From a virus: DNA of 64,000 nt. Position 1 is the stretch's first letter, and each line of letters begins with the position of its first letter. The notes under the pieces are model-generated. The model was not told the origin of the DNA. It did not search any database and saw only the letters and a list, made by a program, of their open reading frames with translations. The stretch lies in IMG/VR virus record IMGVR_UViG_3300029790_000003; one strand, given 5' to 3'. Below, piece after piece: positions 1-64,000 of the stretch. Position numbers and translations under genes: made by a program.

Positions 1-3000
1 CGGCTAATGGAAATCTGCGGTCAATGTCCTCAGCTATGAACATCGGCATTTCTTTGCCATAGCGTTCATCTTGTTCGGATAAATATCCGTCTTTGTACTT
101 CGCCCAGATTACCTTGATTCTGTAGAGGTCTTCCAGTTCATCTTCTTTTATGTTTTTTCCGTTTCCTATTGATTTGTAACGAATCGAAGATGCAGCAGCC
201 GCATTAAGAGTTTTCATATCAGATGCAAAAACAACAGCTGCACTTGCACTAGAGTTCCACGGCAGACCACTCATCGTAACGGACTTATGAAAATTAGCAG
301 AATCATAAAAGTCTGATTTAACATTTACTATCATGGAACCTGAGTTTACTGTTTTGCCACTAAAAAACTGAAAAGCTGTTTTTCCATCATCAGAATAACC
401 ATAAATATCACTTGTTAAAATGGCCATTGTGCCATTATCGTTAACCAAAAGAGGCATTTCTAGATTCAGTAATCCTGCTGAATCGGTTACTCCGTACTTA
501 ATTCCGCTTGAATCAAAAATAAGGCATTTATAGTTATTTTCATTTACATAATCTTTAAATATGGTTAATCCGTCAGGATCAAGCTTACTAGCCCATCCAG
601 TTTCACGGCGGTTCAGTACCTCTAATATCCCATACCCATTATTTTTACCGCCAAGCTTTAATGTGCCACCCTTGGCGTAAGTGAACGAAATATATAGCTG
701 ATTTCCCTCTTTATAAATTCCTTTAATTGCGCCATCATTGGTTAAGAGGTTAAATATTTCTTCATGTGTAAGTGCATCTACATCAATTACAACCGCCATA
801 CTTTGGGAATCTAATGGTTGTGAAAATCCACCCGCCGCGTATAAGGTACATTTTATGGCACTTACATCTCTTGGAATTCCAATTGACCTTCCAGAAGCCG
901 TTGTTATAATTCCTCCCGCTTTAGTTGATAATACCGTATATAAATTATGTGAAACGCTTGTTTCGTCTTTCGCAGAAGAATATACCGTTTTCCAATTTTC
1001 CCCATCTACGGATTCTTCGATTTTAAAACGACCTTTATATGCTGTTCGTGTTTCCGCGTTTCCATCGCGATACCAAGCACTCAAAGTAATATAGCTCGGG
1101 GCTACACTGCCATTCGCGCGTTGCTTAATAACATATGATGGGCTTTCAAGAAAATATGTTCTACCCGGAACTCCTTGTTCTCCCTTAATCTTTGTCCATG
1201 AATAGGCACCGGGGTTAGTGCTATCGGCTTCCGTATAATCTGTATACTGCCCGATGTATTCTTTTCCAGTGCTATCAGATACATCAAAGCCCATCTTACC
1301 ATCCGCGCTGTTTGCGTAAGCTACATGGAAATATGGTGTTCTTCCGTCTGTTCCAGGTTTTCCTGGAGATCCATTTGCCCCATCTGCACCTTTTACAAGC
1401 GTCCATGCATAATCATCCGGGTTAGTGCTATCTTGTAGTTCAAAATCAACATATATACCGATATATTCCCGGTTACTATCAGACACCGAAAAATCGGTTT
1501 TACCATCTGCGCTATTGGCATAAGCAATATGGGTGTAACTTGTTTTTCCATCTCGTCCAGGTTCTCCCGGAAGACCGTTCTTTCCATCGTTTCCCGCATA
1601 AATTTTTGAAATGGAAAATCTTTTGGTCACCGTCAAAGCACTAAGATAAGTTGCCCTAACATCTACCCAACCATCATCGGCTGACAGCCCCGTTACCGTA
1701 TATGTCTTTGCTGAATTGTTCCAGATTCCTGTTATACTATCTGATTTTGTGATTATAAAATTACAATCATCTGTAATATCTTGTGTCCCGTACATTACTA
1801 CAGCATGTGTAATCACATCGCTTGGAAATGTGCCGTAATTTCCATCAGAATCAACAGAAACGCCCTGGTATTCATTGCTCAGTTGCAATGTCATGTTTTT
1901 GGCGAGAGCTGCCGCTTCCTGTGCCTGTTTCGCTGCCGACAATGCGTCCTCAGAATCTTTCAGTGCCTTTGTAACGTCCGTATCTTTCAGCTGTTTCCAA
2001 TAATATCCATTGCCTTCATTTACAAAGCGGTATGCGTGGCTATCGCCATCGTAGTAAATGTCACCGACATGCTTGCTCATTTCGGTATCGTCCAGCCATT
2101 CATTGGCCGGATAATTGCTCAATGTAGGTACTGATGTTCCTGTCCAGGTATTTACATTCCCATCGATCTGCCCCTGCATACTGTTTAACAGTCCATCCAA
2201 AAGAGATGCACCAATCCTAATTGAGGATCCATCCATTATTAATTGATGTTTAGTTATATCGGCAGAAAATATAATATTTCCGCTATTATCACGAACCACC
2301 AAGGCTCCCGTCTTAATCCAGTCAGCATTAACACCTGTAGCCGTAAGGATTCTGGCAATCACATCACCATCAACCGTCATACCGCCATTCCAATGTTGTC
2401 CACCATCTGTAGATACCGCCCATGCTTCTGCGGTCATTTTCCATACAATGTCAGAATCGGATAGCTGTGGTTTGTTGTGAAGATAATAGATATTGCTTCC
2501 GTCCGGCTGTGTTTCCACTGTCGTGTATGTTCCAGAAGATTCCGCAAGGCGTTGTGATAATTCTTCCAGCGCTTTTTCCCTAGAAGTACGCTCATCTCTT
2601 AAGCTTTTTCTATATTCAGATTGTGCCTGTTGATTAAGGGTATATTGCTTCTGTTTGTTTCTTGAAACACTCTTCGCACTGCATTCTAATTGTTCAAAAG
2701 TTCCCGGGTTCAATGTAAGAGAAGTTAAATAACTCTTATGTTCTTCCCCATTCCTATCAGTGATTGTAATAGCATCCCCTGCTTCCAAAGCAATATCGGT
2801 TAGCGCGCTGGTTGTAAAAGGACGAAATTTTAATCCAACACATCTTTCAGCAATTATTGAGCAAATCGTTTGTCCAGTCCCCGGTTGTATTAGCTTATTT
2901 TCGCTAATATCTATGATGTACCCCTCATCCCCTGATTGATATGTTTTAGCGTTACTTTCAGATGAATTGCTTGAATACTCCGTTACTTTTACTCCTGTTA

Positions 3001-3718
3001 TTTCGAGATCGTATAACCAAGGGGTAAATCCGCTTGTATCTTTGGAGGTAATATTAGCTGGAATATTAGATTCTTTTTCATACCATCCGATACACAATCT
3101 ACCGTATGCATCTGTTTTCGCCCACTGACAGCCCATCTGTGCCATCCATGCAATTACCTGTCGAAAAGTAATACTGCTATCATCTGGTCGATTCTGGATT
3201 ACCAAGTCATCATTATCAAATCTGGTTGATTGCAGTGTTACTCCGCACACCTCACAAGCATCCTGGATGATTTGTAATCTGGTTGCCGGGTATGTCAGTT
3301 TGCTATCAGAATAATCACGGTCAAACAATCGCATGGAATCTTCACAAGTTAGGCTGATAATAGCTGTGTTCTGGTATGGGGCATCTGTTACTGTCATGGT
3401 ACAGATACGGATTTTTTCAATACCAGTGGACAATTCAAGTCCAATATGACAAACAACTCTTGCTCCGTCCCAAATGTAATCTGTGTACTTTCCAGAAAAG
3501 TTGTTAATCTGCAAAGTCAGTTTATTTACGATAGCTGCACCAATATCAAAAGAGCCATTTTGCGATACTGCATCCTCAAATTTGAAGCCATTAGACCACA
3601 AGTCCTTGTCGGTAATGGATAATGTGCTTCCGTCCGTAAAGGTAAAATCTGCATATTTCAGATAGTTACGATTCCCACTATTCTGTTGTTCTTTAAATTC
3701 CGTTGATAAATTTCGCAT
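1..3718 (-). CDS. Tail fibre / host-specificity protein, partial (N-terminus at 3718; C-terminus beyond window start)
   Basis: RBS GAGAGG then ATG at 3718. The ORF track lists no closed minus ORF in this frame, so it stays open to position 1. Collagen-like G-X-Y runs (GKNGLPGEPGRDGKT; GANGSPGKPGTDGRT) and ~50-aa tandem repeats (YANSADGK..YIG..DSTNP) are typical of phage fibres. Confidence 0.6.
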   Translation of the reverse strand, partial: MRNLSTEFKEQQNSGNRNYLKYADFTFTDGSTLSITDKDLWSNGFKFEDAVSQNGSFDIGAAIVNKLTLQINNFSGKYTDYIWDGARVVCHIGLELSTGIEKIRICTMTVTDAPYQNTAIISLTCEDSMRLFDRDYSDSKLTYPATRLQIIQDACEVCGVTLQSTRFDNDDLVIQNRPDDSSITFRQVIAWMAQMGCQWAKTDAYGRLCIGWYEKESNIPANITSKDTSGFTPWLYDLEITGVKVTEYSSNSSESNAKTYQSGDEGYIIDISENKLIQPGTGQTICSIIAERCVGLKFRPFTTSALTDIALEAGDAITITDRNGEEHKSYLTSLTLNPGTFEQLECSAKSVSRNKQKQYTLNQQAQSEYRKSLRDERTSREKALEELSQRLAESSGTYTTVETQPDGSNIYYLHNKPQLSDSDIVWKMTAEAWAVSTDGGQHWNGGMTVDGDVIARILTATGVNADWIKTGALVVRDNSGNIIFSADITKHQLIMDGSSIRIGASLLDGLLNSMQGQIDGNVNTWTGTSVPTLSNYPANEWLDDTEMSKHVGDIYYDGDSHAYRFVNEGNGYYWKQLKDTDVTKALKDSEDALSAAKQAQEAAALAKNMTLQLSNEYQGVSVDSDGNYGTFPSDVITHAVVMYGTQDITDDCNFIITKSDSITGIWNNSAKTYTVTGLSADDGWVDVRATYLSALTVTKRFSISKIYAGNDGKNGLPGEPGRDGKTSYTHIAYANSADGKTDFSVSDSNREYIGIYVDFELQDSTNPDDYAWTLVKGADGANGSPGKPGTDGRTPYFHVAYANSADGKMGFDVSDSTGKEYIGQYTDYTEADSTNPGAYSWTKIKGEQGVPGRTYFLESPSYVIKQRANGSVAPSYITLSAWYRDGNAETRTAYKGRFKIEESVDGENWKTVYSSAKDETSVSHNLYTVLSTKAGGIITTASGRSIGIPRDVSAIKCTLYAAGGFSQPLDSQSMAVVIDVDALTHEEIFNLLTNDGAIKGIYKEGNQLYISFTYAKGGTLKLGGKNNGYGILEVLNRRETGWASKLDPDGLTIFKDYVNENNYKCLIFDSSGIKYGVTDSAGLLNLEMPLLVNDNGTMAILTSDIYGYSDDGKTAFQFFSGKTVNSGSMIVNVKSDFYDSANFHKSVTMSGLPWNSSASAAVVFASDMKTLNAAAASSIRYKSIGNGKNIKEDELEDLYRIKVIWAKYKDGYLSEQDERYGKEMPMFIAEDIDRRFPLA

Positions 3719-3721
3719 ATC

Positions 3722-4087
3722 TTACCTCTCGATAAAATCAAAACTAAGTCCTTCCATGCGCTCATTGCCAACCCACCAGCACTTAAAAGGGGATTCCCTG
3801 TCACCAACATAAAATGTTCTGGTTTCGTGCTTGTTTGCAGATAACAAGTCTGGATATGTGACCTGTATGTACTCTGGGTTTACCGCCTGTATAATTTTGC
3901 AAGCAGTGTCCCAATCTGGGCCATTCCAACCTACAGACAGTTTCCGTTTCTGTCCAACTCTGTTTTTATGCATGGTCGTATCGTCTGTTCTGCCGGATTC
4001 TGCCGCTGATATATCCTGTAATCCCCATGTAAAAGAAGAAGGACAGGGCAATGCTACCCCATCCACTTTAAGAAATACTTCTGCCAT
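3722..4087 (-). CDS. Hypothetical protein (121 aa), tail-associated by position
   Basis: ORF with RBS, immediately upstream of the fibre gene, 4-nt intergenic gap. Confidence 0.5.
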   Translation of the reverse strand: MAEVFLKVDGVALPCPSSFTWGLQDISAAESGRTDDTTMHKNRVGQKRKLSVGWNGPDWDTACKIIQAVNPEYIQVTYPDLLSANKHETRTFYVGDRESPFKCWWVGNERMEGLSFDFIER

Positions 4088-4261
4088 ATGCTAACCCTCA
4101 GAAAGGGGGATATATCCCCCTTAATTTATTTAAAGTTTCATACTATAAAGAGAAAAATTCAAAAATTTGTCCTCATTTTTGGCAACAAAAAAGCGCCTAC
4201 CCCGAAAAGTAAACGCTTTAAAAATTGCTTATTATGATTTTATATCATAGCATAGGTGGTT

Positions 4262-4287
4262 GGTATCATTCAGTATATTATGGTATC
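4262..4287 (-). promoter_or_regulatory. Late-operon motif copy S1 (minus-strand GATACCATAATATACTGAATGATACC)
   Basis: Near-identical 25-26 bp element recurs at 20063-20088 and 29304-29328, each 70-175 nt upstream of a minus-strand structural operon. Confidence 0.55.
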
Positions 4288-4383
4288 ATTTCAATAATCT
4301 TTTCACATATGCATAAACAACTTTCAGCCAGTGGCTATTATCGCAATTCTGTACGAGATTAATAATCTCTGTCTTATAGTAAT

Positions 4384-4680
4384 TCATTCCACAATTCCTC
4401 CTAACATTCTAATCAATTTCTGTTTGCGGTTATACTTCAAAATCTCGGAAATCTGCCCCATCATATCATCCATCGTCATGTTGCTCTTCATGCTGTTGCA
4501 GCGCTTACACGCCAGTTGCAGATTCTTAATATCATTGGTGCCGCCCCGGGACAACGGCGTAATGTGGTCGATTGTCATTTTCTTGAATTTGACAGGTTTA
4601 CCGCATATCGCACATTTTCCGTTGCACTTGGCGTACACACTCTTTTTCTGAAAGTCATTGAACTGGATTCTGTTTGCCAT
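4384..4680 (-). CDS. HNH endonuclease (98 aa)
   Basis: CxxC...DHIxP...N...CxxCN HNH motif (CAICGK..DHITPLSRGG..NLQLACKRCNSMK). Confidence 0.75.
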   Translation of the reverse strand: MANRIQFNDFQKKSVYAKCNGKCAICGKPVKFKKMTIDHITPLSRGGTNDIKNLQLACKRCNSMKSNMTMDDMMGQISEILKYNRKQKLIRMLGGIVE

Positions 4681-4684
4681 ACGA

Positions 4685-4867
4685 TCACGCTTTCCCGATT
4701 AACTGTTTGGTAAAGAGATACATTCCCTTTAATTTTGACAGGTCTTTCAAATTGATAAGATTTTCAATGATTCTCTGGCGGTACATATACTCATCCAGAA
4801 GCACTAAGCACTCGTTGTTATCTGCGTTCAGTTCGTCGATTGTTTTCTGTAATTCAGCTTTTGTCAT
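4685..4867 (-). CDS. Hypothetical protein (60 aa)
   Basis: Short ORF, coiled-coil-like, tightly packed between neighbours. Confidence 0.35.
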   Translation of the reverse strand: MTKAELQKTIDELNADNNECLVLLDEYMYRQRIIENLINLKDLSKLKGMYLFTKQLIGKA

Positions 4868-4903
4868 TTTATTTTCCTCCTGTGTATCCCTGTAAAAATC
4901 TGA

Positions 4904-5719
4904 TTATGCGATTTCTACTCTGTATGCAATCATCATTTCTTTAATCACGCTAACGTAAATCTCTTTCAGCCGCTTATTCTGCATAATCACGGACAGTTTG
5001 TTGATCTGGTTAGTCTGTTCCTTGGTGCATCCTCTTTCCTCGGCTCTGGAAATCGCATTTCTAAGTTGCTGATCTAATCGGCAACCAGCCCTGTCCGATA
5101 ATCTGCGGTAGCTTTCGTTTCTGGCGGCGGCATATTTATTTCCGAATGAGTAAGAAAAATCATCGCTTTCAGCAATCTTTGAAATACATCTGTTTACCCA
5201 CTTCTCTGTTCCAACATCGGAATCTGTTCCCTTAAAGGTATCAATGATGGTTTTCATGTTTTTCTCTTGTTGGTCTGCACGTTCCGCAAGTTTCTTCTGT
5301 TCCAGTTCAGTCTTGGCTACCTGTTGAAAAATCTGATTAAACATTTGCAGTTCGGGGGACAGCTGATTAATGTTGATTGCTGTCTGCTTGTATTTCTCTT
5401 CCACTTGGATGAAATACTTGCGAACCTGTTTCCCTTTGTCGTTGCGCTCAAGCATTGCCATTTCTTTGGCGGTGTCAAGTTTGATGAGGTATTCTAATTT
5501 CGGTCTACCCCCCATAGGTTTTTCATTATTTTGTGAAAAACTCTGATAATCCTCATTTTCTATTGCGTCACACTCTTTCAGACGTGTTTTTATCCAATCT
5601 GTATACTGGCGCTTACTACCAAGGCACTCATATAATTCTGAACCATATACTACTTTTTCACCTGTACTTGTCTCATACACAGGAACTAATTCATTTTCAA
5701 TAACTTTTAAATCTGCCAT
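4904..5719 (-). CDS. Phage antirepressor, AntA/ORF6N N-terminal domain
   Basis: N-terminal pattern VVYGSELYECLG..YTDWIKTRL..EDYQ and AKEMAMLERNDKGKQVRKYFIQVE match AntA/ORF6N family signatures. Confidence 0.6.
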   Translation of the reverse strand: MADLKVIENELVPVYETSTGEKVVYGSELYECLGSKRQYTDWIKTRLKECDAIENEDYQSFSQNNEKPMGGRPKLEYLIKLDTAKEMAMLERNDKGKQVRKYFIQVEEKYKQTAININQLSPELQMFNQIFQQVAKTELEQKKLAERADQQEKNMKTIIDTFKGTDSDVGTEKWVNRCISKIAESDDFSYSFGNKYAAARNESYRRLSDRAGCRLDQQLRNAISRAEERGCTKEQTNQINKLSVIMQNKRLKEIYVSVIKEMMIAYRVEIA

Positions 5720-5834
5720 ATAAAAATCTCCTTTCAGATATTGAATTACCGCAAAGGAAATGGTATGATAGATTTAACAAATCCTTTGCGGTTTGTGTGT
5801 TAAGCGGTTGTAACTTTCCTAGGGTGGCAACCGC

Positions 5835-6029
5835 TTATTTTGTTTCATTTTCGTACTGAATTTCAATCCCTTTTCTAATTACTTTCGACCTGTCACTCCC
5901 TTCTTTTCTAACCAAGTAATCCAATTTTTCCAATGTTTCCTTGTCAATCCTCGTTCTCAGCATAAAGTCCTTTGGATTGTCTTTGATTTTTTGCCCCTTT
6001 ATTGGTGACATATTAAAACCTCCTTTCAA
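5835..6029 (-). CDS. Small putative DNA-binding protein (RHH-like)
   Basis: 64-aa ORF; beta-strand plus helix pattern (MLRTRIDKETLEKLDYLVRKEG) resembles ribbon-helix-helix regulators. Confidence 0.4.
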   Translation of the reverse strand: MKGGFNMSPIKGQKIKDNPKDFMLRTRIDKETLEKLDYLVRKEGSDRSKVIRKGIEIQYENETK

Positions 6030-6174
6030 ATTGTTGCTACATTTTGCATATACTTAATATATCACTTTGTAGCAACTAAATCAAGCATTATTTTAAATTT
6101 TTTCAAATTTCTTATTCCACTATCCGTTTTGGAGTGGTAAAATATGTGTATCACATTAAAGAGGGGGATTTTAC

Positions 6175-6906
6175 ATGAAAAGAAAATTTGTTATGGTTTT
6201 GGCTTTAACATCCATTTTTTCAAGTGTTACGCCTGTGTTCGCTAAAACAGATAAAGAAATTCTTTTTAGGGATATTCCGTGGGGAACTTCTTTCTCAGAT
6301 ACAAAGGATTTGTTTCCAGATCAGTGTCTTTATGGCATGCAATTAGATGGGATAAATGCAATGAGTACAAAAGAAATATTAACTGGCATGTCTGACGATT
6401 CCAATGTTTATGATGGTAAAATTTGCCTTTATGCTCAGCCATTAGATATTGCAGATGTAGATGTAGCTGGATATTCTACTCCTTACTTGAATTTTTACTA
6501 TTCTTATAGCATTAATGAAAATAAAATAGATTTTGATGATAGTAACACTTTGTTATATGGTGCACAATATGAATTTGAACCGAAAGATATAGACTCTATG
6601 TATTCTGATTTACTTGAAAAACTTTCATCTGTCTATGGTAATCCTGATAAAACAGAGAGCGATACTACTCAATGGGGAATAAAAAATATTTATACATGGT
6701 GGTATGGTGCTAACAATACTTCTTTAGTTCTTCGGGCATATGATTTATCAGATTATGATGATGATTTAGAAAATAACAAAATATATATTTCTTATGCCTG
6801 GCAAAAAGGAGATGAATTATTAAAAACTGCCGATGATACAATCAGTCAATCGAATAGTGATACCGAAGCAAGTGTATACGGAAATGGTTCCACCAACGGA
6901 TTATAA
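6175..6906 (+). CDS. Secreted protein with signal peptide, D/Y/N-rich (243 aa); only plus-strand gene in the first 39 kb
   Basis: RBS GAGGGGG then ATG; N-terminal signal peptide (VLALTSIFSSVTPVFA-KT); AT-richer codon usage than neighbours. Confidence 0.65.
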   Translation: MKRKFVMVLALTSIFSSVTPVFAKTDKEILFRDIPWGTSFSDTKDLFPDQCLYGMQLDGINAMSTKEILTGMSDDSNVYDGKICLYAQPLDIADVDVAGYSTPYLNFYYSYSINENKIDFDDSNTLLYGAQYEFEPKDIDSMYSDLLEKLSSVYGNPDKTESDTTQWGIKNIYTWWYGANNTSLVLRAYDLSDYDDDLENNKIYISYAWQKGDELLKTADDTISQSNSDTEASVYGNGSTNGL

Positions 6907-6908
6907 AA

Positions 6909-6930
6909 GGCTAGGGATTTCTCCCTAGCC
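6909..6930. terminator. Bidirectional hairpin terminator between convergent genes
   Basis: GGCTAGGGA-TTTC-TCCCTAGCC 9-bp stem; T-rich tail on the minus strand. Confidence 0.55.
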
Positions 6931-6940
6931 TAATTCCTAT

Positions 6941-8047
6941 TTACCATTCTGGTGCTGGCATATCACGAACATCGTATGACATATTTACGTATACTTCATA
7001 ACGATCTGGAATTATTGTATTATAATTTAAATCAGTTGGAAAATATGATTGTAAGTAATCAACACTTCCTTTTCTTTGAACATTAGCAAACAAACCATCG
7101 TCACATCCAATTATTCTATTATTTTTATAGTATACAACTGCCATATGGGTTCCACGATTGTTTTTTCCGTTATTCTTAACTGTTAAAACAACACCCTCTG
7201 TTCCTAAATTTGATGTATACGTAATATTCTTTGCATTAAAATCAAAATATGATACATTTTCTGTTTTTAAATTAATTTTTACAGAATCCCATTGACTTCC
7301 ATAATTTGTCATTAATGTAGCATATTTCATCCCTGGCTCAATTACACACGTATCATACTGATTACTTACTGAAACTATTTGTCCATTCAAACAAAAGGCA
7401 CAACTAATGTCAACCGCAACCGCATAATTGTAATTATTTTGAAGAATTATAACTTCTCCCCTTGGCGTTGCTTCTGCGTGATACGTTACATTGTTTTTTG
7501 AAGTACTCGTATTACCGCCAAATCCACCATTAGAAGGCTTTTTCACAGTAACTTTACAGGTAAATTTCTTTCCAAGAATGGTTGCTGTAATATTGGCGGT
7601 TCCTGCCTTTTTCGCAGTAATTTTTCCATTTTTTACGGTCGCAACGCTTTTCTTTGATGATTTCCATTTTACAGTCTGCTTAGTTCCTTTTACTTTTATG
7701 GTACTTGTCTTTCCAACTTTTAAAATAAGGCTTTTCTTGCTAAGTTTTGGAGATTCCACAGTTACTTTGCAAGTATACTTCTTTTTACCCACTTTTGCAG
7801 TGATTGTAGCAGAACCCGATTTCTTGGCTGTTACTTTCCCAGAACCACTTACCGTTGCCACAGATTTCTTGCTGGAAGTCCATTTTGTCTTTCCTTTTGT
7901 TCCAGACAATTTCAGTTTCAAGGTTTGTCCAGTAAGTAACGTTGCCTTATTCTTACTAATCTTCCCTGCCGCAGATACTGGAACTGCCATACAGACAATC
8001 AATAGCATGACTGCCAGAACCGATAGTAACTTTTTCACTTTCTTCAT
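6941..8047 (-). CDS. Secreted protein with two Big_2 (bacterial Ig-like) repeats (368 aa)
   Basis: Signal peptide; two ~55-aa repeats (KWxSSKKSVATV..GK.TAKK.G.A.ITA...GKK.TCKVTV) typical of Big_2. Confidence 0.65.
   Translation of the reverse strand: MKKVKKLLSVLAVMLLIVCMAVPVSAAGKISKNKATLLTGQTLKLKLSGTKGKTKWTSSKKSVATVSGSGKVTAKKSGSATITAKVGKKKYTCKVTVESPKLSKKSLILKVGKTSTIKVKGTKQTVKWKSSKKSVATVKNGKITAKKAGTANITATILGKKFTCKVTVKKPSNGGFGGNTSTSKNNVTYHAEATPRGEVIILQNNYNYAVAVDISCAFCLNGQIVSVSNQYDTCVIEPGMKYATLMTNYGSQWDSVKINLKTENVSYFDFNAKNITYTSNLGTEGVVLTVKNNGKNNRGTHMAVVYYKNNRIIGCDDGLFANVQRKGSVDYLQSYFPTDLNYNTIIPDRYEVYVNMSYDVRDMPAPEW
7552..7927 (-). repeat. Tandem ~190-bp coding repeat (two Big_2 domains)
   Basis: Protein-level duplication visible in translation. 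Confidence 0.45.
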
Positions 8048-8110
8048 ACACTCATACCTCCCAATAATTGATACCCATATTGTACCACTTTGGGACGCAT
8101 TCTGAAAGCC

Positions 8111-8344
8111 TTATTTCGCTTTTCTATCAATTTCCGCAGTTACGGCAAACAAAAGAGCTTCGGCAAATTTTGCGCCAACCGAATCGGAGTATTTATCGTG
8201 AATCTGGCTTGCTTCCATGGTGAGATTTTCCCACTGCGAAATATCGTCCTTTGAGATAAAGGCATACTTCTTGTGGAGGTTCCATATTTCCTGCCAGATG
8301 GAAAAATAAGTCTGCTTAAAGTCCATCAGCGTAAAGAACCCCAT
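8111..8344 (-). CDS. Hypothetical protein (77 aa)
   Basis: ORF only. Confidence 0.35.
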   Translation of the reverse strand: MGFFTLMDFKQTYFSIWQEIWNLHKKYAFISKDDISQWENLTMEASQIHDKYSDSVGAKFAEALLFAVTAEIDRKAK

Positions 8345-8621
8345 GATATTTCTCGAACCTATGCTCTTGCTTTATTTCTGGGTATTTGTTCCAATCTACC
8401 TTGCTATAAAACATCTTTGTTGGCCTGGCAAATAGTTCCTTACCGCCATACAAAGCTCTGTATACTACCAAATCTTCCCCTGTTTCTGTATGTCTGGCAT
8501 ATCCGATAAACTTATACAAATACTCGTTGTTGCGTGGCTCCTTGATGGTTTCTCTCTTAAAGTGCTGTACAATGTCTCCTGGTTCAAATAATGGTCTATA
8601 CATTTTCTTTCTCCTCCTCAC
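8316..8621 (-). CDS. Hypothetical protein (101 aa)
   Basis: ORF only. Confidence 0.4.
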   Translation of the reverse strand: MRRRKKMYRPLFEPGDIVQHFKRETIKEPRNNEYLYKFIGYARHTETGEDLVVYRALYGGKELFARPTKMFYSKVDWNKYPEIKQEHRFEKYHGVLYADGL

Positions 8622-8878
8622 CCAGCTAAAAGAATATCTCCAGGATTAACTTCATGGAGTTTTGTTATCTCAACATCTTTCTTACTCTCCCCTTCCCAAA
8701 TCAAGCCAAGGCTCAGAGCGATTCCTTTAGCTTCGTTTTCACTTCTGGCGCATACAAGCACATCATTAATACCCATATCGCATTCTATTCTCTTTGTTCT
8801 TGAAACCAAGTAAAGATTCCCGTTTATTTCCATGCTAACGTCCTCCATAATTTGTTGACTTCTTCGCCCGAAAATCAA
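8618..8878 (-). CDS. Hypothetical protein (86 aa)
   Basis: ORF only; 4-nt overlap with downstream gene. Confidence 0.4.
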   Translation of the reverse strand: MIFGRRSQQIMEDVSMEINGNLYLVSRTKRIECDMGINDVLVCARSENEAKGIALSLGLIWEGESKKDVEITKLHEVNPGDILLAG

Positions 8879-8938
8879 TTTTATTGGCTTATGCCTATAT
8901 TTTATAGTGTGAGTGGTTTTGTAGCGGATCCGGTTATT

Positions 8939-9571
8939 TTATCGCAGTAATTCTTTATCAATAATCTGGAAATTTGCCCTGTGGATATAAAGAGCTTTTC
9001 CGTCAATCATTAACTTTGTCATTTTAGGTAGATCGTCCGGGATTTTCCAGAACACCTCGTCACCAGAATATGCGGCTATCGGTTGTCCAAGTTGAGATTT
9101 GATTACTACAACCCTGGATTTCCCAAAATAATTTTTATAATAATTCACAATCCCGGCTATGTATGCATTCTCTGAAATCTTCCCGGTTGAATGGCTGGTA
9201 ATATCTTCCTGGGTAAAATCAACCTCCGGCTCCAATCCTTTTTGCTCAAAAATACAAGTATCACCACAGCTTTCAATTTCTTTACCGTCAATCAGAATTG
9301 TAATAACGGAAGATACGTCATAGCTGGTTGTTTCGTTACCCTCACTATCGTAGCCCTTGGATTTGGTTTTATTCCCGGCAATGTTGATCTTGTCCCCAGT
9401 GGTAGTCATAACCTTTTGACCGTAGTTGTCGTAGGTATAGATTGTGTAACTGTTTCCAGAAAGATTTCCTTTCACGTCATTCATGTAATCGTCATTCGCT
9501 GCACAGCCTGTTAGCCCTGTGATAACGCAAATAAAGGTAATTATCGCCAGTAGTGTTTTGATTCTTTTCAT
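8939..9571 (-). CDS. Lipoprotein (210 aa)
   Basis: Signal peptide with lipobox LTGC (ITGLTGCAAN). Confidence 0.65.
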   Translation of the reverse strand: MKRIKTLLAIITFICVITGLTGCAANDDYMNDVKGNLSGNSYTIYTYDNYGQKVMTTTGDKINIAGNKTKSKGYDSEGNETTSYDVSSVITILIDGKEIESCGDTCIFEQKGLEPEVDFTQEDITSHSTGKISENAYIAGIVNYYKNYFGKSRVVVIKSQLGQPIAAYSGDEVFWKIPDDLPKMTKLMIDGKALYIHRANFQIIDKELLR

Positions 9572-10020
9572 GGTTTTTGTCCTCCCTCATATGTCTCATA
9601 ATCAATCGTCCCCAGATCACCGTACACATCTGGGTAATAGATTCCAACCCAAAAGTTATCTTCCATTGCTTTGTAGTAAGTTACTTTTACATTCCATCTC
9701 TGTACCTCGTCAATAATTTCTTTGTTGAGAAGTCCGAATTGATCTCGGCAAGCTTCACTTTCCAGTTTGTAAGTCAATGCTTTGTATTTCTCGGCATTTG
9801 CCTGTCTGGTGGCGGTAACCGTAGTCTGGCTTATTGCTAAAAGCAATCCAGCGATCAAAAGATATACCGCACCGATAAAAGCCACTGCTACGCCCAAAAC
9901 AAGCACGGTTGCGCTCACATTCGAATACTCATATTCGTAGCTTAAAGATTCTCCTATTCTATTTGCAATCAGAATAACAACGCCGACTGCAAAAATGATT
10001 ATTGATAGCCAAAATATCAT
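9568..10020 (-). CDS. Integral membrane protein (150 aa, 2-3 TM)
   Basis: Hydrophobic helices (IIIFAVGVVILIA; VLVLGVAVAFIGAVYLLIAGLLLAI); translationally coupled to the lipoprotein gene. Confidence 0.55.
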   Translation of the reverse strand: MIFWLSIIIFAVGVVILIANRIGESLSYEYEYSNVSATVLVLGVAVAFIGAVYLLIAGLLLAISQTTVTATRQANAEKYKALTYKLESEACRDQFGLLNKEIIDEVQRWNVKVTYYKAMEDNFWVGIYYPDVYGDLGTIDYETYEGGQKP

Positions 10021-10110
10021 AGTGTGTCCTCCCTTTTCTCATTCTGCGTCAGATTTATCTGACATAATAATATCGTTAGATATTATTCAAAATATAATTC
10101 TTTCTCTTTT

Positions 10111-10217
10111 TCTTAATCTAAATCTATATCTAAATCTATATCTTAATCTATATCTTAATCTAAACCTTTATCTAAACCTTAATCTGAGTGCGTCTACTAT
10201 GCGTCTTTTGTGCGTCT
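10111..10217. repeat. Iteron array, copy A (homologous to the ori iterons inside the replisome-organizer gene at 49509-49629)
   Basis: Shared strings tctaaatcta, ttatctaaacct, atctgagtgcgtct, tgcgtcttttgtgcgtct in the same order and orientation. Confidence 0.7.
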
Positions 10218-10234
10218 AAAAAAATTAATTTATT

Positions 10235-11452
10235 TTAAGGTCTAAAATCATGCTTTTTTCTTTCCTCGCTTTCATATTCTGCACATTTTTCGGCGCAAAT
10301 AGTCCCTCCACAGGAAAACATAGCTTCTGGCATTTGCACTTTTTCATCATATTCTTTGCCTAATTTAAGCATTGAAAACATATTACCATAGTCTTCTCTA
10401 GTAACACAATTTGACCAATATTTATTTGACGCATAATGATTTAAAAGTCTTAATCCTTGTTCGGTAGTTAAAACTGGGTGAGGTTCATTGTATGTTTGAT
10501 AGTATTCCCTGTAATATTCTCTTAGCAATTCTGTGAAACCATTAAGGTACGGAATTAAGCTAACTCTATTTTGCGGCGAATATCTTTCAGAAAAGAAATA
10601 TCCATTATTTTCTAAATCAAGCCCATATTTAATATTTTTTATGCTCTTTTCGCCGTCAATATCTAGTATTCCTACAAAACATTTATCCATCATATAGTTT
10701 TGTGCAAATTTATCCTTATCAAATTTAACGCTTGGATATTTGACAAATATCTTCAAATACCGTTTATTTTTCTTTTCCTCCGCAAAATCTTCTTCTGTGA
10801 TTAAATATGTTTCAACATAATATTTTAAAAGTTTCGGATTAAACTCTATTCCTCGTGATGTTAAAACTTTCTTGATATAATTGAAATAATACTTTGACTT
10901 ATTATCCCCCTTTGAGTGATTAATACACACTCCTGGTATTTTTGAAAATGCCATTACAATTTCATCGTATGAAAATTCTTTACAATATGATTTTACGGAT
11001 TTTTCCATTGCGTCCATAATTTTATCTGCTGAAAATCTTTTCAACCAGATTCCTATTTCTTTGCGTCCGTTATCGTTTACATCACACCCTGTCAATTGTT
11101 CAAAATATTCGGTTAGCATGTTTACTGCCATATTATCATAATCGAGTAGCTCTTTCTTCCATTCAGCAATCATTTCCAACTGTTCTTTTTTCTCTGCAAG
11201 ATCTTTTAATGCTTCCTGTTGAAACGATATTGCTTTGGAATCTAAAATTCTAGTTTTTCCCTTCCCTCTATTGCAGTCGCGGCACGAAGTAATTAAATTT
11301 GTAATCTCATTATCCCCGCCCTCTGCTACTGGCTCAATATGGTCTACTTCCAAAATTACGTCTGGTGACATTCTTCCACAGTATTGACATGTGAATTTGT
11401 CTCTTTTGAATACTTCAAATCTGATTTTCTTGCTAAGTGGTTTTCTTGCCAT
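10235..11452 (-). CDS. HNH endonuclease-domain protein with ~330-aa C-terminal extension
   Basis: Start moved to MARKPL (RBS AAAGGCAGG); CQYCGR..EVDHIEPVAEGG..NLITSCRDCN HNH motif. Confidence 0.65.
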   Translation of the reverse strand: MARKPLSKKIRFEVFKRDKFTCQYCGRMSPDVILEVDHIEPVAEGGDNEITNLITSCRDCNRGKGKTRILDSKAISFQQEALKDLAEKKEQLEMIAEWKKELLDYDNMAVNMLTEYFEQLTGCDVNDNGRKEIGIWLKRFSADKIMDAMEKSVKSYCKEFSYDEIVMAFSKIPGVCINHSKGDNKSKYYFNYIKKVLTSRGIEFNPKLLKYYVETYLITEEDFAEEKKNKRYLKIFVKYPSVKFDKDKFAQNYMMDKCFVGILDIDGEKSIKNIKYGLDLENNGYFFSERYSPQNRVSLIPYLNGFTELLREYYREYYQTYNEPHPVLTTEQGLRLLNHYASNKYWSNCVTREDYGNMFSMLKLGKEYDEKVQMPEAMFSCGGTICAEKCAEYESEERKKHDFRP

Positions 11453-11580
11453 AGATTGATACCTGCCTTTCGTATAAAAGAGTGCCTTGAACTGTATGTA
11501 AATCAACAGGCAGGCGGCAAGGCATTTCCGCTTTTCGATGATCGGTCTAGCCTGTTGGTTTTACCAAAATTAACGGTTAA

Positions 11581-11652
11581 AATAAAAAAGAGCCGCCAAG
11601 TAAGATAAAAATTCCTCAAAATTGAGAAATGTTAATTTCTTCTTAGCGGCTC
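11581..11652 (-). terminator. Rho-independent terminator downstream of the tape measure gene
   Basis: GAGCCGC...GCGGCTC stem with extended imperfect pairing, followed on minus strand by TTTTTTATTTT. Confidence 0.5.
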
Positions 11653-11714
11653 AAAAATTCAAGACCGTGTGTACTTCTTCATTGAAGAAATTATACCACA
11701 CAATCAGTCAAAAA

Positions 11715-14700
11715 TCAATATGCCGGGGACGGTTTGAAACGGCTATCTGTATCATTTTGGGCTTTTGTTACTGCTTTCGCAATCTCGCTTCCGTCCAGGA
11801 TAATGCTGTTCATGATGTACTGCGGATTCTTGTTTCCACTGTTCATACTCATTGCCATTGCAACTCCCTGTGCTACTGCTTTTGCCATTTCTTCTTTTGT
11901 AAGTCCCATGCTTCCGTCTGAACTGGAAACAATGCTGTCTGCAATCTTCTTCATGGTTCGCGGATTTTCCAACGGAAGAACGGCTTCAGAACCAGCTTCA
12001 CCGATGCCAATTACCTGTGCACCATTGAAAAGACCACCTTTGGCGTACCAATTAGGCTTATAAACTGGTGTAGAACTGGTTCTTCCACCACCAAGATCAT
12101 GTTTTCTCCACTCTGAAATATAATAAGTCAGAGTTGGCAAGTGCACTTGTTTCATGCCATCAGCAAATGATTGAGCTGTTTCCCGACCAATTGATGTAAG
12201 ATTAACATTAAATAGCCTTTTAATTTTATCCGAAATCCCAGACAAATTAGATTCTGTGTAGGTTTTCATTTTTCCAGTTTCCGTGTCAACTTTACCAGAA
12301 GCCTTTTCCCAAATCTGGTTTGTATTGATAAGAACAGAAGACCAATAGCTTTGAATGGTTGTCATAACTTTACCCATTACATCTTTGGTATCGGTGTCCA
12401 TGGTTCCAAGGGCTGTTGATACTGCACTTGCAGAATTTCCCCAGTTTGTTTTAGAGTTGGTTTCAACATCATCATTCGTGTTCTTTATCTTTGACCAAAT
12501 AGAAGGCATTGTGCTTTCTGTGCTTTTTTTCATCCCAGCCATTGCAGTGCTTACGGCAGTGTTAGCAAGTCCAAAACCAGTTTTTGTCTTGGATGATACG
12601 GAGCTAGAAGCATTTGCAACAGCGGTAGTAATACCTCCCACTGCTGTTTTCACAGATGTATTCATTCCATCGAAAGAATTCTTTGCACTTGTTTCCATTG
12701 TAACAACTGCATCTGGAAAATCTTTTCTGAGTTTTTCATCTAATTCATCTAACGGAACGCCAGCATTTTTTAATGACGTATAAACTGCGTCTAGTGCTTC
12801 TTCTGTATTAGCATATGTTCTTCCAGATATTGCACTATCAAGAGCATCTTTAGCAGTTAAGTAGTCTCCACTAAATTGCTCGGAACTAAGACTTAAAAGA
12901 TAAAGTTCGTCTTTCAAATCAGATATACTGATTTTGGTTGTATCAAATTTTCCTGCTGATTCAGATACACCATCTCCAAGGGCTATAGCTTTGTCAGTCA
13001 TATCTTCCAAAAATCCAGTTGATACGCCCGCCTGTGCGCCGTATTTTTCGAGAATTTTTCTTGCATCTTCGGTTGATACGCCGAATTCTCCAAGTTTCTG
13101 AATGAAACTATCGTACATTTCAGAATTTGATTTTCCGGCACTTTCATCTGCTTCAATTAACTTCCAAAGCTCTTCTGCTTGGTCTTGCGTTATCTTATGA
13201 GCACTTTCCATCTCGCCTGTATAATCATGGAGATAACCACCTGTTTGTGATAGAATTCCATTTCCACCTTGCGCAGCTTCTGTAATACTTGCAATTCCTC
13301 TTGCGAGTTTAACGGATAATGCCGTTGCGACAAATACAATCCCAGCGGTTCCAAATATAGTACCAAGCGTTGAAGAAAATGAAGATAATCCACCTGTAGC
13401 CGCCGTTTCCGCTGCTCCACCAATATCACCGATGATAGTAGGAAGAGAAGATGCGGTATCAAGTGGGAAATTTAAAAGTTTTGAAGCTAATGAACCGATT
13501 CCACTTGCAAAGGAAAAGATTTTGGTGGCAATATCCTTGGCTATTTTGATTGCAAACAATGTTCCGAATGCAGCACCAACTTGTTTTATAAATTCTGGAT
13601 CAACTCCACTTAATTTTTCAGCCAGCCAATTAATAGCATTTGCAATACCATTAATTAAGTCCGCTCCGATATTAATTATTCCTTCAAGTCCGGTAATCAA
13701 CGCATCTGCAAATCCCTCTGCGAATGGTTGGAATGCAGACCATAAATTTCCAAGAGCAGTTCCAATAGCATTCCAATCAACCTTATCAATAAAATTCTGT
13801 ATTGAGGTTTTTACACGGTCAATGCTACTCCAAATCCACTCCCAGTCAACATCAATAACTCCGAAATTATCAAGTGCAAGTACGATTCCACCGATGCCAA
13901 GTGCCATTGCTGCATAAGGATGTTTTGCCAATAAAGCAAGTCCTTTTCCTAATGGGCTGTCTTTTCCGATGATTCCACCAATAAAGGTTAATCCTTTGAA
14001 TCCAAGGATTGCAATGGAGATTTGTCCAAGTCCTTTTCCAATTGCCTGTGCAGTTTCCGGGCTGATATTCTTTATTGCATCGGCAATTGAGTTCAAGCCT
14101 ACAGGAAGCGTTGTATTGATGAAATTTTCTCCAACATCGAGCAAATCTTTGAAGAAGTCAACAATTCCCTGTCCAACATTTTGTGCAAATGGCGCAAGTG
14201 CATCCCAGAAGTTTTTCAATGCCGAATTAAGTTCGTCCCAGTGAATGTTGTTTCCGAAATTTGTTAATGCGTCAACAAGTTCCGGGATTGCACTATTCAT
14301 TGTCCATGTACCTACCGGCACTAAGAATTTCTCATAGAAATCCATGAGACCAGTCCAAACAAATTTTGTTGGCTTTTGAAGCATTGTAAAGAAACTGGAA
14401 AGCGAGCTATTCAGTTTACCCCAATTGATTTTATTCAGTAAATCATTCGTAATATTAAAGAACCGTGGAAGCCCGGAATTATCAGATAACATCCATAATC
14501 CAATTGGTTTCAGATAATTATTCCACAAATCTTTCAGAGCTGTAATAGAGAAGTTTCCAAGCTTGCTAAGACCTTCACTGTACAGTTTCTTGATTGATTC
14601 TGTGGTTGGTTTAGCTGCTTTACGAATTTTCTTAAATACAGCTACAATCTGATCAGCGGTATCATTTGCCTTATTATTCATTTCTTCAAAAGCTTTATCC

Positions 14701-17700
14701 CATGCAGCTTGATACTCTGATAGGGCTTTATCTAATGCAGCATCCAATTCTGGAAGGTGTGTACTCCCACCGCCTCCACTTCCGGAAGAACTGGAAGAAT
14801 TGCTAACTTTTGCATCATTTAATTGATTTAATTCATCAAATGAAAGCACAGAAAGACTTTTTTGTAATTTCTTCGCATTGTCATTTGTTTTGTCAAGCCC
14901 GGAAGCTGCATCTTCTGTACTATCTGCAATACTTCCCATATCAACTGCGGCACTTCCTGTTGAGGCAACATAGTCGGACATTTTGATGCCTAAAAGTCTT
15001 CCAATCCACGAAAAAGCTCTCTGAATTGCAATAACAAAGGCGTTCATATATGGAAGAATCTTTGAGATAATTGGAATGAATAATGAACCGATAGTTCTTG
15101 AAAGTGCCGAAAAATTAGATTGCAGTAATCTTAATTGGTTTGCCGGCTGATTTATCGTATTAGCCAGGTCACCCCATGCATACTTTGAACTATTCAAGAT
15201 TGTTATAGTTCTCAGAATAGCCTTGTCCGATTGACTTAAACTTGATACAGTAGCGTCAATTCCAAGATTATAAAGTTCCTGTTGTAAATTTGCCACACGG
15301 ATATTAATGCCGTACTTGTCAATAGCCCGGCTCATTCCGGCTATTCCGGATGCCATATCATTCCATACATTGTTGAACTCAAGGTTCTTTACAGAAGCAA
15401 GGTCTGCCCCGATTTCTGTTAAAGCTTGTGAAACCTTAGTTGATGCATCTGCTGTTGCCCCCATAGATGATGCCATCTGAGCATAGGTGGCTTGATAATT
15501 CATCGTTTGGTTCGGATCAAGTCCGAGGCTCGTGCCTTTTGTTCTAGTCAGATCACCTGCATCTGATACTTCAAATCCAGTCATTTTTTTTGTCAGTTCT
15601 TTTGCACGTTTTTCAAAAGAACCCACATATTCCTCTGCGGATTTTACTCCTGCATTCTGCCACTTGCTCACGCCCAATCCGTCTGTAACTTGTTCGAACG
15701 CAGAATTGAAATAGTTCAATGTTTCAACATAATCAGATGCAGACTTTACAGAATTCCAAAGTGCTTTAATTCCTCTTGTCACAGTAAAAAATTTTGCATA
15801 TAAACTAGCAAGCTGTGAAGTTAATGAGCCAGTCTTTCTTGTGGTTACAGTTGCGGTATTTCCAAAATTAGCTAGTGCAGAGCTTGCAGAGCCAATCATG
15901 GAAGCTAATTTTCTTCCTGCATTTCCAAGTCCATTTGCGGCATTTGATAATCTCGAAAATGAATTCGTAAGAGAATTTGTGGCTTTATTTATTTTCCCAC
16001 TTGCAGTAGCTAACTGTGCCAAAGCTTCTGTCATTCTTACTGTGTTTTCGTTGATTTTTGGTGCGGTTTTCATTACATTGAAGAATGACAATACTTCATT
16101 TGCTAGTGTTCCAAGTTGTCCAGAAGATTTAGAAATTTTACCGCCAGCACTTGCCAATTGTGCAATTGACTGAACAAACCTATTTACGGAATCTGAAATT
16201 CCATCAACACCAATAAAGCTTTCTGTGATAAATTTCAAGCTACTTCCCAATGCAGGTAATTCAGTCGATACATTTGCAATATATTCGCCGGAATTGGCTA
16301 GTCTAGCCATTGAATTAACAAAACGATTAACACTTGCAGATACATCCGGTATTGCCGATAATCCAGATAACTGAGTGATTATCTCGCCAAGTTTCATAGA
16401 ATTAAAATTACTAATATCTACCTGGCTAAATCTGCTAATGGAATTAATGATTGCGTTCAAACCGGAAGCTTTATAATTAACATTTCCCATGGCTCTTAAA
16501 GAATCTGAAAACTGTTTCATTCCATCGGCAATGCTTGTCATCTGTCCTGCATCAATTTCTTTAAGTTTTCCGGTAACTGCATCTTTAATTCCTGTAGTAT
16601 CTACATCCAGAGTGACTTTTACAGCGTTATATTTCAGTTCAGCAACTTTATTGATTGCCTTCTGAATATCCATTGTTATCTTATCCGTATTGATTTTTAC
16701 ATCAATAGGGAGCTGACCGTCCGTACCTTTTAATGCGTCATTAAGTCTTGTTTTTACCTGTTCAGCGAGCTGCTGAGTGGAATCGACAGCCATTCCCCAC
16801 ACTTTGTCCGATGCTTTTGAAGCGTTTTCTCCATAAAGCGATTCTATTGATACTGGCTTTATTGATTCTCTAACTTTTTTGATATTTTCAAGTATGGTAA
16901 TCAGCTGATCTGCTGCATTTATAGTATCTCTTGGTACAAGAGTTGGGAATCTATCTGCTAATTCTTGCCAGGATTTGTCAAGTGTAATGCCTTTGGTTGC
17001 ATCTGTAACAACCTTATTCAGATTGTTTTTCAGAATCTCAGAAAATTCGCCTTTACCAAGGTCGGCTTTTAGCATATCGGAAACATAGATTTTCTTGTTT
17101 TTGAAGTAATTATTGAAATCAATCCATTCTTGTTCTGCTCCATCTAAGTAGCTTCCAAGATTAGCTTTTACTACACTTCCGCTTTTGAGAATCGTATTTC
17201 CAATTTCTTCAACAATGCTTCCAACATTTCCAGAGATTTCTTTTCCGTCAAAAGACTGTGCCATTTCCTTTGCAAGTTCGTTCATTTGAGAACGAACTTT
17301 TGAAGCAGCACCGCCTTTTAAGTTAAATGCTTCAATTAATTGCTTTGAAATGGAAGAGGTATCAATTTTAATATCACGTACTGTTTTATCAATGGCGTAT
17401 TGCAGTTTTTGTGTTTGATCTCCACCCTTGATATCCAAATCAATACTAATCTTTTGATTCTGAAGATTGCTAAGGTTGATTTTACTAAGTGTGTTTAATT
17501 TTGAAATAGCACTATCAAGCCCAGAAGTACGGACATTTCCTAGAGAATTAAAGGCAGACGTAACCCTTCCAAGTTCCCTTGCATAACTACGTAATCCATT
17601 TGTATTAACTCCGCTTAATGCGGAATTAACTTTTGTGAGTTTATTTGAAAGATTAGTCAGCGCACGTACTGCTTTTTCTGTACTACTGCTAATTTGTATA

Positions 17701-17729
17701 TCAAGGGTATCAATGGTATTTTCAGCCAT
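11715..17729 (-). CDS. Tail tape measure protein (2004 aa)
   Basis: Follows MTP and G/GT; RBS AAGGAGGG then ATG at 17729; coiled-coil N-terminus, hydrophobic mid-segments, C-terminal GEAGSEAVLPLE-type motif. Confidence 0.8.
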   Translation of the reverse strand: MAENTIDTLDIQISSSTEKAVRALTNLSNKLTKVNSALSGVNTNGLRSYARELGRVTSAFNSLGNVRTSGLDSAISKLNTLSKINLSNLQNQKISIDLDIKGGDQTQKLQYAIDKTVRDIKIDTSSISKQLIEAFNLKGGAASKVRSQMNELAKEMAQSFDGKEISGNVGSIVEEIGNTILKSGSVVKANLGSYLDGAEQEWIDFNNYFKNKKIYVSDMLKADLGKGEFSEILKNNLNKVVTDATKGITLDKSWQELADRFPTLVPRDTINAADQLITILENIKKVRESIKPVSIESLYGENASKASDKVWGMAVDSTQQLAEQVKTRLNDALKGTDGQLPIDVKINTDKITMDIQKAINKVAELKYNAVKVTLDVDTTGIKDAVTGKLKEIDAGQMTSIADGMKQFSDSLRAMGNVNYKASGLNAIINSISRFSQVDISNFNSMKLGEIITQLSGLSAIPDVSASVNRFVNSMARLANSGEYIANVSTELPALGSSLKFITESFIGVDGISDSVNRFVQSIAQLASAGGKISKSSGQLGTLANEVLSFFNVMKTAPKINENTVRMTEALAQLATASGKINKATNSLTNSFSRLSNAANGLGNAGRKLASMIGSASSALANFGNTATVTTRKTGSLTSQLASLYAKFFTVTRGIKALWNSVKSASDYVETLNYFNSAFEQVTDGLGVSKWQNAGVKSAEEYVGSFEKRAKELTKKMTGFEVSDAGDLTRTKGTSLGLDPNQTMNYQATYAQMASSMGATADASTKVSQALTEIGADLASVKNLEFNNVWNDMASGIAGMSRAIDKYGINIRVANLQQELYNLGIDATVSSLSQSDKAILRTITILNSSKYAWGDLANTINQPANQLRLLQSNFSALSRTIGSLFIPIISKILPYMNAFVIAIQRAFSWIGRLLGIKMSDYVASTGSAAVDMGSIADSTEDAASGLDKTNDNAKKLQKSLSVLSFDELNQLNDAKVSNSSSSSGSGGGGSTHLPELDAALDKALSEYQAAWDKAFEEMNNKANDTADQIVAVFKKIRKAAKPTTESIKKLYSEGLSKLGNFSITALKDLWNNYLKPIGLWMLSDNSGLPRFFNITNDLLNKINWGKLNSSLSSFFTMLQKPTKFVWTGLMDFYEKFLVPVGTWTMNSAIPELVDALTNFGNNIHWDELNSALKNFWDALAPFAQNVGQGIVDFFKDLLDVGENFINTTLPVGLNSIADAIKNISPETAQAIGKGLGQISIAILGFKGLTFIGGIIGKDSPLGKGLALLAKHPYAAMALGIGGIVLALDNFGVIDVDWEWIWSSIDRVKTSIQNFIDKVDWNAIGTALGNLWSAFQPFAEGFADALITGLEGIINIGADLINGIANAINWLAEKLSGVDPEFIKQVGAAFGTLFAIKIAKDIATKIFSFASGIGSLASKLLNFPLDTASSLPTIIGDIGGAAETAATGGLSSFSSTLGTIFGTAGIVFVATALSVKLARGIASITEAAQGGNGILSQTGGYLHDYTGEMESAHKITQDQAEELWKLIEADESAGKSNSEMYDSFIQKLGEFGVSTEDARKILEKYGAQAGVSTGFLEDMTDKAIALGDGVSESAGKFDTTKISISDLKDELYLLSLSSEQFSGDYLTAKDALDSAISGRTYANTEEALDAVYTSLKNAGVPLDELDEKLRKDFPDAVVTMETSAKNSFDGMNTSVKTAVGGITTAVANASSSVSSKTKTGFGLANTAVSTAMAGMKKSTESTMPSIWSKIKNTNDDVETNSKTNWGNSASAVSTALGTMDTDTKDVMGKVMTTIQSYWSSVLINTNQIWEKASGKVDTETGKMKTYTESNLSGISDKIKRLFNVNLTSIGRETAQSFADGMKQVHLPTLTYYISEWRKHDLGGGRTSSTPVYKPNWYAKGGLFNGAQVIGIGEAGSEAVLPLENPRTMKKIADSIVSSSDGSMGLTKEEMAKAVAQGVAMAMSMNSGNKNPQYIMNSIILDGSEIAKAVTKAQNDTDSRFKPSPAY

Positions 17730-17747
17730 TTTATTTATCCCTCCTTT

Positions 17748-17794
17748 TTTACAAAAAAATAAAGGGCAGACAAGAGTGTTAATCCTGCCTGCCC
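17748..17794 (-). terminator. Hairpin plus T-run overlapping the end of the GT ORF, immediately upstream of the TMP start
   Basis: GGGCAG...CTGCCC stem followed (minus) by TTTATTTTTTTGT. Confidence 0.45.
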
Positions 17795-18602
17795 TTTTCA
17801 TGGTTAAGCTCAAAGTTCGCCTGCATGAGTTGCAAGCTTGCCAAAAGTGCGTTTCTCTGTTTTTTCTTTTCTTCTTCGGAAAGTATACCTTCCTGTTTAC
17901 GCTTTTCTTCCTCTGCTGATTCCAGTAAAGGTTTCTTCAAATACTCTGCTTTGGATTTTTTCCCAATTAAAGCATTTGCAACAGCCGTAAATGTAGCCGA
18001 TGTTTGATAAATACCAGCTTGCCAGAGTTCAGCGTCTTTCCTTTTTTGGCGTATCTTTTCAGCTTCGAGATAAGGTTTCAATTCAGCTGGCGTAGAATCC
18101 ATAAATTCTTCTTTGGATACACCGATAGAGAGGTATAAAGGAAGAATCTCTTGGTAAACAACTTCTCGAAAAGTTAATTTTTCTTTTTGTGATCCTGTGG
18201 AAGCTTCGTTGCATTCTTCTCCACTGCCTGTGCTTCTGCTACTGCATTCAGCAGACCGGATAAAAAACCATTTTTCTCCAATTCTTTGTCGAGAAGTTGG
18301 TATAAATCAAATCCGCTTTTCGGATTTTCCTCAGTCCCTTCATCTTCGTAATCATCCAAAAGGTCACAGACTTTATTAAGAACAGCTTCTTTTTCAGAAT
18401 CACTTTCATACCCAAACTCTTCCTTGTGTTTCTTTTGAAGTCCGGCAAGAAGCAGTTCCGGGAGAAGAGAAATCATCTTCTGAAGGCTTCTCTCTTTTCC
18501 ATCTGTAATCCCCTGTACCTTGTCCAGCACATCTGTTTTTGTAAGAAGTCCATATCCAAATACAACCTTATACTCTTTTCCATGTACATTGAAAGTTACC
18601 AT
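17779..18602 (-). CDS. Tail assembly chaperone G-T fusion via programmed -1 ribosomal frameshift
   Basis: The -1 frame downstream of slippery C_AAA_AAG (18183-18189) is open and runs straight into ORF 17779..18102 (..DHKK/EKLTFREVVYQ..MDSTPAELK..). Confidence 0.6.
18174..18602 (-). CDS. Tail assembly chaperone G (142 aa)
   Basis: Acidic protein between MTP and TMP; ends ..HKKKN* with the slippery site 2 codons before the stop. Confidence 0.7.
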   Translation of the reverse strand: MVTFNVHGKEYKVVFGYGLLTKTDVLDKVQGITDGKERSLQKMISLLPELLLAGLQKKHKEEFGYESDSEKEAVLNKVCDLLDDYEDEGTEENPKSGFDLYQLLDKELEKNGFLSGLLNAVAEAQAVEKNATKLPQDHKKKN

Positions 18603-18626
18603 TTTATAATCCTCCCATTAAAAACA

Positions 18627-19103
18627 TCATTCTGATTTTGTAAGAGCAACTTTTGTTTCAAGTCCCTTGTAATCTGTGATAATAAGGGAAATAGACATTG
18701 TTGCAGCTTCATTCTGTCCAACTTCTGGAAGTGGAATCTCACGTCCACACTCAGCTGTAACAAAGAATGCATCTGCCATATCCGGGAAAACAACCTCAAA
18801 CCATGTTGCAAGTCCAGTTTCTTTTGCTGTCTTAGATGCACTATAAAGTTCCTTAATCTGCTTAACAGATTTATCTGGATCCATGATAAATTCGATTTCC
18901 CATGTACCACCAGTATCCTGTCTACCAGCTGCATATTTTGTGATATAATCTTCCAATGCTGATACGTCAATCTGCTCTGTATCAAGTGAAATTCCACCAA
19001 TAGAGCTTGCAAGCTCAAGTTGCTTAAAAGTTGTAGGCTTTACGCCTTTTTCGGTTTCAACTCCATAACCAAAAGTCACGCCTAATGTTGTTAAACGGCT
19101 CAT
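18627..19103 (-). CDS. Major tail protein (158 aa)
   Basis: Position immediately upstream of G/GT-TMP; size and beta-rich composition. Confidence 0.6.
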   Translation of the reverse strand: MSRLTTLGVTFGYGVETEKGVKPTTFKQLELASSIGGISLDTEQIDVSALEDYITKYAAGRQDTGGTWEIEFIMDPDKSVKQIKELYSASKTAKETGLATWFEVVFPDMADAFFVTAECGREIPLPEVGQNEAATMSISLIITDYKGLETKVALTKSE

Positions 19104-19211
19104 TATTTCTCCTTTCTACCTTTAACTCTTTAAGGTCAGCAATTTTTTTCAAACAAAAAATCGGTAATATGCACGTAACCCTGTGCCGGGAGATAGCGGA
19201 TCACCGCCTTT

Positions 19212-19505
19212 CTACTCTTCTTTTCCAGACTGCTTAATAAGCTGATTTACATAAGTACTTAATCCAGCAACGATAATTCCTTGTGTAATTGCAGTAAACA
19301 GTGCCATCGCAACTTCCTGTGAACCGGAAACTGTAGATGTTGCAAAAACATAAAGACCGCAAATTAACATGCCGAGAATTCCTAAAATCATCGGAATAAA
19401 TTTGTCAGAAATATTTTCTGATTTTTTAATCATTACCCCGATAAAATAAAGAACTACAACGACAATAAGTAATTCTGGCTTTACATAACTTAAAATCTGA
19501 TCCAT
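19212..19505 (-). CDS. Small membrane protein with holin-like architecture (97 aa)
   Basis: Two or three TM helices and a charged C-terminus (..NQLIKQSGKEE). Confidence 0.4.
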   Translation of the reverse strand: MDQILSYVKPELLIVVVVLYFIGVMIKKSENISDKFIPMILGILGMLICGLYVFATSTVSGSQEVAMALFTAITQGIIVAGLSTYVNQLIKQSGKEE

Positions 19506-19563
19506 AATCTCACCTCGCTTTCGTTTTAGGCATAAAAAAAGAACGTCTATGCGTTCATTGGTT

Positions 19564-19965
19564 TTAAAGTAATTTTCCTGTATATATCCGGCTGTATCGA
19601 CTCACAAGCTTTTTGATTCCACTGTCACCAAAAAACATAGGTTCCGGTCCGTATGTACGGCGGAATCCCATGCTTACCATAGCTTTGTGACTTATCTTGT
19701 CCAATTCATACACTCTGGTTAGTGCTTTGCTCCCAGATGTGAAGCAATTTACTTGAAACGATGGCATTGTTGCGCATTCATCCCCTTCAAGGTCACCTCT
19801 TGTAATTGGATTCCCAAGCATATAAAGCTGTGCATATGCTTTTTTACCGGAAGCATTTGTTTCACTGCCATCCATGGAATAATTGTCTGCGCCAGTAATC
19901 TTAGAAACAGCCGCTCCCCATCTTGAAAAAACTTCTAATACAGGAGATTCTATTGTGTCTGGCAT
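19564..19965 (-). CDS. Head-tail joining/tail completion candidate (133 aa)
   Basis: Start moved to MPDTIES (RBS GAGGTGA, spacing 6); position between connector and MTP. Confidence 0.45.
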   Translation of the reverse strand: MPDTIESPVLEVFSRWGAAVSKITGADNYSMDGSETNASGKKAYAQLYMLGNPITRGDLEGDECATMPSFQVNCFTSGSKALTRVYELDKISHKAMVSMGFRRTYGPEPMFFGDSGIKKLVSRYSRIYTGKLL

Positions 19966-20062
19966 ATCTGTCACCTCACAATAAAAAAATGCACTCACCT
20001 TTATAGTGAACGCATTGCATTTTATACTACAATTTAACACTGTAATGATAACATAATTGTTT

Positions 20063-20088
20063 AGTATCATTCAGTATATTATGGTATC
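20063..20088 (-). promoter_or_regulatory. Late-operon motif copy S2 (GATACCATAATATACTGAATGATACT)
   Basis: 25/26 identical to S1; 98 nt upstream of the gene starting at 19965. Confidence 0.55.
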
Positions 20089-20092
20089 TTCT

Positions 20093-20608
20093 TTAAGAAG
20101 AGAACACCTCTTTGGCAATTTTGCGGATATTCTGAATGATTTCTACACTGGCTTTATACATTGGCATTGTAGCTTCTGTACCGTAAGAACGTACCCATTC
20201 GCCAGAATCGGCATAATAAACCCACGATTCATTCTTTCCTTTTCCCTGTCCGTAAGAACCGATTGTATAACCAAATTCTTCTCCTTTTGGATGTGGACTG
20301 GAACCGGCTGAACCATTGTAGTGAATACCTGCGCCGAATTCTATAAATAAAAGGTTTATTCCTTCACATATTAAGTGTGCTTCCGCATAATCTCCAAAAC
20401 TGTTAATTTTGATATAAGTATTATGGCTCTTATCGGAATCGCCTTGTGCTGCCAAAATATTTTGGTCAATAACTGGAATCCCTAATTCACATAATCTTTT
20501 TATGAAAATTTCATTTTTGTTCCTTAAAGAATTTTGATAATTTCTTATTTCATTAATAGCTTTTTGGATTGATTTCTGCGATAAGGTACACTTTATTGTC
20601 TTACCCAT
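20093..20608 (-). CDS. Hypothetical structural-module protein (171 aa)
   Basis: ORF-track start is TTG; likely ATG at MGKTIKC with RBS AGAGAGG. Confidence 0.45.
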   Translation of the reverse strand: MGKTIKCTLSQKSIQKAINEIRNYQNSLRNKNEIFIKRLCELGIPVIDQNILAAQGDSDKSHNTYIKINSFGDYAEAHLICEGINLLFIEFGAGIHYNGSAGSSPHPKGEEFGYTIGSYGQGKGKNESWVYYADSGEWVRSYGTEATMPMYKASVEIIQNIRKIAKEVFSS

Positions 20609-20993
20609 CCTCATTTCCTCTCTTGGAAATTCCGTATCTGGCAATATTGCCTTTTTGTGTGTCTAAAATCTTCTTTAGTGTGTAGTCTGGCAATACTGTG
20701 GGTTCTCCATCTTTGTTCAAAATAAGGTTTCCATCCTCGCTTATTTGTGGGATTCTATCTATCCAAAATATGTCCGCTTCCTGTGGATGAAAATTTCGAT
20801 TAAAGCTTGTAATATACCTGTCGTAATCTGGCACTATTCCGGCTGCAATTTCTTCCGGCGTTCCAGCAGTGGATGATACGGAAAAAGAGTATAAAACTGG
20901 TTTCTCATAAACTTTAATACGGTCTAATCCTTGTGTTTTCTCAGATATTCGTGACCAATATACCTTTTGCTTTTGACGGACTAATCCTCTCAT
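20601..20993 (-). CDS. Head-tail adaptor/joining candidate (130 aa)
   Basis: Size and position only. Confidence 0.4.
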   Translation of the reverse strand: MRGLVRQKQKVYWSRISEKTQGLDRIKVYEKPVLYSFSVSSTAGTPEEIAAGIVPDYDRYITSFNRNFHPQEADIFWIDRIPQISEDGNLILNKDGEPTVLPDYTLKKILDTQKGNIARYGISKRGNEDG

Positions 20994-21376
20994 GCAATCA
21001 TCCTTTCTGCTCTAACAGGGGCTACATATGTGAATTGGTTTCCCAAAATATCTCTGGCCGTACCAATCACGAAATGGCCGTAGTCTGCCAGAATATTGCA
21101 TACAAATTCCTCTGCGTCCACCCAATATCGTTTCTCAATCATACGGTGAAGCTCTGGCAGTAGACCATAGCTGAACATCACGCAATGCCCTAATTCGTGG
21201 ATAAATACACGGTTCAGAAGTTCTCCATGCAAGTTGCTTGCAATTGAAATTGTCATTGTAGAGTAATCAGATACAGCAAGTGTCCTTTGCCCTGTACGGT
21301 CAATCAAAACATTATCATTGGGAGAAACAAAGCGCACTCTCCATAAGTCCCCATTCATATAGAATTGTTTCAGCAT
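20990..21376 (-). CDS. Small HExxH-motif protein (128 aa), possible ImmA/IrrE-like metallopeptidase fold
   Basis: VFIHELGHCV HExxH motif. Confidence 0.4.
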   Translation of the reverse strand: MLKQFYMNGDLWRVRFVSPNDNVLIDRTGQRTLAVSDYSTMTISIASNLHGELLNRVFIHELGHCVMFSYGLLPELHRMIEKRYWVDAEEFVCNILADYGHFVIGTARDILGNQFTYVAPVRAERMIA

Positions 21377-21452
21377 GGTTTCTCACCATCCTTTCTACGA
21401 AAAAAGCCCCTGCCGCATTAATTTGCGACAAGGACTTAATTCATTTATTGCT

Positions 21453-22085
21453 CTAGTTCATCTGCTGTACAAGTCTGGTCAGGTCAGTTTTCATTGACTG
21501 TCTGAGCGTTGCATCTGCATCAGACCACATTTCCGTGAGATTACGGATAATATCAGATGTGTACTCCTTCATGGAATCATCCATTTTTCTTTTGGATTCC
21601 GTGTCTTTGGAATCATGATAATGCCTACGATTCTCATCGTATCTATCATAGGATTCGCCATATCTGGACTTCTTCCAATTCATATTCATACCATCATTTT
21701 CCATATCACTACGATCTGGATGATATCCCATGCGGTACATATTACGTTCAAACTCTGGATTGTTTAAATACTCGTCCATCCAGTCATCGTCTTCCATGTA
21801 CAGATATGGCCTATAACCTTTTCTGGTTCCCCTACCTTTTGGAGCGAAACGCCCATTTGAATAGCGGTAACGGTCATAGCCCATGCGTCCAAGATACTTT
21901 TCTTCCTGTTCGCATTCGTCCATAGCTTCCACAATGCGATAATCTTTATCAGCGCAAATCGCACATTTTACTGCTTCCATGCAGTCTTTCAGATCGTCCC
22001 AATCTTGAGCACTGAGATTATCAAAGCCATGTGTTTTGGCTTTTTCCATAGCCCATTTTCCCATTTCCATTGCAACTTTATGCAT
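21453..22085 (-). CDS. Low-complexity R/Y/D/M/E-rich protein (210 aa)
   Basis: Repeats of GYDRYRY, GYRPYLYMEDDDWMDEY, MYRMGYHPDRSD; spore-coat-like composition. Confidence 0.55.
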   Translation of the reverse strand: MHKVAMEMGKWAMEKAKTHGFDNLSAQDWDDLKDCMEAVKCAICADKDYRIVEAMDECEQEEKYLGRMGYDRYRYSNGRFAPKGRGTRKGYRPYLYMEDDDWMDEYLNNPEFERNMYRMGYHPDRSDMENDGMNMNWKKSRYGESYDRYDENRRHYHDSKDTESKRKMDDSMKEYTSDIIRNLTEMWSDADATLRQSMKTDLTRLVQQMN

Positions 22086-22510
22086 TACAGTGCCCCCTTT
22101 CTAACAGCCTGCGTAACAGGTGCTTCTGTCGTTGGGGCTGTACCATTAATTGCTTTCAAATTGTTGCTCGGACTACAAGCCGGATTTCCTAACATCTTGA
22201 ATACTCCGCCAGTTGCACTTGTAGCTACTCTGGTTGCGTACTTCGTTCTGGTTCTTATTCCACAAGCCGTAATCTGTGCACAGCAACGATTTTCTAGCGG
22301 ATACAAAGTTGTTCCTGTTCCTATCTGAATCATTACCGGAGCAGTAATTGTAGTGGCTTCTGGTATACTTTGTGCAACAACAATACAATATTTCTCTCCA
22401 TTGTTGTAACTGCCTGCTGGGAGTGTGATTACAAGATTACCTCCTGTAAACGCAACAGCTTGGCTTATTACAAGACGGTTGCAGAGCTTACAAACATTTT
22501 TACAACTCAT
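22085..22510 (-). CDS. Cys/Thr-rich small protein (141 aa)
   Basis: Start moved to MSCKNV (RBS GAGAGGTAG); CC pairs (NRCCAQITACG). Confidence 0.5.
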   Translation of the reverse strand: MSCKNVCKLCNRLVISQAVAFTGGNLVITLPAGSYNNGEKYCIVVAQSIPEATTITAPVMIQIGTGTTLYPLENRCCAQITACGIRTRTKYATRVATSATGGVFKMLGNPACSPSNNLKAINGTAPTTEAPVTQAVRKGAL

Positions 22511-22521
22511 ATTTCTACCTC

Positions 22522-22558
22522 TCAATCAAAATAAGAGGTGAGCCGCAACCCACCTCTT
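22522..22558 (-). terminator. Rho-independent terminator after the 263-aa low-complexity gene
   Basis: AAGAGGTG-agccgcaac-CACCTCTT 8-bp stem followed (minus) by ATTTTGATT. Confidence 0.5.
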
Positions 22559-22589
22559 AGAATTTAGTCAACCTCTAAGGGTGAGTTAC

Positions 22590-23381
22590 TTAGCAACAAC
22601 CGTTACCATATGTATTACATCCTGCGTATGCATATGGAGCTGGAACCTGGAATGCAGGAATCGGAGCCGGGTTGATTGCATTGATTAATCTCTGAGCCTG
22701 TGCGTACATCTCTGTTGTAAGCAATGCAGACTGGCGATCCTGGGATGCAGCACGTTTCAGATCAGAGTTCTCTGCCTGTAATGTTGCAATCTTATCGTTA
22801 GTCAGGAAGTCAAGGATTGCTCTTGTGTTGCTGTTCTGGTTTTCCAGAAGATCTCTGGTGTTGTTGTTCATTGTGTTCTGGAGAGCACAAGTGTTAGTGG
22901 CAAGGTTATAATTGATGCCCTGGATTGCTTCTCTTGTTTCGCAGCAACAATTTGCTAACTGAGACTGTAATGCATTGGTATTCTGCATACCGGCTACAGT
23001 ATCAGCATTGATTGCCTGCTGAACGCCGTTGAAGCCTTGAAGCATTCCGACATTCATACCATTAAAGCCACTCTGCATGGTATTGTTAAGAGAATATGTG
23101 CTGTCACAGATACCCTGCTGAATACCTCTGATACCATTTTGAATATCATTAAGGGCGAATTCCTCATTAATATCTGAACGGGTAGCCCATCCTTGGAAGC
23201 CGGCACCATTTGTACCATTGCCACCCCAGCCACCAAAGCCGCCGAAACCGCCCCAGCCAAAGATAAGCAATATTATAATCCACCATGCCCAGCCACCGCC
23301 AAAGCCATAGCCTTCATCTGCACGGTTATTAGAGCCGCTTAATACAGCGACATCGCTTGCTGATAATCCACCATTCATCAT
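22590..23381 (-). CDS. Gly/Asn/Gln-rich membrane-anchored protein with Cys-rich C-terminus (263 aa)
   Basis: GYGFGGGWAWWIIILLIFGWGGFGGFGGWGG TM/glycine segment; N/Q/M-rich repeats; CCC and terminal GCNTYGNGCC. Confidence 0.55.
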   Translation of the reverse strand: MMNGGLSASDVAVLSGSNNRADEGYGFGGGWAWWIIILLIFGWGGFGGFGGWGGNGTNGAGFQGWATRSDINEEFALNDIQNGIRGIQQGICDSTYSLNNTMQSGFNGMNVGMLQGFNGVQQAINADTVAGMQNTNALQSQLANCCCETREAIQGINYNLATNTCALQNTMNNNTRDLLENQNSNTRAILDFLTNDKIATLQAENSDLKRAASQDRQSALLTTEMYAQAQRLINAINPAPIPAFQVPAPYAYAGCNTYGNGCC

Positions 23382-23458
23382 AGCGATTACCTCCTTATTG
23401 ATTTTTGTAATTTATACAAAATCAAAAGACCGCGGCTCTTTTAATTATTGTAGCGAAT

Positions 23459-23698
23459 TTATTTTATTCCAAACTGATTCTTAACCTGCGATAACATATC
23501 ATCAGGATTAATCCCTTTTTCTTGGCAAAGATTTCTTGCAAGTTTTTCAATTCCTGCATTATCACCTTTTTCCATCATGTTAATTGCATTGTCAATTACA
23601 GGATTATTTCCAGACTGTTGTTTCATCATATTGATTATGGCTTGTTGAGGATTCCCTCCACCACGTATCATCTGCATAAGTTGCATTGGATTCATCAT
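23459..23698 (-). CDS. M/Q/N-rich small protein (79 aa)
   Basis: ORF with a 4-nt overlap to the upstream gene. Confidence 0.45.
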   Translation of the reverse strand: MMNPMQLMQMIRGGGNPQQAIINMMKQQSGNNPVIDNAINMMEKGDNAGIEKLARNLCQEKGINPDDMLSQVKNQFGIK

Positions 23699-24183
23699 CT
23701 CTGTTTACCTCCATTCTGCTTGGGTTCCGGTGTTCCCGACATTTGTGTCGGAAACATACTCTTTATTTCGGAAATCTCAGAACAAACATCGTTTCGAAGC
23801 TGATTAAACATAGCTTCTATGTCAATCGGTTTTTCTTCTGCCTTTGGTTGCTGTTGTTCTTCCGGATTTATAAGTCGGTAAACAAAAATTCTACTTCTTC
23901 CATCTGCCTGTAATTGTTTTCTATATATTTCTGTTCCATCTGTTTTTGGATAATAAACAGGGTTTCCAGACATATCTACGTCTTTTGCCTTTACAGTATC
24001 AATGCCATCTACCATCTGCCCTTGTAACATGGGAATTTGTGGTACTTGTGGCATTGGTTGTTGAATTTGTGCCTGTCCGTATGGCATTGCCTGCTGATAA
24101 CTATTCTGCAATTGTGCTAATCTATCTTGATACGGCTGTATTTGTTGAAATGGTTGCGCAAAATACGGATTACCATACTGCAT
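23695..24183 (-). CDS. Q/P/Y-rich (prion-like N-terminus) protein (162 aa)
   Basis: MQYGNPYFAQPFQQIQPYQ... low-complexity N-terminal half. Confidence 0.5.
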   Translation of the reverse strand: MQYGNPYFAQPFQQIQPYQDRLAQLQNSYQQAMPYGQAQIQQPMPQVPQIPMLQGQMVDGIDTVKAKDVDMSGNPVYYPKTDGTEIYRKQLQADGRSRIFVYRLINPEEQQQPKAEEKPIDIEAMFNQLRNDVCSEISEIKSMFPTQMSGTPEPKQNGGKQR

Positions 24184-24273
24184 ATCTCAAACCTCCCTTG
24201 TTTTTATAACTATATTTTACAATAATAAGAGGTTGATTAACACGCCACGATAACGCCATAAATACGCCACGTT

Positions 24274-24513
24274 TTATGAATACAAAGAAAAGCCCCGACA
24301 ATACATCGGGGCGACTTTCATAATTTTCTTCTTTAATTTTCTGTTTATGCGGTCTACTGTTCTTGTACTGTACCCCATGATTTCTGAAGCTTCTGCAAGC
24401 GTTTTTTCTTCATAAACACGCAATCGGAATAACTCCTTTTCTCTGGAATCAAATCCAGCTTCACGCAAATAGAAGATTCTTTCATCTTCTGAAAAGTCTT
24501 TATAATCATCCAT
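24274..24513 (-). CDS. Sigma-70 region-4-like HTH protein (79 aa), candidate late-gene regulator
   Basis: REKELFRLRVYEEKTLAEASEIMGYSTRTVDRINRKLKKK matches the region 4.2 pattern. Confidence 0.45.
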   Translation of the reverse strand: MDDYKDFSEDERIFYLREAGFDSREKELFRLRVYEEKTLAEASEIMGYSTRTVDRINRKLKKKIMKVAPMYCRGFSLYS

Positions 24514-24545
24514 TCCACTGTCCTCCCTGTTAGTGGAATCAATAT

Positions 24546-24857
24546 TTACACCGGGAAAATGCCTTTTAGGGCAAAGCCTAAAACAATACCAATTATGCCA
24601 GTTATGACATAAGCAATTATTTTGTCCTGTAACTTTCCTGGCTTTTCCATAAGTGATTTTAAATTGTCGTTCATTTCGTCAACTGTATCTTTGATGTGTC
24701 CCAGATCGTTGTTGTATAAAGCAATTTTCTGTTCCAGCGCATTGATACGTTCAAAAAAAACTCCATCCCTTTTGGAATGCTTTTCTTTCATCTCATGGAC
24801 GGCACTTTCCAATTCTTTTAAGCGGTGTTCGTTGATACACTCGTGTTCACATCCCAT
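24546..24857 (-). CDS. XhlA-like protein (coiled coil plus C-terminal TM; 103 aa)
   Basis: N-terminal coiled coil and C-terminal helix IIAYVITGIIGIVLGFAL, as in PBSX XhlA. Confidence 0.45.
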   Translation of the reverse strand: MGCEHECINEHRLKELESAVHEMKEKHSKRDGVFFERINALEQKIALYNNDLGHIKDTVDEMNDNLKSLMEKPGKLQDKIIAYVITGIIGIVLGFALKGIFPV

Positions 24858-24964
24858 CGCTATTCCTTTCCATCACTCCCATTTTTAAGATATTGCTTCT
24901 ACCCACCTAATTTGAAGCACCCCTGCGATACGTGGGAGGATTGACGTATCACGCACACACCATC

Positions 24965-25285
24965 TTAGAATCCGATAAATGGAAAAACTCCATGATTTAC
25001 ATAGATTTCAGTTTCGGAATCCCAGCTTCTATTCACAGAGGATTCGGAATGTGATCCTTGAAACTCAGCTCCCTGCTTTACTAGAAAGAAAAGAGCCAAA
25101 TCAAATATGCAATCATAGCATTTCTCCATATCGGAATTTATTTTCTCATCACTGTAAGATGTAGGATAATTCCTTTTCTTCTTAAATGAACGAATAGCCC
25201 TCTCTGCTGAAAGAGGAATCATCCTCGCTGTTTCTGCATCATCTTCAAGATAATTTGTCAAATCTTCTATAAGCTGTTCGTCCAT
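24965..25285 (-). CDS. Head-tail connector, gp6-like (106 aa)
   Basis: Directly downstream of MCP; MDEQLIEDLTNYLEDDAETARMIPLSAERAI pattern typical of Phage_connect_1. Confidence 0.5.
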   Translation of the reverse strand: MDEQLIEDLTNYLEDDAETARMIPLSAERAIRSFKKKRNYPTSYSDEKINSDMEKCYDCIFDLALFFLVKQGAEFQGSHSESSVNRSWDSETEIYVNHGVFPFIGF

Positions 25286-25493
25286 TTAATCACCTACCTT
25301 TGCTGAGATAAAATCTCTGATATTATTCCAGCCTTATTAGTTGCTGTCAGGGCATAGCCGTTATCACTAGCAAGTTGTCTCAACTGTGATACAGTCATAT
25401 TAGACAACTCGCTTTCTGTATACTTATGTGTTGATTCATCATAAACACTCGCTACAGATGGTGACTGGCTGTTTTCATCGAGACTATGCCCGG

Positions 25494-26528
25494 TTATTCC
25501 CCCACCTTGGTACCGATCACGATACCACCGTTAGCTTTTGGTGCGACCGGAATGAACATTCCAGAAGCTTTTGTCCAAGTAGTAACCGGATCCTGTGTAG
25601 CCCACATGGACAGAGTAATAAACATTCTGTTTTGCTGTGTGATAAAAGCTCTTGCTTCCTCTTCCTCTGGTGTTGGCCCCCAAAGTCCAGTACCGAAAGA
25701 ACCATCCGGGTTAGCTTCATACAGGGTAAATACGTTTTCTTTAAAGAAACGTCCAGTTTTCCATGCTCCATCTTTTCTGTAACGATATTTTTCATCGCAG
25801 CGATCTACGGTAATCTCATATTCCTGCATAAGAAGGTTTGCAAGTTCCTGTTTGGTCAGAAGACGTTTGTTAGCCGCACCAAGAACAGCGGTTTGCATAG
25901 CGGTGTTGTTTCTCATATAATTAATCATTTTTAAGGAAGTGAGGGCTTTATTAACAACAAATCCCTTTTCTTGTGCAACATCAATCATCTTTTGAATATC
26001 GCCCATAATATCAGAATCCGGCTTAGACCAGTCAGTAAGGGTGATTTTTGCTTCTGACGGAACGCCAAGATCAATTGGAAGATCTACATTGTTCTCATGG
26101 ATTTTAAGAGAACCAGTTCCCATGATCTGCCCTTTCATAACTTTTGTTCTTGCCAGAACTGCTTCAAATGAATTACTTACATCGTCAAACACAAATTCGG
26201 TAAGAGACTGATCGTCCGGGACGCCGTTTTCAATAGCCATGCGAAGAGATTCTGACTGATTCATTTTCTCTTTAATGAAAAGTTTTTCGGTCAGTACCTT
26301 CTCAAAGCTTGGTCTCTCTCCAATTCTTGCCTCTGTATCAAGCGCATGAACATAAGCAACTCTAGGAAGTTGCTGCCCGCTCATAAGTCTGTAGTATTTT
26401 GCTTTCATAAATTGGGTTTTTACATCCGGGAAGATAACGTCAAGTGCTCCCGGACGTTTAACTGCATAATTCTGTGAATAGTTAATTCTCTCTTCCAGTG
26501 TAATACTGGTCAATACGTTATAATTCAT
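25494..26528 (-). CDS. Major capsid protein (lambda gpE-like, 344 aa)
   Basis: RBS AAGGAGGT; size and position after scaffold; gpE-family-like sequence. Confidence 0.75.
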   Translation of the reverse strand: MNYNVLTSITLEERINYSQNYAVKRPGALDVIFPDVKTQFMKAKYYRLMSGQQLPRVAYVHALDTEARIGERPSFEKVLTEKLFIKEKMNQSESLRMAIENGVPDDQSLTEFVFDDVSNSFEAVLARTKVMKGQIMGTGSLKIHENNVDLPIDLGVPSEAKITLTDWSKPDSDIMGDIQKMIDVAQEKGFVVNKALTSLKMINYMRNNTAMQTAVLGAANKRLLTKQELANLLMQEYEITVDRCDEKYRYRKDGAWKTGRFFKENVFTLYEANPDGSFGTGLWGPTPEEEEARAFITQQNRMFITLSMWATQDPVTTWTKASGMFIPVAPKANGGIVIGTKVGE

Positions 26529-26542
26529 TGTGGAATACCTCC

Positions 26543-26899
26543 TTAAAATTCAACTTCTGGTTCTGTTAAAAACGCAATTCCAAAAGGCTTATCAAGCTCT
26601 TGGAGTTCTGTTTTTGCGGTAGAATCAACTGCTACTGGAAGTCTGTTTTCAAAAACTCGTCCTGCAACGATTACAGAAATCGGACGTTTTTCATCGTCTG
26701 TCATATCAACTTCTTCGTATACAATCCCTTTTGCGCCTGTTTCATTTTTGGGGAAAACTGAACCAGCCTTAATGATTTTTCTTCCACCAACTTCCACCGC
26801 ATTTGTCTGCTCTGCTGTAAAAGTCTTTAAAATAAGTCCTTCCGCAGATTCAAGAAAATTGGGGGTTGTACCGTATTCAATAACTTTGTTAAATGCCAT
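26543..26899 (-). CDS. Head decoration protein candidate (118 aa)
   Basis: Position between scaffold and MCP; beta-rich. Confidence 0.4.
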   Translation of the reverse strand: MAFNKVIEYGTTPNFLESAEGLILKTFTAEQTNAVEVGGRKIIKAGSVFPKNETGAKGIVYEEVDMTDDEKRPISVIVAGRVFENRLPVAVDSTAKTELQELDKPFGIAFLTEPEVEF

Positions 26900-26916
26900 A
26901 ACTTAATTCTCCTTTT

Positions 26917-27570
26917 TTAAAAATTAATTGGGGCGTTTCCTCCAAGTTCTGTTTTTTCGGAACCGCTTAATTGTTTTGAACGTTCAGCTGCATATTTTGC
27001 AGCACCACTTTTTTCTTCTTTTCCTCTACCGCCATTACCACCACCCGGATTCGGAGTATTTTCCAATGCTTCTTTCTCCCAGGCTGCTTTTGCGGTATCA
27101 AGTGCTGTTTTATTTGCTTCGGAAACTCCCTTGACAAAAGTTTCAACTTCTTTCATTACATCCTCAGATTTCTCACAAGGCATGGACGCATATGCTTTAA
27201 TAGCACTTGCGTAAGTTTCGGTTGAAAGTCCTGCATTTGCGAACATAGAAGTAATTTCACTGGTAAGGGCTTTTTTGTTGGATTCTGCAAGCGCAGCTTT
27301 CAAATCAGCTAACTCCTTATCCACTGCTTCCTTTTCTTTCTTGCGTTCAGCTTCTAGCCGTTCTGCTTCGGTCATGTTCTGCTTTTTCAACTCTTCCAAC
27401 TCTTTTTCCAGGGAATCTGCTTTTTCAGCTTTTTCCTTCAGAGAAACATTTTTGTCTTTCTCTTTCTTAGTTTCAGCAGAAATAGAATCAAGAAGCTTAG
27501 AAACCTGTTCCTCGGAAGGTTCTGCAACTCCCATACCGATAAGTGCCTGTTTTGCCTGTTCTCTTGTCAT
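26917..27570 (-). CDS. Scaffolding protein (217 aa)
   Basis: Start moved to MTREQAKQ (RBS AAAGGAGA); E/K-rich coiled coil; between portal and MCP. Confidence 0.65.
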   Translation of the reverse strand: MTREQAKQALIGMGVAEPSEEQVSKLLDSISAETKKEKDKNVSLKEKAEKADSLEKELEELKKQNMTEAERLEAERKKEKEAVDKELADLKAALAESNKKALTSEITSMFANAGLSTETYASAIKAYASMPCEKSEDVMKEVETFVKGVSEANKTALDTAKAAWEKEALENTPNPGGGNGGRGKEEKSGAAKYAAERSKQLSGSEKTELGGNAPINF

Positions 27571-27735
27571 TGAAATCTCCTTTCTTCCAGTCCAATACGC
27601 TTTTTCAACACGGTTCGCTCCGCACATGGTCTGTACCCGATTTACGCTCACGGGCTGTTGCAATTTATTTGATTTTGGGTATTAAAAAAGAAGCCTTAGA
27701 TTTCTCTAAAACTCCTTAAATAATCGAAATTTGGT

Positions 27736-29232
27736 TCATTCTTCGTTAGATGGAGAATTTGCCATTGGTTCTGTTTTGGACGGATTTTGAAACTTTCCGT
27801 CAAGTAATTGCTGTGCTTTCTGCATTTCCGCTTCCGGGTCTGCCAGTTCCGGGTAAATAGTTCCCAGATACGGTAAACTCATTTCGTAGACTTTCTGCGG
27901 ATCACTAAATAAACCGCAAGTAATCAGTGCAATAAGCGGATGAATTTTATTTTTAAACAGATAATCGAGTGCCTGTGCTTTTACAAGCATATTGTCTGTT
28001 GGGTTTCTGGTTATCTTTACATCAAAATCTCTGGTTGAGATATTAACATCATTTGATGTACCACGGATAATATTCAGAATAATTCTAGCAGATTCCTTTT
28101 CAGCTTCCTTGGTGAATGCTTCTACCAATTTTGCATCTCTTTCTGCGAAGTCCCATCCATTACGAAGGTATACAGCATTTCCTGTATCACCTCCGCTATT
28201 GCTTTGGCGGTTTGGCATTGCTTCCACAATCAGCATGTTATTGTAGATATCATCCTTTGCAACCTGGCTCTCTGATTGATTCAATTCAGCGGTCATCAGT
28301 TCAACATCTGACTGACAGCCATTTCCAGTATCTTTTACAGAGATGGCACCAAGTTTTACCATTTTCAAAAACTCGTTTTCATCTACCTCGCAGTTCTTGA
28401 ACTTCATAAAGGCTTGCACAAACTGTTCAACGCCATTTAATCTATCAGACTGGTATTTGTTAATTGCATCAAATAAGGTGATTGCAATTTCAACATCTGA
28501 AAGCCTGTCATGATTATTCGGGCATTCAACAATAGGAATTCCTCCAAAACCGTTGATGCCATATTCGGTTACTTTTCCATTCGTGATTTTGAAAAACTGT
28601 TTCTTTGAATAACATAAGTAGTATTGTTGCTCATCTTCATCCTTCAAAATCTGAACGGACAGCATTGGTTTTCCGTTCCTCTGCGAATATACAATGTAAC
28701 AATCACCAGGATACGGAATAAAGATTCTAAACGGCGGTAAATCTCCGTTTTCTGTCCAGTCCTCTTCTTTCAGAATAGCCTTATAAGAAGTTCCTGTTGC
28801 ACTTTGGTATATTGCTCTCTGGATGTTTCTTGCATCTGCATTGGCTTCATCCAGATAATCATTCAGCAAATCAACTTGCTCATTTATTTTTTTGTCTGCA
28901 TTTTTCTTTTTACATACATATTGGATTGGTTCCCCGCAAATCTGTCCAGCTTTAAATTTTACAGTTTCAAATGCGTGATTTTCAACCACTCTGTTATTAA
29001 CTTCTGGACGTACTATTTTATTTCGATACAATATCGGCTGATCACCTTTCATGTACCGATACAAGTAATCAATCAATGTTCGATTTCTATTATGTATGCC
29101 AATTGTATCTGATACTACTTTTACTACATTTTGTGGAGTGATTCGGTCAACGCCTGTGTAGGCTACTTTTCGCCCGAAATCACCTCGGCATAAATCTACA
29201 AAATTCATTGTATTTCTCACGAGCCGAACCAT
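27736..29232 (-). CDS. Portal protein (498 aa)
   Basis: Size and position after terminase; SPP1-gp6-like. Confidence 0.75.
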   Translation of the reverse strand: MVRLVRNTMNFVDLCRGDFGRKVAYTGVDRITPQNVVKVVSDTIGIHNRNRTLIDYLYRYMKGDQPILYRNKIVRPEVNNRVVENHAFETVKFKAGQICGEPIQYVCKKKNADKKINEQVDLLNDYLDEANADARNIQRAIYQSATGTSYKAILKEEDWTENGDLPPFRIFIPYPGDCYIVYSQRNGKPMLSVQILKDEDEQQYYLCYSKKQFFKITNGKVTEYGINGFGGIPIVECPNNHDRLSDVEIAITLFDAINKYQSDRLNGVEQFVQAFMKFKNCEVDENEFLKMVKLGAISVKDTGNGCQSDVELMTAELNQSESQVAKDDIYNNMLIVEAMPNRQSNSGGDTGNAVYLRNGWDFAERDAKLVEAFTKEAEKESARIILNIIRGTSNDVNISTRDFDVKITRNPTDNMLVKAQALDYLFKNKIHPLIALITCGLFSDPQKVYEMSLPYLGTIYPELADPEAEMQKAQQLLDGKFQNPSKTEPMANSPSNEE

Positions 29233-29303
29233 CCTTTCTGCAAAATAAAAAGCACTGGATGTTTTAATCCAATGCTCTACTTTATATTCTACACATATTA
29301 AAA

Positions 29304-29328
29304 GTATTTTTCAGTATACTTCGGTATC
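29304..29328 (-). promoter_or_regulatory. Late-operon motif copy S3 (GATACCGAAGTATACTGAAAAATAC)
   Basis: Shares GATACC-N4-TATACTGAA-N3-ATAC with S1/S2; 72 nt upstream of the portal start. Confidence 0.5.
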
Positions 29329-29749
29329 ATCTTTCGAAACCTTTTATCTTTTTTATTTCTGCTATGGCTTTTAAATGCTTTTTTTTAATGTGAATCTCTG
29401 AATAACCCATCTCATCTGCAATGCGAACCAAAGATTTGTACTCAACATAGTGCTTAAATAATATGTCATATAGTAATGGATCTTCAACCTGTTCTATGGT
29501 TCGGACTATTTCTTGTCTTTTTTGTAAAAATTCAGATATCATTTCTGAAATCTCTTCTCGCAGATCAAATATCTTCGCAATCATATCTCCCATCGGATCA
29601 CGTTTTACAGAAGTTTGTACCTTTTCTCCAACAGGAATTGCAGATACACTTGTGGAAAGAGAACTGAGCTGTTCTTCTTCGATAAGCTTATTTTTGATTC
29701 TGTTATCATAATTTTCAATCTGGCGTAAATATTGAGCTGTAGTCATCAT
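29327..29749 (-). CDS. ArpU/RinA-like putative late transcriptional regulator (140 aa)
   Basis: C-terminal sigma-r4-like HTH (LLYDILFKHYVEYKSLVRIADEMGYSEIHIKKK); overlaps the TerL stop. Confidence 0.4.
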   Translation of the reverse strand: MMTTAQYLRQIENYDNRIKNKLIEEEQLSSLSTSVSAIPVGEKVQTSVKRDPMGDMIAKIFDLREEISEMISEFLQKRQEIVRTIEQVEDPLLYDILFKHYVEYKSLVRIADEMGYSEIHIKKKHLKAIAEIKKIKGFER

Positions 29750-29752
29750 ACT

Positions 29753-31447
29753 CTATCTCCTTCCCCACATAAAATTTTTGGTTGCTTTTACTTCTGCAAA
29801 TCTTTTGCCGGCAAGCGTTATTGCAAGCTGCGTAACTCCATCGGCAGCGTCATCATGTTCATTATCACCAATATAGACGAATGTAGTTAATTCATCCATA
29901 GCCTTTTGATACTGTTTATCTTGATATTTCGGAGCCAAAAATATAAAATTTTGCTTAACATCCCCGGAATATTGATTTATTTTTTCTTTTTTTGCTTGTT
30001 TTGAAGGTGCTTTTGTACTTGTCGTGCTGCAAGCGTATTTATGTTCTTTCAAGCGTTCATTTACATAATAGGCATACATATCTCCACCATTATTTGCTTC
30101 AAAATTGATAGATTGAATATTATTTCCCATGATTCTTCCAACAACTAATGGCAATGTTCCTTCTTTTGGCGCTGTGCTAAAAATCCAGTCATATATATAC
30201 ACATCTCCATTTTCGTATTCTGCACCTACTGGCATTGATAAGCTATCGCCACCACCCCACGCAACATCGCAAGCAGAAACATTTTTAACAAATCCACCTT
30301 CTGGGAGAACGCCGTTATAATATCTCAATTCGTCAGCTGCAAACACAATTCCTTCACGCAAGAAGGGCTTTTGCTGATATTTGGCTTCCCATTCGTTAGC
30401 GTCTAACCTAGCTTTCATATCAACATAATATTTTGTTGAAAATCCAACGCCATACTCATAATCGAAATTGGATTCACCATCATCGTTCAAAGCTGGAATT
30501 TTTCTAAACCGATACATTGGATTATCCCGATTTAGCTTCTCTATTTTTCCAAGAGGGTCATATAAATTCCATCTGGTTCCAACCATAAGTTCTCTTGCAC
30601 CATCAATCTTACGGTCAACCATCTTGTTTAGATATTCTTGATATGTGTTTTCTAATCGGGTAGGACTTAATGAATGTTGCCTATCTCTTACAAGGTCATC
30701 CACGTACAAATACCCATCGGAAGAAATGTCAACGGCACCTGTCCAAGTACCTTCAATACCACGGCAAGCCATTGTTGCAAATCGGTCTGGCTTGTCCAGG
30801 TTTATTTCAAAATCATCAGCACTCTGTTTTTGAAGTTTCGACTGTGGAAAAATTTCACTATAGTTGTATTCCTGTGTATTAATGAGATTAAGAAGTTCTC
30901 CGTAAAATCCTTTTGCCAGTTTTCCAGAATGACCACCCATGGCACTATGGCTATTTGGTCTTTTACCCATTATCCATGACATAAAGAAAATACACATAGT
31001 GGATTTTCCAACACGGCTCGGAAGCGATAAACCGTAAAACTCTATCTTTCTTTCTTCCAAATCTTGTAGGTCTTGGGCTACCACATGTAGTGTTTTTCTT
31101 CGTGGAATATAAAATTTCTTGCTGTCTGGTCTATTTTTTTCCATATAAAGCAAGTAACTTTCAAATAAATGTGGTGCTTCCAACAACAAATACTGCCAGT
31201 AGATATCATCAAAATCACCACTGCCAGTTAATGCAGCACACTTCTCTGCTATGTTATGTGAGTATTGACTTACTTTCATAGCCATTTTCCGTGCTTCTTG
31301 GTTCTTTCTGAAAGGAAGGTCAATATTCATATTTAAGAGCAAATCAAGGCAATCTTTTTGATTCTGATAGATTGTCATGTCACTACTGATAATCTGATTC
31401 AGTACTGCCCGATACCATTCAAGCGAACCTTCTGTAATTTTTCCCAT
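29753..31447 (-). CDS. terL: Terminase large subunit (564 aa)
   Basis: Walker A-like LPSRVGKST; C-terminal nuclease-like region; precedes portal. Confidence 0.75.
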   Translation of the reverse strand: MGKITEGSLEWYRAVLNQIISSDMTIYQNQKDCLDLLLNMNIDLPFRKNQEARKMAMKVSQYSHNIAEKCAALTGSGDFDDIYWQYLLLEAPHLFESYLLYMEKNRPDSKKFYIPRRKTLHVVAQDLQDLEERKIEFYGLSLPSRVGKSTMCIFFMSWIMGKRPNSHSAMGGHSGKLAKGFYGELLNLINTQEYNYSEIFPQSKLQKQSADDFEINLDKPDRFATMACRGIEGTWTGAVDISSDGYLYVDDLVRDRQHSLSPTRLENTYQEYLNKMVDRKIDGARELMVGTRWNLYDPLGKIEKLNRDNPMYRFRKIPALNDDGESNFDYEYGVGFSTKYYVDMKARLDANEWEAKYQQKPFLREGIVFAADELRYYNGVLPEGGFVKNVSACDVAWGGGDSLSMPVGAEYENGDVYIYDWIFSTAPKEGTLPLVVGRIMGNNIQSINFEANNGGDMYAYYVNERLKEHKYACSTTSTKAPSKQAKKEKINQYSGDVKQNFIFLAPKYQDKQYQKAMDELTTFVYIGDNEHDDAADGVTQLAITLAGKRFAEVKATKNFMWGRR

Positions 31448-31522
31448 AAAAATAGAGCCAGACCTCCTTTCTTTTTAGGATTTAGTCTGGCTCTCATGTG
31501 GCTCTCTTGACTGGTTTACTTA

Positions 31523-32476
31523 TTATTTAACATTCTCATCAGCTGTCATGTCTCTTGTATCTACGATGGTAGAAGTGTTACCTCCTTGAATCTTTGGTAC
31601 TTCACCATTCCATTTATCAATCTTCTGTTTTTCAATCAGTTCGGGAGTAAGAGATTCTGCGATTTTTCTATTTGCTTCTGCTTCAGCTTCTGCTTTAATC
31701 TTAATTGCTTCTGCTTTTCCTTCTGCATCAATCTTTGCCTGTTCCGCTTGGATAGATGCTTTTTCTTTTTCCTGTTCAGCAGCAATCAGTGCAACTTCTT
31801 TATCTTTATCAGCTTGTACTTTGGCTGTTTTAGCTTCAATGTTAGCAAGTTCTAATTCTTGCTGTGCATTTACCTTCTTCTGAATTGCAGCCTGTGTTTC
31901 ATCATCGGTGGAAATAGAAGTAAAGTTTACTGTATCAATAATAATTCCGTATGGCTCAAACTTCTGCTTAAGATATTCGTCAAGTGCTTCATTCAGTTCC
32001 TGGCGTTTATCACCGAAAACATCTGTTACTGGATACTTCGCAGTTACTTCCTGCGTCCATGCTTTCATCTTAGGCTTAATAAAAGTATTTTTCACAGATT
32101 CCCCGGATTGACCTTTGAACTGAGTAAATACATCAGTTACTCTGCTCTGATCGAATTTATAAGAAAATTCAAGGTCGACTTGAAGCGATTTTCCATCTGC
32201 CGTTGGTGTCTTGAAACTTTCATCTTTTGGAGAATCGCCCTTATCCTCAGATGTAAGATAAGACTGCTCGATTCCAACGGAATACAGTGAAGTTTTTACT
32301 GTAGGTGAAATCAAATGCCATCCCTGTGTAAGTACATTCTTAGAGATTCCTCCGTTCATTTTGTACTCTACCGCAATGTAACCAGCCGGAACTCTCACAC
32401 TGCACTTTGCAACACATATAAGTCCTGCAATGATTACAACAGCTAATCCAATTCCACCTAAAAGTCCTTTTTTCAT
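31523..32476 (-). CDS. SPFH/band-7 (prohibitin/stomatin-like) domain protein (317 aa)
   Basis: N-terminal TM anchor, SPFH core, C-terminal A/E/K coiled coil (AEQEKEKASIQAEQAKIDAEGKAEAIKIKAEAEAEA). Confidence 0.75.
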   Translation of the reverse strand: MKKGLLGGIGLAVVIIAGLICVAKCSVRVPAGYIAVEYKMNGGISKNVLTQGWHLISPTVKTSLYSVGIEQSYLTSEDKGDSPKDESFKTPTADGKSLQVDLEFSYKFDQSRVTDVFTQFKGQSGESVKNTFIKPKMKAWTQEVTAKYPVTDVFGDKRQELNEALDEYLKQKFEPYGIIIDTVNFTSISTDDETQAAIQKKVNAQQELELANIEAKTAKVQADKDKEVALIAAEQEKEKASIQAEQAKIDAEGKAEAIKIKAEAEAEANRKIAESLTPELIEKQKIDKWNGEVPKIQGGNTSTIVDTRDMTADENVK

Positions 32477-32637
32477 TTATTATCCTCCTCTTTTTGACTT
32501 TCGTCTTTATTTAACTCATCAATAGCATTTCTGCCAATGTGGTTCAATAATTTACCTAGTGGTTGAAATAATTTGTAAAGCAGGAACCATACTACTGCCG
32601 CTCCACATATCACTAGAAATATAAATACTGGATTCAT
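32473..32637 (-). CDS. Small membrane protein (54 aa) translationally coupled to the SPFH gene (NfeD-like partner candidate)
   Basis: ATG at 32637; single TM (FIFLVICGAAVVWFLLY); stop TGA overlaps the SPFH ATG (ATGA). Confidence 0.45.
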   Translation of the reverse strand: MNPVFIFLVICGAAVVWFLLYKLFQPLGKLLNHIGRNAIDELNKDESQKEEDNK

Positions 32638-32853
32638 TCAATCACCTAACTTTCTACAAATTTCAATAAAATCTGGCTTACTAAGTTCTTTCAGCTTGTT
32701 AGCATATTTTGGAAATTCATGTGTATATATCGGATGACCTAAAAGTTTTTCTGCGTATTCGTATGCAAGTTTTCGGTCATCCCCTGTAAGCATACAAATT
32801 CCTGTATAGGTTTCAATTACTACAGCTTCTTGTTTTGTCATACATATCCTCAC
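32638..32853 (-). CDS. Hypothetical protein (71 aa)
   Basis: ORF only. Confidence 0.4.
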   Translation of the reverse strand: MRICMTKQEAVVIETYTGICMLTGDDRKLAYEYAEKLLGHPIYTHEFPKYANKLKELSKPDFIEICRKLGD

Positions 32854-32862
32854 TTGATAAAA

Positions 32863-33057
32863 TCATCTTTTTAATTCCGAAAAAATATTTTCAATTACTT
32901 TCCACTCTGCGAATACTGCCATGAGCAATAATGGTACTGCCGAAAACCCCCAATGATTTTCAATCATCATTTGAATTGTGGCTATCAAATAATCTGCTAC
33001 CCACTTGAATATAATAAAATTAGTGATTATACAACATATCTTTCTGATTTTATTCAT
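32863..33057 (-). CDS. Small membrane protein (64 aa)
   Basis: Hydrophobic ORF. Confidence 0.35.
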   Translation of the reverse strand: MNKIRKICCIITNFIIFKWVADYLIATIQMMIENHWGFSAVPLLLMAVFAEWKVIENIFSELKR

Positions 33058-33287
33058 ACATTCACCTCAAATTCTTTCTTACAGTTGCTTCCCTTGCATT
33101 TTAATTTAAGATGCTGAATCTTTGTGTTTGGGCTAATCAAAAGTGCTTTCTTCTGGCAAAAAGGGCAACAGGCGTATTTCACTCCATTGATATTCCGTAT
33201 TAACGCCTGTCCATTCCATGGTTCTGGTGGATTCATGTATTCAGAAAAATCTATCCCTTCGGATTCTAATGCTGATTTAATGCTCAT
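33054..33287 (-). CDS. Zinc-ribbon protein (77 aa)
   Basis: CCPFCQ...CKGSNCKK. Confidence 0.45.
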   Translation of the reverse strand: MSIKSALESEGIDFSEYMNPPEPWNGQALIRNINGVKYACCPFCQKKALLISPNTKIQHLKLKCKGSNCKKEFEVNV

Positions 33288-33367
33288 TTATTTTTTTCTT
33301 ACTCCTTTTCGCCCTGCAACTCTACGCTCCTTTGGTTCCCCGTGCATCTTTTTTCCGTTGTTTGTTA

Positions 33368-33382
33368 GGTATATTCCGTATC
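33368..33382 (-). promoter_or_regulatory. Weaker copy of the late-operon motif (S4; GATACGGAATATACC)
   Basis: Partial match in the 160-bp intergenic region upstream of 33054..33287. Confidence 0.3.
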
Positions 33383-33447
33383 GCATCAATGCTCTGGTAC
33401 TTCCAGTGTTGCTCAACCAAGCACACATAAATGTTTCAAAAGACATA

Positions 33448-33780
33448 TCAGTTCAACCCATGAACCTTTCTTAGATTTGCATACCGGTCAACAAGTACGT
33501 CCAATGCGGTCTGAAGCTGATTGATTGTAATGCAGTCATCCTGGTGGCGTTGTTCATACCATTCTATAGATGGATGACCAGTATCTACATTTTCAATTCC
33601 ATCAATCGGAATCTTCCAGTTATCATTTTCAAGAAGCTTTTGGTTAAGTGTCTCCGATAAAGCTTTATAGTCCAGGATTATATGCTGTTTTTTCTCGCAT
33701 TCATCAGCCAAACGAACAACTTCATTTTTCAACTGTTCTTCTGTCCAGTTTGCCATATCCTCAAATTTCATATTTACCAC
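33448..33780 (-). CDS. Hypothetical protein (110 aa)
   Basis: ORF only. Confidence 0.45.
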   Translation of the reverse strand: MVNMKFEDMANWTEEQLKNEVVRLADECEKKQHIILDYKALSETLNQKLLENDNWKIPIDGIENVDTGHPSIEWYEQRHQDDCITINQLQTALDVLVDRYANLRKVHGLN

Positions 33781-34049
33781 CTCTGTCTTCGAAAATTGTC
33801 TCTTCCAAGCATAAATTTTTCGGCTGAAAAATTATCCTCTACATCAATATGTGCTTCACGGTCTTGCACCTCATATCCGTTTGGAGTTAATTCAAGTTTT
33901 GCAGTATATTCAGCGCCACAATTGGTGCATTGCCATGTCACATTTAAAAAGATTTCTTTTTCTATAAAAGGTTTTGTGTAATCGGAATTTTCGCATTTTA
34001 ACATTCCACCGCAAACAGGACAATTGCGTTTATCAAGTAAATCTAGCAT
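33774..34049 (-). CDS. Zinc-ribbon protein (91 aa)
   Basis: CPVCGG...CTNCGAEY. Confidence 0.45.
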   Translation of the reverse strand: MLDLLDKRNCPVCGGMLKCENSDYTKPFIEKEIFLNVTWQCTNCGAEYTAKLELTPNGYEVQDREAHIDVEDNFSAEKFMLGRDNFRRQRW

Positions 34050-34225
34050 TCAAATTCCCTCTTCTCCCTATGCTTCATCTGGCAGGCAATCATTTTAGCT
34101 ATGTTTTCACGTTCCTGTTTTATGCCATGTCCCTGGCGGAACAGCTCGCATTCAAGGATATTCCCGCAGTTTGAACATTCGTCTTTTATTTCTTTACCGC
34201 ATACTTCAATCATTTTCATCACCAC
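34043..34225 (-). CDS. Small Cys-containing protein (60 aa)
   Basis: CSNCGN...; ORF only. Confidence 0.3.
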   Translation of the reverse strand: MVMKMIEVCGKEIKDECSNCGNILECELFRQGHGIKQERENIAKMIACQMKHREKREFEC

Positions 34226-34475
34226 AGTAAATCAGTAAGTAATTTGCAATTTTTCTAAGATCATTTTTCCCATACAGACGAATTCCATCTTTCAATCCTC
34301 TGTCAATCAGCCAATCAGCTAACTTTATTGGTTGTGTAGGTGGTTCATCTTTGGATTTTTCTATCTTAAAATCATCAATTAAACCACCTCTATTTATAAG
34401 TTCAGAAAGTTCGCTCATCGGTACTATGCCTCCTTGTTTTTCCATCACTATTGAAGCAAACCCATGTGAAGCCAT
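34206..34475 (-). CDS. Hypothetical protein (89 aa)
   Basis: ORF only. Confidence 0.4.
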   Translation of the reverse strand: MASHGFASIVMEKQGGIVPMSELSELINRGGLIDDFKIEKSKDEPPTQPIKLADWLIDRGLKDGIRLYGKNDLRKIANYLLIYCGDEND

Positions 34476-34630
34476 CGTGTTTTCTGCAATTCTTACAACT
34501 TTTTTCGTTCATAAATTACCTCGATTTAGAAAAATCCAGTGTGCCGACTTGAACGGCATAAATCTCCCAACGAGAAGCACTGGAACTTTAAGGGGGAAAA
34601 TGCAACTTCTGGCAATGGCAATTTGCCAGA

Positions 34631-34702
34631 TAGAAACAACAGGAATCGAACCTGTGTCACATGATATTCAATATCATTGCTCTACCACTGAGCTATGTTT
34701 CT
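34631..34702 (-). tRNA. tRNA, class-I cloverleaf with anticodon UGA (Ser-type anticodon but short variable arm)
   Basis: Manual fold: acceptor AGAAACA/TGTTTCT, D-arm GCTC-AGTGGTA-GAGC, AC arm ATGAT-ATTGAAT-ATCAT, T-arm ACAGG-TTCGATT-CCTGT, discriminator A. Confidence 0.6.
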
Positions 34703-34925
34703 TTTTTCATCATAAAACGCTAAACTAGATGATTTTTTTAGAATCCCCGACTATCACTCCTCACGGGCATTGGTCTTATCTCTCTAAAAAGTTTTTGCAC
34801 AAGATCGCTAGTGAGTTGCGTCTATATGCCTGCACGAATGCACGCAAACGCATCCGCATTTATGTGCAAGAACTAACAATAGCTATGCTAAAGTCAGATG
34901 TCCTATCTACACTTGGTAGATGGAA

Positions 34926-34997
34926 TAGCAGGAGACGGATTCGAACCGCCGTTTCCATTGATATGAGCCATGTGAGATTCTGCTTCTCTATCCTGCT
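34926..34997 (-). tRNA. tRNA with anticodon CAU (Met/Ile2-type)
   Basis: Manual fold: acceptor AGCAGGA/TCCTGCT, AC arm CATGG-CTCATAT-CAATG (one G-A mismatch), T-arm GGCGG-TTCGAAT-CCGTC. Confidence 0.5.
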
Positions 34998-35166
34998 ATG
35001 TACATGTTTGGAAGAACCATTTCAGCACGTTCACTTATTGACTACTAGAGGAAGTCACTATATCACCGATAAACAGTACGTATTCGGAACTCGGTTATAC
35101 ATTCCTACGCACTGCTCTGTGCTTTTCCTACCACCAAACTTTCAGTCTCCAAACAATCGGAAAGGA

Positions 35167-35235
35167 TGGATTCGAACCATCAAGACCTAGTCGACTAGCC
35201 CGTTCCCAGTTACTTGCACTTTCCGAATAACCCGG
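35167..35235 (-). tRNA. tRNA-like element, non-canonical (possible tRNA relic)
   Basis: Good acceptor (CGGAAAG/CTTTCCG) and T-arm (GATGG-TTCGAAT-CCATC), but only 69 nt; no foldable D/anticodon arms; contains palindrome CTAGTCGACTAG. Confidence 0.3.
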
Positions 35236-35516
35236 TTCTTCCGGGTTAGCAATAGGTTTATCGTGTTATGCTTTCCACTATCTACAAGTTTTAGTGCTGT
35301 AGATTCACTGGATATTTTTATGCGTCTTTGAACGGCATCTCTTGAAAACTCCTTTTATTAACGTGCGCTGCGTTAATGTTTTTAACTCCGAGATATACCA
35401 GCCGGGAAATCAGATCCATTTAAGCTACGCCGTATCGCACCTAAATTCACCTAATCCACACGCTCAACTGGAAGTTTTTTCCACCCATATTACGGATGAA
35501 TGGCATTTAGAAGAAA

Positions 35517-35589
35517 TAGAAGCTCTGGGATTCGAACCCAGGACTTACGACTTATGAGGCCGTTGCTCTTACCGCTGAACTAAGCTTCC
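35517..35589 (-). tRNA. tRNA with anticodon CAU (Met/Ile2-type)
   Basis: Acceptor GGAAGCT/AGCTTCT (G1-U72), D-arm GTTC-AGCGGTA-GAGC, AC arm ACGGC-CTCATAA-GTCGT, T-arm CTGGG-TTCGAAT-CCCAG. Confidence 0.65.
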
Positions 35590-35739
35590 TAAGATACCGA
35601 ATTATTTGACCGCCATGACAAACAATCCGGCACTGTTGCAGTTCTTGACCACCAGCCGCAACAAAGGTTTTCTGAAACACTTTTAGATTTCAGAAAAGAG
35701 TGTTATAAAATGAACTTGCGGCATTAGCGAAACCGCAAA

Positions 35740-35812
35740 CTGGGCTAACTGGATTCGAACCAGCAAATGCAGCAGTCAAAGTGCTGTGCCTTAACCATTT
35801 GGCGATAGCCCA
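35740..35812 (-). tRNA. tRNA-Gln (anticodon UUG)
   Basis: Acceptor TGGGCTA/TAGCCCA with U1-A72 and discriminator G (Gln-like), AC arm CAGCA-CTTTGAC-TGCTG, T-arm GCTGG-TTCGAAT-CCAGT. Confidence 0.65.
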
Positions 35813-36048
35813 TTATCACCCGGGCGCACCATTAAAGCCCGGGGAAATCGTGATATATAAGTTTATGTAATTAGTATAATAAGCAATTAACACTTAAGCT
35901 ACTCTGGATGCCTCGACTTATCACTTTCATAGGTTTTCCCGAGCCTACATGGATTAAGTCGAAGCGGCGCTTTTATGAATTTAACCCTTTCGATTAACTC
36001 AATCGGGATAATTCCAATTGGAATTAGTAGATACATGGGGTTCTCCTC

Positions 36049-36564
36049 TTATTCTGCAAAAATCCAATCCTCTGCTAACATATCTGCTTGAGATGCAAAC
36101 CATCCCATCTGTACGCCAGATGTTCCGACAAAAGCAATGGCTTTGTTTCCGATTGCATCATGTTCACAATTTACAATTTCATTATCAGCAGTCTTATATG
36201 AAATTCCAGTGGCAATCTGAATGTACTGTTTCTTTCCATTCCAGCCTTTACGAGACACTTTAAGTCCTCTTTTCAGATAACGGATAGCGTCACCAAATCC
36301 AAATGTTGACTGACCACCAAGAACACCACAGTTATTCTCATCAGCAATCATCCAGTCATCTCGCTGTGTGTGCATGAAAGTATATTCTACTCTCTGTGTT
36401 TCACGGATATCGAGAACTGCTCCCTGGCCTTGATCGGAATCTTTTGGTCTGCAATGAATCATAATCGTCTGTTTTTCATCGTCCCAACACCGGTAACCAT
36501 TCCATCCTGGAAGTTTCACTTTTGCTCCCTGTTTCATAAGTTTTAATGCTTCTGAAAATTTCAT
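36049..36564 (-). CDS. Tandem DUF2829-domain protein (171 aa)
   Basis: Start moved to MKFSEALKLMKQG (RBS AAAGGAGGA); two M.F.EAL..K.G.KV.R.GW-type modules. Confidence 0.55.
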   Translation of the reverse strand: MKFSEALKLMKQGAKVKLPGWNGYRCWDDEKQTIMIHCRPKDSDQGQGAVLDIRETQRVEYTFMHTQRDDWMIADENNCGVLGGQSTFGFGDAIRYLKRGLKVSRKGWNGKKQYIQIATGISYKTADNEIVNCEHDAIGNKAIAFVGTSGVQMGWFASQADMLAEDWIFAE

Positions 36565-36578
36565 TTCTATATCCTCCT

Positions 36579-36773
36579 TTACCTCGTGCAAATTAAGAAA
36601 ATATTCAGTGCGAAACATATTTCTAAACAAATACAGAATAAAATCTGTATTACGCTTGTCTTTCCTTCTTCGTCCAGTATGGCTAAAGTACCGGCAAGAA
36701 CCAGAACGAAAAATGCAAGATTTACAGCTGTTCCGATTACATTAAGTGCATTCATTTTCTTTTTCCTCCCCAA
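36579..36773 (-). CDS. Small membrane protein (64 aa)
   Basis: Hydrophobic ORF. Confidence 0.35.
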   Translation of the reverse strand: MGRKKKMNALNVIGTAVNLAFFVLVLAGTLAILDEEGKTSVIQILFCICLEICFALNIFLICTR

Positions 36774-37140
36774 TTAATAAGTCCAGAATTTTTTCTGCAA
36801 TCTCTTCCTCTGGCTCAAATGGCATTCCACAGTAATTGTATGATTCTAAAGCCGATTTTAGGCTTGCTTTGAATCCATTGTAAATTTCTCCATGCTGTAG
36901 TAATTCGTGCCTTAAAACCAAAATTGCATCAGTAATTGATTGAGAAGTGACACTAATTTTTGCCAAGCACTCCATTTCAATGTCTGGAATAGTCATCATT
37001 TCAAACTCAAATACTGGAATTTCATCTACTGCGGTATGGAAATTTACTGATCTTACTCTTGGAACTTCATTTCCATCAATAAAACATTTTATGCCAAGCC
37101 AATCATAGGGGTTTGGGTTTGTGATCTTCACTATCGGCAT
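36742..37140 (-). CDS. Hypothetical protein (132 aa)
   Basis: Start moved to MPIVKI (RBS GAAAGGGG). Confidence 0.45.
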   Translation of the reverse strand: MPIVKITNPNPYDWLGIKCFIDGNEVPRVRSVNFHTAVDEIPVFEFEMMTIPDIEMECLAKISVTSQSITDAILVLRHELLQHGEIYNGFKASLKSALESYNYCGMPFEPEEEIAEKILDLLIGEEKENECT

Positions 37141-37519
37141 CTTCGTACCCCTTTCTTTTAGTTTCACAGTAGAGAAGAAGGTGTTTCGCAATCTCTTCCA
37201 ACTGTAGAATGTTGTATTTTGGAATTTCCCATGTTTTCTGCTCCAATAATGGAGAAAGTGGAATTTTCTCAGTTGGTAGTTCGCAAGTTACTGTGGCATT
37301 GATAATCATGGACGCTACATCAATGGGAGATTCTGGAAAACTATCCTTATTATCACTTATTGGTGCATCAGGCATGAATAACTTTTTCCATTCTCCGTTT
37401 CCATTTGAAAATAATTCTCCGTTTTGCAATTTAAGTGTTCTAATAGCTTCTCTTGGAATATCTTCTTCTTTTTCACATTTACAAATATCATTCCCAATTA
37501 TGTATAAAAAACAATTCAT
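37103..37519 (-). CDS. Hypothetical protein (138 aa)
   Basis: ORF only. Confidence 0.45.
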   Translation of the reverse strand: MNCFLYIIGNDICKCEKEEDIPREAIRTLKLQNGELFSNGNGEWKKLFMPDAPISDNKDSFPESPIDVASMIINATVTCELPTEKIPLSPLLEQKTWEIPKYNILQLEEIAKHLLLYCETKRKGYEDADSEDHKPKPL

Positions 37520-37944
37520 CCTTCTTCCGCCTCCCCGAAATATTTCTTGTAAAGCTTATGGTTGTAATACCACAGATGTTGCATCACAAAAATTTTATCA
37601 ATACATTCCAAACCATAATACATCACTCTGTACTCGGCGGTTCTGTCTCCATTTTTATCAGCGCTATAACCAGCTAATTTAGATTTTGATTTTGCGCCAA
37701 ACCATCTACCGTTCTTTGTAACAAACAAAGAAAGATTACCGTATTCGCAAACATATGTGACAGTTTGAGTATCATACAATCTGCCATCAGCTAATATTGC
37801 TTTTGCGTGAATTGGCTTTACAAGTTTCCGAATTGCCGGGGATTCCTTTCCAACATTTTCATATGCTTGGTTTGTTTCGGAAACGCCTTTTTTATTTTTT
37901 GAGAAAAATTTAAGCACGTCTTTTCCTCCCAAAATATTCATCAA
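37516..37944 (-). CDS. Hypothetical protein (142 aa)
   Basis: ORF only. Confidence 0.45.
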   Translation of the reverse strand: MMNILGGKDVLKFFSKNKKGVSETNQAYENVGKESPAIRKLVKPIHAKAILADGRLYDTQTVTYVCEYGNLSLFVTKNGRWFGAKSKSKLAGYSADKNGDRTAEYRVMYYGLECIDKIFVMQHLWYYNHKLYKKYFGEAEEG

Positions 37945-38071
37945 CTGCCTGTCTTACAATGTCCGATACGCTCCTGTCTGTTCGGTTCTTCTCTTCCATG
38001 AGCCTTTTTTTCTGTTTTTCGGAAAATCGGATACGGATGGATTCGGATTGCGGGTTTTGTTTCATGAGCAT
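37910..38071 (-). CDS. Ribbon-helix-helix (CopG/Arc-like) protein, 53 aa; below the ORF-track cutoff
   Basis: ATG at 38071 with RBS GAGGTAAAT; MLMKQNPQSESIRIRFSEKQKKRLMEEKNRTDRSVSDIVRQAVDEYF is a classic RHH pattern. Confidence 0.5.
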   Translation of the reverse strand: MLMKQNPQSESIRIRFSEKQKKRLMEEKNRTDRSVSDIVRQAVDEYFGRKRRA

Positions 38072-38076
38072 TTACC

Positions 38077-38541
38077 TCAACTTACAATTTCAATTGGATA
38101 TCCTAAGTATGCTTCTAACTCTGAAACAGTCAGTTTGCGTGGTTTCTTTATTTCAACATAAGCACGCTGTATGATATTGTCTTTTGTCTTTGCGATTGCC
38201 TTTCCAGTATAACTTTCAAGCTCTTCGTTTGCATATACATTCAAATGTTCATATCCATATGCCCGGCACCATCTTGCAGCTGAATCAACAATTTTTCTTA
38301 GCTCTTCTTGCTCATCACCAAACAACTCCGAATATCTAACCGCTTTGTTGAAATCACTCGAACTTACTTCATAAGGAGCCACAACATGTTTATATGGACT
38401 TCCAATAAAATGAAAGTATCTATGTGATTCCATTGCTTTTTGGCCTTTTGGTAAGTTGAATCCTTGAGCTATTGCTTTTTTTAAGCAACTGTTCTGATTC
38501 AACATTGTTTTCTGTAACAATACACTTGTTTGTAAAATCAA
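38077..38541 (-). CDS. Hypothetical protein (154 aa)
   Basis: ORF with a 4-nt overlap to the resolvase gene. Confidence 0.45.
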   Translation of the reverse strand: MILQTSVLLQKTMLNQNSCLKKAIAQGFNLPKGQKAMESHRYFHFIGSPYKHVVAPYEVSSSDFNKAVRYSELFGDEQEELRKIVDSAARWCRAYGYEHLNVYANEELESYTGKAIAKTKDNIIQRAYVEIKKPRKLTVSELEAYLGYPIEIVS

Positions 38542-39128
38542 TCATCTTTATCCCCCTCTAAAAGTTTATATAACGTACTTCTTGAAACTCCTATAATATT
38601 GGCAAATTGTACCTTTGTTATTTCCCCTCTTTGCCAGCTACGTTTAGTTTCGTTGAAAAGTTCCTTATCTATCTCTTTTTTGGCACGACCTTTATATTTG
38701 CCCTTGGCTTTTGCAATTAAAATACCTTCTTTTTGTCGCTGACGAATATTTTCCCTTTCTCTTTGTGCTACATATGAGAGAAGCTGCAAAACTATGTCTG
38801 CGATCAATGTTCCTGTCAAGTCTTTATTTTGCGTAGTATTAAGTAACGGCATATCCTGTACAATAATATCTGCTTCAATCTCTTTTGTGATTCTTCTCCA
38901 TTCAGCAATAATCTCTTCGTAGTTTCTTCCAAGACGGTCAATTGAATGGATTACCAGAATGTCACCTTTTTGAAGAGAAGCAATCATTTTCTGGTACTCT
39001 GGACGATTGAAGTCTTTCCCAGATTTTTTATCCATATAAATTCTTTCAACACCATCTGCTTTCATTGCTTCAATTTGTCTCGCTTCATTTTGCTCTACTG
39101 TTGAAACTCTTACATATCCTACTTTCAT
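38538..39128 (-). CDS. Small serine recombinase (resolvase/invertase family, 196 aa)
   Basis: Start MKVGYVRVSTVEQ (RBS CAGGAGCG); catalytic Ser motif; C-terminal HTH (IIGVSRSTLYKLL). Confidence 0.85.
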   Translation of the reverse strand: MKVGYVRVSTVEQNEARQIEAMKADGVERIYMDKKSGKDFNRPEYQKMIASLQKGDILVIHSIDRLGRNYEEIIAEWRRITKEIEADIIVQDMPLLNTTQNKDLTGTLIADIVLQLLSYVAQRERENIRQRQKEGILIAKAKGKYKGRAKKEIDKELFNETKRSWQRGEITKVQFANIIGVSRSTLYKLLEGDKDD

Positions 39129-39158
39129 ATATACACGCTCCTGTTTCTTTATAAAACA

Positions 39159-39187
39159 ATTATACACTATAATGTGTGTGTTTTCAA
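39159..39187 (-). promoter_or_regulatory. Sigma-70-type promoter for the resolvase gene (TTGAAA-17-TATAAT)
   Basis: Minus-strand -35 at 39182-39187, -10 at 39159-39164, 17-nt spacer. Confidence 0.6.
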
Positions 39188-39217
39188 TAGCAAATTACAC
39201 GTTTAAGTGAATTTTAA

Positions 39218-39246
39218 TTGATTTTTATAACATTTGCGTTTATTAT
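39218..39246 (+). promoter_or_regulatory. Sigma-70-type promoter for the plus-strand HTH gene (TTGATT-17-TATTAT)
   Basis: Divergent from the resolvase promoter; 20 nt upstream of RBS AGGAGGTG. Confidence 0.55.
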
Positions 39247-39265
39247 GTAAGTAGGAGGTGTTTAT

Positions 39266-39499
39266 ATGGTATCTCAAAAAATTAAACAAATAATGAAAAT
39301 GAAAAAAATTACAAATATTCAAGTTGCTGAACATCTAGGAACTTCACCACAAGCACTAGCTAACAAGTTTTCCAGAGAAACGCTTTCTGCATATGAGCTT
39401 ATAGCCATCCTTGACTTTCTTGGTTGTCAAATTTCTGTTGAAGCATTTCCAGATATCATAGTAAAATTTAATAGCAATGATCTGAAAAGAGAGCCTTAA
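39266..39499 (+). CDS. XRE/Cro-like HTH transcriptional regulator (77 aa)
   Basis: ITNIQVAEHLGTSPQALANKFS HTH. Confidence 0.6.
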   Translation: MVSQKIKQIMKMKKITNIQVAEHLGTSPQALANKFSRETLSAYELIAILDFLGCQISVEAFPDIIVKFNSNDLKREP

Positions 39500-39522
39500 T
39501 GGTTCTCTTTTTTATGCTCTAA

Positions 39523-39705
39523 TTAATCCCTGTCCCTCTTCTCTGCTATCCTGTCTATGATCTGAATAATTTCTTGTTTCTGAGCTTCTGACAATTCTTT
39601 TCTGAGCTTCCTGCTGAAATTACCATCATTGATATGTAACACCTCTGCGATCTGCCATAAGCGAACGCCTTTTGACTTTGCGTAATTCTTGATATCTTGA
39701 TTCAT
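39523..39705 (-). CDS. Small HTH DNA-binding protein (60 aa)
   Basis: VRLWQIAEVLHINDGNFSRKLR HTH. Confidence 0.5.
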   Translation of the reverse strand: MNQDIKNYAKSKGVRLWQIAEVLHINDGNFSRKLRKELSEAQKQEIIQIIDRIAEKRDRD

Positions 39706-39903
39706 GTTTTACACTTTCCTTTCTTGGTGTTGCCTTATTTAGTGTTAGCAGAGAAACAGTTAAGGATTACTGCTTTCGTGTTGCAATCACTATCATTGCT
39801 GTATAAGGAGAGCTTTTTTTATTTTTTTCGATGGTTGAGGTGGTGACTACCGCTGACTAGGGCTTTATATATACCCCCTCCCCGATATCCATGACGGACG
39901 CTA

Positions 39904-39943
39904 CCAGGGAAGCCCGCCGCCCCATGGGTTCCCGCTTCCCTGG
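39904..39943. other. GC-rich 40-bp element: perfect 10-bp inverted repeat (CCAGGGAAGC/GCTTCCCTGG) around a 20-bp spacer containing CCCATGGG; flanked by direct repeats CGCTGAC
   Basis: Read directly from the sequence; GC-rich island in AT-rich DNA; no T-run. Confidence 0.5.
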
Positions 39944-40128
39944 TTTAACGCTGACCTTTAAGGGCCTGCGGCAGTAATCAAGGGAATGCTATGCAAAATC
40001 TATTGTAATATTGCACAAAAAACAGTGTTTTATAAAATGTCTTTTTAGGGTGTACCCTATTTGCACATTGCGTATTACTAGATATAGAATCCGTTTCTTC
40101 GCAATCACAACATATAGTGTTTTTACTG

Positions 40129-40719
40129 TTATAGCTCCGGTTTTTCCATCTCTGGAAGCTCCAGCGCCGCTTTGTGCTTCTCCGCGATCTGCTGGGCGGT
40201 CTGCTGTGGTACGCCGTATTGCTGCGCGGCTTGCACTGGTGCAGTTTCTGCCATGCCGTATGCGGCTTTTGCAACAAATATCAAATTCGCATTTGTTCCG
40301 GTCTGGTTATGCAATCTATTGATTGCACAGTTTTTGCAAATATCAAACCATTTTTTAGCCGTGTCACCATGTGACGAGTTTGTTCTATACACTCCATTCA
40401 TCCAATCAGTAAACGTTGTACGATTAATCCCAACTAAAAAGCTAAATACTTCTAAAGTTGGTAATACATGATATTTACTACATAATCTCACATAAGTATT
40501 AAACATTTTATCTAATAGCTCTATATTGTCATTACTTGGCTTTTGTATATGATCTGCAATATAAAAAATCATATCTACAAAGCTATCTGATACTTCTTTC
40601 TTATAGTTTTCGTTATCTGGTGATATACATAATACAGTATTTATATACTCATCAGCATATATATTAATATTATCTAAATAGATATCTACGTCTTGTATAT
40701 TTACCGTATTATCTTTCAT
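40129..40719 (-). CDS. Hypothetical HTH-containing protein (196 aa)
   Basis: RBS GAGGTGA; possible HTH LEVFSFLVGINRTTFTDW; Q/A-rich C-terminus. Confidence 0.5.
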   Translation of the reverse strand: MKDNTVNIQDVDIYLDNINIYADEYINTVLCISPDNENYKKEVSDSFVDMIFYIADHIQKPSNDNIELLDKMFNTYVRLCSKYHVLPTLEVFSFLVGINRTTFTDWMNGVYRTNSSHGDTAKKWFDICKNCAINRLHNQTGTNANLIFVAKAAYGMAETAPVQAAQQYGVPQQTAQQIAEKHKAALELPEMEKPEL

Positions 40720-40751
40720 ATTATCACCTCACTTTAACACGTTAATTTGTA

Positions 40752-40822
40752 AATAAAAAAAGAGAATGTCACCGGGTAAAGCTTATTCCCGGAAAATTTC
40801 CGGGTGTTCGGGTACATTCTCT
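40752..40822 (-). terminator. Rho-independent terminator (long hairpin plus TTTTTTTATTT)
   Basis: AGAGAATGT...ACATTCTCT stem with internal CCGGG pairing, T-run on the minus strand. Confidence 0.55.
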
Positions 40823-41425
40823 AAAACTCAAAATAAAATATTCTGTTTTCTTTGTTGCTGATACCTTAGCACAGTTTTTAATATCTTGTCAAATTTAATT
40901 TTGCATAAAATAAAGCCCTTTATTTTGTCAGTAATTAATAAATAATATTTGTGGTATTATATTATAATCTTCATTTATATTTATATTATATATATTATTA
41001 TACGGTACTGTATAGCATATCTTTTAATAAACTCCAGCTTTAGGAATCTAGGAAGGGCAGAGAATAATTATATAATTATATATAATATAAGGGCGGCTAC
41101 ATTTTCGCAGATTTGCATAATAAAAGCCAGACCTTCCAGGAGTTTCTATCCGGCGTGATCTGGCTTGTTATGCGTGTTGTTTAATTAACGATTCTGTGTA
41201 CTTTCAGCCTCTGCCCTTCCTGAGTTCCGTCAGCTCTCGTTATCTGATAGCCTAAAGAAGTTTTAGAAAAATGTCAAGCGGTATTTTAAAAATATTTTTC
41301 TTGACAATTTGCCAAAAGCTGTGTTATTAAAATATTAACAGGCTCGGCGGCGGTCTGTACTCTGTCCATAGCCGCCACAAATAAGCATATTAAAAGCCCC
41401 TGGATAATTTCCTAGGGCTTTATTT

Positions 41426-41596
41426 TTATTCTTCCTCTTCTTCCTCTAACCATATTTGACACTGCTTGCCGTCCTCTTCGTAGCTGATAGCTTCACCAGC
41501 TTCCAGGCGTTCCCGCCAGTCCTCCGGGTAATTCTCCGGTCTGTAAATACAGTTTCCCGGAAGGAATTGATTTCCGCGCATTTCATTTATTTTCAT
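41426..41596 (-). CDS. Small acidic protein (56 aa), below the ORF-track cutoff
   Basis: RBS GGAGGGAAAAT then ATG at 41596; MKINEMRGNQFLPG...EEEEEE. Confidence 0.35.
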   Translation of the reverse strand: MKINEMRGNQFLPGNCIYRPENYPEDWRERLEAGEAISYEEDGKQCQIWLEEEEEE

Positions 41597-41642
41597 ATTT
41601 TCCCTCCTGTCCGCCCTCCTGGGGCTGTGTGGTTGTTTTTCT

Positions 41643-42185
41643 TTAACTGTCCATTCTATGCAATATTTGATATTTTAGCATAGATATTAATGTTCTGTAT
41701 TCTTCTGGTTTTTCGCACACTATTATCAAAGTATTTACAATTTCATAATCTGTCATTTTTTCAATATCTGAAAATTCTAACTTTTTATAACTTTTTTCTC
41801 TTGCCTTTTTGCACTTCAACAATTCGTTTTTACCATAAAAACCAGTAGAAACAGGCTTGCAAAATTCGTTATTATAACCATGATAAGCATTATATTTTTT
41901 TATAAATCCTTCTTCTGCTTCTCTCAGATCATAATCTGTTATTGTAAAATCTGGAAAAGTTTTAAGAACTATAAATTCAAAATTTTCCAAATCTTCAAAC
42001 GTTTTCAAGTCTTCATCCATTTTTAAATTTGAGCCTTGCAGCTTTTCCATGTTTCGCTGATGCGTTTTTAATCTGGTTTTAACATTCACGCTAGAGCCTA
42101 TGTAATACTTATCATTTTTCTTATTGTGAATTGCATAAACTCCAACCGCTTCGACATCTGGCACCTCGATAATATGTTTTTTCAT
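41643..42185 (-). CDS. GIY-YIG homing endonuclease (180 aa)
   Basis: GVYAIHNKKNDKYYIGSSVNVKTRLKTHQ matches the GIY-YIG motif. Confidence 0.7.
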   Translation of the reverse strand: MKKHIIEVPDVEAVGVYAIHNKKNDKYYIGSSVNVKTRLKTHQRNMEKLQGSNLKMDEDLKTFEDLENFEFIVLKTFPDFTITDYDLREAEEGFIKKYNAYHGYNNEFCKPVSTGFYGKNELLKCKKAREKSYKKLEFSDIEKMTDYEIVNTLIIVCEKPEEYRTLISMLKYQILHRMDS

Positions 42186-42225
42186 TCTGCAACCACTTCC
42201 TTTCTATGGTTACAGTATATATTAT

Positions 42226-42608
42226 TAGTGCTTAATTGTCAATAGTGATCTGTGCTTAATTTACATTTTTTTCATTCTATCCATTTTATCAAGTTCTGCA
42301 AGAATTAATTCCCTTGCGAACGCGTTTGTTTTTAATCCATATGCGTTTATTCTGTCGAGCGTTCCCTGCGGTAAGATCACATTTATTCTATCCTTATTTT
42401 TCATACATTTCTTTACTGCTTCTCTATTTTTTACTGCTTTTTCTTCTGCTGTTAATTCTGCCATGTTTATTCCTCCTTTATTTTTCTTCATTATAATATG
42501 TGCGTGCTTAATTGTCAATAATTTTAGTGCTTAATCATAATGCACAATTTGCCGCAAATAATTAGTGCTTAATTTATTTATTATGCCAATTGCTATTAGT
42601 GCTTAATT
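42226..42608 (+). repeat. Six direct copies of (TA)GTGCTTAAT(T) flanking the RHH gene (putative operator/iterons)
   Basis: Copies at 42226, 42252, 42504, 42526, 42563 and 42597; 16-mer GTGCTTAATTGTCAATA occurs twice. Confidence 0.65.
42261..42464 (-). CDS. Ribbon-helix-helix DNA-binding protein (67 aa)
   Basis: Start MAELTAEE (RBS AAGGAGGA); ..DRINVILPQGTLDRINAY.. RHH-like. Confidence 0.55.
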   Translation of the reverse strand: MAELTAEEKAVKNREAVKKCMKNKDRINVILPQGTLDRINAYGLKTNAFARELILAELDKMDRMKKM

Positions 42609-42831
42609 AGTGTATTATATAACCATCAACAGAGAACAAAAGAAACAAACAACCGGAACCGCCCGAACCACTCAACACAATGAGGACATAGGAACCGGCA
42701 CCGATTAATTGAAAAATTCTAGTTCTTGGACAAAACAAAAAAGCTGGCTGCATCCTACCAAGACGAACAGCCAGCACCAAACTAAAAAAAGAAAGGCAAC
42801 CCCATTATAACAGGGGTGAGGGTAAAAAACA

Positions 42832-43110
42832 ATGAAAAAAATCGAAACATTAGTAATCAGAGGTCGTAGATGGTTTCAGAAATTATACGGAAACACTTAT
42901 CACACAGTAACGGTTGTTGTAAATGGCCATGTTTTAAAAAGTAATATTCAATACGGTTATGGCACTCAGTACCTTGTTACTGCCGCCGATCTTCTCCGTG
43001 AAAATGGATATGATATTCCAGAAAATAACCTGGAAGCATTGAGAACTTTAAAAGAACTTTCCGAAAATGATTATGAGGTCGTTGACGTTCCGAGAAAAAA
43101 AGATTTATAG
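42832..43110 (+). CDS. Hypothetical protein (92 aa)
   Basis: First gene of a 5-6 gene plus-strand operon. Confidence 0.5.
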   Translation: MKKIETLVIRGRRWFQKLYGNTYHTVTVVVNGHVLKSNIQYGYGTQYLVTAADLLRENGYDIPENNLEALRTLKELSENDYEVVDVPRKKDL

Positions 43111-43121
43111 GAGGTATAACC

Positions 43122-43484
43122 GTGAATAACAAGTATTTAAATTTCCTTAACTGGGCAGTATTTACAATGATAGATAGAAAAACACAGGACGATCACAAGA
43201 GCAAGATTCAAGTTTGCGGATTATTCCGCAGCCCGGTTTTAGCTGAGGAAAGTTTTTTACCTAATTTGCCAAACCCGGAAGTTAAACGGTATCTGCTCCA
43301 TGTGGACGATCTGGAGCGGTTCGAAGAGTTTTATAATTTCATCCAGGATCTTAACGAGAAATACGGTGATTACGCAATATTTCATGTTAAAGATGGAAAT
43401 TTCACAGTTGACGAAGAAAACAAATTCCGCTATATGCTTCATATTTGGACAGATACAAAAATTAGAGGGGTTGACATGTTTTGA
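43122..43484 (+). CDS. Hypothetical protein (120 aa)
   Basis: RBS AGGAGGT then GTG/ATG. Confidence 0.5.
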   Translation: MNNKYLNFLNWAVFTMIDRKTQDDHKSKIQVCGLFRSPVLAEESFLPNLPNPEVKRYLLHVDDLERFEEFYNFIQDLNEKYGDYAIFHVKDGNFTVDEENKFRYMLHIWTDTKIRGVDMF

Positions 43485-43684
43485 AAATTAACGCATTTAC
43501 TTTAGTGTCCGATTTACCAGAGCACATTAAACAGAAGATTTTACAGGAAGCACGGCAGACTTTTGAGGGTTTGTCTTATCCTGTGGATATCCAAGAGGAG
43601 ATTGAGACAGTGAAAAATTCTAAAATGTGTGATATTGAATGCACGGTTGATGTGCAGAAGTATTATACAGAACGTGTCAAATAG
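43481..43684 (+). CDS. Hypothetical protein (67 aa)
   Basis: ORF with a 4-nt overlap. Confidence 0.4.
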   Translation: MKINAFTLVSDLPEHIKQKILQEARQTFEGLSYPVDIQEEIETVKNSKMCDIECTVDVQKYYTERVK

Positions 43685-43700
43685 AAAGGAGAGCGAAGGC

Positions 43701-43964
43701 ATGGGAAATAACTATATTATTCATTTGCAAACCGGAAATAGAATAATTACAGAAGAAGAAGCGATAGCTAACGCAGAAGAGCAGAAAGCTAAAGGAATAA
43801 AACCGCATTATGTGCTTTTTGACGGTGATAAAAAGGAAAAGCTTTCAAATCCCGGCTGGCTGATCTGGTCAACTTGGGAAGATGGTGCAGGCGTTGTGGT
43901 TCCTCGCGATGACGGAAAGCTTGTTTTACTTACTGGCTGGCAGTCTAATTTAGCATACTGTTAG
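43701..43964 (+). CDS. Hypothetical protein (87 aa)
   Basis: Start moved to MGNNYII (RBS AAGGAGAG). Confidence 0.45.
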   Translation: MGNNYIIHLQTGNRIITEEEAIANAEEQKAKGIKPHYVLFDGDKKEKLSNPGWLIWSTWEDGAGVVVPRDDGKLVLLTGWQSNLAYC

Positions 43965-43980
43965 GCGTGATGATCTTCTG

Positions 43981-44010
43981 CCCGGTTCGATTCCGGGGCG
44001 CGTCTTTTTA
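43981..44010 (+). terminator. Terminator hairpin that mimics a tRNA T-arm plus acceptor 3' end (CCCGGTTCGATTCCGGGGCGCGTC then TTTTTA)
   Basis: GGTTCGATTCC T-loop consensus within a 5-bp stem; no 5' half of a tRNA upstream. Confidence 0.5.
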
Positions 44011-44033
44011 TCAAAATTATGGAGGTTAAAAGA

Positions 44034-44234
44034 ATGAAAAACTATAATGTATATTATTCTGGAGGATCAAAAATAACAATAGTAAAAGCAAGTTGTGTTA
44101 TAAAAGCTTGCAAAGCCTTTATGGAACAATTTAATAAGCCTTACAAAATAGAAAAATATGGTTATGATTATGCAGCTATCAGATTTTGTGATAATTACTC
44201 TATATGCAGTGATTATGTAGTGATTTCAGAATGA
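44034..44234 (+). CDS. Hypothetical protein (66 aa)
   Basis: RBS GGAGG then ATG at 44034. Confidence 0.4.
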   Translation: MKNYNVYYSGGSKITIVKASCVIKACKAFMEQFNKPYKIEKYGYDYAAIRFCDNYSICSDYVVISE

Positions 44235-44434
44235 TTTTATTATTTCCTGGCTCCCAGGGTGAAGGGAAGAAAGAAAAAAATATGGACTTAATGCAAATAA
44301 TAAGTTATATACGTGAAAAACATTTGGAAGCTGAGTTTAATAAATTTAGAAATTATCGGTGCATTTCTAGTGTAGAACCTATAGAAACAACATTAATTCT
44401 ATTTTATAAAAATCAAAAAGCATCATCGAAATAG
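44231..44434 (+). CDS. Hypothetical protein (67 aa)
   Basis: ORF only. Confidence 0.35.
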   Translation: MILLFPGSQGEGKKEKNMDLMQIISYIREKHLEAEFNKFRNYRCISSVEPIETTLILFYKNQKASSK

Positions 44435-44466
44435 ATTTCCACCGCTTACCAGCTACCAGGCTGGCG

Positions 44467-44496
44467 GCACGTTCACGGCGTGCAAGCGGTTTTTTT
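44467..44496 (+). terminator. Rho-independent terminator ending the plus-strand operon
   Basis: GCACG-TTCACGG-CGTGC then AAGCGGTTTTTTT. Confidence 0.6.
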
Positions 44497-44653
44497 GGCA
44501 TTCTGTCAGTAGTACCTTGGCAATTTAATAGCACAAGTCAGCAAATAAGCAAGCTATTTAAGCCGCAAATGGCTTTTAATGCTGTTAATGGGGATTTATG
44601 CCACTATTGCATTATAAGCCGTTTATGAGCCTTTAAATGCGTTACATGGTTTA

Positions 44654-44682
44654 TTGACTGTCTGCGGCTATGGGTGTATAAT
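44654..44682 (+). promoter_or_regulatory. Near-consensus sigma-70 promoter (TTGACT-17-TATAAT) firing into an ORF-free region
   Basis: -35 at 44654-44659 and -10 at 44677-44682 with exact 17-nt spacing. Confidence 0.55.
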
Positions 44683-45439
44683 AGCCTTGTGTAGCTATGT
44701 GCGGCTATGCCTTATTTGCGTACCTTTCCAACAGGCGCATTATGTCCTCTTATGTGCGTAGCTTGTACAGGCTTCCCGGTGATCTGTCGCAGCTGTCCGG
44801 GTTATATATCAATTATTGTTGTATGGCGCTGTATTTGCCATTTTAAGGCGTTTTATAATCGTAGTCAATAAAGTATAGGCTAAATACGTTACAAGCTATT
44901 TAAGGCTTATTTTGCAAGAGTATTATTGTATTTTAACGCCACGTTATATGTTACTTGTTGCTATGGCCTATTATCTGTGGGCGGTTGGTTCTGGTCTGCC
45001 AGGTCTACGGCTGGCTGTCGTCTTTGTTGATATTCAATCATTCCCGGAATCGTCACGGCTTCATCAGCTTGGCGCGGTATCGGCTCCCGGTGCTGCCCCT
45101 GGTTGATTTTGTGGCAATGGAAAACCGCAGTTGTTCAAAACTTCAATAGTGCAACTAACTTGTGGATGATTCCTAAATTCTAACATTATTTTGGCAACAA
45201 AAAATCAAGGAAATCCAGAAAAAAGTGGCAACCAGAAAAAATCTCGCATTTTCTAGTTACCACTTAAATTTTAATTTTGCACAAATATTTCTATAGCGTA
45301 AAGTTCCAAATAATTCAAAATTCACAATTTGTTTAATCCTTCTTTCTTCCGTGTTCCATATCTTCTGTAGGATGATTTCTCTAAACGTTCCGTCCTCTTC
45401 ATTTGGGACTTGGAAAGTTTCTTCTTTCTCTGGTAATTA

Positions 45440-46120
45440 TCAGTCGTTGTTCCCATTCACGCACTCCTTGTTAATCTTCTGATTCCTGGTTTCAAAGTTT
45501 ATAATTTCCGTGTCTGTTTCCAATTCTTCCGGGATTCTTCCAACAATGATAACTCGCAGCGGCTTCAATCTGCGTTCCATTTCCTTGAAACCAACGCAAA
45601 ACTCCAACCGTGCTGCCTTGCTCTTTACTCTTCCATTGGTGCAACAGGCAACTGTGCTTCCCTCTGGTAGCCCATCAAAGCACCAGTCCCAACAGTATTC
45701 TGGTAATATGTTTACGTTCGGAATTACTGGAATATCATTCAAGATCATGTAGTGAGACAATGCATGATTGCGGTATTTATTCCACAGGCACATAGCTAAC
45801 GGCATTCCATTCTTGCCAACCGATATGCTGAAATCTGGCATAATGACTGCATGAAAACATTTTAAATGCTCCATATACTTGTCTGGCTGATTCCATAATC
45901 TTTGAAACTGTACATCGTCCACATAGAAATTTACATCCAGTTCCCGGTGGTTCTTAATCTTCCGGCTAAAGCTCTCCGCAAAGTCTACAGTATCTTTTCC
46001 AGGATGGATAAAAGTCTTTGGGATTTTCGGGATTTCGTACTTACCATCAAGGTCTGCATCCGTGATTAAAAATTCTTTCATTACGTCATAAGCTGTATGT
46101 ATCATTGATTCCACTCCCAT
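45440..46120 (-). CDS. Hypothetical protein (226 aa) immediately downstream of the integrase
   Basis: ORF only; Cys/His/Trp-rich. Confidence 0.5.
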   Translation of the reverse strand: MGVESMIHTAYDVMKEFLITDADLDGKYEIPKIPKTFIHPGKDTVDFAESFSRKIKNHRELDVNFYVDDVQFQRLWNQPDKYMEHLKCFHAVIMPDFSISVGKNGMPLAMCLWNKYRNHALSHYMILNDIPVIPNVNILPEYCWDWCFDGLPEGSTVACCTNGRVKSKAARLEFCVGFKEMERRLKPLRVIIVGRIPEELETDTEIINFETRNQKINKECVNGNND

Positions 46121-46128
46121 TTTTTCTC

Positions 46129-47841
46129 TTATAGTGCTAAAAGGTACTTATATTTGAAAAATACCATATCTTGTGTCTTAATGCAAGTTTTCCTACTAAA
46201 TATCTTGTGTTGTTCTGAATGTAGAGTAAAAATCATATCGTCAGAACGGCGCAAGGGAAACCCCCATTTTTCAAGGCTTCCAGACCTCAATTGAAATGTT
46301 AGTGTTGCACATGTAACCGCCAACGGTTCAACGGTAATTTTCTCAAAAAGTTCATTAACAATCTGTCTGTTAATATCTTGTGGAGTAACACCTTTGAACT
46401 TTTCTAGCTGTTCTTTAATAGCACTTAATTGTATTTCTACTGGCTCTGGACTTTTGGTATTTTGGATTTCTAGAATATGACTCTCAATCTGCTTTATCTG
46501 CTTCACGTATTCTTTATTTCTTGAAATAAATTCATCATCAGATATTTTTCCATCCAGATTATATTCCAGTATTTTTTCACGTTTTTGTTTTAACAGATCA
46601 ATCTGTTTTTCAAGTCGTGAGATTTCGTTTTTATTGTCTGGAATGTTTTTGATCGAGGACTGCAAAATTTCAAAATATTCCTCCAAAATGCTGTCAATAT
46701 TTTCAGAAGATTTATTTATCAATTCTGCAATTATTTCTTTCAGTTCTGATTCTGCCAGCCCGAACGAATTGCAAGAAGCTGCTCCGTTTTTTATTTTATA
46801 GCTGCACACCCATCGAACATCCTCTTTTCCTCTGATATAATGTTGCTTCATCCAGTATGGTGCTCCGTCATTTGCGCAGAAAAGTTTTCCAGTGAAAATA
46901 TTTTCGCTTTTAAAAGAGGTTCTTCTTGATTTTATGGCTTCTCCACGCTCTCTTAAATATGCGTTTGCCTTTTCCCAGGTAGCTTCATCAATGATCTGCG
47001 GTACTCTTGAACCATCATCCTTAAACATTATCCATTCTGACTGCGGAAGAAATTCTTGTTTCTTGGTGAACATATCGACAACCTTTACTTTTCCTCCACA
47101 ATAGTATCCTTTGTATTTTGGATTCCGAATAATATTTTTTATGACATCCCGGTTGATTTTCCCACCTTTGAAACTTCTGTATCCCATATCCCAGAGCTTT
47201 TTTTCGATTCTTGGCGTAGATATTCCGGAAGCGTAATCTTGAAAAATCATTCGAACCATGTCCGCTTCTTCTGGAACCAGTTCGAGCTTTCCTTGATTGT
47301 TTGAGTATCCATACATTCTGTGCCCGAGAACAACACCATTTTTGATTGACTGTGCGTGTCCAAATTTTACTCTTGAAGAAAGCTTGCGGATTTCGTCCTG
47401 CGCTACCCCAGCCATAATAGTAAGTCGGAACTCACTATCATCATCAATAGTGTTAATTCCATCGTTTTGGAACCACACGCATACGCCATAAGATAACAAT
47501 TCCCTGGTATATTGGATGCTGTCAAGAGTATTTCGTGCAAATCTTGAAATTTCTTTCGTAATAATCATGTCAATTTTTCCGAGCTTTGCATCTCTGAGCA
47601 TTCTTTGAAATTCTTCTCTTTTATCCGCATGTATTCCAGAAATACCATCATCAATGTAAGAACCAGCAAACTTCCATCTGTTGTTAGAATGTATCAGATC
47701 TTCAAAATGTTCCTCCTGGTGCTTAATGGATGCTTGCTGTTCAACTTTTTCAGTAGAAACCCTGGCATAATAAGCAACATTTAGTTCAATGTCGTAAATA
47801 GAGCAATTTCTTAATTTTTCTCTGACATAATAAATATTCAT
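46129..47841 (-). CDS. Large serine recombinase (phage integrase, ~570 aa)
   Basis: Start MNIYYV (RBS AAGGGAG); YYARVSTEKVEQQ catalytic motif; recombinase domain, zinc-ribbon cysteines and a long C-terminal coiled coil. Confidence 0.85.
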   Translation of the reverse strand: MNIYYVREKLRNCSIYDIELNVAYYARVSTEKVEQQASIKHQEEHFEDLIHSNNRWKFAGSYIDDGISGIHADKREEFQRMLRDAKLGKIDMIITKEISRFARNTLDSIQYTRELLSYGVCVWFQNDGINTIDDDSEFRLTIMAGVAQDEIRKLSSRVKFGHAQSIKNGVVLGHRMYGYSNNQGKLELVPEEADMVRMIFQDYASGISTPRIEKKLWDMGYRSFKGGKINRDVIKNIIRNPKYKGYYCGGKVKVVDMFTKKQEFLPQSEWIMFKDDGSRVPQIIDEATWEKANAYLRERGEAIKSRRTSFKSENIFTGKLFCANDGAPYWMKQHYIRGKEDVRWVCSYKIKNGAASCNSFGLAESELKEIIAELINKSSENIDSILEEYFEILQSSIKNIPDNKNEISRLEKQIDLLKQKREKILEYNLDGKISDDEFISRNKEYVKQIKQIESHILEIQNTKSPEPVEIQLSAIKEQLEKFKGVTPQDINRQIVNELFEKITVEPLAVTCATLTFQLRSGSLEKWGFPLRRSDDMIFTLHSEQHKIFSRKTCIKTQDMVFFKYKYLLAL

Positions 47842-47922
47842 AGTGCATTTCTCCCTTAATAAACAGGGAGTGGAATCATATAAAGTATAACACCTCATAT
47901 AAATCCACTCAATACATTGTCG

Positions 47923-48108
47923 TTACTTTCTAATGCTGATTTCAGCTTTAATTTTATCTCTTGTTTTCTCATCTATCAGACCAAGTGAGAACATTCTTTC
48001 GTTTATGGCATACAATATAGCTTTTTCCATTAATTGTCCCTCCATATAATTATCTCGTTTTAAGCGCTGTTTTTCTTTATCTTTTGTATGCCCTATAATT
48101 TCTACCAT
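47923..48108 (-). CDS. Hypothetical protein (61 aa)
   Basis: ORF only. Confidence 0.35.
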   Translation of the reverse strand: MVEIIGHTKDKEKQRLKRDNYMEGQLMEKAILYAINERMFSLGLIDEKTRDKIKAEISIRK

Positions 48109-48159
48109 TATTCTCTTTTGAACGATTCTGCACTATTTTAAGTATACAATTATCACGTT

Positions 48160-48372
48160 TTACAACAAATCAAAGATGTTTACCTGTCCATCAATCAGAG
48201 ATTTTTCCAGGTTGTAAAATTTACAGGCTATATAATCTGGGTTCCAATCAATTTCCAGTTCGTATTGTAAACACCGCGGATGCTTACCACCACGGAAGAA
48301 TCTGCATTCCGAACAGGTATGCTGATAAGCTGTACCTCCAGATCGCTTATACATTTCGCTTATCTTCCTCAT
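48160..48372 (-). CDS. Small zinc-finger protein (70 aa)
   Basis: CSECRFF...HPRCLQ. Confidence 0.4.
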   Translation of the reverse strand: MRKISEMYKRSGGTAYQHTCSECRFFRGGKHPRCLQYELEIDWNPDYIACKFYNLEKSLIDGQVNIFDLL

Positions 48373-48611
48373 AGAATCACTCGCTTTACTCTTGACTTTC
48401 CTCTCGCTTTCTTCTTGAAGATACCATTTTTAACACAATCCCTCGGATCACATCCTCTGCTATGTTCTTCAATCAAGATATAATCACAGGTTGCATTTGT
48501 ACTCCATGCATTTTCGCTCTTGCTGTAATAGTCGCATTTCGAGCATTGTCTCCGCTTTAAGACTATAATTTCAGTGCTTTTTAATTCTCTCCATGGTTTT
48601 CTATCTGGCAA
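48369..48611 (-). CDS. Small Cys-rich protein (80 aa)
   Basis: CSKCDYY...CDY...RGCDPRDC. Confidence 0.4.
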   Translation of the reverse strand: MPDRKPWRELKSTEIIVLKRRQCSKCDYYSKSENAWSTNATCDYILIEEHSRGCDPRDCVKNGIFKKKARGKSRVKRVIL

Positions 48612-49135
48612 TTTTCAGCACCTCCCAATCTGGCAGTATCTATAATTTTTAAAAGGTCTGGACTTAGTTTTCTTCGTTCTTGTTCTCTTTGCACTTCTGC
48701 CCGATACGTCCTTTGAAAATTTGATTGAACTACACTCCACCATGTACCATCTACATTTTCAGATACCGCCCATTCTCTAAGTTGTGCCGGACTTGATACT
48801 GCTTTCTGAATGATTTTTGGAAGCTTATCAAACTCTGTTTCTGCGTTATATGTAGAGTTCTGAATAGCTTTGCATACCTTTTCCCAGGCTTCTGTTTCAT
48901 TCAGCTCTTCCTTTTGCGGTGCAACGCTTTGTGCGCATTGCCTTAATGCGGCTATTGATGGCTCTTTCCATTCCGTCTGCATATATTTCTTTAATCCGAA
49001 ACTTAAAAGCTTGTAATCCAGGTCTTTCAGTAATCCGTACCAAGTATCAAAAGCATATTGATCTGGCAGAAATGCTGGGGAAGTGTACACAGCTTTCATT
49101 GCCTTTACCAGTACCGCCCATTCTTCTCTTGTCAT
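48581..49135 (-). CDS. Replication-associated hypothetical protein (184 aa)
   Basis: Directly downstream of the replisome organizer. Confidence 0.45.
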   Translation of the reverse strand: MTREEWAVLVKAMKAVYTSPAFLPDQYAFDTWYGLLKDLDYKLLSFGLKKYMQTEWKEPSIAALRQCAQSVAPQKEELNETEAWEKVCKAIQNSTYNAETEFDKLPKIIQKAVSSPAQLREWAVSENVDGTWWSVVQSNFQRTYRAEVQREQERRKLSPDLLKIIDTARLGGAENCQIENHGEN

Positions 49136-50040
49136 ACCCAGTTATCCACCTCGCTTACCCTGTTTTGTATTTTCTCCATGTAACTTTGAGGCTTGTTACC
49201 GGATTTATCAAGATAGTTCCCTTCAAATACCTTCGCAAAGTTACCGGGCTTTAAGAACCAATCGAAAGTTATCATCCAACCTTCTTTGTTCTGGCCTTGT
49301 AAGAAGCTGCTATGGCGAATGTTTTCAATGGCTTCTAAGATATCGTCCATATGGTTCTGACGGATTCTGGCTTTCACTGCTTGTTCTCGTTTTGATGTCA
49401 TTCTTTTTACAGGGTTAATACCAAATTCTTCCAGAGTATTCCATTCATCAATGATTCGTTGGACGTCAGTCTGACGAATAGTATCTTTAGATACTATTAA
49501 ATCATTTATATCTTTTTCTTTATCTTTATCTAATTCTGTATCTAAATCTAATTCTAAATCTTTATCTAAACCTATATCTTTATCTGAGTGCGTCTTTCGT
49601 TCGTCTATTTTGCGTCTTTTCTGCGTCTGCCTGTTTGAACGCTCTATTAGTTTGGTATCATCAATAGAATTTCCATTTGTCAGTGAGTAACTTCCGTTAT
49701 CTTTCAATAGCAGTTTCTTTTTTTCATCAGTGTATGAAGTTTCTATATATCTGTCTCTGGACAGGGTGTTGTGCATTCTCCAATGTTTAATAACGATCAC
49801 GCCATCATCAAACAAGATAACAAATCTCTTGGCAATTAGAAGCTTCAAATCATCATCATTCGCTCCTATTATTTTTTCAATCCTCTTTGGGTTTCCAATA
49901 AATCCATCATCGTCAGCTCTCATGTTTAGATGAAAATAAAGACATTGTGTTGATAACGGCATATCAAGGAAAGCATCTGTATCAACAATTTTCATTGTGA
50001 ACATTCTTTTATTTGCCAATTTTGAAATTCCTTTCTCCAA
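49132..50040 (-). CDS. Phage replisome organizer (N-terminal Phage_rep_org_N-like) with internal origin iterons
   Basis: FTMKIVDTDAFLDMPLSTQCLYFHLNMRADDDGFIGNPKRIEKI.. N-terminal domain; the iteron DNA encodes DKDLELDLDTELDKDKEKD. Confidence 0.65.
   Translation of the reverse strand: MEKGISKLANKRMFTMKIVDTDAFLDMPLSTQCLYFHLNMRADDDGFIGNPKRIEKIIGANDDDLKLLIAKRFVILFDDGVIVIKHWRMHNTLSRDRYIETSYTDEKKKLLLKDNGSYSLTNGNSIDDTKLIERSNRQTQKRRKIDERKTHSDKDIGLDKDLELDLDTELDKDKEKDINDLIVSKDTIRQTDVQRIIDEWNTLEEFGINPVKRMTSKREQAVKARIRQNHMDDILEAIENIRHSSFLQGQNKEGWMITFDWFLKPGNFAKVFEGNYLDKSGNKPQSYMEKIQNRVSEVDNWV
49509..49629. repeat. Iteron array, copy B (putative origin inside the replisome-organizer gene)
   Basis: Short (T)ATCT(A/T)AAnC units and tgcgtct repeats; homologous to copy A at 10111-10217. 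Confidence 0.65.
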
Positions 50041-50062
50041 TTCCTGGATTTTTCAAAAGTGT

Positions 50063-51184
50063 TTATCTCAATTCAACTTCAATTCCATTGATTTTCAGTT
50101 CTCCATTTACCGGAACCACAAGAGATGGAACGCCGTTTATTTCTTTCAATTCAATCAGAGAAATTTTATCCGGCTGAATGCAGATTGTTGCATCTGATGT
50201 TAAAATTTTTGCAGTTTTTGAATTATGGATATTGTCAAGGGCGACAGGCTCATTGCTGAAATACATTTCCCAGTTTTCCTTGAAATCCGATAACTTCTCG
50301 TCTGGAACTCCGCAATATCCAAAAATCTGTTCCATTTCATCACATGATACAGTTATCATCTCTGGGCTGTCTTTCTTCTGTTCTCTTACTTCCTGTAAAG
50401 ATTCAACCAGGCTTTCAGTGAAATTAAATGTTGTGCATCCTTCGAAATTATCCATAATAAAATCTGAAAAGACATTGATCTCATTGCCAGGTATACGTGG
50501 AATTGATGTGCCAAGAACGTTTTCGATAAAGTCTGGATGAATATTCTTTATGTTTTTGTTAAAATACAAGGTTCCATGAATATCAGTGCTTCTGTCATTA
50601 AATACCGGGAATAAGAATCCTGTTTCTGGTCTTGAGACTACCCAATCACGAATTCTGTCTTTGATGTTATTTTCAGCCACATCATAGCTAAGCCCAGCCT
50701 TTGAAAGATTCACCGGGCAAATGCTGCACAGAATGTGTTCATAAATTTCTTCTGAGGCATCGTGCATTTCGGTTCCATCAGAAGTTTTTCCGGGAATGTC
50801 ATATACTGCATGAATGAGAACTATGTAGTAATTTTCTGGATAATCGTAATTTTCAATCACTTTGTCGTAAAACTCATCCAAAAGATCATCATCTTTAAGC
50901 TTACTTGCTCTGATCCGCATAAGAAATTCCTGTGTTCCACCCTCTTTTTCCTGTGCTAATGGGAATTCAAGATTCATAAGGCTTTTTCCAAGTCTGCCAG
51001 ACATGGTTTTCTTGAAAATGTCAAAATACTTAAACATTTCTTCCTCTGGAAGGGAAAGGAAAGCTTCTTTAATTTTGGTTTTCTTATTTTTTTCTGCATC
51101 CACATAACAACCACAAATACGTGTGATTGCACAATTGGCTGGCGTAAACTGCTTCTTGATCTCTGCGATTTCTTTCTTATTCAT
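50063..51184 (-). CDS. DUF4317-like protein (373 aa)
   Basis: MNKKEIAEIKKQF.. N-terminus recalled from the DUF4317 family; uncertain. Confidence 0.4.
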   Translation of the reverse strand: MNKKEIAEIKKQFTPANCAITRICGCYVDAEKNKKTKIKEAFLSLPEEEMFKYFDIFKKTMSGRLGKSLMNLEFPLAQEKEGGTQEFLMRIRASKLKDDDLLDEFYDKVIENYDYPENYYIVLIHAVYDIPGKTSDGTEMHDASEEIYEHILCSICPVNLSKAGLSYDVAENNIKDRIRDWVVSRPETGFLFPVFNDRSTDIHGTLYFNKNIKNIHPDFIENVLGTSIPRIPGNEINVFSDFIMDNFEGCTTFNFTESLVESLQEVREQKKDSPEMITVSCDEMEQIFGYCGVPDEKLSDFKENWEMYFSNEPVALDNIHNSKTAKILTSDATICIQPDKISLIELKEINGVPSLVVPVNGELKINGIEVELR

Positions 51185-51713
51185 GCTTTTCCATCCTTTC
51201 TACTTCTCTCGCCTGTTTCTTCTCAATCCACTTATTAATTTTCTCATCGGAAATCATGTACATTTGCTTTAACATTTCGATGCAGATCAACACATCTGCA
51301 ATTTCTTCTATCATGTTATCACGGTTGATTTTTCCACGTTTCGCCTTACTGATTGCTTGGATAAGCTCGGCACATTCTTCCATGCAGACGGTACTCTGAT
51401 TGTCCATGCCGTAATGTTGAATACTGTTTGATATAATTTTTCTGTCAATTCTGTATTTTATTTCTGTGCTAGATTTTTCCTCTTCTACCAGTTCGAAATA
51501 TTTTTCTTTATATGCCAAGACAATCTCAAAAGAATATGAGCTATATCCTATGCGGTAATCATCTTCACCAACATTTTTGTATTTTATCGAATAGTACGGT
51601 TTTCCGTCAAAAACCTCGAAAACCAATTCCAAATCAGTTACTTTTTCTTTTTCAATTTTTTCTTCTTTTTCACTTCTTGCAGAAACATTTTCTAAATTAT
51701 CCATCATTTTCAT
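51177..51713 (-). CDS. MazG-like nucleotide pyrophosphohydrolase domain protein
   Basis: C-terminal EECAELIQAISK..RGK..EEIADVLICIEML matches MazG helices; start likely MKMMDNL. Confidence 0.5.
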   Translation of the reverse strand: MKMMDNLENVSARSEKEEKIEKEKVTDLELVFEVFDGKPYYSIKYKNVGEDDYRIGYSSYSFEIVLAYKEKYFELVEEEKSSTEIKYRIDRKIISNSIQHYGMDNQSTVCMEECAELIQAISKAKRGKINRDNMIEEIADVLICIEMLKQMYMISDEKINKWIEKKQAREVERMEKHE

Positions 51714-52203
51714 CCACCTTAATAAATGCCATCCAATGTGTTTTTCCCTGTTTGCCAGATCTATTGTCGTACAATGGTTCTGCCCCAATAGCCGTAATAA
51801 CATCCTTTACAGGAATCTGTGTTTCATTCCACTTAAAAATCAATGTCCCGTAAGGCTTCAGTACACGCATGCACTCAGAAAAACCATCATGTAACATTCG
51901 TTTCCATGTATCCTTGTTGAGCTTTCCATACTTCTTTACCATCCAGGCATTGTCCCCACCTTGGATAAGATGCGGTGGGTCAAACACAACATGGTAAAAT
52001 GTATTATCCTCAAACGGGAGGCATGTGAAGTCCGCTATAATATCTGGATGGATGTTGCAATATCTTGTTACTTTTCCGTCTCCGCTTGTCCATATTGCTT
52101 CGTTATCCAGTTCGCGTTTGTCAACGAAAACAGCCAGTTCATTATTTTTGTTGAACCAAATCATTCTTGAACCACATGTAGCGTCCAGAACAGGTTTATC
52201 CAT
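51697..52203 (-). CDS. Phage Dam-type N6-adenine DNA methyltransferase (168 aa)
   Basis: LDATCGS (motif I-like) and VVFDPPH (DPPY-type motif IV). Confidence 0.55.
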   Translation of the reverse strand: MDKPVLDATCGSRMIWFNKNNELAVFVDKRELDNEAIWTSGDGKVTRYCNIHPDIIADFTCLPFEDNTFYHVVFDPPHLIQGGDNAWMVKKYGKLNKDTWKRMLHDGFSECMRVLKPYGTLIFKWNETQIPVKDVITAIGAEPLYDNRSGKQGKTHWMAFIKVDENDG

Positions 52204-52280
52204 TTTCCTTCATCTCCTATCCAAAAAGTTTTCCACAAATTACACATCTGTATATATGCCCTCTTCTGCGAGAGTGATAT

Positions 52281-52784
52281 TTAATCCATTGATGACTGTG
52301 CATTCTTCATCTCCTCCAATTTCCTTGCAGTTTTTCTATAATCTCTATTTGCTGACCGGAACATCATCAGAAGAATTTCAGATACAGGTCTTGTTCTGTA
52401 TCTCCTCACTGCTCTCTTGATGCATGAAAGCTCACTTCCGTCTGGTATGTAAACCCCTACAGAATACGGAATTTCCAGAGATATTTTTGCATATACATCT
52501 TGCGGCATAACTAAATAGTTGAAATCGCCAATGAAATTTAACCCGTGTCCAGATTTGAAATCTTCAACAGACGACTTAATTTCATAGCAGTAGCAATCCG
52601 CTTTTTCTATTCCAGAAACGCTATTATTTGCTGGAACAAATTTCATGTAGTCCACTCTGATTGCATGATCTGTATAGTAATCAAATGTAACTTCTCGTGC
52701 CCAATAAATACGTGGATCATTATGCGGATTAATTTTCTTTTCAACCATGGCTGATAATTTTGCCGTAATCTCAGGTCTTGTCAT
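52281..52784 (-). CDS. Hypothetical protein (167 aa), possible PD-(D/E)xK-like
   Basis: ORF; D..CYEIK spacing only. Confidence 0.4.
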   Translation of the reverse strand: MTRPEITAKLSAMVEKKINPHNDPRIYWAREVTFDYYTDHAIRVDYMKFVPANNSVSGIEKADCYCYEIKSSVEDFKSGHGLNFIGDFNYLVMPQDVYAKISLEIPYSVGVYIPDGSELSCIKRAVRRYRTRPVSEILLMMFRSANRDYRKTARKLEEMKNAQSSMD

Positions 52785-53052
52785 TTCCCAGCTCCTCCAA
52801 CTTCTTCTCTATCGGATTAATAATCTCTTCCAATACCTGCTGTTCATAATTTTCTTTCCAGATTTTTTCTCTTTTCCAAAATTGGATTTTCATAATCTCA
52901 TTTATTAAATTAATACACGCTATTGCTTCTAACATTCCCCAACATCCATCACAGGCTCTTTCATTGCACCAGTTTATAAATTCTTTAAATTTCATTTTTG
53001 AGTTCCTCCAACTTATTTTCAGCTTCTTCACGGGTGAGGAATACCACAACAT
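52771..53052 (-). CDS. Hypothetical protein (93 aa)
   Basis: ORF only. Confidence 0.4.
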   Translation of the reverse strand: MLWYSSPVKKLKISWRNSKMKFKEFINWCNERACDGCWGMLEAIACINLINEIMKIQFWKREKIWKENYEQQVLEEIINPIEKKLEELGNDKT

Positions 53053-53371
53053 TCAATTCTCCAAGCCATTCATCCTCGTTCGCCCATAAAAACCATCTGC
53101 CGTCTTTTCCGTATTCAATTCCGCTTACCACGTTTTTTCGAATACCCATGCCATATATATCCCATACAGTTGTGCCAATAGGACACGGAAATCTCACAAG
53201 CAAGCCCTGTTCTTCTAAGTCTTCATAAGTGGCGAGTTTTTTAATCATATTCTTTACTGTTTTGCAATTTCCTGCACCCTGTGAGCAATTATCGCAATAT
53301 GAACTGCACATAATGCTTCGGCGTTCGTTATATGTGATTCTTGAAAAATCTCTTTTTGTTAATCTCTCCAT
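52985..53371 (-). CDS. Cys-rich hypothetical protein (128 aa)
   Basis: ORF only. Confidence 0.4.
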   Translation of the reverse strand: MERLTKRDFSRITYNERRSIMCSSYCDNCSQGAGNCKTVKNMIKKLATYEDLEEQGLLVRFPCPIGTTVWDIYGMGIRKNVVSGIEYGKDGRWFLWANEDEWLGELNVVVFLTREEAENKLEELKNEI

Positions 53372-54256
53372 CTATTTCACCTCCTTTGTTTTCTCCTCTA
53401 GGCAATGTTTCAGTGCATGCATTACTGTATAATCCAGTATGTTTATCTCTTCGGGCTTGTTTTCTTTTCTGTAATTGTATTTGAATATTTCGCTTTCCAA
53501 CGCTGCTGATATTTTTAATGGTTCCAAAGGATTTTCAATATCATCAAGATATTGCATCTCCATTTTCTCTTTATAAGCTCTTAGCTCTTTCAGTTCTTCC
53601 AGTAATTCTGCAATATCTTTCAGCCAGAATAATTCCCCATCTTCAAAACAACAACCATATTCATTCTGGTTATACGGACATGCCACTGCTTCTTTTCCAC
53701 TGATGTAATCTTTTAAATTTTCTCCGGTTCCGCAAACAATGCGTTTATGCTCGTCATCGTCCATATGCATGAAGTTTTCGTGATCTGCATAGCAATCACC
53801 CTCGACATCTTGGCTGGCAACGCATTTAAGTGCCTTTATCATATCGTCAAGTGTTATCTTTTCCATCATTCTGCCCCCCTTTGCTTCTTGATATATAATT
53901 GCCATATTGAAATCACTTCTAATGAACCTTAATGTCAGTTTATGATTTACAGCATTTCCAAGTTGATCGTAAATCCAGTACATATCCTCTTGGTCAAAGT
54001 TTGTACCCAGATATCTGTTAAGGCTTGATATCAGTTGTTCTCTCCATTCATTATTTCTTTTGTGCGAACTGTACGGCTCTCCTTTTGCCATTGGCCTTGA
54101 ACACCATTCAAGTAGCTTGCAGATAATATCTTCTTTATCGGTACAATTCTTTGCTGTGAAATATACGTTTCCTTTTTCGGAAAGAATTATTTCCCCAAAT
54201 CTGTTTATGTAGCTCCCGGGGAAGCATTCCATAAGACCGAAAATTTCATCAGTCAT
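53372..54256 (-). CDS. Hypothetical protein (294 aa)
   Basis: ORF only. Confidence 0.5.
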   Translation of the reverse strand: MTDEIFGLMECFPGSYINRFGEIILSEKGNVYFTAKNCTDKEDIICKLLEWCSRPMAKGEPYSSHKRNNEWREQLISSLNRYLGTNFDQEDMYWIYDQLGNAVNHKLTLRFIRSDFNMAIIYQEAKGGRMMEKITLDDMIKALKCVASQDVEGDCYADHENFMHMDDDEHKRIVCGTGENLKDYISGKEAVACPYNQNEYGCCFEDGELFWLKDIAELLEELKELRAYKEKMEMQYLDDIENPLEPLKISAALESEIFKYNYRKENKPEEINILDYTVMHALKHCLEEKTKEVK

Positions 54257-54703
54257 CTACTTCACCTCTTCCATCTGACTTTCTACGGTATCTGCAAGTA
54301 GCTTCAAGGACTTAATAAATGAGTCCGTCAAAGTTGTTCTATCTGGGTATTTAGCGAACGTTCTGACAAGTTTTACTGCATCCTTGATTTTTTTTTCATC
54401 TTCGACGATTTTGGATGCTTCAAGCAATTCCTTTTCAAAGCTGTAAGTAGCGATCTTATTATCGTAAAAAATCAATATGTTTGGAAATGGAATTTCAATA
54501 TGGTTTAAATGGTTTTCTCTCGCCCATTTGAATCCCTGAAACCTTGCTATTTTCAGAACACTCAAATATTCTTCCTGTGTTCTTACAAATACGCTTTTTC
54601 CTGTTAAATCAATCATCAAAATTTCCTCCTGTAATCTCATCAATACACTGGTTCCATCCTTCTGCAAAGCCGGTATCAGACGTATTAGCCGGATAATCTC
54701 CAT
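54257..54703 (-). CDS. Hypothetical protein (148 aa)
   Basis: ORF only. Confidence 0.45.
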   Translation of the reverse strand: MEIIRLIRLIPALQKDGTSVLMRLQEEILMIDLTGKSVFVRTQEEYLSVLKIARFQGFKWARENHLNHIEIPFPNILIFYDNKIATYSFEKELLEASKIVEDEKKIKDAVKLVRTFAKYPDRTTLTDSFIKSLKLLADTVESQMEEVK

Positions 54704-54866
54704 TGTATTTCTCTGGTAAATCCATAAGCGGACACCAATCAGGCTTTGCGCTTAAGTCTTCGATATATCTACAATTTATTTTACAAAAAGAATGGAATAT
54801 TCCACCGTGTAAAACACATGATTCACAATCTTCTGGTGTTTCCATCACTACTACTGATTTATTCAT
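54609..54866 (-). CDS. Cys-rich small protein (85 aa)
   Basis: ORF only. Confidence 0.35.
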   Translation of the reverse strand: MNKSVVVMETPEDCESCVLHGGIFHSFCKINCRYIEDLSAKPDWCPLMDLPEKYNGDYPANTSDTGFAEGWNQCIDEITGGNFDD

Positions 54867-55585
54867 TCCGGCACCTCCATTCCTAAATTAAATAATGTTA
54901 ATTGTGATTTGAACTCGTTCAACCGTTTTTGAGCTGAATCGTAATAATCTTTATTGATTTCATAACCAACATATTCCAGACCGTATTCCTCATATGCAAT
55001 CAATGAACTTGCGCTCCCCACATGGGTATCAAGAATCTTCATTCCTTTCTGCAGATATTTCTGACATATCCAACGATATAAATTTACAGGCTTTTGGGTT
55101 GGGTGGATTCGCTTTTCGTTCAGTCTTTTGTTGCCCTGCTGTATTGTTCCTTCAATTATTGATTTTCCTTGAAACATTCCTCTCCACATATAGCGAAAAA
55201 TATCAACCCTTCTTGTAAGACTGCAGTAAGCAACTTCTGCGTCTGATTGATCTGAACCATCGTTGCATTTATCCCAGACTATCAATCCGCCCGCCATTGT
55301 GTAATCAAAATAATTACATCCCCAGATAATTTGATTCTTTGAAACCCTAAACAGTTGTTTGAAATATTCTTTATCAGGCGTATTGTTGTCCCATCCATAA
55401 TTCTTGTACCTACCATCAGGAACATAAATGGAACTTCCATTTTTCTGCTTTACATATTTACTACGATTCTTACCGCCGTGTTCTTTGATTCCGTATGGTG
55501 GGTCTACAACTGCCACGTCGAAGTAATTATCTGGAAAGTCCGGGAGAAAATTCATGCAGTCACCGCAAATAAATTCTCTTTGCAT
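54863..55585 (-). CDS. DNA N6/N4 methyltransferase (240 aa)
   Basis: VVDPPYG (motif IV) and HPTQKP (motif I region), beta-class order. Confidence 0.8.
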   Translation of the reverse strand: MQREFICGDCMNFLPDFPDNYFDVAVVDPPYGIKEHGGKNRSKYVKQKNGSSIYVPDGRYKNYGWDNNTPDKEYFKQLFRVSKNQIIWGCNYFDYTMAGGLIVWDKCNDGSDQSDAEVAYCSLTRRVDIFRYMWRGMFQGKSIIEGTIQQGNKRLNEKRIHPTQKPVNLYRWICQKYLQKGMKILDTHVGSASSLIAYEEYGLEYVGYEINKDYYDSAQKRLNEFKSQLTLFNLGMEVPE

Positions 55586-56031
55586 CAGTGTTCCTCCTGT
55601 AATAATTCTTTATTGTCGAAAATGTTTCCAACTGGCATAGCGTATACCATGTCAATCCAATACCCTAAATCTTTTCTAAGGCATTTGTCTTCCGTCCAAT
55701 CTACATAGAATCCGACATGTTCTGTTTTCTGAGAATCAAAACAATTTTGATAATATCCATATTTGATTGGAGCATAAATTTCTCCGAAATGATATTTGAT
55801 AATATCATTTTCCCAAATTTTGTTTCCGTTCTTGTCACAAAGTCCCGTGAACTGGCAGAGGGTCTTCTCGCCTACCATTAAAATATCATCAATTTCCATG
55901 TATCCGTATTGACTGCAATAATGCGGATTTTCTTCAAAGCTGATAAATAAACCTAAATGTGTTTTAATTGGAATTCCCTCAATCCATTCTCCTGTTTGGA
56001 TGCTTTTTGCCCTGAAAAGAATTTCTCTCAT
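55585..56031 (-). CDS. YopX-family protein
   Basis: MREILFRAKSIQTGEWIEG N-terminus typical of YopX. Confidence 0.6.
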   Translation of the reverse strand: MREILFRAKSIQTGEWIEGIPIKTHLGLFISFEENPHYCSQYGYMEIDDILMVGEKTLCQFTGLCDKNGNKIWENDIIKYHFGEIYAPIKYGYYQNCFDSQKTEHVGFYVDWTEDKCLRKDLGYWIDMVYAMPVGNIFDNKELLQEEH

Positions 56032-56162
56032 TCAACTCCACCGCCTTTCACGATTTCAACTGTTTCATTCGTCTGGGTGGTGCTTGTCGTACATAATCAC
56101 TATGCATACAAGACCAGTCACTCCGAATATGATTCCAAGGGTGAATCCTAATAAGAATGTAA

Positions 56163-56561
56163 TCATGGCTCATCCTCCTTGTATGGTTCTGGAAGCGGCA
56201 TCCAGGCAATAACTTTATACATCTTTGTTCCTCCATGCCCGTCTGAATATTTATCCCATTCAAGATATCCATATTTCTTTTCGTTCCAATATCCGGCATC
56301 TCCAAATTTTAAATAATTCGCAATTCCATAAAGCTTTTCAGGTGTTCCATAGACTTTTTCAAGCGTTACAAGATACTCTTTTTCGTCTTCCGGTACTCTC
56401 TCACTGACCGGAATCCAACCGTTTTCTTTCTCGTCCTGTTCCAGATCATTCAGAAGAGTATTCACAATATCCAGCGCACTCCCTGGAAGCCCATGCTTAT
56501 ACTGCGATTTCTTTTCTATCTCAGCTTTGTATTGTTCTAATCTGGTTCGTACTCTGCTCAT
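56163..56561 (-). CDS. DUF551-domain protein
   Basis: WIPVSERVPEDEKEYLV...KVIAWMPLPEPYK. Confidence 0.55.
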   Translation of the reverse strand: MSRVRTRLEQYKAEIEKKSQYKHGLPGSALDIVNTLLNDLEQDEKENGWIPVSERVPEDEKEYLVTLEKVYGTPEKLYGIANYLKFGDAGYWNEKKYGYLEWDKYSDGHGGTKMYKVIAWMPLPEPYKEDEP

Positions 56562-56905
56562 GCTTCCACCTCACTATCCTCTGGCATCTGGAATGTCATT
56601 CCTTTTTTGAGCATTTCTCCAAGTTCTCCAGCATGTGCTTTGTTCTCTTCCGTTTTTGGCTTCATGCTTAATATCCTACATACTTCTGGAATTACATATT
56701 TTGTGTATTCCGAATCTCCGTATGCTTCCTGGATCATATCCAGTACTTTCATGGCTTTTGCTTCTGAGGAGTATTTACCAAGTTTATATCTGTTTTCGTT
56801 CTCTAGGCTTAAAATAACAAAGCCCCCGTCATTTTTCACAATATAAGCTACAGTCAAATTGCTAAAGTTTAATAAAATTGCTTTATTCTGACTTCTGATT
56901 AACAT
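56558..56905 (-). CDS. Hypothetical protein (115 aa)
   Basis: ORF only. Confidence 0.45.
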   Translation of the reverse strand: MLIRSQNKAILLNFSNLTVAYIVKNDGGFVILSLENENRYKLGKYSSEAKAMKVLDMIQEAYGDSEYTKYVIPEVCRILSMKPKTEENKAHAGELGEMLKKGMTFQMPEDSEVEA

Positions 56906-56917
56906 TTTGTGTCCTCC

Positions 56918-57238
56918 TTATTCAATGAAATTTGTTCCGCACTGGCAATGATAACTAATGTGTCCGTTATATTTGCTCACGTTTGCAATTACCTTTCTAC
57001 CGCATGAAAAGCAAGTTACCTCTTTTGTCAGCGGCTTTTCGTATTCTTCTACTTCTTTATCTTGAATAAACCTCTGACCGCACCAGTGACACTGTTTAGT
57101 GCTGTACGGAATCTCTCCGCAAATAGGACATTCTGGAATTATTCCGTAACCATCATTTATGATTGGAAGCTTGATCGGCTCTCGCTTTGAATAAATATTC
57201 CAAAGTTCTTTTCTACGGTTCTCTTCGTCCTGTGCCAT
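56918..57238 (-). CDS. Zinc-finger protein (106 aa)
   Basis: CPICGE...CHWCGQ...CFSCGRK...CQCG. Confidence 0.45.
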   Translation of the reverse strand: MAQDEENRRKELWNIYSKREPIKLPIINDGYGIIPECPICGEIPYSTKQCHWCGQRFIQDKEVEEYEKPLTKEVTCFSCGRKVIANVSKYNGHISYHCQCGTNFIE

Positions 57239-57480
57239 TAACGCTTTGTACTTCTCTTCCTCTTCTTTATCCCAGTAAATGACACAGGCTTTATCTTCTG
57301 GTGAAATGTCTTTGGTGTACGGCTGTGTCGTGCAATGATAGCCTGTTTCACCCTTTCTTTTTCTTGACTGTCATCTTACGCAGCCACCGCATTTTTTGTC
57401 CAACAATTCTTCTGGATAAATGCTTGTGCTGGAACGTCTTTTTCTTACTGGCATTCCGTCACTGAATTTAATTTCACTCA

Positions 57481-57675
57481 TTATTTACCCTCCTTTTTCA
57501 ACATCGGAAACAACCATCCTGTCTTTTCGTTTGATGCAATCCAATCAAAATTTAGCTCTGATAATTGATACTCTTTATTGCATCTTTCACAGGTGAATCC
57601 GTTCGCTTTACTGTATTGCCCTATAATTCCACCAAATCCACATCTACAGTGTTTATAATCCATTTCTATCCTCAC
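57481..57675 (-). CDS. Small Cys protein (64 aa)
   Basis: ORF only. Confidence 0.35.
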   Translation of the reverse strand: MRIEMDYKHCRCGFGGIIGQYSKANGFTCERCNKEYQLSELNFDWIASNEKTGWLFPMLKKEGK

Positions 57676-58062
57676 TTACGCTCCAAATCTTCTAACCAAT
57701 TCTTTATTCAAATCCGGAATCCGTACATCTGTTTCAGATTCCAACTCTTCAATCATGCTCATAAAACTTCTTTCTCCACGATTTGCTTGTCCTACAAACT
57801 CATTTGCACAATTGATTACGTCTAAAAGCCTTTTGGTTGAAAATCCATGCAGTTTTCTTAATGCCAACATCATAGTTACGGAATTGATCGTATTCGCCCA
57901 GTCATCACCAGTATTGAATCCATCGTTATAGGCTTGATCTTGCATGATTTCCAACTCTTTACGTGAGTTCTGCATGGCTCTGGCGAATGCCTGTGACATT
58001 TGGTTATCGCATTCCAACACCCTATTTTTCTTTGGTGCTTTCATCTTTAATTTGCTTCCCAT
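57676..58062 (-). CDS. Hypothetical protein (128 aa)
   Basis: ORF only. Confidence 0.45.
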   Translation of the reverse strand: MGSKLKMKAPKKNRVLECDNQMSQAFARAMQNSRKELEIMQDQAYNDGFNTGDDWANTINSVTMMLALRKLHGFSTKRLLDVINCANEFVGQANRGERSFMSMIEELESETDVRIPDLNKELVRRFGA

Positions 58063-58321
58063 ATTTTTTCCTTTCGTATCTGTATTCCGTCAAACGGTAT
58101 GCTCTTGATACTCCCGGATGTTCTGTGGCAATCAGAGAATCCATCTCCAATTGCCGCATATGTCTCTGGACGGTACACTTTGTAAGGTCTGTTCCATCCA
58201 TAATTTCTTCATAAGAAGGCATATATCCGTGTTTCTCAAAATACTTGACAAGAAATCTGTAAATATCATTTCTAGCAGATTGCCCCTCATTATATTTTCT
58301 CTGACGGTAATTCATAGGCAA
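58022..58321 (-). CDS. LexA-N-terminal-like winged-helix DNA-binding protein (99 aa)
   Basis: GYMPSYEEIMDGTDLTKCTVQRHMRQLEMDSLI matches the LexA DNA-binding domain pattern; no peptidase domain. Confidence 0.5.
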   Translation of the reverse strand: MPMNYRQRKYNEGQSARNDIYRFLVKYFEKHGYMPSYEEIMDGTDLTKCTVQRHMRQLEMDSLIATEHPGVSRAYRLTEYRYERKKYGKQIKDESTKEK

Positions 58322-58629
58322 AACGGATTTTCTTCCGCAGTATTGCTTTTTTCTACACGCATTTTATTTAATCTTTCCGCAGCTTTCTTCTTTGTTTCAT
58401 CGGAATATTTTCTCGGTGGATTGATTTTAATGTAGGAATACGGCAAGTGAGCGAAAATAGATCCATCATTATTTCTGGCAAGAATTTTTACATCGTCTGG
58501 AAATTCCTTTTCTAATTCCTCGCATCTGTTCTTCCAGGTACTCCCATTCTTAGCAGTAAGTCCTACATAATCTCTTCCGGGAATCCACTCAATTACACAT
58601 TCGTTTGTGTTTTCTGACACAAAACTCAC
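58312..58629 (-). CDS. Hypothetical protein (105 aa)
   Basis: ORF only. Confidence 0.45.
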   Translation of the reverse strand: MSFVSENTNECVIEWIPGRDYVGLTAKNGSTWKNRCEELEKEFPDDVKILARNNDGSIFAHLPYSYIKINPPRKYSDETKKKAAERLNKMRVEKSNTAEENPFCL

Positions 58630-58693
58630 CTCTATTCATTTTTTTATTTTTTATCTTTGGAATTTAGCCAGTAGAACTACTGGTGTGTTAGAA

Positions 58694-59272
58694 TCAGTGA
58701 TAATTTTCTTCGTTGAGTAAGTCGTTGAATTTTTCCAACGCCTTAATAGATACTTTGTTATTTGCTTTTTCTGGTCTGATTGATACATTTAAGTGAATAT
58801 CAATGATGTGTTTTAATTCTCGCGCAAGGGTTATTTTGCCTTGTTGAATTCCCTGTCTGTATGTCTTGGGCGGTTTATATTGCCCTGTTACTTGCTTTCC
58901 AGCTGACTGGCCACCAGCTGTAACGTTGTACATCTGGAAGCCTTTATCTGCAAAAGCCTTGATTGTTTCAATTTCTTTCTGGTCAAGTTCATCCTTTCTA
59001 CATGTTCTATATGAAAGTTTCCAACCAGTAGGATTACTTTCACTGTAAAACTTATGCTTTTTAAGGCTTAATGCTATGTGATCGTATTCCCCTAAATGGC
59101 TCGCACATCTCTCGCAAAGGTTGACTGCCTGTCCACAATACGCTCGGTTTATTCCGGCTTCGTCAGTTCGGTAAAACACGTATATACCACTAGAATATGG
59201 AATGCTTGGACATATCCTTTTTATTCGATTCTCTCGTTCTCGCTTCATAGCGAAAACTCTACTATAATCCAC
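58694..59272 (-). CDS. GIY-YIG nuclease (192 aa)
   Basis: SGIYVFYRTDEAGINRAYCGQAVNLCERCASH. Confidence 0.65.
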   Translation of the reverse strand: MDYSRVFAMKRERENRIKRICPSIPYSSGIYVFYRTDEAGINRAYCGQAVNLCERCASHLGEYDHIALSLKKHKFYSESNPTGWKLSYRTCRKDELDQKEIETIKAFADKGFQMYNVTAGGQSAGKQVTGQYKPPKTYRQGIQQGKITLARELKHIIDIHLNVSIRPEKANNKVSIKALEKFNDLLNEENYH

Positions 59273-59278
59273 CAGGCA

Positions 59279-59704
59279 TCACTCCTTTTCAATCTGATCA
59301 ATGAGTTTCTTACACTCATCTTTGACATAAGCAAGTGAGCGAATTTTGATTTCTGGTTCTTTATTTAATTCTCGCCAGAAACCACCCGTTATTTTAAACA
59401 TTTTCTTAAACTCTGGCTCTTCCCCGAAATACTGTTCTGCTTTCTCAATATCATAACCATCGAAACAATGAGCACAGTCAAATCCAATCCACCATGTATC
59501 TTTATCATCACAATCATATAAATGTGATTTTGCATAAGTAACTCCACCATGACAGTCAAGATACCATAAATCGTCAACACTTTTCTTCGCTAACTTGTGA
59601 CTGTAAGGTACTCCAACGTATCCGCATCTGTATGCTCCGGGCATAAACAGGACCACATATGGATAACCTTTGTATGTAGATTTTGTTTCTAAAACTGGTT
59701 TCAT
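59279..59704 (-). CDS. Hypothetical protein (141 aa)
   Basis: ORF only. Confidence 0.45.
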   Translation of the reverse strand: MKPVLETKSTYKGYPYVVLFMPGAYRCGYVGVPYSHKLAKKSVDDLWYLDCHGGVTYAKSHLYDCDDKDTWWIGFDCAHCFDGYDIEKAEQYFGEEPEFKKMFKITGGFWRELNKEPEIKIRSLAYVKDECKKLIDQIEKE

Positions 59705-59708
59705 TTAA

Positions 59709-60125
59709 TCACTCCCATTCACTCTCGTATTCATCTTCGCCCTCATCATAGTAACCATTTTCCATGATTTCTTTGAATGCAGCTATTGCCTTTCTGAACC
59801 TGTCACGCAAAACCTGTTCTTTCTGTTCGAGATCATCAATAACCTTTTTTCTTTCTGCGATTTCTTCTAAAAGAGATTTATTCTCTTCTTCAAGATTATA
59901 TCTGGCAATGCGTTTCATGGTTGTTGGGTCAAGTTTTACAAGTTCCTTTCCAGTGACGTAAAGAGTTGTTGGATTCATCATTGCCAACGCATACGTTCTT
60001 GTCTCGCCATAAACCGATGTAGTTTCTATTTGTTCTGTCGGTTCAGTAATATCCTCAATAGATTCAACATCAAAGCACATCATTTTCTGATTGCTAAAAT
60101 AAATAATCTGTCCTGTTTGTACCAT
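59709..60125 (-). CDS. Hypothetical protein (138 aa)
   Basis: ORF only. Confidence 0.45.
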   Translation of the reverse strand: MVQTGQIIYFSNQKMMCFDVESIEDITEPTEQIETTSVYGETRTYALAMMNPTTLYVTGKELVKLDPTTMKRIARYNLEEENKSLLEEIAERKKVIDDLEQKEQVLRDRFRKAIAAFKEIMENGYYDEGEDEYESEWE

Positions 60126-60136
60126 TTAATCACTCC

Positions 60137-60568
60137 TTAACTAAATGGAAATTCATCTTCCATACCGCCTAAGTCCGGCACATCCATGAAACTAGGTTCT
60201 GGCGGCGGTACTGGTCGTGTGTCTGTTTCCTGTGTTTGTGGTGACTGGCTCTTGTTTTCTGCAAAATCATGTGATTCAACGAAACAGTCATTTGTGTATA
60301 CTTTTTCTCCGTTTCGGTTCGTATAGCTTCCAGTCTGCCATTTCCCTTTGACATTGATTTTCATGCCTTTTCGCAGAAATTTTTCAACAAATTCTGCATT
60401 ATGCCCAAGTGCTACGCATGGTATAAAGTCGGCTTTTTGCTCCGCATTCTTTCTTTTTTCCCTATCGACAACCAATGTGTATCTGGCAATCTTAGTGTCG
60501 TTAGTTCCCATTCGTATTTCCGGGTCAGCTGTCAGCCGCCCGGATAATACAACTACATTAAATCCCAT
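60137..60568 (-). CDS. ssb: Single-stranded DNA-binding protein
   Basis: Start MGFNVVVLSGRL (RBS GAGAGGTGA); OB-fold pattern; acidic C-terminal tail ..MEDEFPF. Confidence 0.85.
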   Translation of the reverse strand: MGFNVVVLSGRLTADPEIRMGTNDTKIARYTLVVDREKRKNAEQKADFIPCVALGHNAEFVEKFLRKGMKINVKGKWQTGSYTNRNGEKVYTNDCFVESHDFAENKSQSPQTQETDTRPVPPPEPSFMDVPDLGGMEDEFPFS

Positions 60569-60572
60569 ACAA

Positions 60573-60854
60573 TCACCTCTCAATCTGAATGTCGCATCTA
60601 ATAAGTGCGTGTTTGATTTTCTTTGTATTCCCTGTTACAATTTCTTCTTTCCCTATAACAAAGGAAATATCATCTTCTGTTACATTGAATCCTTTTGTTT
60701 TTATATGCTCCATGATGATTTCTTTGATTTCCTCTGCACAAATTCCGATTGTTATTTCCAATGGTATTACCTCCCTGGTTTGTAAGCTGGTGGCATTGGT
60801 TGCCATGCAATGACTGGGTAATACGCAAACCCATACGCTTCTACGCTTCCCCAT
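60573..60854 (-). CDS. Hypothetical protein (93 aa)
   Basis: ORF only. Confidence 0.4.
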   Translation of the reverse strand: MGKRRSVWVCVLPSHCMATNATSLQTREVIPLEITIGICAEEIKEIIMEHIKTKGFNVTEDDISFVIGKEEIVTGNTKKIKHALIRCDIQIER

Positions 60855-61123
60855 TCGCCGTCTCCTAAATAAGTAAGACTTGTTGGAAGAACAGCTCCAT
60901 CAATTGTAACTGCATATTCTTTCCAATCTCCCGGGTTTTCTTCCTTGTTTGGTTCCGGTGGTAACTTCACTTCTGTTGGAATCCACATATCCGCAGGACT
61001 GTAGGAAAAAATCAATTCTTCAACTTTCTTGATTGCATCATTCCATCCTTTATCGTACTTGCATTCCTGTTCAGAAGGTTCTGACTTTTTCAGTTTATCA
61101 AGTGTTTTTAAGAAGATTTTCAT
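60767..61123 (-). CDS. DUF551-domain protein (second copy)
   Basis: MWIPTEVKLPPEPNKEE...YPVIAWQPMPPAYKP. Confidence 0.5.
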   Translation of the reverse strand: MKIFLKTLDKLKKSEPSEQECKYDKGWNDAIKKVEELIFSYSPADMWIPTEVKLPPEPNKEENPGDWKEYAVTIDGAVLPTSLTYLGDGEWGSVEAYGFAYYPVIAWQPMPPAYKPGR

Positions 61124-61554
61124 TAATAACTATCCTCCTTTGGCTTTTCAAATGAAATACTAATCGGCATTTTCCATTCGGATTCTGTATTTTTAACGAC
61201 AGCCTGTAAGAAAGAAGTAGTAATGCTCTTTATGAAATCTGCACTTTTTAACTGCTTTCTTATTACTTCTGCAAATTCCTCACGATTTTCATTTACATAT
61301 TTTTCAATTTCCTCCTTTACTGTGGTTTTTACAATATCTTCTGCGAGCCAATCAAAATATGGTTTTGCTCTCCAATTGTCTTTACCTACAAATTCGCCAC
61401 GTTCATTAACATATTTATTCGTCATTGTTTTTATTGCATCACGAACAATAACAGATGGTTCGCCTAATGCCTTTACGATTCCGGCATGAACTTCTTCCTG
61501 TATTGCTGCTTTTATTACATCGTCACTGATATTTAAACTCATCATATTTCCCAT
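61123..61554 (-). CDS. Hypothetical protein (143 aa)
   Basis: ORF only. Confidence 0.45.
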   Translation of the reverse strand: MGNMMSLNISDDVIKAAIQEEVHAGIVKALGEPSVIVRDAIKTMTNKYVNERGEFVGKDNWRAKPYFDWLAEDIVKTTVKEEIEKYVNENREEFAEVIRKQLKSADFIKSITTSFLQAVVKNTESEWKMPISISFEKPKEDSY

Positions 61555-61556
61555 AG

Positions 61557-61886
61557 CTAATCCTCCTTGACTTTCTCAATAGTTTCTTTTATTGCTTCTT
61601 TCACAGCCTTGGTTTTAATCATCTTATCTGCCAAGGATTTTGCTGCTTCCTGCACGATCACGCTTTCGTTCTTTTCTAGTATCTCGGTAATATGAGAATG
61701 AATCATCCTGCACAAAGGTTCATTGGTTTCTCTGCTACCATATAATTCTTTTTTATAAATAACCTCTTTAATTTCCTTGGTAATTTTTTCAACTACCCTG
61801 TCCTCAACATTTTTACGGATTTCTTTGGCAATTTCTTCCTCATTAACACCAATCGTTACTGGTATACTGAATACGCTCATTTTCAA
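61557..61886 (-). CDS. Hypothetical protein (109 aa)
   Basis: ORF only. Confidence 0.45.
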   Translation of the reverse strand: MKMSVFSIPVTIGVNEEEIAKEIRKNVEDRVVEKITKEIKEVIYKKELYGSRETNEPLCRMIHSHITEILEKNESVIVQEAAKSLADKMIKTKAVKEAIKETIEKVKED

Positions 61887-62365
61887 TTTCCCTCCCCTAT
61901 AGCTATCACATCACATCCAATAAATACCAATTCCTCATGTTCACTCATTCCATAGCCGACAGATTTTCTTCCTACTTTAAAAAATATATTATTTGTATTA
62001 ACCGTAACTCCTTCAGCGTTTTCCATATAATCAGAAACAATAGCTTTCAAAATATCTTCATTTAAGAAAGTTTTTATTTCGACTATCGGATGTTCTTTTG
62101 GCATATATTCAAGCCATGTCTCTACACCTTTGTATTCTTTTCCTTCTGTGTCAGTCCATTCGCCATTTCCAGCATATGCAAGCATGATGATTTTTTCGGA
62201 GTTTTCCAACTTTACATAATACAAACATGCGGTATCATCAACTGGGGTTTCTGGAAGCGTATCTTTTACTGAACGCCATACACTAGGTGAAGGAATTGTT
62301 TTTCCTGTTTTACGGTCTACATGCTCCTGTCCTTTAATTACATAGTTTCTAAATTTTTTTGGCAT
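61883..62365 (-). CDS. Hypothetical protein (160 aa)
   Basis: ORF only. Confidence 0.45.
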   Translation of the reverse strand: MPKKFRNYVIKGQEHVDRKTGKTIPSPSVWRSVKDTLPETPVDDTACLYYVKLENSEKIIMLAYAGNGEWTDTEGKEYKGVETWLEYMPKEHPIVEIKTFLNEDILKAIVSDYMENAEGVTVNTNNIFFKVGRKSVGYGMSEHEELVFIGCDVIAIGEGN

Positions 62366-62382
62366 TAATTTTCTCCTTTCAA

Positions 62383-62658
62383 TTATTCAGTCGAATTGTT
62401 TTCCTTATCATCTTCAACTGCTTTCCAAATACAATCCATAACAGATGCATAATCAAGCAGTATTTCTCTTTCTCTGATGTTTCTTCCGTCTTTTTCATGC
62501 CAATCTCCCACTATATAAAGTTCGGCATTTGCAGAAAGAATATCTGTTTTCATGTCCCAGTATTTAATATGAATTTCATAAGCTGCATTTGCAGAAATTG
62601 GATTTACATAAATTCCTTTTGTTACTTCTTTCCAATCTTTTAATTCAATTGATACCAT
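62383..62658 (-). CDS. Hypothetical protein (91 aa)
   Basis: ORF only. Confidence 0.4.
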   Translation of the reverse strand: MVSIELKDWKEVTKGIYVNPISANAAYEIHIKYWDMKTDILSANAELYIVGDWHEKDGRNIREREILLDYASVMDCIWKAVEDDKENNSTE

Positions 62659-62670
62659 CTATTTCTCCTT

Positions 62671-63446
62671 TCAAAACGGACATAAGTCCAAATTAACTTC
62701 TAGCCCCGGTCTGGCAATCTGCACCAGGGCATCATCCCAAACCACCGCTTCTTTTATCTCCTTCAAAATCTGTTCCGGGTCAGCTGCTTCATTACTTAAA
62801 TGAACCAATGTTACCGTCCGTAATTCTGCCGTATGGTTTGTTTTTACTAGGATTTTGCAAGTATCTAAGGAACAATGCCCTTTAAGCCTGTGCGTGTAAT
62901 TTTCAGCTGTTTTGTCAACCAATTCTTTACAATAGTTACACTCAATAACAAAGTGGTTCAGTCGCATTGCTTTGAAGTTGTACTTGCAGTATTCAAAGTC
63001 TGTCATGTACAGCAGTTTTCCCATTTCTTCATGTTCCACGATATACCCATAATTGAAACATGGAATAAGTTGCCCTGTGTCCTTGTCCCTTGTAGTATGC
63101 GGTAAATAGAACGGTATTACTGTAAACGAACCAACCCGAAACGGTCTTTTCTCTGGAACTCCTTTCATTAATTCACCAGTGATAATTTGCAGATGTTCCA
63201 CAGTTTCATCATTGGTGTAAATCTGAATACCTAAATTCATCAGATTTTTAAATGATTCACGGTGATCACTCAACCGTGTTCATGGGTAAGAAGCACGCCA
63301 GAAACATCACTTGTTCTGTAATCAATAGCTTTCAGAATGTCTTTGTATCTGCATCCGCAGTCCAGAAGAAGCATTTCTCCGCTGTTCGATTTCAGAACAT
63401 AGCAGTTTCCGTGGGTGCTTCCTGTGTTTACTACTCGCATGAACAT
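62671..63446 (-). pseudogene. Metallo-beta-lactamase-fold gene split by a 5-nt insertion (TGAGT) inside the HxHxDH motif
   Basis: Upstream 58-aa ORF (63270-63446) ends ..VLLTHEHG*; the 200-aa ORF (TTG start) begins SDHRESF; removing 63268-63272 restores LTHEHGDHRE. Confidence 0.55.
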
Positions 63447-63481
63447 TTATTATCACCTCTATTTCTAAATATTCCTTTAAA

Positions 63482-63766
63482 TCAGTTTTCTTCATTCACA
63501 ACAATACCGCCGTGGATAATAACTCGCTTTCCGTCCGAATCGTCAAAATAAACTTCATTTTCAGATTCGGAAACATCGAACTTCCCAGACCAGGACTTGA
63601 TTTTACCGCCATTGTAATCGTAAACAGTTACGGTTCGGTTCAGCCCACCGTCAATATTACTAGATAGTGATTTTAATGATCTGCTACAGGAAGAACAACC
63701 ACTAAACATTGTGATTGCTGTAACCCCTGTGACTAATACTGCTGTCTTAATACATTTATGCTTCAT
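63482..63766 (-). CDS. Lipoprotein (94 aa)
   Basis: Signal peptide with lipobox MFSGC. Confidence 0.55.
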   Translation of the reverse strand: MKHKCIKTAVLVTGVTAITMFSGCSSCSRSLKSLSSNIDGGLNRTVTVYDYNGGKIKSWSGKFDVSESENEVYFDDSDGKRVIIHGGIVVNEEN

Positions 63767-63779
63767 TTTGGCTCTCCTT

Positions 63780-63941
63780 TTACATTGTAAGTCGGATTAT
63801 AATGAGTACCACATATGTAATAACATTTAAAAGAATAATTAAATTGGTTCGATTGTATTCATTTTTTCGAATAAAAGTTACTATCCATCCCAAAAGTGCT
63901 ATTGAAAGCAAAATAATAAGCACAATTGTGGAAGTTTCCAT
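63780..63941 (-). CDS. Small membrane protein (~53 aa), below the ORF-track cutoff
   Basis: RBS AGGAGG then ATG at 63941; two hydrophobic helices. Confidence 0.35.
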   Translation of the reverse strand: METSTIVLIILLSIALLGWIVTFIRKNEYNRTNLIILLNVITYVVLIIIRLTM

Positions 63942-64000
63942 CCTACATTTCCTCCTGGCTCATAAATGACGGAATTTCTGTTTCCACTGGCTCTGCTGCC

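Follow-up and report, generated by a model that had tools for sequence, protein, structure and literature searches.

The window analysed here, a stretch of viral DNA 64,000 nucleotides long, carries on its minus strand an array in which tRNA-shaped units alternate with longer spacers in the 5'-to-3' order tRNA-Gln(UUG), S1, tRNA(CAU), S2, tRNA-like element, S3, initiator-like tRNA(CAU), S4 and Trp-type tRNA(UGA). The array lies between a Tad2-like gene and the packaging genes: the upstream gene at 36049-36630 encodes a DUF2829 protein, now named Tad2-like (PF11195, 6.7e-26), the 3' flank holds small ORFs, an SPFH protein and the large terminase, and a weak match to Lar-like restriction-alleviation proteins is found near the array. 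The large terminase shares only 33-39% identity with its counterparts in phages of Clostridium innocuum and Eggerthella, and the host is probably a gut member of the Bacillota. We compared the locus with more than 200 related viral contigs, and the same architecture recurs in well over 100 contigs from gut viromes. The features are as follows.

35850-35859, minus strand: conserved box TATATATCAC, ~40 nt 5' of tRNA-Gln; candidate promoter or array start element
35819-35843, minus strand: leader hairpin CCCGGG ... CCCGGG, read from the sequence, directly 5' of tRNA-Gln
35740-35812, minus strand: tRNA-Gln, anticodon UUG (ARAGORN; Rfam tRNA 62.7 bits)
35590-35739, minus strand: spacer S1 in its 150-nt form (fold z = -5.0)
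35517-35589, minus strand: elongator-type tRNA, anticodon CAU (ARAGORN; Rfam tRNA 65.8 bits)
35226-35516, minus strand: spacer S2, a predicted structured RNA of ~290 nt (compensatory changes, shuffle test)
35157-35225, minus strand: tRNA-like element of type A (Rfam tRNA 27.1 bits, below the gathering score of 29)
34999-35156, minus strand: spacer S3, a predicted multi-helix structured RNA of ~157 nt (covariance model R1, compensatory pairs)
34925-34998, minus strand: tRNA of an initiator-like family, anticodon CAU (ARAGORN; Rfam tRNA 46.8 bits)
34703-34924, minus strand: spacer S4 in its 222-nt form (conserved in sequence; fold z = -1.67)
34631-34702, minus strand: class I tRNA with a Trp-type body and anticodon UGA, labelled tRNA-Ser by ARAGORN (Rfam 67.2 bits)
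34608-34630, minus strand: terminator-like hairpin with a U-rich tail (consensus scan), directly after the last tRNA

The initial annotation had read this region as a co-oriented minus-strand array of four regular tRNAs with anticodons UGA, CAU, CAU and UUG plus one degenerate member, and both ARAGORN and the Rfam model RF00005 bear this out: ARAGORN called all four regular members on the minus strand, with the anticodons as given. A tRNA was taken to require an RF00005 score of at least 29 bits, the gathering score, together with all four arms; the E-values of the four (1.9e-12 to 7.8e-07 over the whole 64-kb window) exclude chance matches. Fold prediction without constraint yields cloverleaf-shaped arms for three of the four, namely Gln-UUG, the first CAU tRNA and the UGA tRNA, and in all five units an encoded CCA is absent and the base at +1 is U. 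The start-to-start distances are, in order, 223, 364, 227 and 296 bp, with spacers of 150, 291, 158 and 222 nt, so that the true range is wider than the ~220-290 bp proposed at the outset.

At the head of the array, the 46 distinct upstream sequences of related arrays differ around an ATATCAC core, which is found in each of the sequence groups displayed, usually in the form TATATCAC. The TATATATCAC box has 10 matches across the window against 5.4 expected and is thus not enriched outside the array start, which rules out TATATCAC as a general phage promoter; a consensus scan called no sigma-70-type promoter on the minus strand inside the array. The leader hairpin is kept in relatives with differing stems (CCCCGG/CCGGGG, CCCCTGG/CCAGGGG and TTCCGGG/CCCGGAA), and tRNA-Gln, which has U1-A72, G73 and a cloverleaf as its minimum-energy fold, opens the series of tRNA genes in almost every related array that has an intact start. 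S1 then forms three predicted hairpins: one that abuts the 3' end of tRNA-Gln and leaves only 11 nt between its two strands, one with the conserved loop YUGGUGGNNAAGAA, and a variable one before the next tRNA. Compensatory changes fall at 14 of its 28 predicted pairs (17 sequences), and the S1 of relatives can include an extra module of ~63 nt that is missing from the window copy.

The first CAU tRNA has U11:G24, and its window copy bears two private C-to-U changes that produce G30.U40 and G1.U72. BLAST against annotated phage tRNAs returned only Arg, Thr and Lys tRNAs, and Met and Ile2 are both possible isotypes. It is followed by S2, whose 3' core UAGUGGAAAGCAUAACACGAUAAACMUAUUGCUAACCCGG is invariant save for one two-state position (M) and whose terminal hairpin abuts the next tRNA-type element. 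Both-sided changes occur at 21 of 68 S2 pairs, 93.9% of cells pair, where sliding the partners leaves 46% at most, and none of 500 shuffles matched the covariation score. A 21-nt piece of the core is present in at least 119 viral contigs, and a host search with the core found no match among 185,579 species-representative bacterial and archaeal genomes. The two spacer hairpins singled out in the initial annotation are both found here, UUAACG-CAGCGCA-CGUUAA as S2 helix 5, with two covarying pairs, and AACCCGG-AAGAA-CCGGGUU as helix 8; a view of the spacers as hairpins only, on the other hand, falls short, as S1-S3 prove to be conserved RNA modules with compensatory changes. Two other candidate features of S2 were discarded: a mini-ORF (MPFKDA) after its AGGAG, the ATG of which is not conserved (ATA in relative L007, absent in L015), and a pairing between an anticodon loop and the invariant UUCAA of S2, which stays unchanged when the anticodon changes.

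Between S2 and S3 lies the element that had been described as degenerate. It retains a 7-bp acceptor stem (CGGAAAG/CUUUCCG) and a canonical T arm, but its D region is non-canonical: no D stem can be drawn, the "anticodon" loop is 4 nt long (GCUAG-UCGA-CUAGG), the RF00005 alignment omits most of the D arm and the anticodon loop, and the centroid fold consists of the acceptor and T arms only. With a score under 29 bits, no 7-nt anticodon loop and no D stem, it is therefore filed as tRNA-like and not as a tRNA. Degenerate it is, yet it is no product of random gene decay: it belongs to a conserved tRNA-like family that sits in the slot held by tRNA-Tyr(GUA) in relatives. The identical 69-nt type A form is found in 22 loci, and a 72-nt form of the element, with the loop UCGUAGA or UCAUAGA, in ~20 loci; the window copy has lost 3 nt. 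A sub-threshold "pseudogene" of this kind may be a retained processing signal.

S3 provides the most detailed structural picture. Its predicted fold comprises helices P1-P6 and a proposed CCGA/UCGG pseudoknot that is invariant in the comparison, and covariance model R1 recovered 55 copies in 70 sources, with compensatory changes at 25 of 40 pairs. Of the aligned cells, 93.8% are paired against ~40% when the partners are slid, and 96% are paired in the hand-drawn structure; the covariation score of 0.349 compares with 0.155 in shuffles, none of 500 reaching it, where both the model-fitted alignment and the mutual relatedness of the sequences inflate the shuffle statistics. S3 has invariant G.U pairs, and these assign its fold to the tRNA strand. 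Divergent copies scoring down to ~42-105 bits occur in genomes of 115-172 kb, and in relative L002 an S3 ~99% identical to that of the window stands next to a diverged tRNA-like element. Taken together, the comparison shows S1, S2 and S3 to be conserved RNAs, with compensatory changes on the tRNA strand preserving their helices.

The placement of S3 relative to its neighbours is equally regular. A tRNA T arm is present no more than 40 nt upstream in 99 of 102 complete copies and no more than 95 nt downstream in 100 of 102. Within the 28 mapped loci, upstream tRNAs called by ARAGORN end between -4 and +2 nt from S3, those S3 copies with a tRNA-like neighbour upstream have no ARAGORN call there, and the initiator-like tRNA usually starts 0-23 nt after S3; the exceptions to upstream abutment are two distant S3 copies with the tRNA 32 and 68 nt away.

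The tRNA that follows, the second one with a CAU anticodon, belongs to a family found directly after S3 in almost every array, including those of the distant 115-172 kb phages. One of the two CAU tRNAs had been suspected of being an initiator, and this one fits: the window copy has A11:U24 (D stem GAGA/UCUC), all relatives have this pair too, and many relatives lack a Watson-Crick 1:72 pair, with C1xA72, the typical initiator configuration, A1xA72 or C1xU72. The window copy itself departs from the initiator pattern in having A1-U72 and, of the three consecutive G-C pairs expected at the foot of the anticodon stem (29:41, 30:40 and 31:39), only G31-C39, where relatives have two (G30-C40 and G31-C39). 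It also carries G18 -> A and a G30xA40 mismatch, so that two damaging changes mark this copy; the Rfam alignment shows one non-standard pair in the anticodon stem, and the predicted fold is without a proper anticodon stem because of that mismatch.

S4 presents a different case from the other spacers: across nine distinct homologues only about a dozen of 224 aligned columns vary, with no compensatory pairs, and the sequences are too alike for the structure of S4 to be judged. In relatives the same slot is taken by a 117-nt variant, a stretch of ~1.9 kb or a ROOL RNA. For the last tRNA, 72 nt long, the predicted anticodon arm consists of a 7-bp stem and a 3-nt loop. A long variable arm, which makes a tRNA class II, is the main identity element by which SerRS recognizes bacterial tRNA-Ser; the UGA tRNA has a class I body with a variable region of only 5 nt (GUGAC), whereas the true tRNA-Ser genes of related arrays are 84-86 nt long, and the same body also occurs with CCA or UCA, all of which rules out tRNA-Ser. 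Its D arm and variable region resemble those of the canonical phage tRNA-Trp(CCA) of relative L006, and across 50 loci the body is the same save for four rare single-base variants. The anticodon loops of these loci read AUUGAAU in 32, among them copies identical to the window's, ACUCAAU in 13, AUUCAAU in one, AUCCAAU in three and ACUGAAU in one. One body is thus common to Trp tRNAs (CCA, 3 loci) and opal suppressors (UCA, 14 loci), where the window copy has neither of these anticodons, which allow recognition by TrpRS and decode UGG or UGA, but U34 G35 A36. The UGA tRNA most likely derives, in silenced form, from an opal-suppressor tRNA-Trp, and the case exposes an annotation pitfall in which a "Ser" label assigned by anticodon conceals a Trp-type body two steps from CCA. 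Furthermore, the UGA anticodon arm is the exact reverse complement of the UCA arm with U33, so a flip of the hairpin would interconvert them. This anticodon series on a near-invariant body offers a natural experiment in the gain and loss of suppressor tRNAs by phages with the standard code. Downstream of the tRNA, the terminator-like hairpin consists of UCUGGCAA-AUUGCCA-UUGCCAGA, followed by AGUUGCAUUU.

Precedents exist for several aspects of this layout. In phage T4, the precursors of the tRNA cluster also yield two stable RNAs of ~120-140 nt, species 1 and 2, which are released by tRNA-processing enzymes; the T4 units are tightly packed, whereas here each tRNA alternates with a longer structured RNA. 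In the mascRNA of MALAT1 and in mitochondrial tRNA "punctuation", tRNA shapes that play no part in decoding direct the cuts of RNase P and RNase Z and thereby set the ends of adjacent RNAs. Both examples come from eukaryotes or organelles, and a comparable role in the window is suggested by the position of the units and their kept acceptor and T arms. Closer to phages, ROOL and GOLLD are phage RNAs that occur close to tRNA islands, perhaps in one transcript with the tRNAs (PMC5737381, PMC12286853), and the islands and the window have in common structured noncoding RNAs on the same strand beside or between phage tRNA genes. Some relatives of the window carry ROOL (388 bits) and RAGATH-21 (79-90 bits) in equivalent arrays: ROOL (RF03087) fills the S4 slot in the S3-containing arrays L010 and L015, and RAGATH-21 (RF03097), for which a literature search by name found nothing, lies 5' of the slot before S3, which holds tRNA-Tyr or a tRNA-like element, in L002, L003, L010 and L039. 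The 3' end of the spacer that bears RAGATH-21 resembles that of S2 in a sequence block and a hairpin, but this likeness is confined to a short GGAG-UU-AAAA motif plus hairpin and was not counted as homology. In the window itself, ROOL, RAGATH-21 and GOLLD gave no match at the gathering threshold, and neither ROOL nor RAGATH-21 gave one at E <= 10 within 34300-36100.

The RNAs of the window are smaller than ROOL and GOLLD (~150-290 nt) and have no sequence relation to any Rfam model; S2 and S3 specifically returned no Rfam match at E <= 10. By these comparisons S2 and S3 are well-supported folded RNAs outside Rfam that are widespread in gut viromes, their newness being judged against Rfam; a virome catalogue lists 10,006 candidate structured RNAs (PMC10690425). 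As they share arrays with ROOL and RAGATH-21, S2 and S3 represent smaller, tractable partners for work on the function of RNAs in phage "tRNA islands".

The usual reading of phage tRNA clusters is that they help with codons, and lately that they counter defences; here most of the conserved information is held by the RNAs between the tRNAs, and modules S1-S3 are what most sets the locus apart. We propose that the locus is probably a polycistronic operon of phage noncoding RNAs, with tRNA-shaped units guiding RNase P and RNase Z to the cuts by which the intervening RNAs are released. The layout suggests that a single precursor would run from the TATATATCAC box upstream of tRNA-Gln to the hairpin after the last tRNA, that host RNase P would cut at the 5' end of each tRNA, and that RNase Z would cut after each discriminator base; in Bacillus subtilis, a CCA-less 3' end with U at +1 is the substrate type of RNase Z. 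Such cuts would mature the tRNAs and free S1-S4 as discrete RNAs in one step. On the operon reading, the anticodon-less element would persist because it still marks the boundary between S2 and S3, and the anticodon of the last tRNA would be free to change because decoding is not its sole role or is no longer its role. Gln-UUG and the first CAU tRNA probably do function in decoding. The hairpins that abut tRNA 3' ends could instead be terminators, dividing the block among several transcription units, and part of the array may simply be decaying, as degenerative changes in the window's own copies suggest. A bolder extension, to be taken as a tentative possibility, is that S3, and probably S2, form an undescribed class of phage noncoding RNA excised by tRNA-processing enzymes, with S3 acting together with the initiator-like tRNA, for example in a control of translation initiation specific to the phage, the look-alikes serving as dedicated processing signals, and the CCA/UCA/UGA series being no drift but a functional switch that turns an opal suppressor on and off.

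Other readings of the array have to be weighed against the operon. Four good tRNA genes stand just upstream of the late genes, and in this 38% GC genome there are plenty of codons for Gln-UUG and a possible Ile2 tRNA to read, with Gln encoded by CAA in 44-53% of cases and Ile by ATA in 19-27%; hairpins with U-rich tails also follow some of the tRNAs, so the block could be an ordinary cluster that supplements codons, especially in late genes, with promoters, terminators and filler for spacers. Such a cluster sits poorly with spacers that are conserved at least as well as the tRNAs and in which compensatory changes keep many helices. It would also have to accommodate two or three units out of five that are unlikely decoders (the 4-nt loop, the UGA on a Trp-type body and the damaged initiator-like copy) and a usage of the matching codons that is equal in late and upstream genes, CAA, TCA and ATG showing no difference between the two sets in the window, and we regard it as decidedly unlikely. 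An anti-defence set, in which tRNAs and look-alikes replace or act as decoys for host tRNAs cut by anticodon nucleases in an arms race, is unlikely too, if a shade less so. In its favour are the Tad2-like anti-Thoeris gene that adjoins the array, the weak Lar-like match, and two tRNA families in which the body stays the same as the anticodon arm varies in sequence and loop length. Published phage tRNAs with altered anticodon loops do escape or neutralise tRNA-targeting defences (PMC10264068, PMC11555353, PMC11464382), and they share with the window a kept body, a differing loop and a place near anti-defence genes; these phage tRNAs, however, keep their anticodon and go on reading their original codons, whereas in the present arrays the anticodon itself changes (CCA, UCA, UGA) or the loop is lost. 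A replacement tRNA altered in the anticodon itself, and not only in the flanking loop, would lose its codons, UGA on a Trp-type body is no substitute for tRNA-Ser, and the conserved spacers would be left unexplained.

The private or lineage-specific damage seen in the window (G18 -> A, G30xA40, two G-C to G.U changes and the 3-nt loss), together with an S4 devoid of covariation and many loci that are nearly identical, could also mean that the whole array is a relic near loss whose conservation reflects the close relatedness of the sampled phages. This we hold to be very improbable: S2 and S3 occur in divergent phages with helices kept by compensatory changes, and the anticodon-less form is identical in 22 loci where decay would have been varied. 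The idea that a suppressor tRNA and a theta ribozyme switch the late genes to reading TGA as an amino acid draws on the close relatives in which the same body carries UCA and reads TGA, and on theta ribozymes, which abut the 3' ends of gut-phage tRNAs, often suppressors (PMC10879173). Theta systems and the window do share a gut Caudoviricetes setting, structured RNAs abutting tRNA ends, CCA-less tRNAs and suppressor tRNAs in related genomes, but the window elements have three to six times the length, S3 is bordered directly by tRNAs at either end, and processing here would fall to protein or RNP enzymes instead of self-cleavage. The window copy has UGA and not UCA, and TGA is often used as a stop, closing 6 of the 19 late and 14 of the 33 upstream genes in the window. 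When 14 window proteins were compared with 160 loci, in-frame stops were confined to N- or C-terminal alignment overhangs, as they were in the UCA-carrying loci, and a reassignment of TCA to Trp was likewise rejected, as TCA aligns with S, A and T like other Ser codons (W 0.4%). A theta ribozyme was defined by a nested double pseudoknot (P1, P1.1, P2, P3) starting within ~5 nt of a tRNA 3' end; approximate inspection found only simple hairpins or the long-range P1 of S3 in that position, where nesting of P1 and P3 is impossible, and the spacers gave no Rfam match to HDV-family, hammerhead or twister ribozymes at E <= 10. Stop-codon recoding is largely refuted for this window and remains the least probable of these readings.

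Finally, the plus-strand ORFs that overlap the array had been dismissed as spurious. This is upheld for those starting at 34351 and 34729, which have no Pfam match and are open in 0-2 of ~90-126 divergent relatives. The 71-aa ORF at 35342 is probably spurious as well, with no Pfam match and stops in those relatives that diverge most, although it is open in closer ones, the frame being intact in 42 of the 73 relatives below 95% identity.

The minus-strand array of the window alternates five tRNA-type units with four spacers, S1 to S4 in array order (150, 291, 158 and 222 nt), of which S1, S2 and S3 carry compensatory base pairs. ARAGORN and the Rfam tRNA model agree on four tRNAs with anticodons UGA, CAU, CAU and UUG (Rfam E-values 1.9e-12 to 7.8e-07 with the whole window searched), as the initial annotation had proposed, and its degenerate fifth member was picked up by a permissive Rfam scan of 34300-36100, just under the model's threshold of 29 bits.

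34608-34630, minus: terminator-like hairpin after the last tRNA
34631-34702, minus: tRNA, anticodon UGA (ARAGORN; Rfam tRNA, 67.2 bits)
34925-34998, minus: second tRNA(CAU) (ARAGORN; Rfam tRNA, 46.8 bits)
35157-35225, minus: tRNA-like fifth element (Rfam tRNA, 27.1 bits)
35517-35589, minus: first tRNA(CAU) (ARAGORN; Rfam tRNA, 65.8 bits)
35740-35812, minus: tRNA-Gln, anticodon UUG (ARAGORN; Rfam tRNA, 62.7 bits)
35850-35859, minus: TATATATCAC box upstream of tRNA-Gln
36049-36630, minus: Tad2-like/DUF2829 gene (PF11195, 6.7e-26)

Folded alone, tRNA-Gln, the first tRNA(CAU) and the UGA tRNA form cloverleaf-shaped arms and the second tRNA(CAU) has no proper anticodon stem; the fifth element folds into acceptor and T arms only, and the Rfam model passes over most of its D arm and anticodon loop. 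As read from the sequence, CCA is encoded in none of the five units, and the base after each is U. The two long plus-strand ORFs called over the array are spurious, and the short one is probably spurious too.

That the spacers are structured, as previously suggested, is now backed for S1, S2 and S3 by comparison across viral relatives, and the two hairpins named in that suggestion both lie within them. For S3 (34999-35156), six helices and a pseudoknot were drawn by hand on 25 sequences, with 96% of cells pairing and 11 pairs changing on both sides, and a covariance model built from this hand alignment found 55 copies in 70 sources (42-198 bits). The model-derived alignment shows compensatory change in 25 of its 40 pairs; 93.8% of its cells pair, as against 32-47% with the partners slid, and the covariation score of 0.349 (0.155 in shuffles) is matched by 0 of 500 shuffles. 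These figures are generous, given that the model shaped the alignment and that the sequences are relatives of one another; both the slid controls and the hand alignment nevertheless agree with them in direction. From invariant G.U pairs, the fold is assigned to the tRNA strand, and the proposed CCGA/UCGG pseudoknot is without variation among the sequences compared. S2 (35226-35516) has 21 of 68 pairs compensatory, with 93.9% of cells pairing versus at most 46% when slid, and a 40-nt 3' core that is invariant in 14 diverse sequences except for one two-state position. S1 (35590-35739) has a fold z of -5.0 and 14 of 28 predicted pairs compensatory, and S4 (34703-34924) is conserved in sequence, its homologues being too alike for their comparison to bear on any fold. 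Some relatives carry an optional S1 module of ~63 nt (e.g. locus L006, 1603-1814) that is absent from window 35590-35739: a three-way junction such as GGUCUUC-UAGCCCAACGGGGCUG-AUUAAA-GGGGCUUCAAAUGUCCC-GGAAGACC, with compensatory changes in its outer stem and first hairpin and no Rfam match.

By BLAST, human faecal phage scaffolds have spacers in common with the window, beyond the tRNAs alone, and exact-word scans of IMG/VR with an S3 17-mer, an S2 21-mer and an S3 16-mer gathered 222 related loci. Their arrays share a common start of Gln(UUG), S1, tRNA(CAU, 73 nt) and S2, followed in most by tRNA-Tyr(GUA) or a tRNA-like element, S3 and a tRNA(CAU) of 74 nt; in some the slot-plus-S3 unit is missing and S2 directly adjoins the 74-nt tRNA. 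The spacer after this tRNA varies (117 nt, 222 nt, ~545 nt or ~1.9 kb), and one more tRNA ends the array. The ~545-nt form is ROOL RNA (RF03087, 382-389 bits), found at full length at L010 2255-2814 and L015 5842-6400 between an initiator-like tRNA(CAU) and tRNA-Ser(GCU) in arrays that contain S3 as well, and relatives have RAGATH-21 RNA (RF03097, 78-90 bits) on the upstream side of the slot for tRNA-Tyr or a tRNA-like element; one array, that of L010, combines RAGATH-21, S3 and ROOL. An Rfam scan of the window's own spacers gave no match to ROOL, RAGATH-21 or any other family. ROOL and GOLLD have been placed in phage tRNA islands (PMC12286853), and their proximity to tRNAs has been suggested to reflect co-transcription with them (PMC5737381).

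A consensus scan found no promoter-like site within the array on the minus strand, and upstream of tRNA-Gln the TATATATCAC box, together with a covarying leader hairpin, recurs in all array types listed; as a general motif of this phage, the box was not borne out across the window. The lack of an internal promoter-like site, the end hairpin and the upstream box with its leader hairpin point to a single precursor: the array would be transcribed as one RNA, RNase P would cut at every tRNA 5' end and RNase Z after every discriminator base, and these cuts would yield tRNAs and free S1-S4 in one step. CCA-less tRNAs with U as the next base are typical RNase Z substrates in Bacillus subtilis.

Among complete S3 copies with enough flank, a tRNA T arm lies at most 40 nt upstream in 99 of 102 and at most 95 nt downstream in 100 of 102. 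Mapping with ARAGORN in 28 loci showed that an upstream tRNA, where called, is one of Tyr, Pro, Ile, Thr or Met and terminates between -4 and +2 nt of the 5' end of S3, with tRNA-Gln 32 and 68 nt away in two distant copies; tRNA-like elements in this position, the window's included, receive no ARAGORN call. Downstream, a tRNA(CAU) usually starts within 0-23 nt, even in distant phages of 115-172 kb, and A11:U24 and a common 1:72 mismatch (e.g. CGCGGAG...CUCCGCU in L207), both initiator hallmarks, make this family initiator-like. Such strict linkage hints that S3 may have a role in translation. The earlier idea that one of the two CAU tRNAs may be an initiator thus finds support in the family of 34925-34998 and only in part in the window copy, whose A1-U72, G18-to-A change and G30xA40 mismatch render its function doubtful. 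The first tRNA(CAU) is of elongator type (U11:G24), with Met and Ile2 as candidate isotypes. Compared with many near-identical IMG/VR arrays, the window has private transitions in both, two in the first (C40 to U, C72 to U) and one in the second (G18 to A). In four relatives, Rfam tRNA matches of 48-49 bits spanning 114-121 nt (L006 2723-2836, L007 1982-2099, L048 4266-4381 and L001 3518-3638) follow just after the initiator-like tRNA; they receive no ARAGORN call, and a large insertion or an intron within a tRNA may explain them.

The fifth element is non-canonical, as first described, and is not a case of lone decay: its identical 69-nt form occurs in 22 loci, and its slot is held in relatives by tRNA-Tyr (84-92 nt, class II). 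Its family has a common acceptor stem, YGGAAWG/CNUUCCR, and includes a form of 72 nt whose loop is UCGUAGA or UCAUAGA (~20 loci), as well as sister types with loops of 5, 6 or 9 nt. Acceptor and T arms are kept and the anticodon arm varies freely, a conservation pattern suggesting that the element is maintained as an RNase P and RNase Z substrate, not for decoding. A second canonical tRNA family of 72 nt, CGGAAUG...CUUUCCGA, present in L067, L072, L135, L142, L125 and L103 among others, has an acceptor stem matching that of the window's element; it is mostly Thr(UGU), the same body also occurring with UAU, UGC or UCU anticodons and with 6-nt loops. The 472-nt 'tmRNA' called by ARAGORN at L044 9560-10031 and L047 6906-7377 (tag ERAEMVLPNMYIAG) is stitched together from four units (tRNA-like element, S3, initiator-like tRNA and last tRNA) and is almost certainly an artefactual call produced by tRNA halves around a structured RNA.

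The UGA tRNA was rejected as tRNA-Ser, its 5-nt variable region being without the long arm that defines bacterial tRNA-Ser. Its 72-nt body is the same in 50 loci except for four rare single-base variants, and its anticodon loop takes five forms:

AUUGAAU: anticodon UGA, 32 loci
ACUCAAU: anticodon UCA, 13 loci
AUUCAAU: anticodon UCA, 1 locus
AUCCAAU: anticodon CCA, 3 loci
ACUGAAU: anticodon UGA, 1 locus

The A1 and U1 body variants each occur with both UGA and UCA, so that the change was either repeated or spread by recombination. Because the body is found with CCA and UCA, and its D arm and variable region resemble the canonical tRNA-Trp(CCA) of L006, the window's UGA tRNA reads, on sequence grounds, as a Trp-type tRNA separated from CCA by two single-base steps that pass through an opal suppressor. 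Reverse-complementing the arm ATGAT-ATTCAAT-ATCAT gives exactly ATGAT-ATTGAAT-ATCAT, and either a C/G transversion or a hairpin flip would interconvert the two.

Recoding of TGA or TCA was not found by stop usage, in-frame stops or TCA alignment: TGA is the stop codon of 6 of 19 late genes and of 14 of 33 upstream genes in the window, 14 window proteins aligned to 160 related loci revealed no in-frame stops outside alignment overhangs, and TCA, which accounts for 20-28% of Ser codons, falls opposite S, A and T in the alignments and not opposite W. For the window, recoding that involves theta ribozymes (PMC10879173) is rejected too. If charged with Trp, the UGA tRNA would cause widespread missense, and the simplest reading is that of a silenced suppressor, which would be uncharged or poorly charged. 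A plain codon-supplement cluster does not explain why the spacers covary and match or exceed the tRNAs in conservation. Decoy or replacement tRNAs that counter host defence are plausible: a Tad2-like gene adjoins the array, the anticodon arms vary, and there are published precedents, in all of which, however, the anticodon is kept (PMC10264068, PMC11555353, PMC11464382). Individual copies may be decaying; the module as a whole is not.

Phage tRNA arrays and tRNA-linked phage RNAs are already known kinds. Four features appear new: the regular way in which tRNA-type units and structured RNAs alternate, a family of tRNA-like elements that lack an anticodon, the series of CCA, UCA and UGA anticodons on a single near-invariant body, and the S2 and S3 motifs, which may stand under unnamed identifiers among the 10,006 candidate structured RNAs from viruses in PMC10690425.

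On the minus strand the Tad2-like/DUF2829 gene comes first, then the array and several small ORFs in a row, and after them an SPFH protein and the large terminase. The terminase is only 33-39% identical to its counterparts from Clostridium innocuum and Eggerthella phages, and unannotated human faecal phage scaffolds match it best; the GC content of the window is 37.8%, and the S2 core has 0 matches in 185,579 representative genomes. Elsewhere in the window, an int-alpA RNA (11485-11557, minus; RF02996, 45.4 bits, threshold 35.8) extends over the start of a 423-aa ORF (10235-11506, minus) whose Pfam matches are HNH endonuclease domains only, with no integrase. A serine recombinase or DNA invertase (38538-39167, minus; Resolvase PF00239, 7.3e-29; PHROG 125) lies ~2.7 kb upstream of the array.

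Follow-up and report, generated by a model that had tools for sequence, protein, structure and literature searches.

Introduction

Trp-type opal suppressor tRNAs have been described in gut phages, some of them in phages that use the standard code (Borges et al., 10.1101/2021.08.26.457843). Phage suppressor tRNAs are known tools of stop-codon recoding, and their origin, tuning, and loss are poorly documented. The tRNA gene described here lies in a stretch of 64,000 nucleotides from the IMG/VR virus record IMGVR_UViG_3300029790_000003, analyzed over its full length and referred to as the window, and is the G35 allele of one locus at which an invariant class-I body carries anticodon CCA (Trp), UCA (reading the UGA stop codon), or UGA.

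The locus resembles the gut-phage opal suppressors in its sister alleles, class-I tRNAs with anticodon UCA that are found in phages of the gut Firmicutes type alongside in-frame TGAs; it differs from them in that the window allele is UGA, the family is not recoded, the same body is also found with CCA and UGA, and most suppressor copies have C33 in place of the universal U33. As in the tRNA remolding and alloacceptor shifts of metazoan mitochondria (PMC4783518), a point change in the anticodon leads to the codon of another amino acid and the body betrays the origin; here, however, the different anticodons segregate at a single locus among near-identical genomes, as a population polymorphism that lacks a history of duplication and replacement. 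Anticodon and body class or identity likewise disagree in the nematode nev-tRNAs (PMC4300185) and in human tRNA-Ser anticodon variants (PMC12993449), but those are charged by the anticodon-blind LeuRS and SerRS, whereas the phage scaffold seems to rely on anticodon-reading synthetases and its UGA form may be uncharged. Nuclease-evading phage tRNAs (PMC10264068) share with the locus a cluster in an accessory or anti-defense region and variation concentrated in the anticodon loop; they keep the anticodon and change the flanking loop, whereas here variation reaches the anticodon itself and loop positions 32, 37, and 38 stay constant. Metazoan mitochondrial tRNA-Ser(UGA) also combines a short arm with anticodon UGA, but its T loop is read by a specialized SerRS (PMC9976931), whereas the ancestry of the phage tRNA is Trp or suppressor.

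Compared with these systems, what is new is that the states form a balanced polymorphism over a body that does not vary, that U33 is replaced in most suppressor copies, and that the commonest state lacks a known matching synthetase. No description of such an anticodon-polymorphic phage tRNA locus was found in a literature search. In hundreds of near-identical gut genomes, the anticodon alone segregates Trp, opal suppressor, and Ser-codon forms, a natural allelic series that bears on the cost of read-through to a standard-code phage, on the tolerance of synthetases for a Trp-type tRNA with G35, and on non-decoding uses of orphan anticodons.

Phage genome and tRNA cluster

The window phage is temperate and siphovirus-like, with 38% G+C and with nearly all genes on the minus strand. 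The following landmarks are used below.

11715-17813, 2032-aa ORF, probable tape measure gene by size and position
25494-26528, major head protein
27736-29232, portal
29753-31447, large terminase (TerL)
36049-36630, Tad2-like anti-Thoeris gene (Pfam E = 7e-26), directly upstream of the tRNA cluster
46129-47898, large serine recombinase

A TerL relative is encoded by 557 IMG/VR contigs, with 98-100% amino acid identity in the best 80 of the 557; contigs of the family typically measure 78-85 kb and derive from the human gut. In one assembly from stool, ERZ1034980 NODE-97, the phage reaches 622x coverage. A TerL look-up for the host gave matches in Logan metagenome assemblies only. Among cultured phages, Clostridium phage Maintenon (host [Clostridium] innocuum) is the closest, with a TerL that is only 38.6% identical; upstream of TerL, at the corresponding place, it has tRNA-Trp(CCA), tRNA-Gln(UUG), and a tRNA-Met.

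Besides the UGA tRNA, the cluster comprises the following elements.

35740-35812, minus strand, tRNA-Gln(UUG), first gene of the cluster (ARAGORN; Rfam, 62.7 bits)
35517-35589, minus strand, tRNA(CAU) "Met1" (ARAGORN; Rfam, 65.8 bits)
35157-35225, minus strand, weak tRNA-like element with a truncated anticodon arm (Rfam tRNA, 27.1 bits, below the gathering score)
34925-34998, minus strand, tRNA(CAU) "Met2", damaged in the window (ARAGORN; Rfam, 46.8 bits)

The order Gln-Met-Met-X is conserved in relatives, with the UGA tRNA last. The damage to Met2 consists of G18 changed to A and of a G30-A40 mismatch; the D loop and the stem are intact in relatives. In some relatives, a DUF2828/vWA gene is inserted directly upstream of the tRNA at the UGA locus; a PDB sequence search with its protein gave nothing significant.

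Structure and isotype of the UGA tRNA

34631-34702, minus strand, tRNA gene with anticodon UGA (ARAGORN, Rfam RF00005, cloverleaf minimum free energy fold, same body in sister contigs)
34669-34671, minus strand, U33 (34671), U34 (34670), and G35 (34669), polymorphic sites together with position 1 (34702)

ARAGORN calls four minus-strand tRNA genes in the window; one of them is a 72-nt tRNA at exactly 34631-34702, labeled tRNA-Ser(tga). With 67.2 bits (E = 1e-13) against a gathering score of 29, its Rfam RF00005 match is that of a canonical elongator tRNA and the highest of the four. The minimum free energy fold of the RNA is the cloverleaf (-19.5 kcal/mol, z = -2.4). The clean fold reported in a preliminary description, which did not give the strand, is thus confirmed. 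From 5' to 3', the tRNA reads AGAAACA UA GCUC AGUGGUA GAGC A AUGAU AUUGAAU AUCAU GUGAC ACAGG UUCGAUU CCUGU UGUUUCU A. The stems are all Watson-Crick (acceptor, 7 bp; D, 4 bp; anticodon, 5 bp; T, 5 bp); the tertiary partners are complete by inspection (U8-A14, G15-C48, G18/G19, U54-A58, G53-C61); the acceptor end has A1-U72 and discriminator A73, and CCA is not encoded. The variable loop is the 5-nt GUGAC of a class-I tRNA.

As had also been described, the anticodon loop is the 7-nt AUUGAAU with U33, A37, and anticodon UGA (34670-34668, minus strand). A shifted register with anticodon GAA or CAA was rejected: the anticodon stem has a single register, in which no other triplet fits positions 34-36, and a shift would place U at 37. 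A plus-strand tRNA with anticodon UCA was likewise rejected, there being no tRNA match on that strand. The element is an authentic tRNA gene, kept by selection in a temperate phage family that is abundant in the human gut.

It is not a serine tRNA. By the pairing rules, anticodon UGA reads UCA and UCG, and this is the feature of tRNA-Ser that the gene has. Serine identity depends on a long variable arm, and bacterial tRNA-Ser conserves G1-C72 as well as G73 (PMC9976931); the window tRNA has 5 nt in place of the arm, A73 in place of G73, and A1-U72 in place of G1-C72, with G2-C71 alone present among the acceptor features of tRNA-Ser. The mismatch with bacterial tRNA-Ser noted in the preliminary description is therefore real, and because the features of tRNA-Ser are missing, the amino acid identity must come from elsewhere.

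Bacterial tRNA-Trp is matched in part. The first pair A1-U72, a minor determinant typical of bacterial tRNA-Trp (PMC9976931), is present in the window; G73 is replaced by A73 in all alleles, a change that costs tRNA-Trp ~9-fold in Bacillus subtilis (PMC12135181). Anticodon CCA with C35 and A36 is replaced by U34, G35, and A36; Escherichia coli TrpRS makes three base-specific hydrogen bonds to C35 and three more to A36, and checks C34 by size only (PMC12135181). Nor does the window allele have the UCA anticodon of an opal suppressor, and the window ORFs are intact under the standard code, with no in-frame TGA; the same body with UCA is found in 42 IMG/VR and 27 metagenome contigs. A dedicated synthetase, as in mistranslation of the tRNA-ProX/ProRSx type, was not found: no synthetase domain or gene is present among the ~40 of ~90 window proteins scanned, most of the larger non-structural ones included, the window being 64 kb of a genome of ~82 kb. 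The nearest annotated phage tRNAs were rejected as a guide to isotype, with Thr, Phe, Ile, Met, and Arg matches at 76-82% identity.

Outside the anticodon arm and variable loop, 46 of the 50 nt are identical to a tRNA-Thr(CGU) of gut phages and of a Faecalimonas contig, and the D and T arms are also shared with phage tRNA-Lys(UUU). The acceptor, D, and T halves thus appear to form a generic scaffold, used by gut Firmicutes phages also for tRNA-Thr(CGU) and tRNA-Lys(UUU); such a scaffold would explain A73, which is unusual for bacterial tRNA-Trp. SerRS ignores anticodons; TrpRS, ThrRS, and LysRS all read the anticodon, so the amino acid identity of the scaffold is probably set mainly by the anticodon. 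Homogenization with a host tRNA gene and an attP function were considered and rejected, since the body is absent from 185,579 species-representative genomes, the sole match being the tRNA-Thr(CGU) of the Faecalimonas contig. Annotation pipelines will label the window gene as tRNA-Ser and the sister alleles as tRNA-SeC or Sup, which masks that they are the same gene.

Anticodon alleles

An identical body is present in 148 IMG/VR and 63 metagenome contigs, with exactly five loop alleles. In the collection scans, body parts were fixed and the anticodon was left free, and the IMG/VR alleles were then counted by exact scans; the metagenome census was a separate scan of public gut assemblies with all seven loop positions free.

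AUUGAAU, anticodon UGA, window type: IMG/VR, 88; metagenomes, 25
ACUCAAU, anticodon UCA, C33: IMG/VR, 40; metagenomes, 23
ACUGAAU, anticodon UGA, C33: IMG/VR, 12; metagenomes, 3
AUCCAAU, anticodon CCA, Trp: IMG/VR, 6; metagenomes, 8
AUUCAAU, anticodon UCA, U33: IMG/VR, 2; metagenomes, 4

Genomes chosen by TerL similarity, a sample that is unbiased for the tRNA, gave the same allele picture. Heterozygosity per site is 0.41, 0.19, and 0.45 at positions 33, 34, and 35, respectively, and 0 at 67 other sites of the body. Loop positions 32, 36, 37, and 38 are invariant in the allele scans, and no allele without A36 was found. C33 is found in most UCA copies; UCA preceded by U33, the efficient form of the suppressor, is rare (6/211), and attenuated or disarmed forms dominate. 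Position 1 is A or U and is linked to the type of upstream flank; the U1-U72 mismatch is present in a third of the copies. G35 occurs with both U33 and C33, and with both A1 and U1.

The anticodons form a chain of single-base steps (CCA, UCA, UGA). Since the sister alleles share an identical body, the UGA anticodon is derived by one base from that of a suppressor or a Trp tRNA, and the gene is not a serine tRNA whose arm was lost. The short-arm misfit holds up in the comparison with related phages; its origin in an anticodon-polymorphic locus with CCA and UCA sisters had not been seen in the preliminary description. An in-frame TGA ~600 nt away is common to all ACUGAAU genomes and one ACUCAAU genome, which is consistent with descent of UGA from UCA on the ACUGAAU background, the shared TGA being compatible with the opposite direction as well. 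Genomes with a given loop allele are dispersed across the TerL tree, and the alleles are in linkage disequilibrium with a haplotype ~900 nt downstream, a pattern that indicates recombination among a small number of long-lived alleles.

Two mechanical sources of the variation were rejected. Because the anticodon arm is a perfect palindrome around position 35, inverting it would turn AUUGAAU into AUUCAAU and back; that G35 and C35 arose by hairpin inversion or template switching is contradicted by the very unequal frequencies of these two alleles (88 vs. 2 in IMG/VR; 25 vs. 4 in metagenomes), and ACUGAAU cannot be reached by inversion of the arm. The same asymmetry points to selection on the RNA strand. 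A diversity-generating retroelement does not fit variation at three adjacent sites only, and no reverse transcriptase domain was found among the scanned proteins. No phage codon (TGG, TGA, or TCA) co-varies with the anticodon within ~8 kb on either side of TerL.

Purifying selection on the tRNA body

The genomes sampled by TerL differ by 3.8% in TerL on average, with 26.5% of third and 1.2% of second codon positions polymorphic. Against this background, 1 of 68 sites of the tRNA body is polymorphic; in the alignment of the tRNA cluster, the UGA tRNA varies at four sites only (position 1 and canonical positions 33, 34, and 35), and 192 of the 222 sites in the spacer upstream of it and 55 of 74 sites in the neighboring CAU tRNA vary. 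Within the G35 class alone, heterozygosity of the tRNA is 0.011, vs. 0.06-0.28 at third positions of the nearest genes. As judged from these polymorphisms, constraint on the tRNA body equals that on second codon positions, and this holds for the UGA class taken by itself too.

The preliminary description had allowed that the tRNA might be non-functional, which is contradicted by strong purifying selection on the body even inside the UGA class. A more specific form of this idea, namely that G35 killed a suppressor and that the disabled allele rose by hitch-hiking or recombination and is too young to have decayed, seems improbable. It would fit the youth of the family (TerL 98-100% identical at the amino acid level in the best 80 of 557 contigs), the linkage disequilibrium with the downstream haplotype, and the visible decay of cluster mates (Met2 and the tRNA-like remnant). 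It does not fit the neighboring genes of the G35 class, which are rich in synonymous polymorphism (22-79% of third positions) next to a tRNA body that has almost none; nor does it fit a conserved block that begins exactly at the tRNA 5' end, or the presence of G35 on U33 and C33 as well as A1 and U1 backgrounds. From the constraint inside the UGA class and the position of the conserved block, the UGA allele is not a decaying relic.

Genetic code and probable opal suppression

Window genes end in TAA (48), TGA (26), or TAG (9), so that 31% of them end in TGA. Recoding of TGA in the window phage was rejected, as large ORFs are not lengthened when TGA is read as sense and TGA is common as a stop. 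Three small ORFs in one frame at 33057-32473, separated by TGAs, each have their own start codon and look like separate proteins. Where TCA codons of the window differ in relatives, 81% of the changes lead to other Ser codons; TCA serines are the most conserved class of Ser codon, with 4.3% non-synonymous replacement vs. 9-22% in the others. The catalytic Ser of a small serine recombinase (GYVRVSTVEQ; 38538-39167) is encoded by TCA in the window, and by TCA or TCG in relatives with all three anticodons. On these sequence comparisons, the window phage uses the standard code, and its proteome clearly takes UCA as serine.

This proteome would also be compatible with a true serine acceptor, charged by SerRS through features of the acceptor stem despite the short arm and supplying UCA, an explanation that we regard as very improbable. 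In its favor, the cluster tRNAs read CAA (Gln UUG) and AUG (two CAU), and A-ending codons are heavily used in this AT-rich phage, so that a UCA reader would fit a supply role; G2-C71, A3-U70, and C11-G24 are present, which we take to match minor Ser determinants of E. coli. We know of nothing in bacteria that is comparable to a T-loop-reading SerRS. The long variable arm is absent, and A73 and A1-U72 stand in place of G73 and G1-C72 (PMC9976931). An anticodon-blind SerRS would, moreover, serylate the CCA and UCA alleles too and so put Ser at UGG, and the UGA anticodon derives from UCA and CCA alleles on the same body.

Over the 17 kb compared, conserved ORFs that are intact but for an in-frame TGA are nearly confined to genomes with a C33 loop allele. 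In the DUF7736 gene (window 32638-32853), R27 or G18 is replaced by TGA in 8 loci, all ACUCAAU; these loci have diverged since, with the downstream frame still open. In the gene at 33774-34049, codon 32 is TGA in 11 ACUGAAU loci and 1 ACUCAAU locus. Window-type genomes show three in-frame-TGA locus-events in 251,000 aligned codons, of which two are a probable alignment artifact in a single locus and one is credible. The excess is not significant when normalized to TAA and TAG nonsense events, and the independent mutational events are few. The case that the UCA allele suppresses UGA is accordingly good but not conclusive, built as it is from few independent events.

Window genes that end in TGA have a nearer back-up stop (median of 5 vs. 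17 codons, p = 0.006, a comparison that is confounded by gene overlaps), which may reflect a history of read-through. Purging of TGA stops was not seen in suppressor-type genomes (odds ratio 0.92, p = 0.66).

Function of the UGA allele

The explanation we prefer, tentatively, is that the window allele is made and folded and is poorly or not aminoacylated, an orphan-anticodon state in which suppression would be switched off, UCA would not be recoded, and the gene would still be selected; it draws on recognition rules from E. coli and B. subtilis, which may not be those of the host. The C35 alleles (CCA and UCA) fit TrpRS, which reads C35 and A36 base-specifically and tolerates U34. A change of C35 to G would abolish pairing with UGG and UGA and remove the main TrpRS determinant. 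SerRS, cognate to the new UGA anticodon, ignores anticodons and needs the long variable arm that is absent here; we know of no synthetase that reads a UGA anticodon. Because the TrpRS determinant is gone and the SerRS determinants are absent, the G35 tRNA is most likely poorly charged, and UCA would remain serine through the host tRNA-Ser. As the body is still under purifying selection, the G35 allele probably keeps some activity, perhaps residual decoding or a role of the uncharged tRNA.

Two observations run against such an off state. Constraint on the G35 class equals that on the translating C35 class, also at loop positions 32 and 36-38, and the simplest reading of this is that the G35 tRNA works on the ribosome too. 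Furthermore, an off switch could be reached by many mutations, yet the transversion of C35 to G is the only one seen and gives the commonest allele; taken with the equal constraint, this suggests that G35 is favored in its own right. It is possible, though we lean against it, that the locus is a three-state decoding switch on one scaffold (Trp, UGA read-through, and a sense reader), in which the common UGA form would be active, either placing Thr, Trp, or Leu (or Ser, by an unknown route) at UCA or acting as a permanently uncharged tRNA whose cognate codon is frequent and which triggers starvation signaling of the host.

An active missense tRNA, in which a synthetase other than SerRS charges the G35 form and a residue other than Ser is inserted at some UCA and UCG codons, is rather unlikely; the preliminary description had raised a missense or recoding tRNA of this kind. 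ThrRS would be the most plausible enzyme, with TrpRS (residual activity) and LeuRS (through A73) as alternatives. The pattern of constraint, the same as that of the translating UCA allele at loop positions 32 and 36-38 as well, and the specific favoring of G35 over other inactivating changes would both fit a missense role. G35 is read by ThrRS, and a phage tRNA-Thr(CGU) that has A73 matches the top half of the tRNA at 92% identity; ThrRS also needs U36, however, as TrpRS needs C35. LeuRS can charge minimal tRNAs that have A73 (PMC9976931). Class-I tRNAs with anticodon UGA recur in the large tRNA arrays of unrelated phages, beside class-II tRNA-Ser(GCU), which hints that such tRNAs may really serve UCA. 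Against missense decoding, UCA is serine throughout the proteome, the catalytic Ser included, and the high conservation of TCA serines (4.3% vs. 9-22%) is the opposite of what long-term mistranslation predicts; nor was a synthetase gene present among the ~40 of ~90 window proteins scanned.

A role that is independent of the anticodon is doubtful. The tRNA would then be a bait or a substitute substrate for a host defense directed at tRNAs (an anticodon nuclease or a toxin that modifies the acceptor end), or, uncharged, a signal in the stringent response or to a T-box, and positions 33-35 would vary because of an arms race or because harmful decoding is avoided. The cluster adjoins the Tad2-like anti-Thoeris gene, and in some relatives the DUF2828/vWA gene is directly upstream of the tRNA; variation is confined to 33-35, the nucleotides that known anticodon nucleases recognize, and escape by loop changes has been proposed for phage tRNAs (PMC10264068); the rarity of the efficient suppressor (U33 with UCA, 6/211) would also fit. 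On the other side, no nuclease or partner protein was identified, known escape tRNAs keep their anticodon, the invariance of loop positions 32 and 36-38 means that the loop is not simply free to vary, and the UCA allele appears to be active in translation.

Flanking RNA elements

34608-34630, minus strand, 8-bp hairpin UCUGGCAA-AUUGCCA-UUGCCAGA, directly after the discriminator base (terminator-like scan, fold)
34536-34584, minus strand, tRNA-like minihelix without an anticodon arm (fold)

Theta (HDV-like) ribozymes of phage tRNAs have a cleavage site that abuts the tRNA 3' end (PMC10879173). Rfam gave no match to a ribozyme or to any other known RNA family for the conserved 3' block, even at E = 10, and none for the minihelix at 34536-34584. 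The minihelix is conserved (heterozygosity 0.026) and consists of an acceptor-like stem of 7 bp (UCCAGUG/CACUGGA), a small hairpin of 4 bp, and a hairpin that resembles a T arm (UGCCG-UUCAAGU-CGGCA). The hairpin at 34608-34630 is conserved together with the tRNA (heterozygosity 0.063) and resembles a terminator or a processing site.

Reuse of the tRNA scaffold

The acceptor, D and T regions of tRNA(UGA), the 72-nt class-I tRNA of the window, recur almost unchanged (46/50 nt) in a tRNA with a different anticodon, tRNA-Thr(CGU).

1868-1939 of L090 (Faecalimonas sp. contig JBQKED010000008.1), tRNA-Thr(CGU); also at loci L095, L105, L106 and L109.

This likeness shows that gut Firmicutes phages use a single tRNA scaffold for several isotypes. 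Further class-I tRNAs with a UGA anticodon were found in unrelated viral contigs (L242, L291, L302, L336 and L029), where their anticodon loops are of the canonical CUUGAAA type; some of them belong to arrays of 8-14 tRNAs together with a normal long-arm tRNA-Ser(GCU), and one combines a U1-U72 mismatch with A73, as does the U1 form of the window gene.

Other members of the tRNA cluster

34925-34998 (-), second CAU tRNA, damaged in the window genome, 46.8 bits.
35157-35225 (-), tRNA-like element, sub-threshold, 27 bits.

The window copy of the second CAU tRNA carries A in place of G18 in the D-loop and a G30-A40 mismatch in the anticodon stem; an intact form is present in many relatives. Good acceptor and T arms are retained by the tRNA-like element, whereas its anticodon arm is shrunk and the loop nearly gone; some relatives have instead, between both CAU tRNAs, a tRNA-Tyr(GUA).

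Elements flanking tRNA(UGA)

34536-34584 (-), conserved tRNA-like minihelix, about 50 nt downstream of tRNA(UGA).
36049-36630 (-), Tad2-like (Thoeris anti-defence 2) domain protein, Pfam PF11195, E = 7e-26.

The minihelix combines an acceptor-like stem of 7 bp with two hairpins, one of 4 bp and one resembling a T arm (loop UUCAAGU), and lacks an anticodon arm; its heterozygosity is 0.026, and it matched no Rfam family. On the upstream side the cluster is adjoined by the Tad2-like gene, which suggests that the tRNAs are located within an anti-defence region. About a third of the relatives (e.g. L012, L052 and L140) carry a 2-kb insert between the second CAU tRNA and the tRNA at the tRNA(UGA) locus, and the U1 form, with its U1-U72 mismatch, is linked to its presence. 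The insert codes for a 483-aa DUF2828 + DUF7788 + vWA protein directly next to the tRNA on its upstream side; a sequence search of the PDB returned no relatives of this protein.

TGA stops and small ORFs

32473-33057 (-), small ORFs of 64, 71 and 54 aa, all three in a single frame with only TGA stops between them.

All three ORFs have start codons of their own and appear to encode distinct proteins. The middle ORF (DUF7736) is the one that gains in-frame TGAs in the suppressor-type relatives, sister phages in which the same tRNA body bears anticodon UCA. Across all 83 minus-strand genes of the window, the next in-frame stop lies nearer after TGA-terminated genes than after those with a TAA or TAG stop (medians of 5 and 17 codons; Mann-Whitney p = 0.006). 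The difference may go back to earlier opal read-through, or it may result from gene junctions that overlap.

Recombinases and the int-alpA motif

38538-39167 (-), small serine recombinase, resolvase/invertase-type.
46129-47898 (-), large serine recombinase.
11485-11557 (-), int-alpA RNA motif, Rfam RF02996, 45.4 bits, above the gathering score.

Both a small and a large serine recombinase are encoded by the window phage, and the catalytic serine codon of the small enzyme is TCA. The int-alpA motif is located where the gene for a 423-aa HNH endonuclease begins, a short way downstream of a 2032-aa gene, presumed to encode the tape measure.

What the first reader, a model, noticed from the sequence alone, without database searches (positions are those of the whole stretch)
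42226..42608. Sixfold direct repeat (TA)GTGCTTAAT(T) bracketing a ribbon-helix-helix gene
- **Copies:** six same-orientation copies of an 11-12 bp motif at 42226, 42252, 42504, 42526, 42563 and 42597.
- **Arrangement:** two lie just downstream of the RHH gene 42261..42464 and four lie in its upstream region.
- **Longer repeat:** the 16-mer GTGCTTAATTGTCAATA occurs twice.
- **Interpretation:** RHH proteins bind tandem repeats, so this looks like an autoregulated operator or iteron set, possibly a partition- or plasmid-like control region.
- **Neighbour:** it sits next to a GIY-YIG endonuclease gene.
Basis: seen in the sequence. Interest (0 to 1): 0.55.

Follow-up and report, generated by a model that had tools for sequence, protein, structure and literature searches.

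The report
Phage repressor operators at three promoters
The six repeats are most likely the binding sites through which a small phage DNA-binding protein shuts off its own promoter and two neighbouring promoters; this is a well-known kind of control circuit, found here in an uncharacterised protein family of gut (Lachnospiraceae) phages.

Summary
GTGCTTAAT occurs six times in 380 bp, all on one strand, and once more in the whole 64 kb window (0.78 expected). The genes here are on the minus strand, where the unit is a 13-mer, ATTAAGCACTAAT.

Two copies fill the first bases of the 17-nt spacer of two near-perfect sigma-A promoters. One is TTGACA-17-TATAAT in front of the 67-aa RHH-like gene. The other is TTGACA-17-TATACT in front of the GIY-YIG gene. 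A third copy sits in the spacer of a conserved divergent promoter candidate.

Across 54 distinct related phage sequences the operator columns are 98% conserved, against 69% for the surrounding DNA. In an IMG/VR scan, clusters of the motif occur only beside a homologue of this gene.

Distant homologues (about 46-56% identical) keep the same layout. Those with a different residue in the presumed DNA-reading strand (N28S) carry a different repeated 13-mer. This links the protein to the sites.

Best reading: an autoregulated repressor with six operators that controls two short divergent cassettes of variable accessory genes, much like Reg576 of plasmid p576 or Arc of P22. There is no support for iterons or a partition site. 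The RHH fold is probable, not proven. It is a new member of a known kind.

The parts
42595..42607 (-). O1: operator 13-mer ATTAAGCACTAAT. On the + strand it lies in the spacer of the divergent promoter candidate.
   Evidence: 20.4 bits. Invariant in relatives.
42561..42573 (-). O2: operator 13-mer ATTAAGCACTAAT, 34 bp from O1.
   Evidence: 20.4 bits..
42523..42535 (-). O3: operator ATTAAGCACTAAA, centred 23 bp upstream of O4 and just upstream of the -35 of P1.
   Evidence: 18.7 bits..
42500..42512 (-). O4: operator ATTAAGCACGCAC, the first 13 nt of the 17-nt spacer of P1 (-48..-36 from the ATG).
   Evidence: 17.0 bits. Distant homologues have a site at the same position.
42248..42260 (-). O5: operator ATTAAGCACAGAT. 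It abuts the stop codon of the RHH-like gene and lies 24 bp upstream of O6.
   Evidence: 17.5 bits.
42224..42236 (-). O6: operator ATTAAGCACTAAT, the first 13 nt of the spacer of P2.
   Evidence: 20.4 bits.
42490..42518 (-). P1: promoter of the RHH-like gene, TTGACA-17 nt-TATAAT (12 of 12 consensus positions).
   Evidence: Hexamers 97% conserved over 54 distinct relatives.
42214..42242 (-). P2: second promoter, TTGACA-17 nt-TATACT (11 of 12), in front of the GIY-YIG gene.
   Evidence: The same promoter plus two-copy arrangement follows the gene in relatives, including a 55%-identical homologue (L085).
42590..42618 (+). Pdiv: divergent promoter candidate TTGCTA-17 nt-TATTAT (9 of 12), with O1 in its spacer. 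It would drive the + strand genes 42832..44434.
   Evidence: The -10 and the TTG of the -35 are conserved. In relatives a divergent gene with a ribosome-binding site starts about 45 nt beyond it. Function is inferred.
42261..42464 (-). Gene for the 67-aa RHH-like DNA-binding protein (phrog_31631). AAAGGAGG lies 8 nt upstream of the ATG.
   Evidence: Sub-threshold RHH matches.
41643..42185 (-). GIY-YIG homing-endonuclease-like gene, the cargo behind P2.
   Evidence: Present as variants of 29-100% identity in 30 of 80 related loci and replaced by unrelated genes in the others.
41426..41596 (-). 56-aa ORF, the last gene of the leftward unit.
   Evidence: Found in only 2 related loci.
41398..41417 (.). 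Terminator-like hairpin that probably ends the P1/P2 unit.
42832..44434 (+). Divergent unit of six small genes of unknown function (92, 120, 67, 87, 71 and 67 aa).
   Evidence: Gene content is highly variable among relatives.
42540..42547 (-). Conserved block TTGTGCAT, 4 nt upstream of O3. Its role is unknown; it may be a degenerate inverted half-site.
   Evidence: Unexplained.

Best explanation
The six repeats are operators for the 67-aa protein encoded between them. That protein is probably a ribbon-helix-helix dimer, with residues 24-31 (KDRINVIL) as the DNA-reading strand.

Each operator is a 13-bp unit, ATTA-AGCAC-TAAT: symmetric outer arms around an asymmetric core.

Two strong host sigma-A promoters on the - strand each carry one operator filling the spacer directly after the -35 hexamer, and a second operator 23-24 bp upstream. 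P1 drives the regulator gene. P2 drives a variable cargo, here GIY-YIG plus a 56-aa ORF. Two further operators lie upstream of P1. One of them sits in the spacer of a divergent promoter candidate for six small + strand genes.

Proposed mechanism: when the DNA is free of protein, for example on entry into a cell or on induction, the promoters fire. The protein then accumulates, occupies the spacers and flanks, blocks RNA polymerase, and turns down its own gene and both accessory cassettes. This is negative feedback giving a pulse or a low steady level.

Shown here: the sites, their positions in promoters, their conservation, their exclusive association with the gene, and the co-variation of site and protein.

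Inferred: the fold, actual binding, repression rather than activation, and the timing.
For: 1. Six sites score 17-20.4 bits and nothing else in 64 kb exceeds 12.5 bits.
2. P1 matches the promoter consensus at 12 of 12 positions and P2 at 11 of 12. In both, the motif forms the first bases of the 17-nt spacer.
3. All 80 IMG/VR loci with a close homologue keep the copies in the same order and orientation. Over 54 distinct upstream sequences the operator columns are 98% identical, the promoter hexamers 97%, and the remaining columns 69% (alignment).
4. A scan of IMG/VR for AAATTAAGCACTAAT gave 119 loci. In 57 a homologue lies within 700 nt, and all 57 have 3-6 clustered copies. Of the 62 loci without a homologue, 58 have a single copy, and the 4 with 2-3 copies are cut off at the end of the stored stretch.
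5. Distant homologues have the same layout with other motifs:
 - P0125 (strand DRISAVV): TTGACA-ATTATCCGATAAT..-TACTAT plus two more ATTATCTGATAAT.
 - P0132 (DRLSIVL): TTGACA-ATTAACTGTTAACG..-TATAGT plus a second copy.
 - P0128 (DRLNVTF): TTGAAA-ATCAAGCACAGAT..-TATAGT plus two more copies.
 - P0141 (YRLNIVF): two copies of WYACGCACWTAT.
 - P0129 and P0136 (DRINVYL, DRINIIL) keep ATTAAGCAC at 46-56% overall identity.
 Every protein with R26-x-N28 keeps an A(A/C)GCAC or AAACAC core. Both N28S proteins have a different core.
6. The optimal 17-nt spacers and consensus hexamers imply promoters that are strong without an activator, so a protein sitting in the spacer should repress. This is inference from established promoter biology.
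7. Fold: profiles of the family give PutA RHH domains as best PDB matches (E = 0.02-0.03), aligned strand to strand and helix to helix. hhalign against CopG is in register (P = 0.004). The recurring sub-threshold Pfam hits are RHH families: CB_ParB_C in 5 members (best E = 0.0013), HicB_lk_antitox, RHH_1, RHH_5, RepB-RCR_reg and CcdA. One database source names a member 'Arc-like DNA binding domain protein'.
Against: - No binding or expression data exist.
- No RHH family reaches its curated threshold.
- The AlphaFold monomer model is poor (pLDDT 61.6, no strand formed), and the fold searches were uninformative.
- The site spacings (23, 24, 34, 38 bp) are not integral helical turns, so how dimers would cooperate is unclear.
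- All copies in the close family point the same way, which a purely symmetric dimer site would not require.
- The divergent promoter matches only 9 of 12 positions.
- For one distant homologue (P0124, L089) no clear repeated motif was resolved.
- The protein-site co-variation rests on about nine lineages and was read by eye.
Confidence: 0.8

Rival explanations
1. The sites are operators, but for a different regulator: a host factor or another phage protein such as the Cro/CI-type HTH at 39266..39499. The adjacent small gene would be only a passenger.
For: No binding data exist. The window does encode other small DNA-binding proteins.
Against: Motif clusters occur only next to homologues of this gene. 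Neighbouring genes on both sides differ between relatives while the gene and its sites stay together. The motif changes when the protein's predicted reading strand changes.
Confidence: 0.07
2. The protein binds the sites but activates rather than represses, or acts as a switch. For example it could repress P1 and P2 while activating the divergent promoter, or the reverse.
For: Two copies (O2, O5) lie outside core promoter elements. O3 and O5 sit near -46, a classical activator position. The divergent promoter is weaker (9 of 12) and might need help.
Against: P1 and P2 are consensus promoters with optimal spacers and an operator inside the spacer, the geometry of repression. Characterised RHH regulators with this layout, Reg576 (PMC6294495) and ArtA (PMC2777438), repress.
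Confidence: 0.08
3. The repeats are iterons of a replication origin, or a centromere for a partition system of the omega/ParG type.
For: Five family members give weak hits to the RHH domain of a centromere-binding ParB (best E = 0.0013, below threshold). Omega-type proteins bind same-orientation repeats.
Against: No ParA-type ATPase or Rep gene lies next to the sites in the window or in any related locus inspected. The DnaD-like replication gene is 6.5 kb away. The copies are not contiguous or regularly spaced, and they coincide with promoter spacers. The element has an integrase and is found in chromosomes-sized contigs.
Confidence: 0.03
4. The repeats have no function of their own. They are leftovers of duplicating a promoter cassette, or part of the promoter recognised by RNA polymerase.
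For: P1 and P2 share a 47-nt repeat at 72% identity (D3). Two copies are fused to TTGACA.
Against: Four copies are not attached to a same-strand -35. The copies are far better conserved than their flanks. A relative carries an inverted copy in a promoter spacer (L093). Distant homologues have unrelated motifs in the same places.
Confidence: 0.02

Closest known systems
Reg576 of Bacillus pumilus plasmid p576 (PMC6294495)
   Same: A small RHH repressor in a Firmicute mobile element. It represses its own promoter and several others nearby. Those promoters are consensus sigma-A type with 17-bp spacers, and short same-orientation repeats lie just upstream of the -35 and inside spacers. The regulated genes are accessory or establishment genes, giving a burst of expression after DNA entry until repressor accumulates.
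   Different: The Reg576 unit is a 7-mer (TTATCCC) used as a closely spaced dual motif bound by two dimers. Here the unit is a 13-mer and single copies lie 23-38 bp apart. The family profile does not detect any Reg576 chain in the PDB at E <= 10. The host element is a plasmid, not a phage.
Arc repressor and the Pant/Pmnt region of phage P22 immI (own knowledge)
   Same: A small phage RHH encoded as the first gene behind a strong promoter. Its operator lies between the -35 and -10, and it negatively autoregulates and also affects an overlapping divergent promoter.
   Different: Arc uses one 21-bp operator with two inverted half-sites bound by a tetramer. Here there are six dispersed sites at three promoters. 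There is no Pfam Arc hit, and hhalign against Arc is not in register (P = 0.09). This protein has an extra conserved N-terminal helix.
CopG of pMV158 (own knowledge)
   Same: The operator contains a 13-bp pseudosymmetric element at the promoter of its own operon. The hhalign alignment to this family is in register over the strand and the first helix (P = 0.004).
   Different: CopG controls plasmid copy number at a single promoter, with dimers spreading over contiguous DNA. The similarity is below significance.
Omega of pSM19035, and ArtA of pSK41 (PMC2777438)
   Same: One small RHH protein governs several promoters through short repeated units, which may be non-palindromic and in one orientation. 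ArtA binds single sites as a dimer and has a functional N-terminal extension.
   Different: Omega heptads are contiguous arrays and double as a centromere with a ParA partner. No such partner is present here. The ArtA operator, ACATGACATG, is unrelated.

Membership tests
Ribbon-helix-helix superfamily | Strand-helix-helix topology forming an intertwined dimer | tested here: inconclusive
   The AF2 monomer has pLDDT 61.6: helices at 35-41 and 48-66 and a coil at 23-34 where the strand should be. A triple-repeat relative is modelled as strand-helix-helix three times, but at pLDDT 47. Foldseek searches were uninformative. No dimer could be modelled.
Ribbon-helix-helix superfamily | Significant sequence or profile match to an RHH family | tested here: inconclusive
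   No hit reaches threshold. Best matches: PutA RHH domain E = 0.02-0.03, in register; CopG hhalign P = 0.004, in register; HicB_lk_antitox E = 0.12; CB_ParB_C best E = 0.0013 in 5 of 47 members, plus RHH_1, RHH_5, CcdA and RepB-RCR_reg.
Ribbon-helix-helix superfamily | N-terminal strand alternating polar and hydrophobic residues, and a Gly-containing turn before the second helix | tested here: met
   Read directly from alignments A1-A3. K24-D-R26-I-N28-V-I-L31 has R26 nearly invariant. G43 is invariant in the close family and retained by most distant members, and is followed by K-T-N before the helix FARELIL.
Autoregulated repressor with operators | A site overlapping the core promoter of the regulator's own gene | tested here: met
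   O4 occupies the spacer of the 12-of-12 promoter P1. Distant homologues have a site at the same position.
Autoregulated repressor with operators | Sites conserved beyond the neutral background and confined to the locus | tested here: met
   98% against 69% column identity. No other site in 64 kb. Clusters occur only next to the gene in IMG/VR.
Autoregulated repressor with operators | Site sequence co-varies with the protein's recognition residues | tested here: met
   N28 proteins keep an AGCAC-like core. N28S proteins have TCYGA or ACTGT cores. This rests on about nine lineages and is qualitative.
Autoregulated repressor with operators | Specific binding, and repression in vivo | not testable with these tools
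   Needs EMSA or footprinting and reporter assays.
Plasmid or phage origin iterons | Regularly spaced tandem repeats next to the gene of the initiator that binds them | tested here: not met
   The spacings are 23, 24, 34, 38 and 252 bp. The neighbouring genes are GIY-YIG and small unknown ORFs. The DnaD-like gene is at 49132..50040.
Type Ib / omega-type partition centromere | A ParA-type ATPase gene in the same cassette, and contiguous repeat arrays | tested here: not met
   No ATPase gene lies beside the sites in the window or in the related loci inspected. The repeats are dispersed.
Type II toxin-antitoxin with an RHH antitoxin | A conserved co-transcribed toxin partner, and a toxin-binding tail on the antitoxin | tested here: not met
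   The downstream gene varies between relatives and has its own promoter. The protein ends right after the second helix.
Arc family (P22 Arc/Mnt) | Sequence membership (Pfam Arc) | tested here: not met
   No Arc hit even at E <= 1-10. hhalign against Arc gives P = 0.09 and is out of register. The name 'Arc-like' comes only from one database record.
Reg576 family | Sequence similarity to the solved Reg576 structure | tested here: not met
   Profiles A2 and A3 searched against all PDB chains at E <= 10 list no Reg576 chain. The resemblance is functional only.

The most novel reading that the evidence does not exclude
This uncharacterised family (phrog_31631 and distant relatives) may be the master immunity or early-gene switch of a large group of temperate Lachnospiraceae phages. 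It would have a simple, evolvable recognition code: position 28 of the reading strand sets the central pentamer of a 13-bp ATTA-N5-TAAT-type operator. Specificity variants would then define heteroimmune groups, and the conserved promoter-operator hub would serve as a plug-in slot for interchangeable accessory (possibly anti-defence) genes.
Probability: 0.15. Interest if true: 0.55.

Novelty: new member of a known kind. Interest (0 to 1): 0.35.

Why it matters
It gives a function, a defined 13-bp operator and three target promoters to a phage protein family that currently has no Pfam model and is labelled 'unknown function'. The family is common in human-gut Lachnospiraceae prophages.

The natural specificity variants (same layout, different 13-mer, one changed strand residue) make a ready test set for how RHH proteins read DNA. 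They could also supply orthogonal repressor-operator pairs for engineering Clostridia.

The circuit marks a hot spot where these phages swap small accessory genes, including homing endonucleases. That points to where early or establishment functions should be sought.

The principle, a small RHH autorepressor with repeated operators, is textbook, so the surprise value is modest.

Tried and rejected
- Similar DNA in GenBank phages: blastn of 41400-43200 found nothing.
- Pfam, NCBIfam and PDB sequence searches with the single protein: nothing at threshold.
- AlphaFold on the monomer with a 16-sequence alignment: pLDDT 61.6.
- AlphaFold on a natural three-repeat relative, P0131, used as a stand-in for a dimer: pLDDT 47.
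- Foldseek searches of both models against the PDB: only noise.
- IMG/VR scans with P0124 and P0125: no loci. Their loci were obtained by exact look-up instead.
- Operator of the P0124 homologue (L089): not resolved.
- Literature search for the motif string: only unrelated primer matches.
- Rfam on 40500-46000: one sub-threshold miRNA hit, surely chance.
- Further - strand promoter from the conserved TTGGCA at 42589..42584: considered and set aside. Its only -10 candidate, ACTAAT, lacks the key A at position 2.
- Second + strand promoter TTGTCA-18-CATAAT (42512-42541): considered and set aside. Its -35 is lost in one subgroup of relatives.
- Toxin-antitoxin, iteron, centromere and 'promoter duplication remnant' readings: rejected for the reasons given under the rival explanations and the membership test.

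Full report
**Observation**

GTGCTTAAT occurs on the + strand at 42228, 42252, 42504, 42527, 42565 and 42599. It occurs once more in the 64 kb window, at 47719 inside the integrase gene. That is 7 matches against 0.78 expected, and no shuffle reached 7. The longer 12-mer is exact in only three copies. The twice-occurring GTGCTTAATTGTCAATA is 17 nt long and lies inside a 47-nt repeat that is 72% identical. A weight matrix built from the six 13-mers scores them 17.0-20.4 bits, while the best other site in the window scores 12.5 bits. The repeat is therefore real, local, and not a property of AT-rich DNA in general.

**Anatomy**

Both flanking genes are on the - strand: a 67-aa ORF at 42261..42464 with a strong ribosome-binding site, and a GIY-YIG gene at 41643..42185 (PF01541, E = 8.6e-11). 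Read on that strand, the unit is ATTAAGCAC, usually followed by TAAT. This gives a 13-mer with symmetric arms (ATTA/TAAT) around an asymmetric core (AGCAC).

The promoter scan found two outstanding sigma-70-type sites on the - strand:
- TTGACA-17-TATAAT at 42518..42490, matching 12 of 12 consensus positions, in front of the small gene (P1).
- TTGACA-17-TATACT at 42242..42214, matching 11 of 12, in front of GIY-YIG (P2).

In both promoters the motif forms the first bases of the spacer, directly after the -35 hexamer (O4 and O6). A second copy lies 23-24 bp upstream (O3 and O5). O5 abuts the stop codon of the small gene.

O1 and O2 lie 34 and 38 bp further upstream. On the + strand, O1 sits in the spacer of a promoter-like site, TTGCTA-17-TATTAT (42590..42618, 9 of 12). 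This site faces six small + strand genes at 42832..44434.

A terminator-like hairpin at 41398..41417 ends the leftward unit after a 56-aa ORF. The region thus consists of two short divergent cassettes that share one control region.

**Context**

The window is a temperate tailed phage. It carries a large serine integrase (46129..47898), a DnaD-like replication protein, a large terminase subunit, a portal protein, an Ant-like anti-repressor and four tRNA genes. Close homologues of the small protein sit in Lachnospiraceae genomes such as Lacrimispora and Acetatifactor, and on contigs of up to 634 kb. A host sigma-A promoter model therefore applies.

**Comparative evidence**

*Close relatives.* Eighty IMG/VR loci encode an 84-100% identical protein, and all keep the copies in the same order and orientation. 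In an alignment of 54 distinct upstream sequences, operator columns are 98% identical, the P1 hexamers 97%, and all other columns 69%.

*Flanking genes.* Genes on both sides are mosaic. GIY-YIG variants of 29-100% identity follow P2 in 30 loci. In the other loci P2 drives unrelated small genes. In one subgroup an extra gene is inserted and the P2 operator pair moves with the promoter. In several relatives a divergent gene with a ribosome-binding site begins about 45 nt beyond O1. This supports the divergent promoter.

*Association with the gene.* A scan of IMG/VR for the 15-mer AAATTAAGCACTAAT returned 119 loci. In 57 a homologue lies within 700 nt, and all 57 have 3-6 clustered copies. Of the other 62, 58 have a single copy, as expected by chance. 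The four with 2-3 copies are cut off at the end of the stored stretch.

**Link between protein and site**

An exhaustive HMMER search found only 53 clusters at 50% identity. Loci of distant members show the same layout with different repeats:

| Homologue (locus) | Strand residues | Repeated motif |
|---|---|---|
| Window protein | DRINVIL | ATTAAGCACTAAT, six copies |
| P0129 (L096) | DRINVYL | ATTAAGCAC kept |
| P0136 (L093) | DRINIIL | ATTAAGCAC kept, plus one inverted copy in a downstream promoter spacer |
| P0127-like (L085) | DRINIIL | ATTAAACACTAAT in a P2-type promoter after the gene |
| P0128 (L092) | DRLNVTF | ATCAAGCACNGAT, three copies |
| P0141 (L095) | YRLNIVF | WYACGCACWTAT, two copies |
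| P0125 (L086) | DRISAVV | ATTATCYGATAAT (a near-perfect palindrome), three copies |
| P0132 (L087) | DRLSIVL | TTAACTGTTAACG, two copies |

In P0125, P0132 and P0128, one copy directly follows the -35 of the gene's own promoter. In L087 and L092 that copy lies at -49..-37 from the start codon. In the window, O4 lies at -48..-36.

All proteins with R26-x-N28 retain an AGCAC-like core. Both N28S proteins have other cores. This is what direct base reading by a strand in the major groove predicts. It also argues against a different protein being the binder. The pattern was read by eye over about nine lineages, and one homologue (P0124) was not resolved.

**Fold**

- No Pfam or NCBIfam model reaches threshold.
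- Family profiles give PutA RHH domains as the top PDB matches (E = 0.02-0.03), aligned strand to strand and helix to helix, with AmrZ further down the list.
- hhalign against CopG is in register (P = 0.004). Against Arc it is not.
- The sub-threshold Pfam hits that recur across members are RHH families.
- The sequence shows the expected alternating strand and a glycine turn before the second helix.
- The AlphaFold monomer model (pLDDT 61.6) has the two helices and an extra N-terminal helix (residues 6-22), but no strand. That is usual for an obligate dimer modelled alone.
- Fold searches were uninformative.

**Mechanism**

P1 and P2 are near-consensus promoters with optimal spacers, so they should be strong without help. 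A protein bound in the spacer, and again at about -46, would exclude RNA polymerase.

The simplest model is negative feedback. The promoters fire on naked DNA, the protein accumulates, and it then turns down its own gene, the P2 cargo and probably the divergent cassette.

The best-characterised parallel is Reg576 of plasmid p576. This RHH repressor controls its own and three other consensus sigma-A promoters through short same-orientation repeats placed next to the -35 and inside spacers. It gives a burst of establishment-gene expression after DNA entry (PMC6294495). ArtA of pSK41 shows that an RHH dimer with an N-terminal extension can bind isolated sites (PMC2777438). Arc of P22 and CopG are further parallels, cited from my own knowledge.

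Steps not shown here: binding, the sign of regulation, the oligomeric state, and the timing. It is also unknown whether the circuit acts in the lysogen, at infection, or in both.

**Rejected readings**

- *Iterons or centromere.* No Rep or ParA gene is nearby, the copies are dispersed rather than tandem, and they are tied to promoters.
- *Toxin-antitoxin.* The downstream gene is variable and separately promoted, and the protein has no C-terminal tail.
- *Intrinsic promoter element or duplication relic.* Most copies lack a same-strand -35, one relative has an inverted copy, and distant relatives have unrelated motifs at the same places.

**Verdict**

This is a new, uncharacterised member of a well-known kind of circuit. 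Its useful extra is a set of natural specificity variants. Interest is modest (0.35).

Noticed in passing
window 42735-42812, - strand: An extended -10 promoter (TGtTATAAT, 42812..42804) is followed by a GC-rich hairpin (42775..42743) and a T-run (42742..42737). Together they could give a transcript of about 60 nt, antisense to the 207-nt CA-rich leader of the + strand operon that starts at 42832.
   Followed up: no
window 42540-42547, - strand: The block TTGTGCAT, 4 nt upstream of O3, is nearly invariant in all relatives. With O3 it forms an imperfect palindrome, GTGCATTAT-G-ATTAAGCAC. It may be a degenerate inverted half-site or a site for another factor.
   Followed up: partly
window 42584-42595: CAATTG joins two back-to-back -35-like hexamers: TTGCTA on the + strand and TTGGCA on the - strand. 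Both are conserved in relatives. The - strand hexamer has no convincing -10 partner.
   Followed up: partly
window 41643-42185, and loci L001-L052: The slot behind P2 holds GIY-YIG genes of very different sequence (100%, 86-96% and about 30% identity) in 30 related phages, and unrelated small genes in the others. It appears to be a hot spot for homing-endonuclease and accessory-gene exchange.
   Followed up: partly
window 44440-45440: A stretch of about 1 kb without convincing ORFs lies between the end of the + strand cassette and the nuclease-like and integrase genes. It is a candidate attP region. The sub-threshold Rfam mir-17 hit at 44556-44637 is almost certainly chance.
   Followed up: no
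window 40720-41400: An ORF-free, very AT-rich stretch with TATAATATA-type low-complexity runs and a TTGACA-containing promoter-like site. It lies upstream of the conserved 196-aa gene 40129..40719, which matches no family.
   Followed up: no
window 34631-35812, - strand: A cluster of four phage tRNA genes: Ser-TGA, Met-CAT (two copies) and Gln-TTG.
   Followed up: no
window 38538-39167 (-) and 39266-39499 (+): A small serine invertase or resolvase (209 aa) is transcribed divergently from a 77-aa Cro/CI-type HTH gene. This is a second recombinase besides the 589-aa serine integrase at 46129..47898.
   Followed up: no
protein P0131 (not in the window): A 288-aa relative carries three tandem copies of this domain in one chain. 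It may be a natural single-chain version of the dimer.
   Followed up: partly
loci L087, L088, L091, L092: In distant relatives the regulator gene is followed by an SH3_3-domain protein, and YopX-like genes lie on the divergent side. In L089 it precedes an MCM/AAA helicase-like gene. The regulator is therefore attached to quite different cargos.
   Followed up: no
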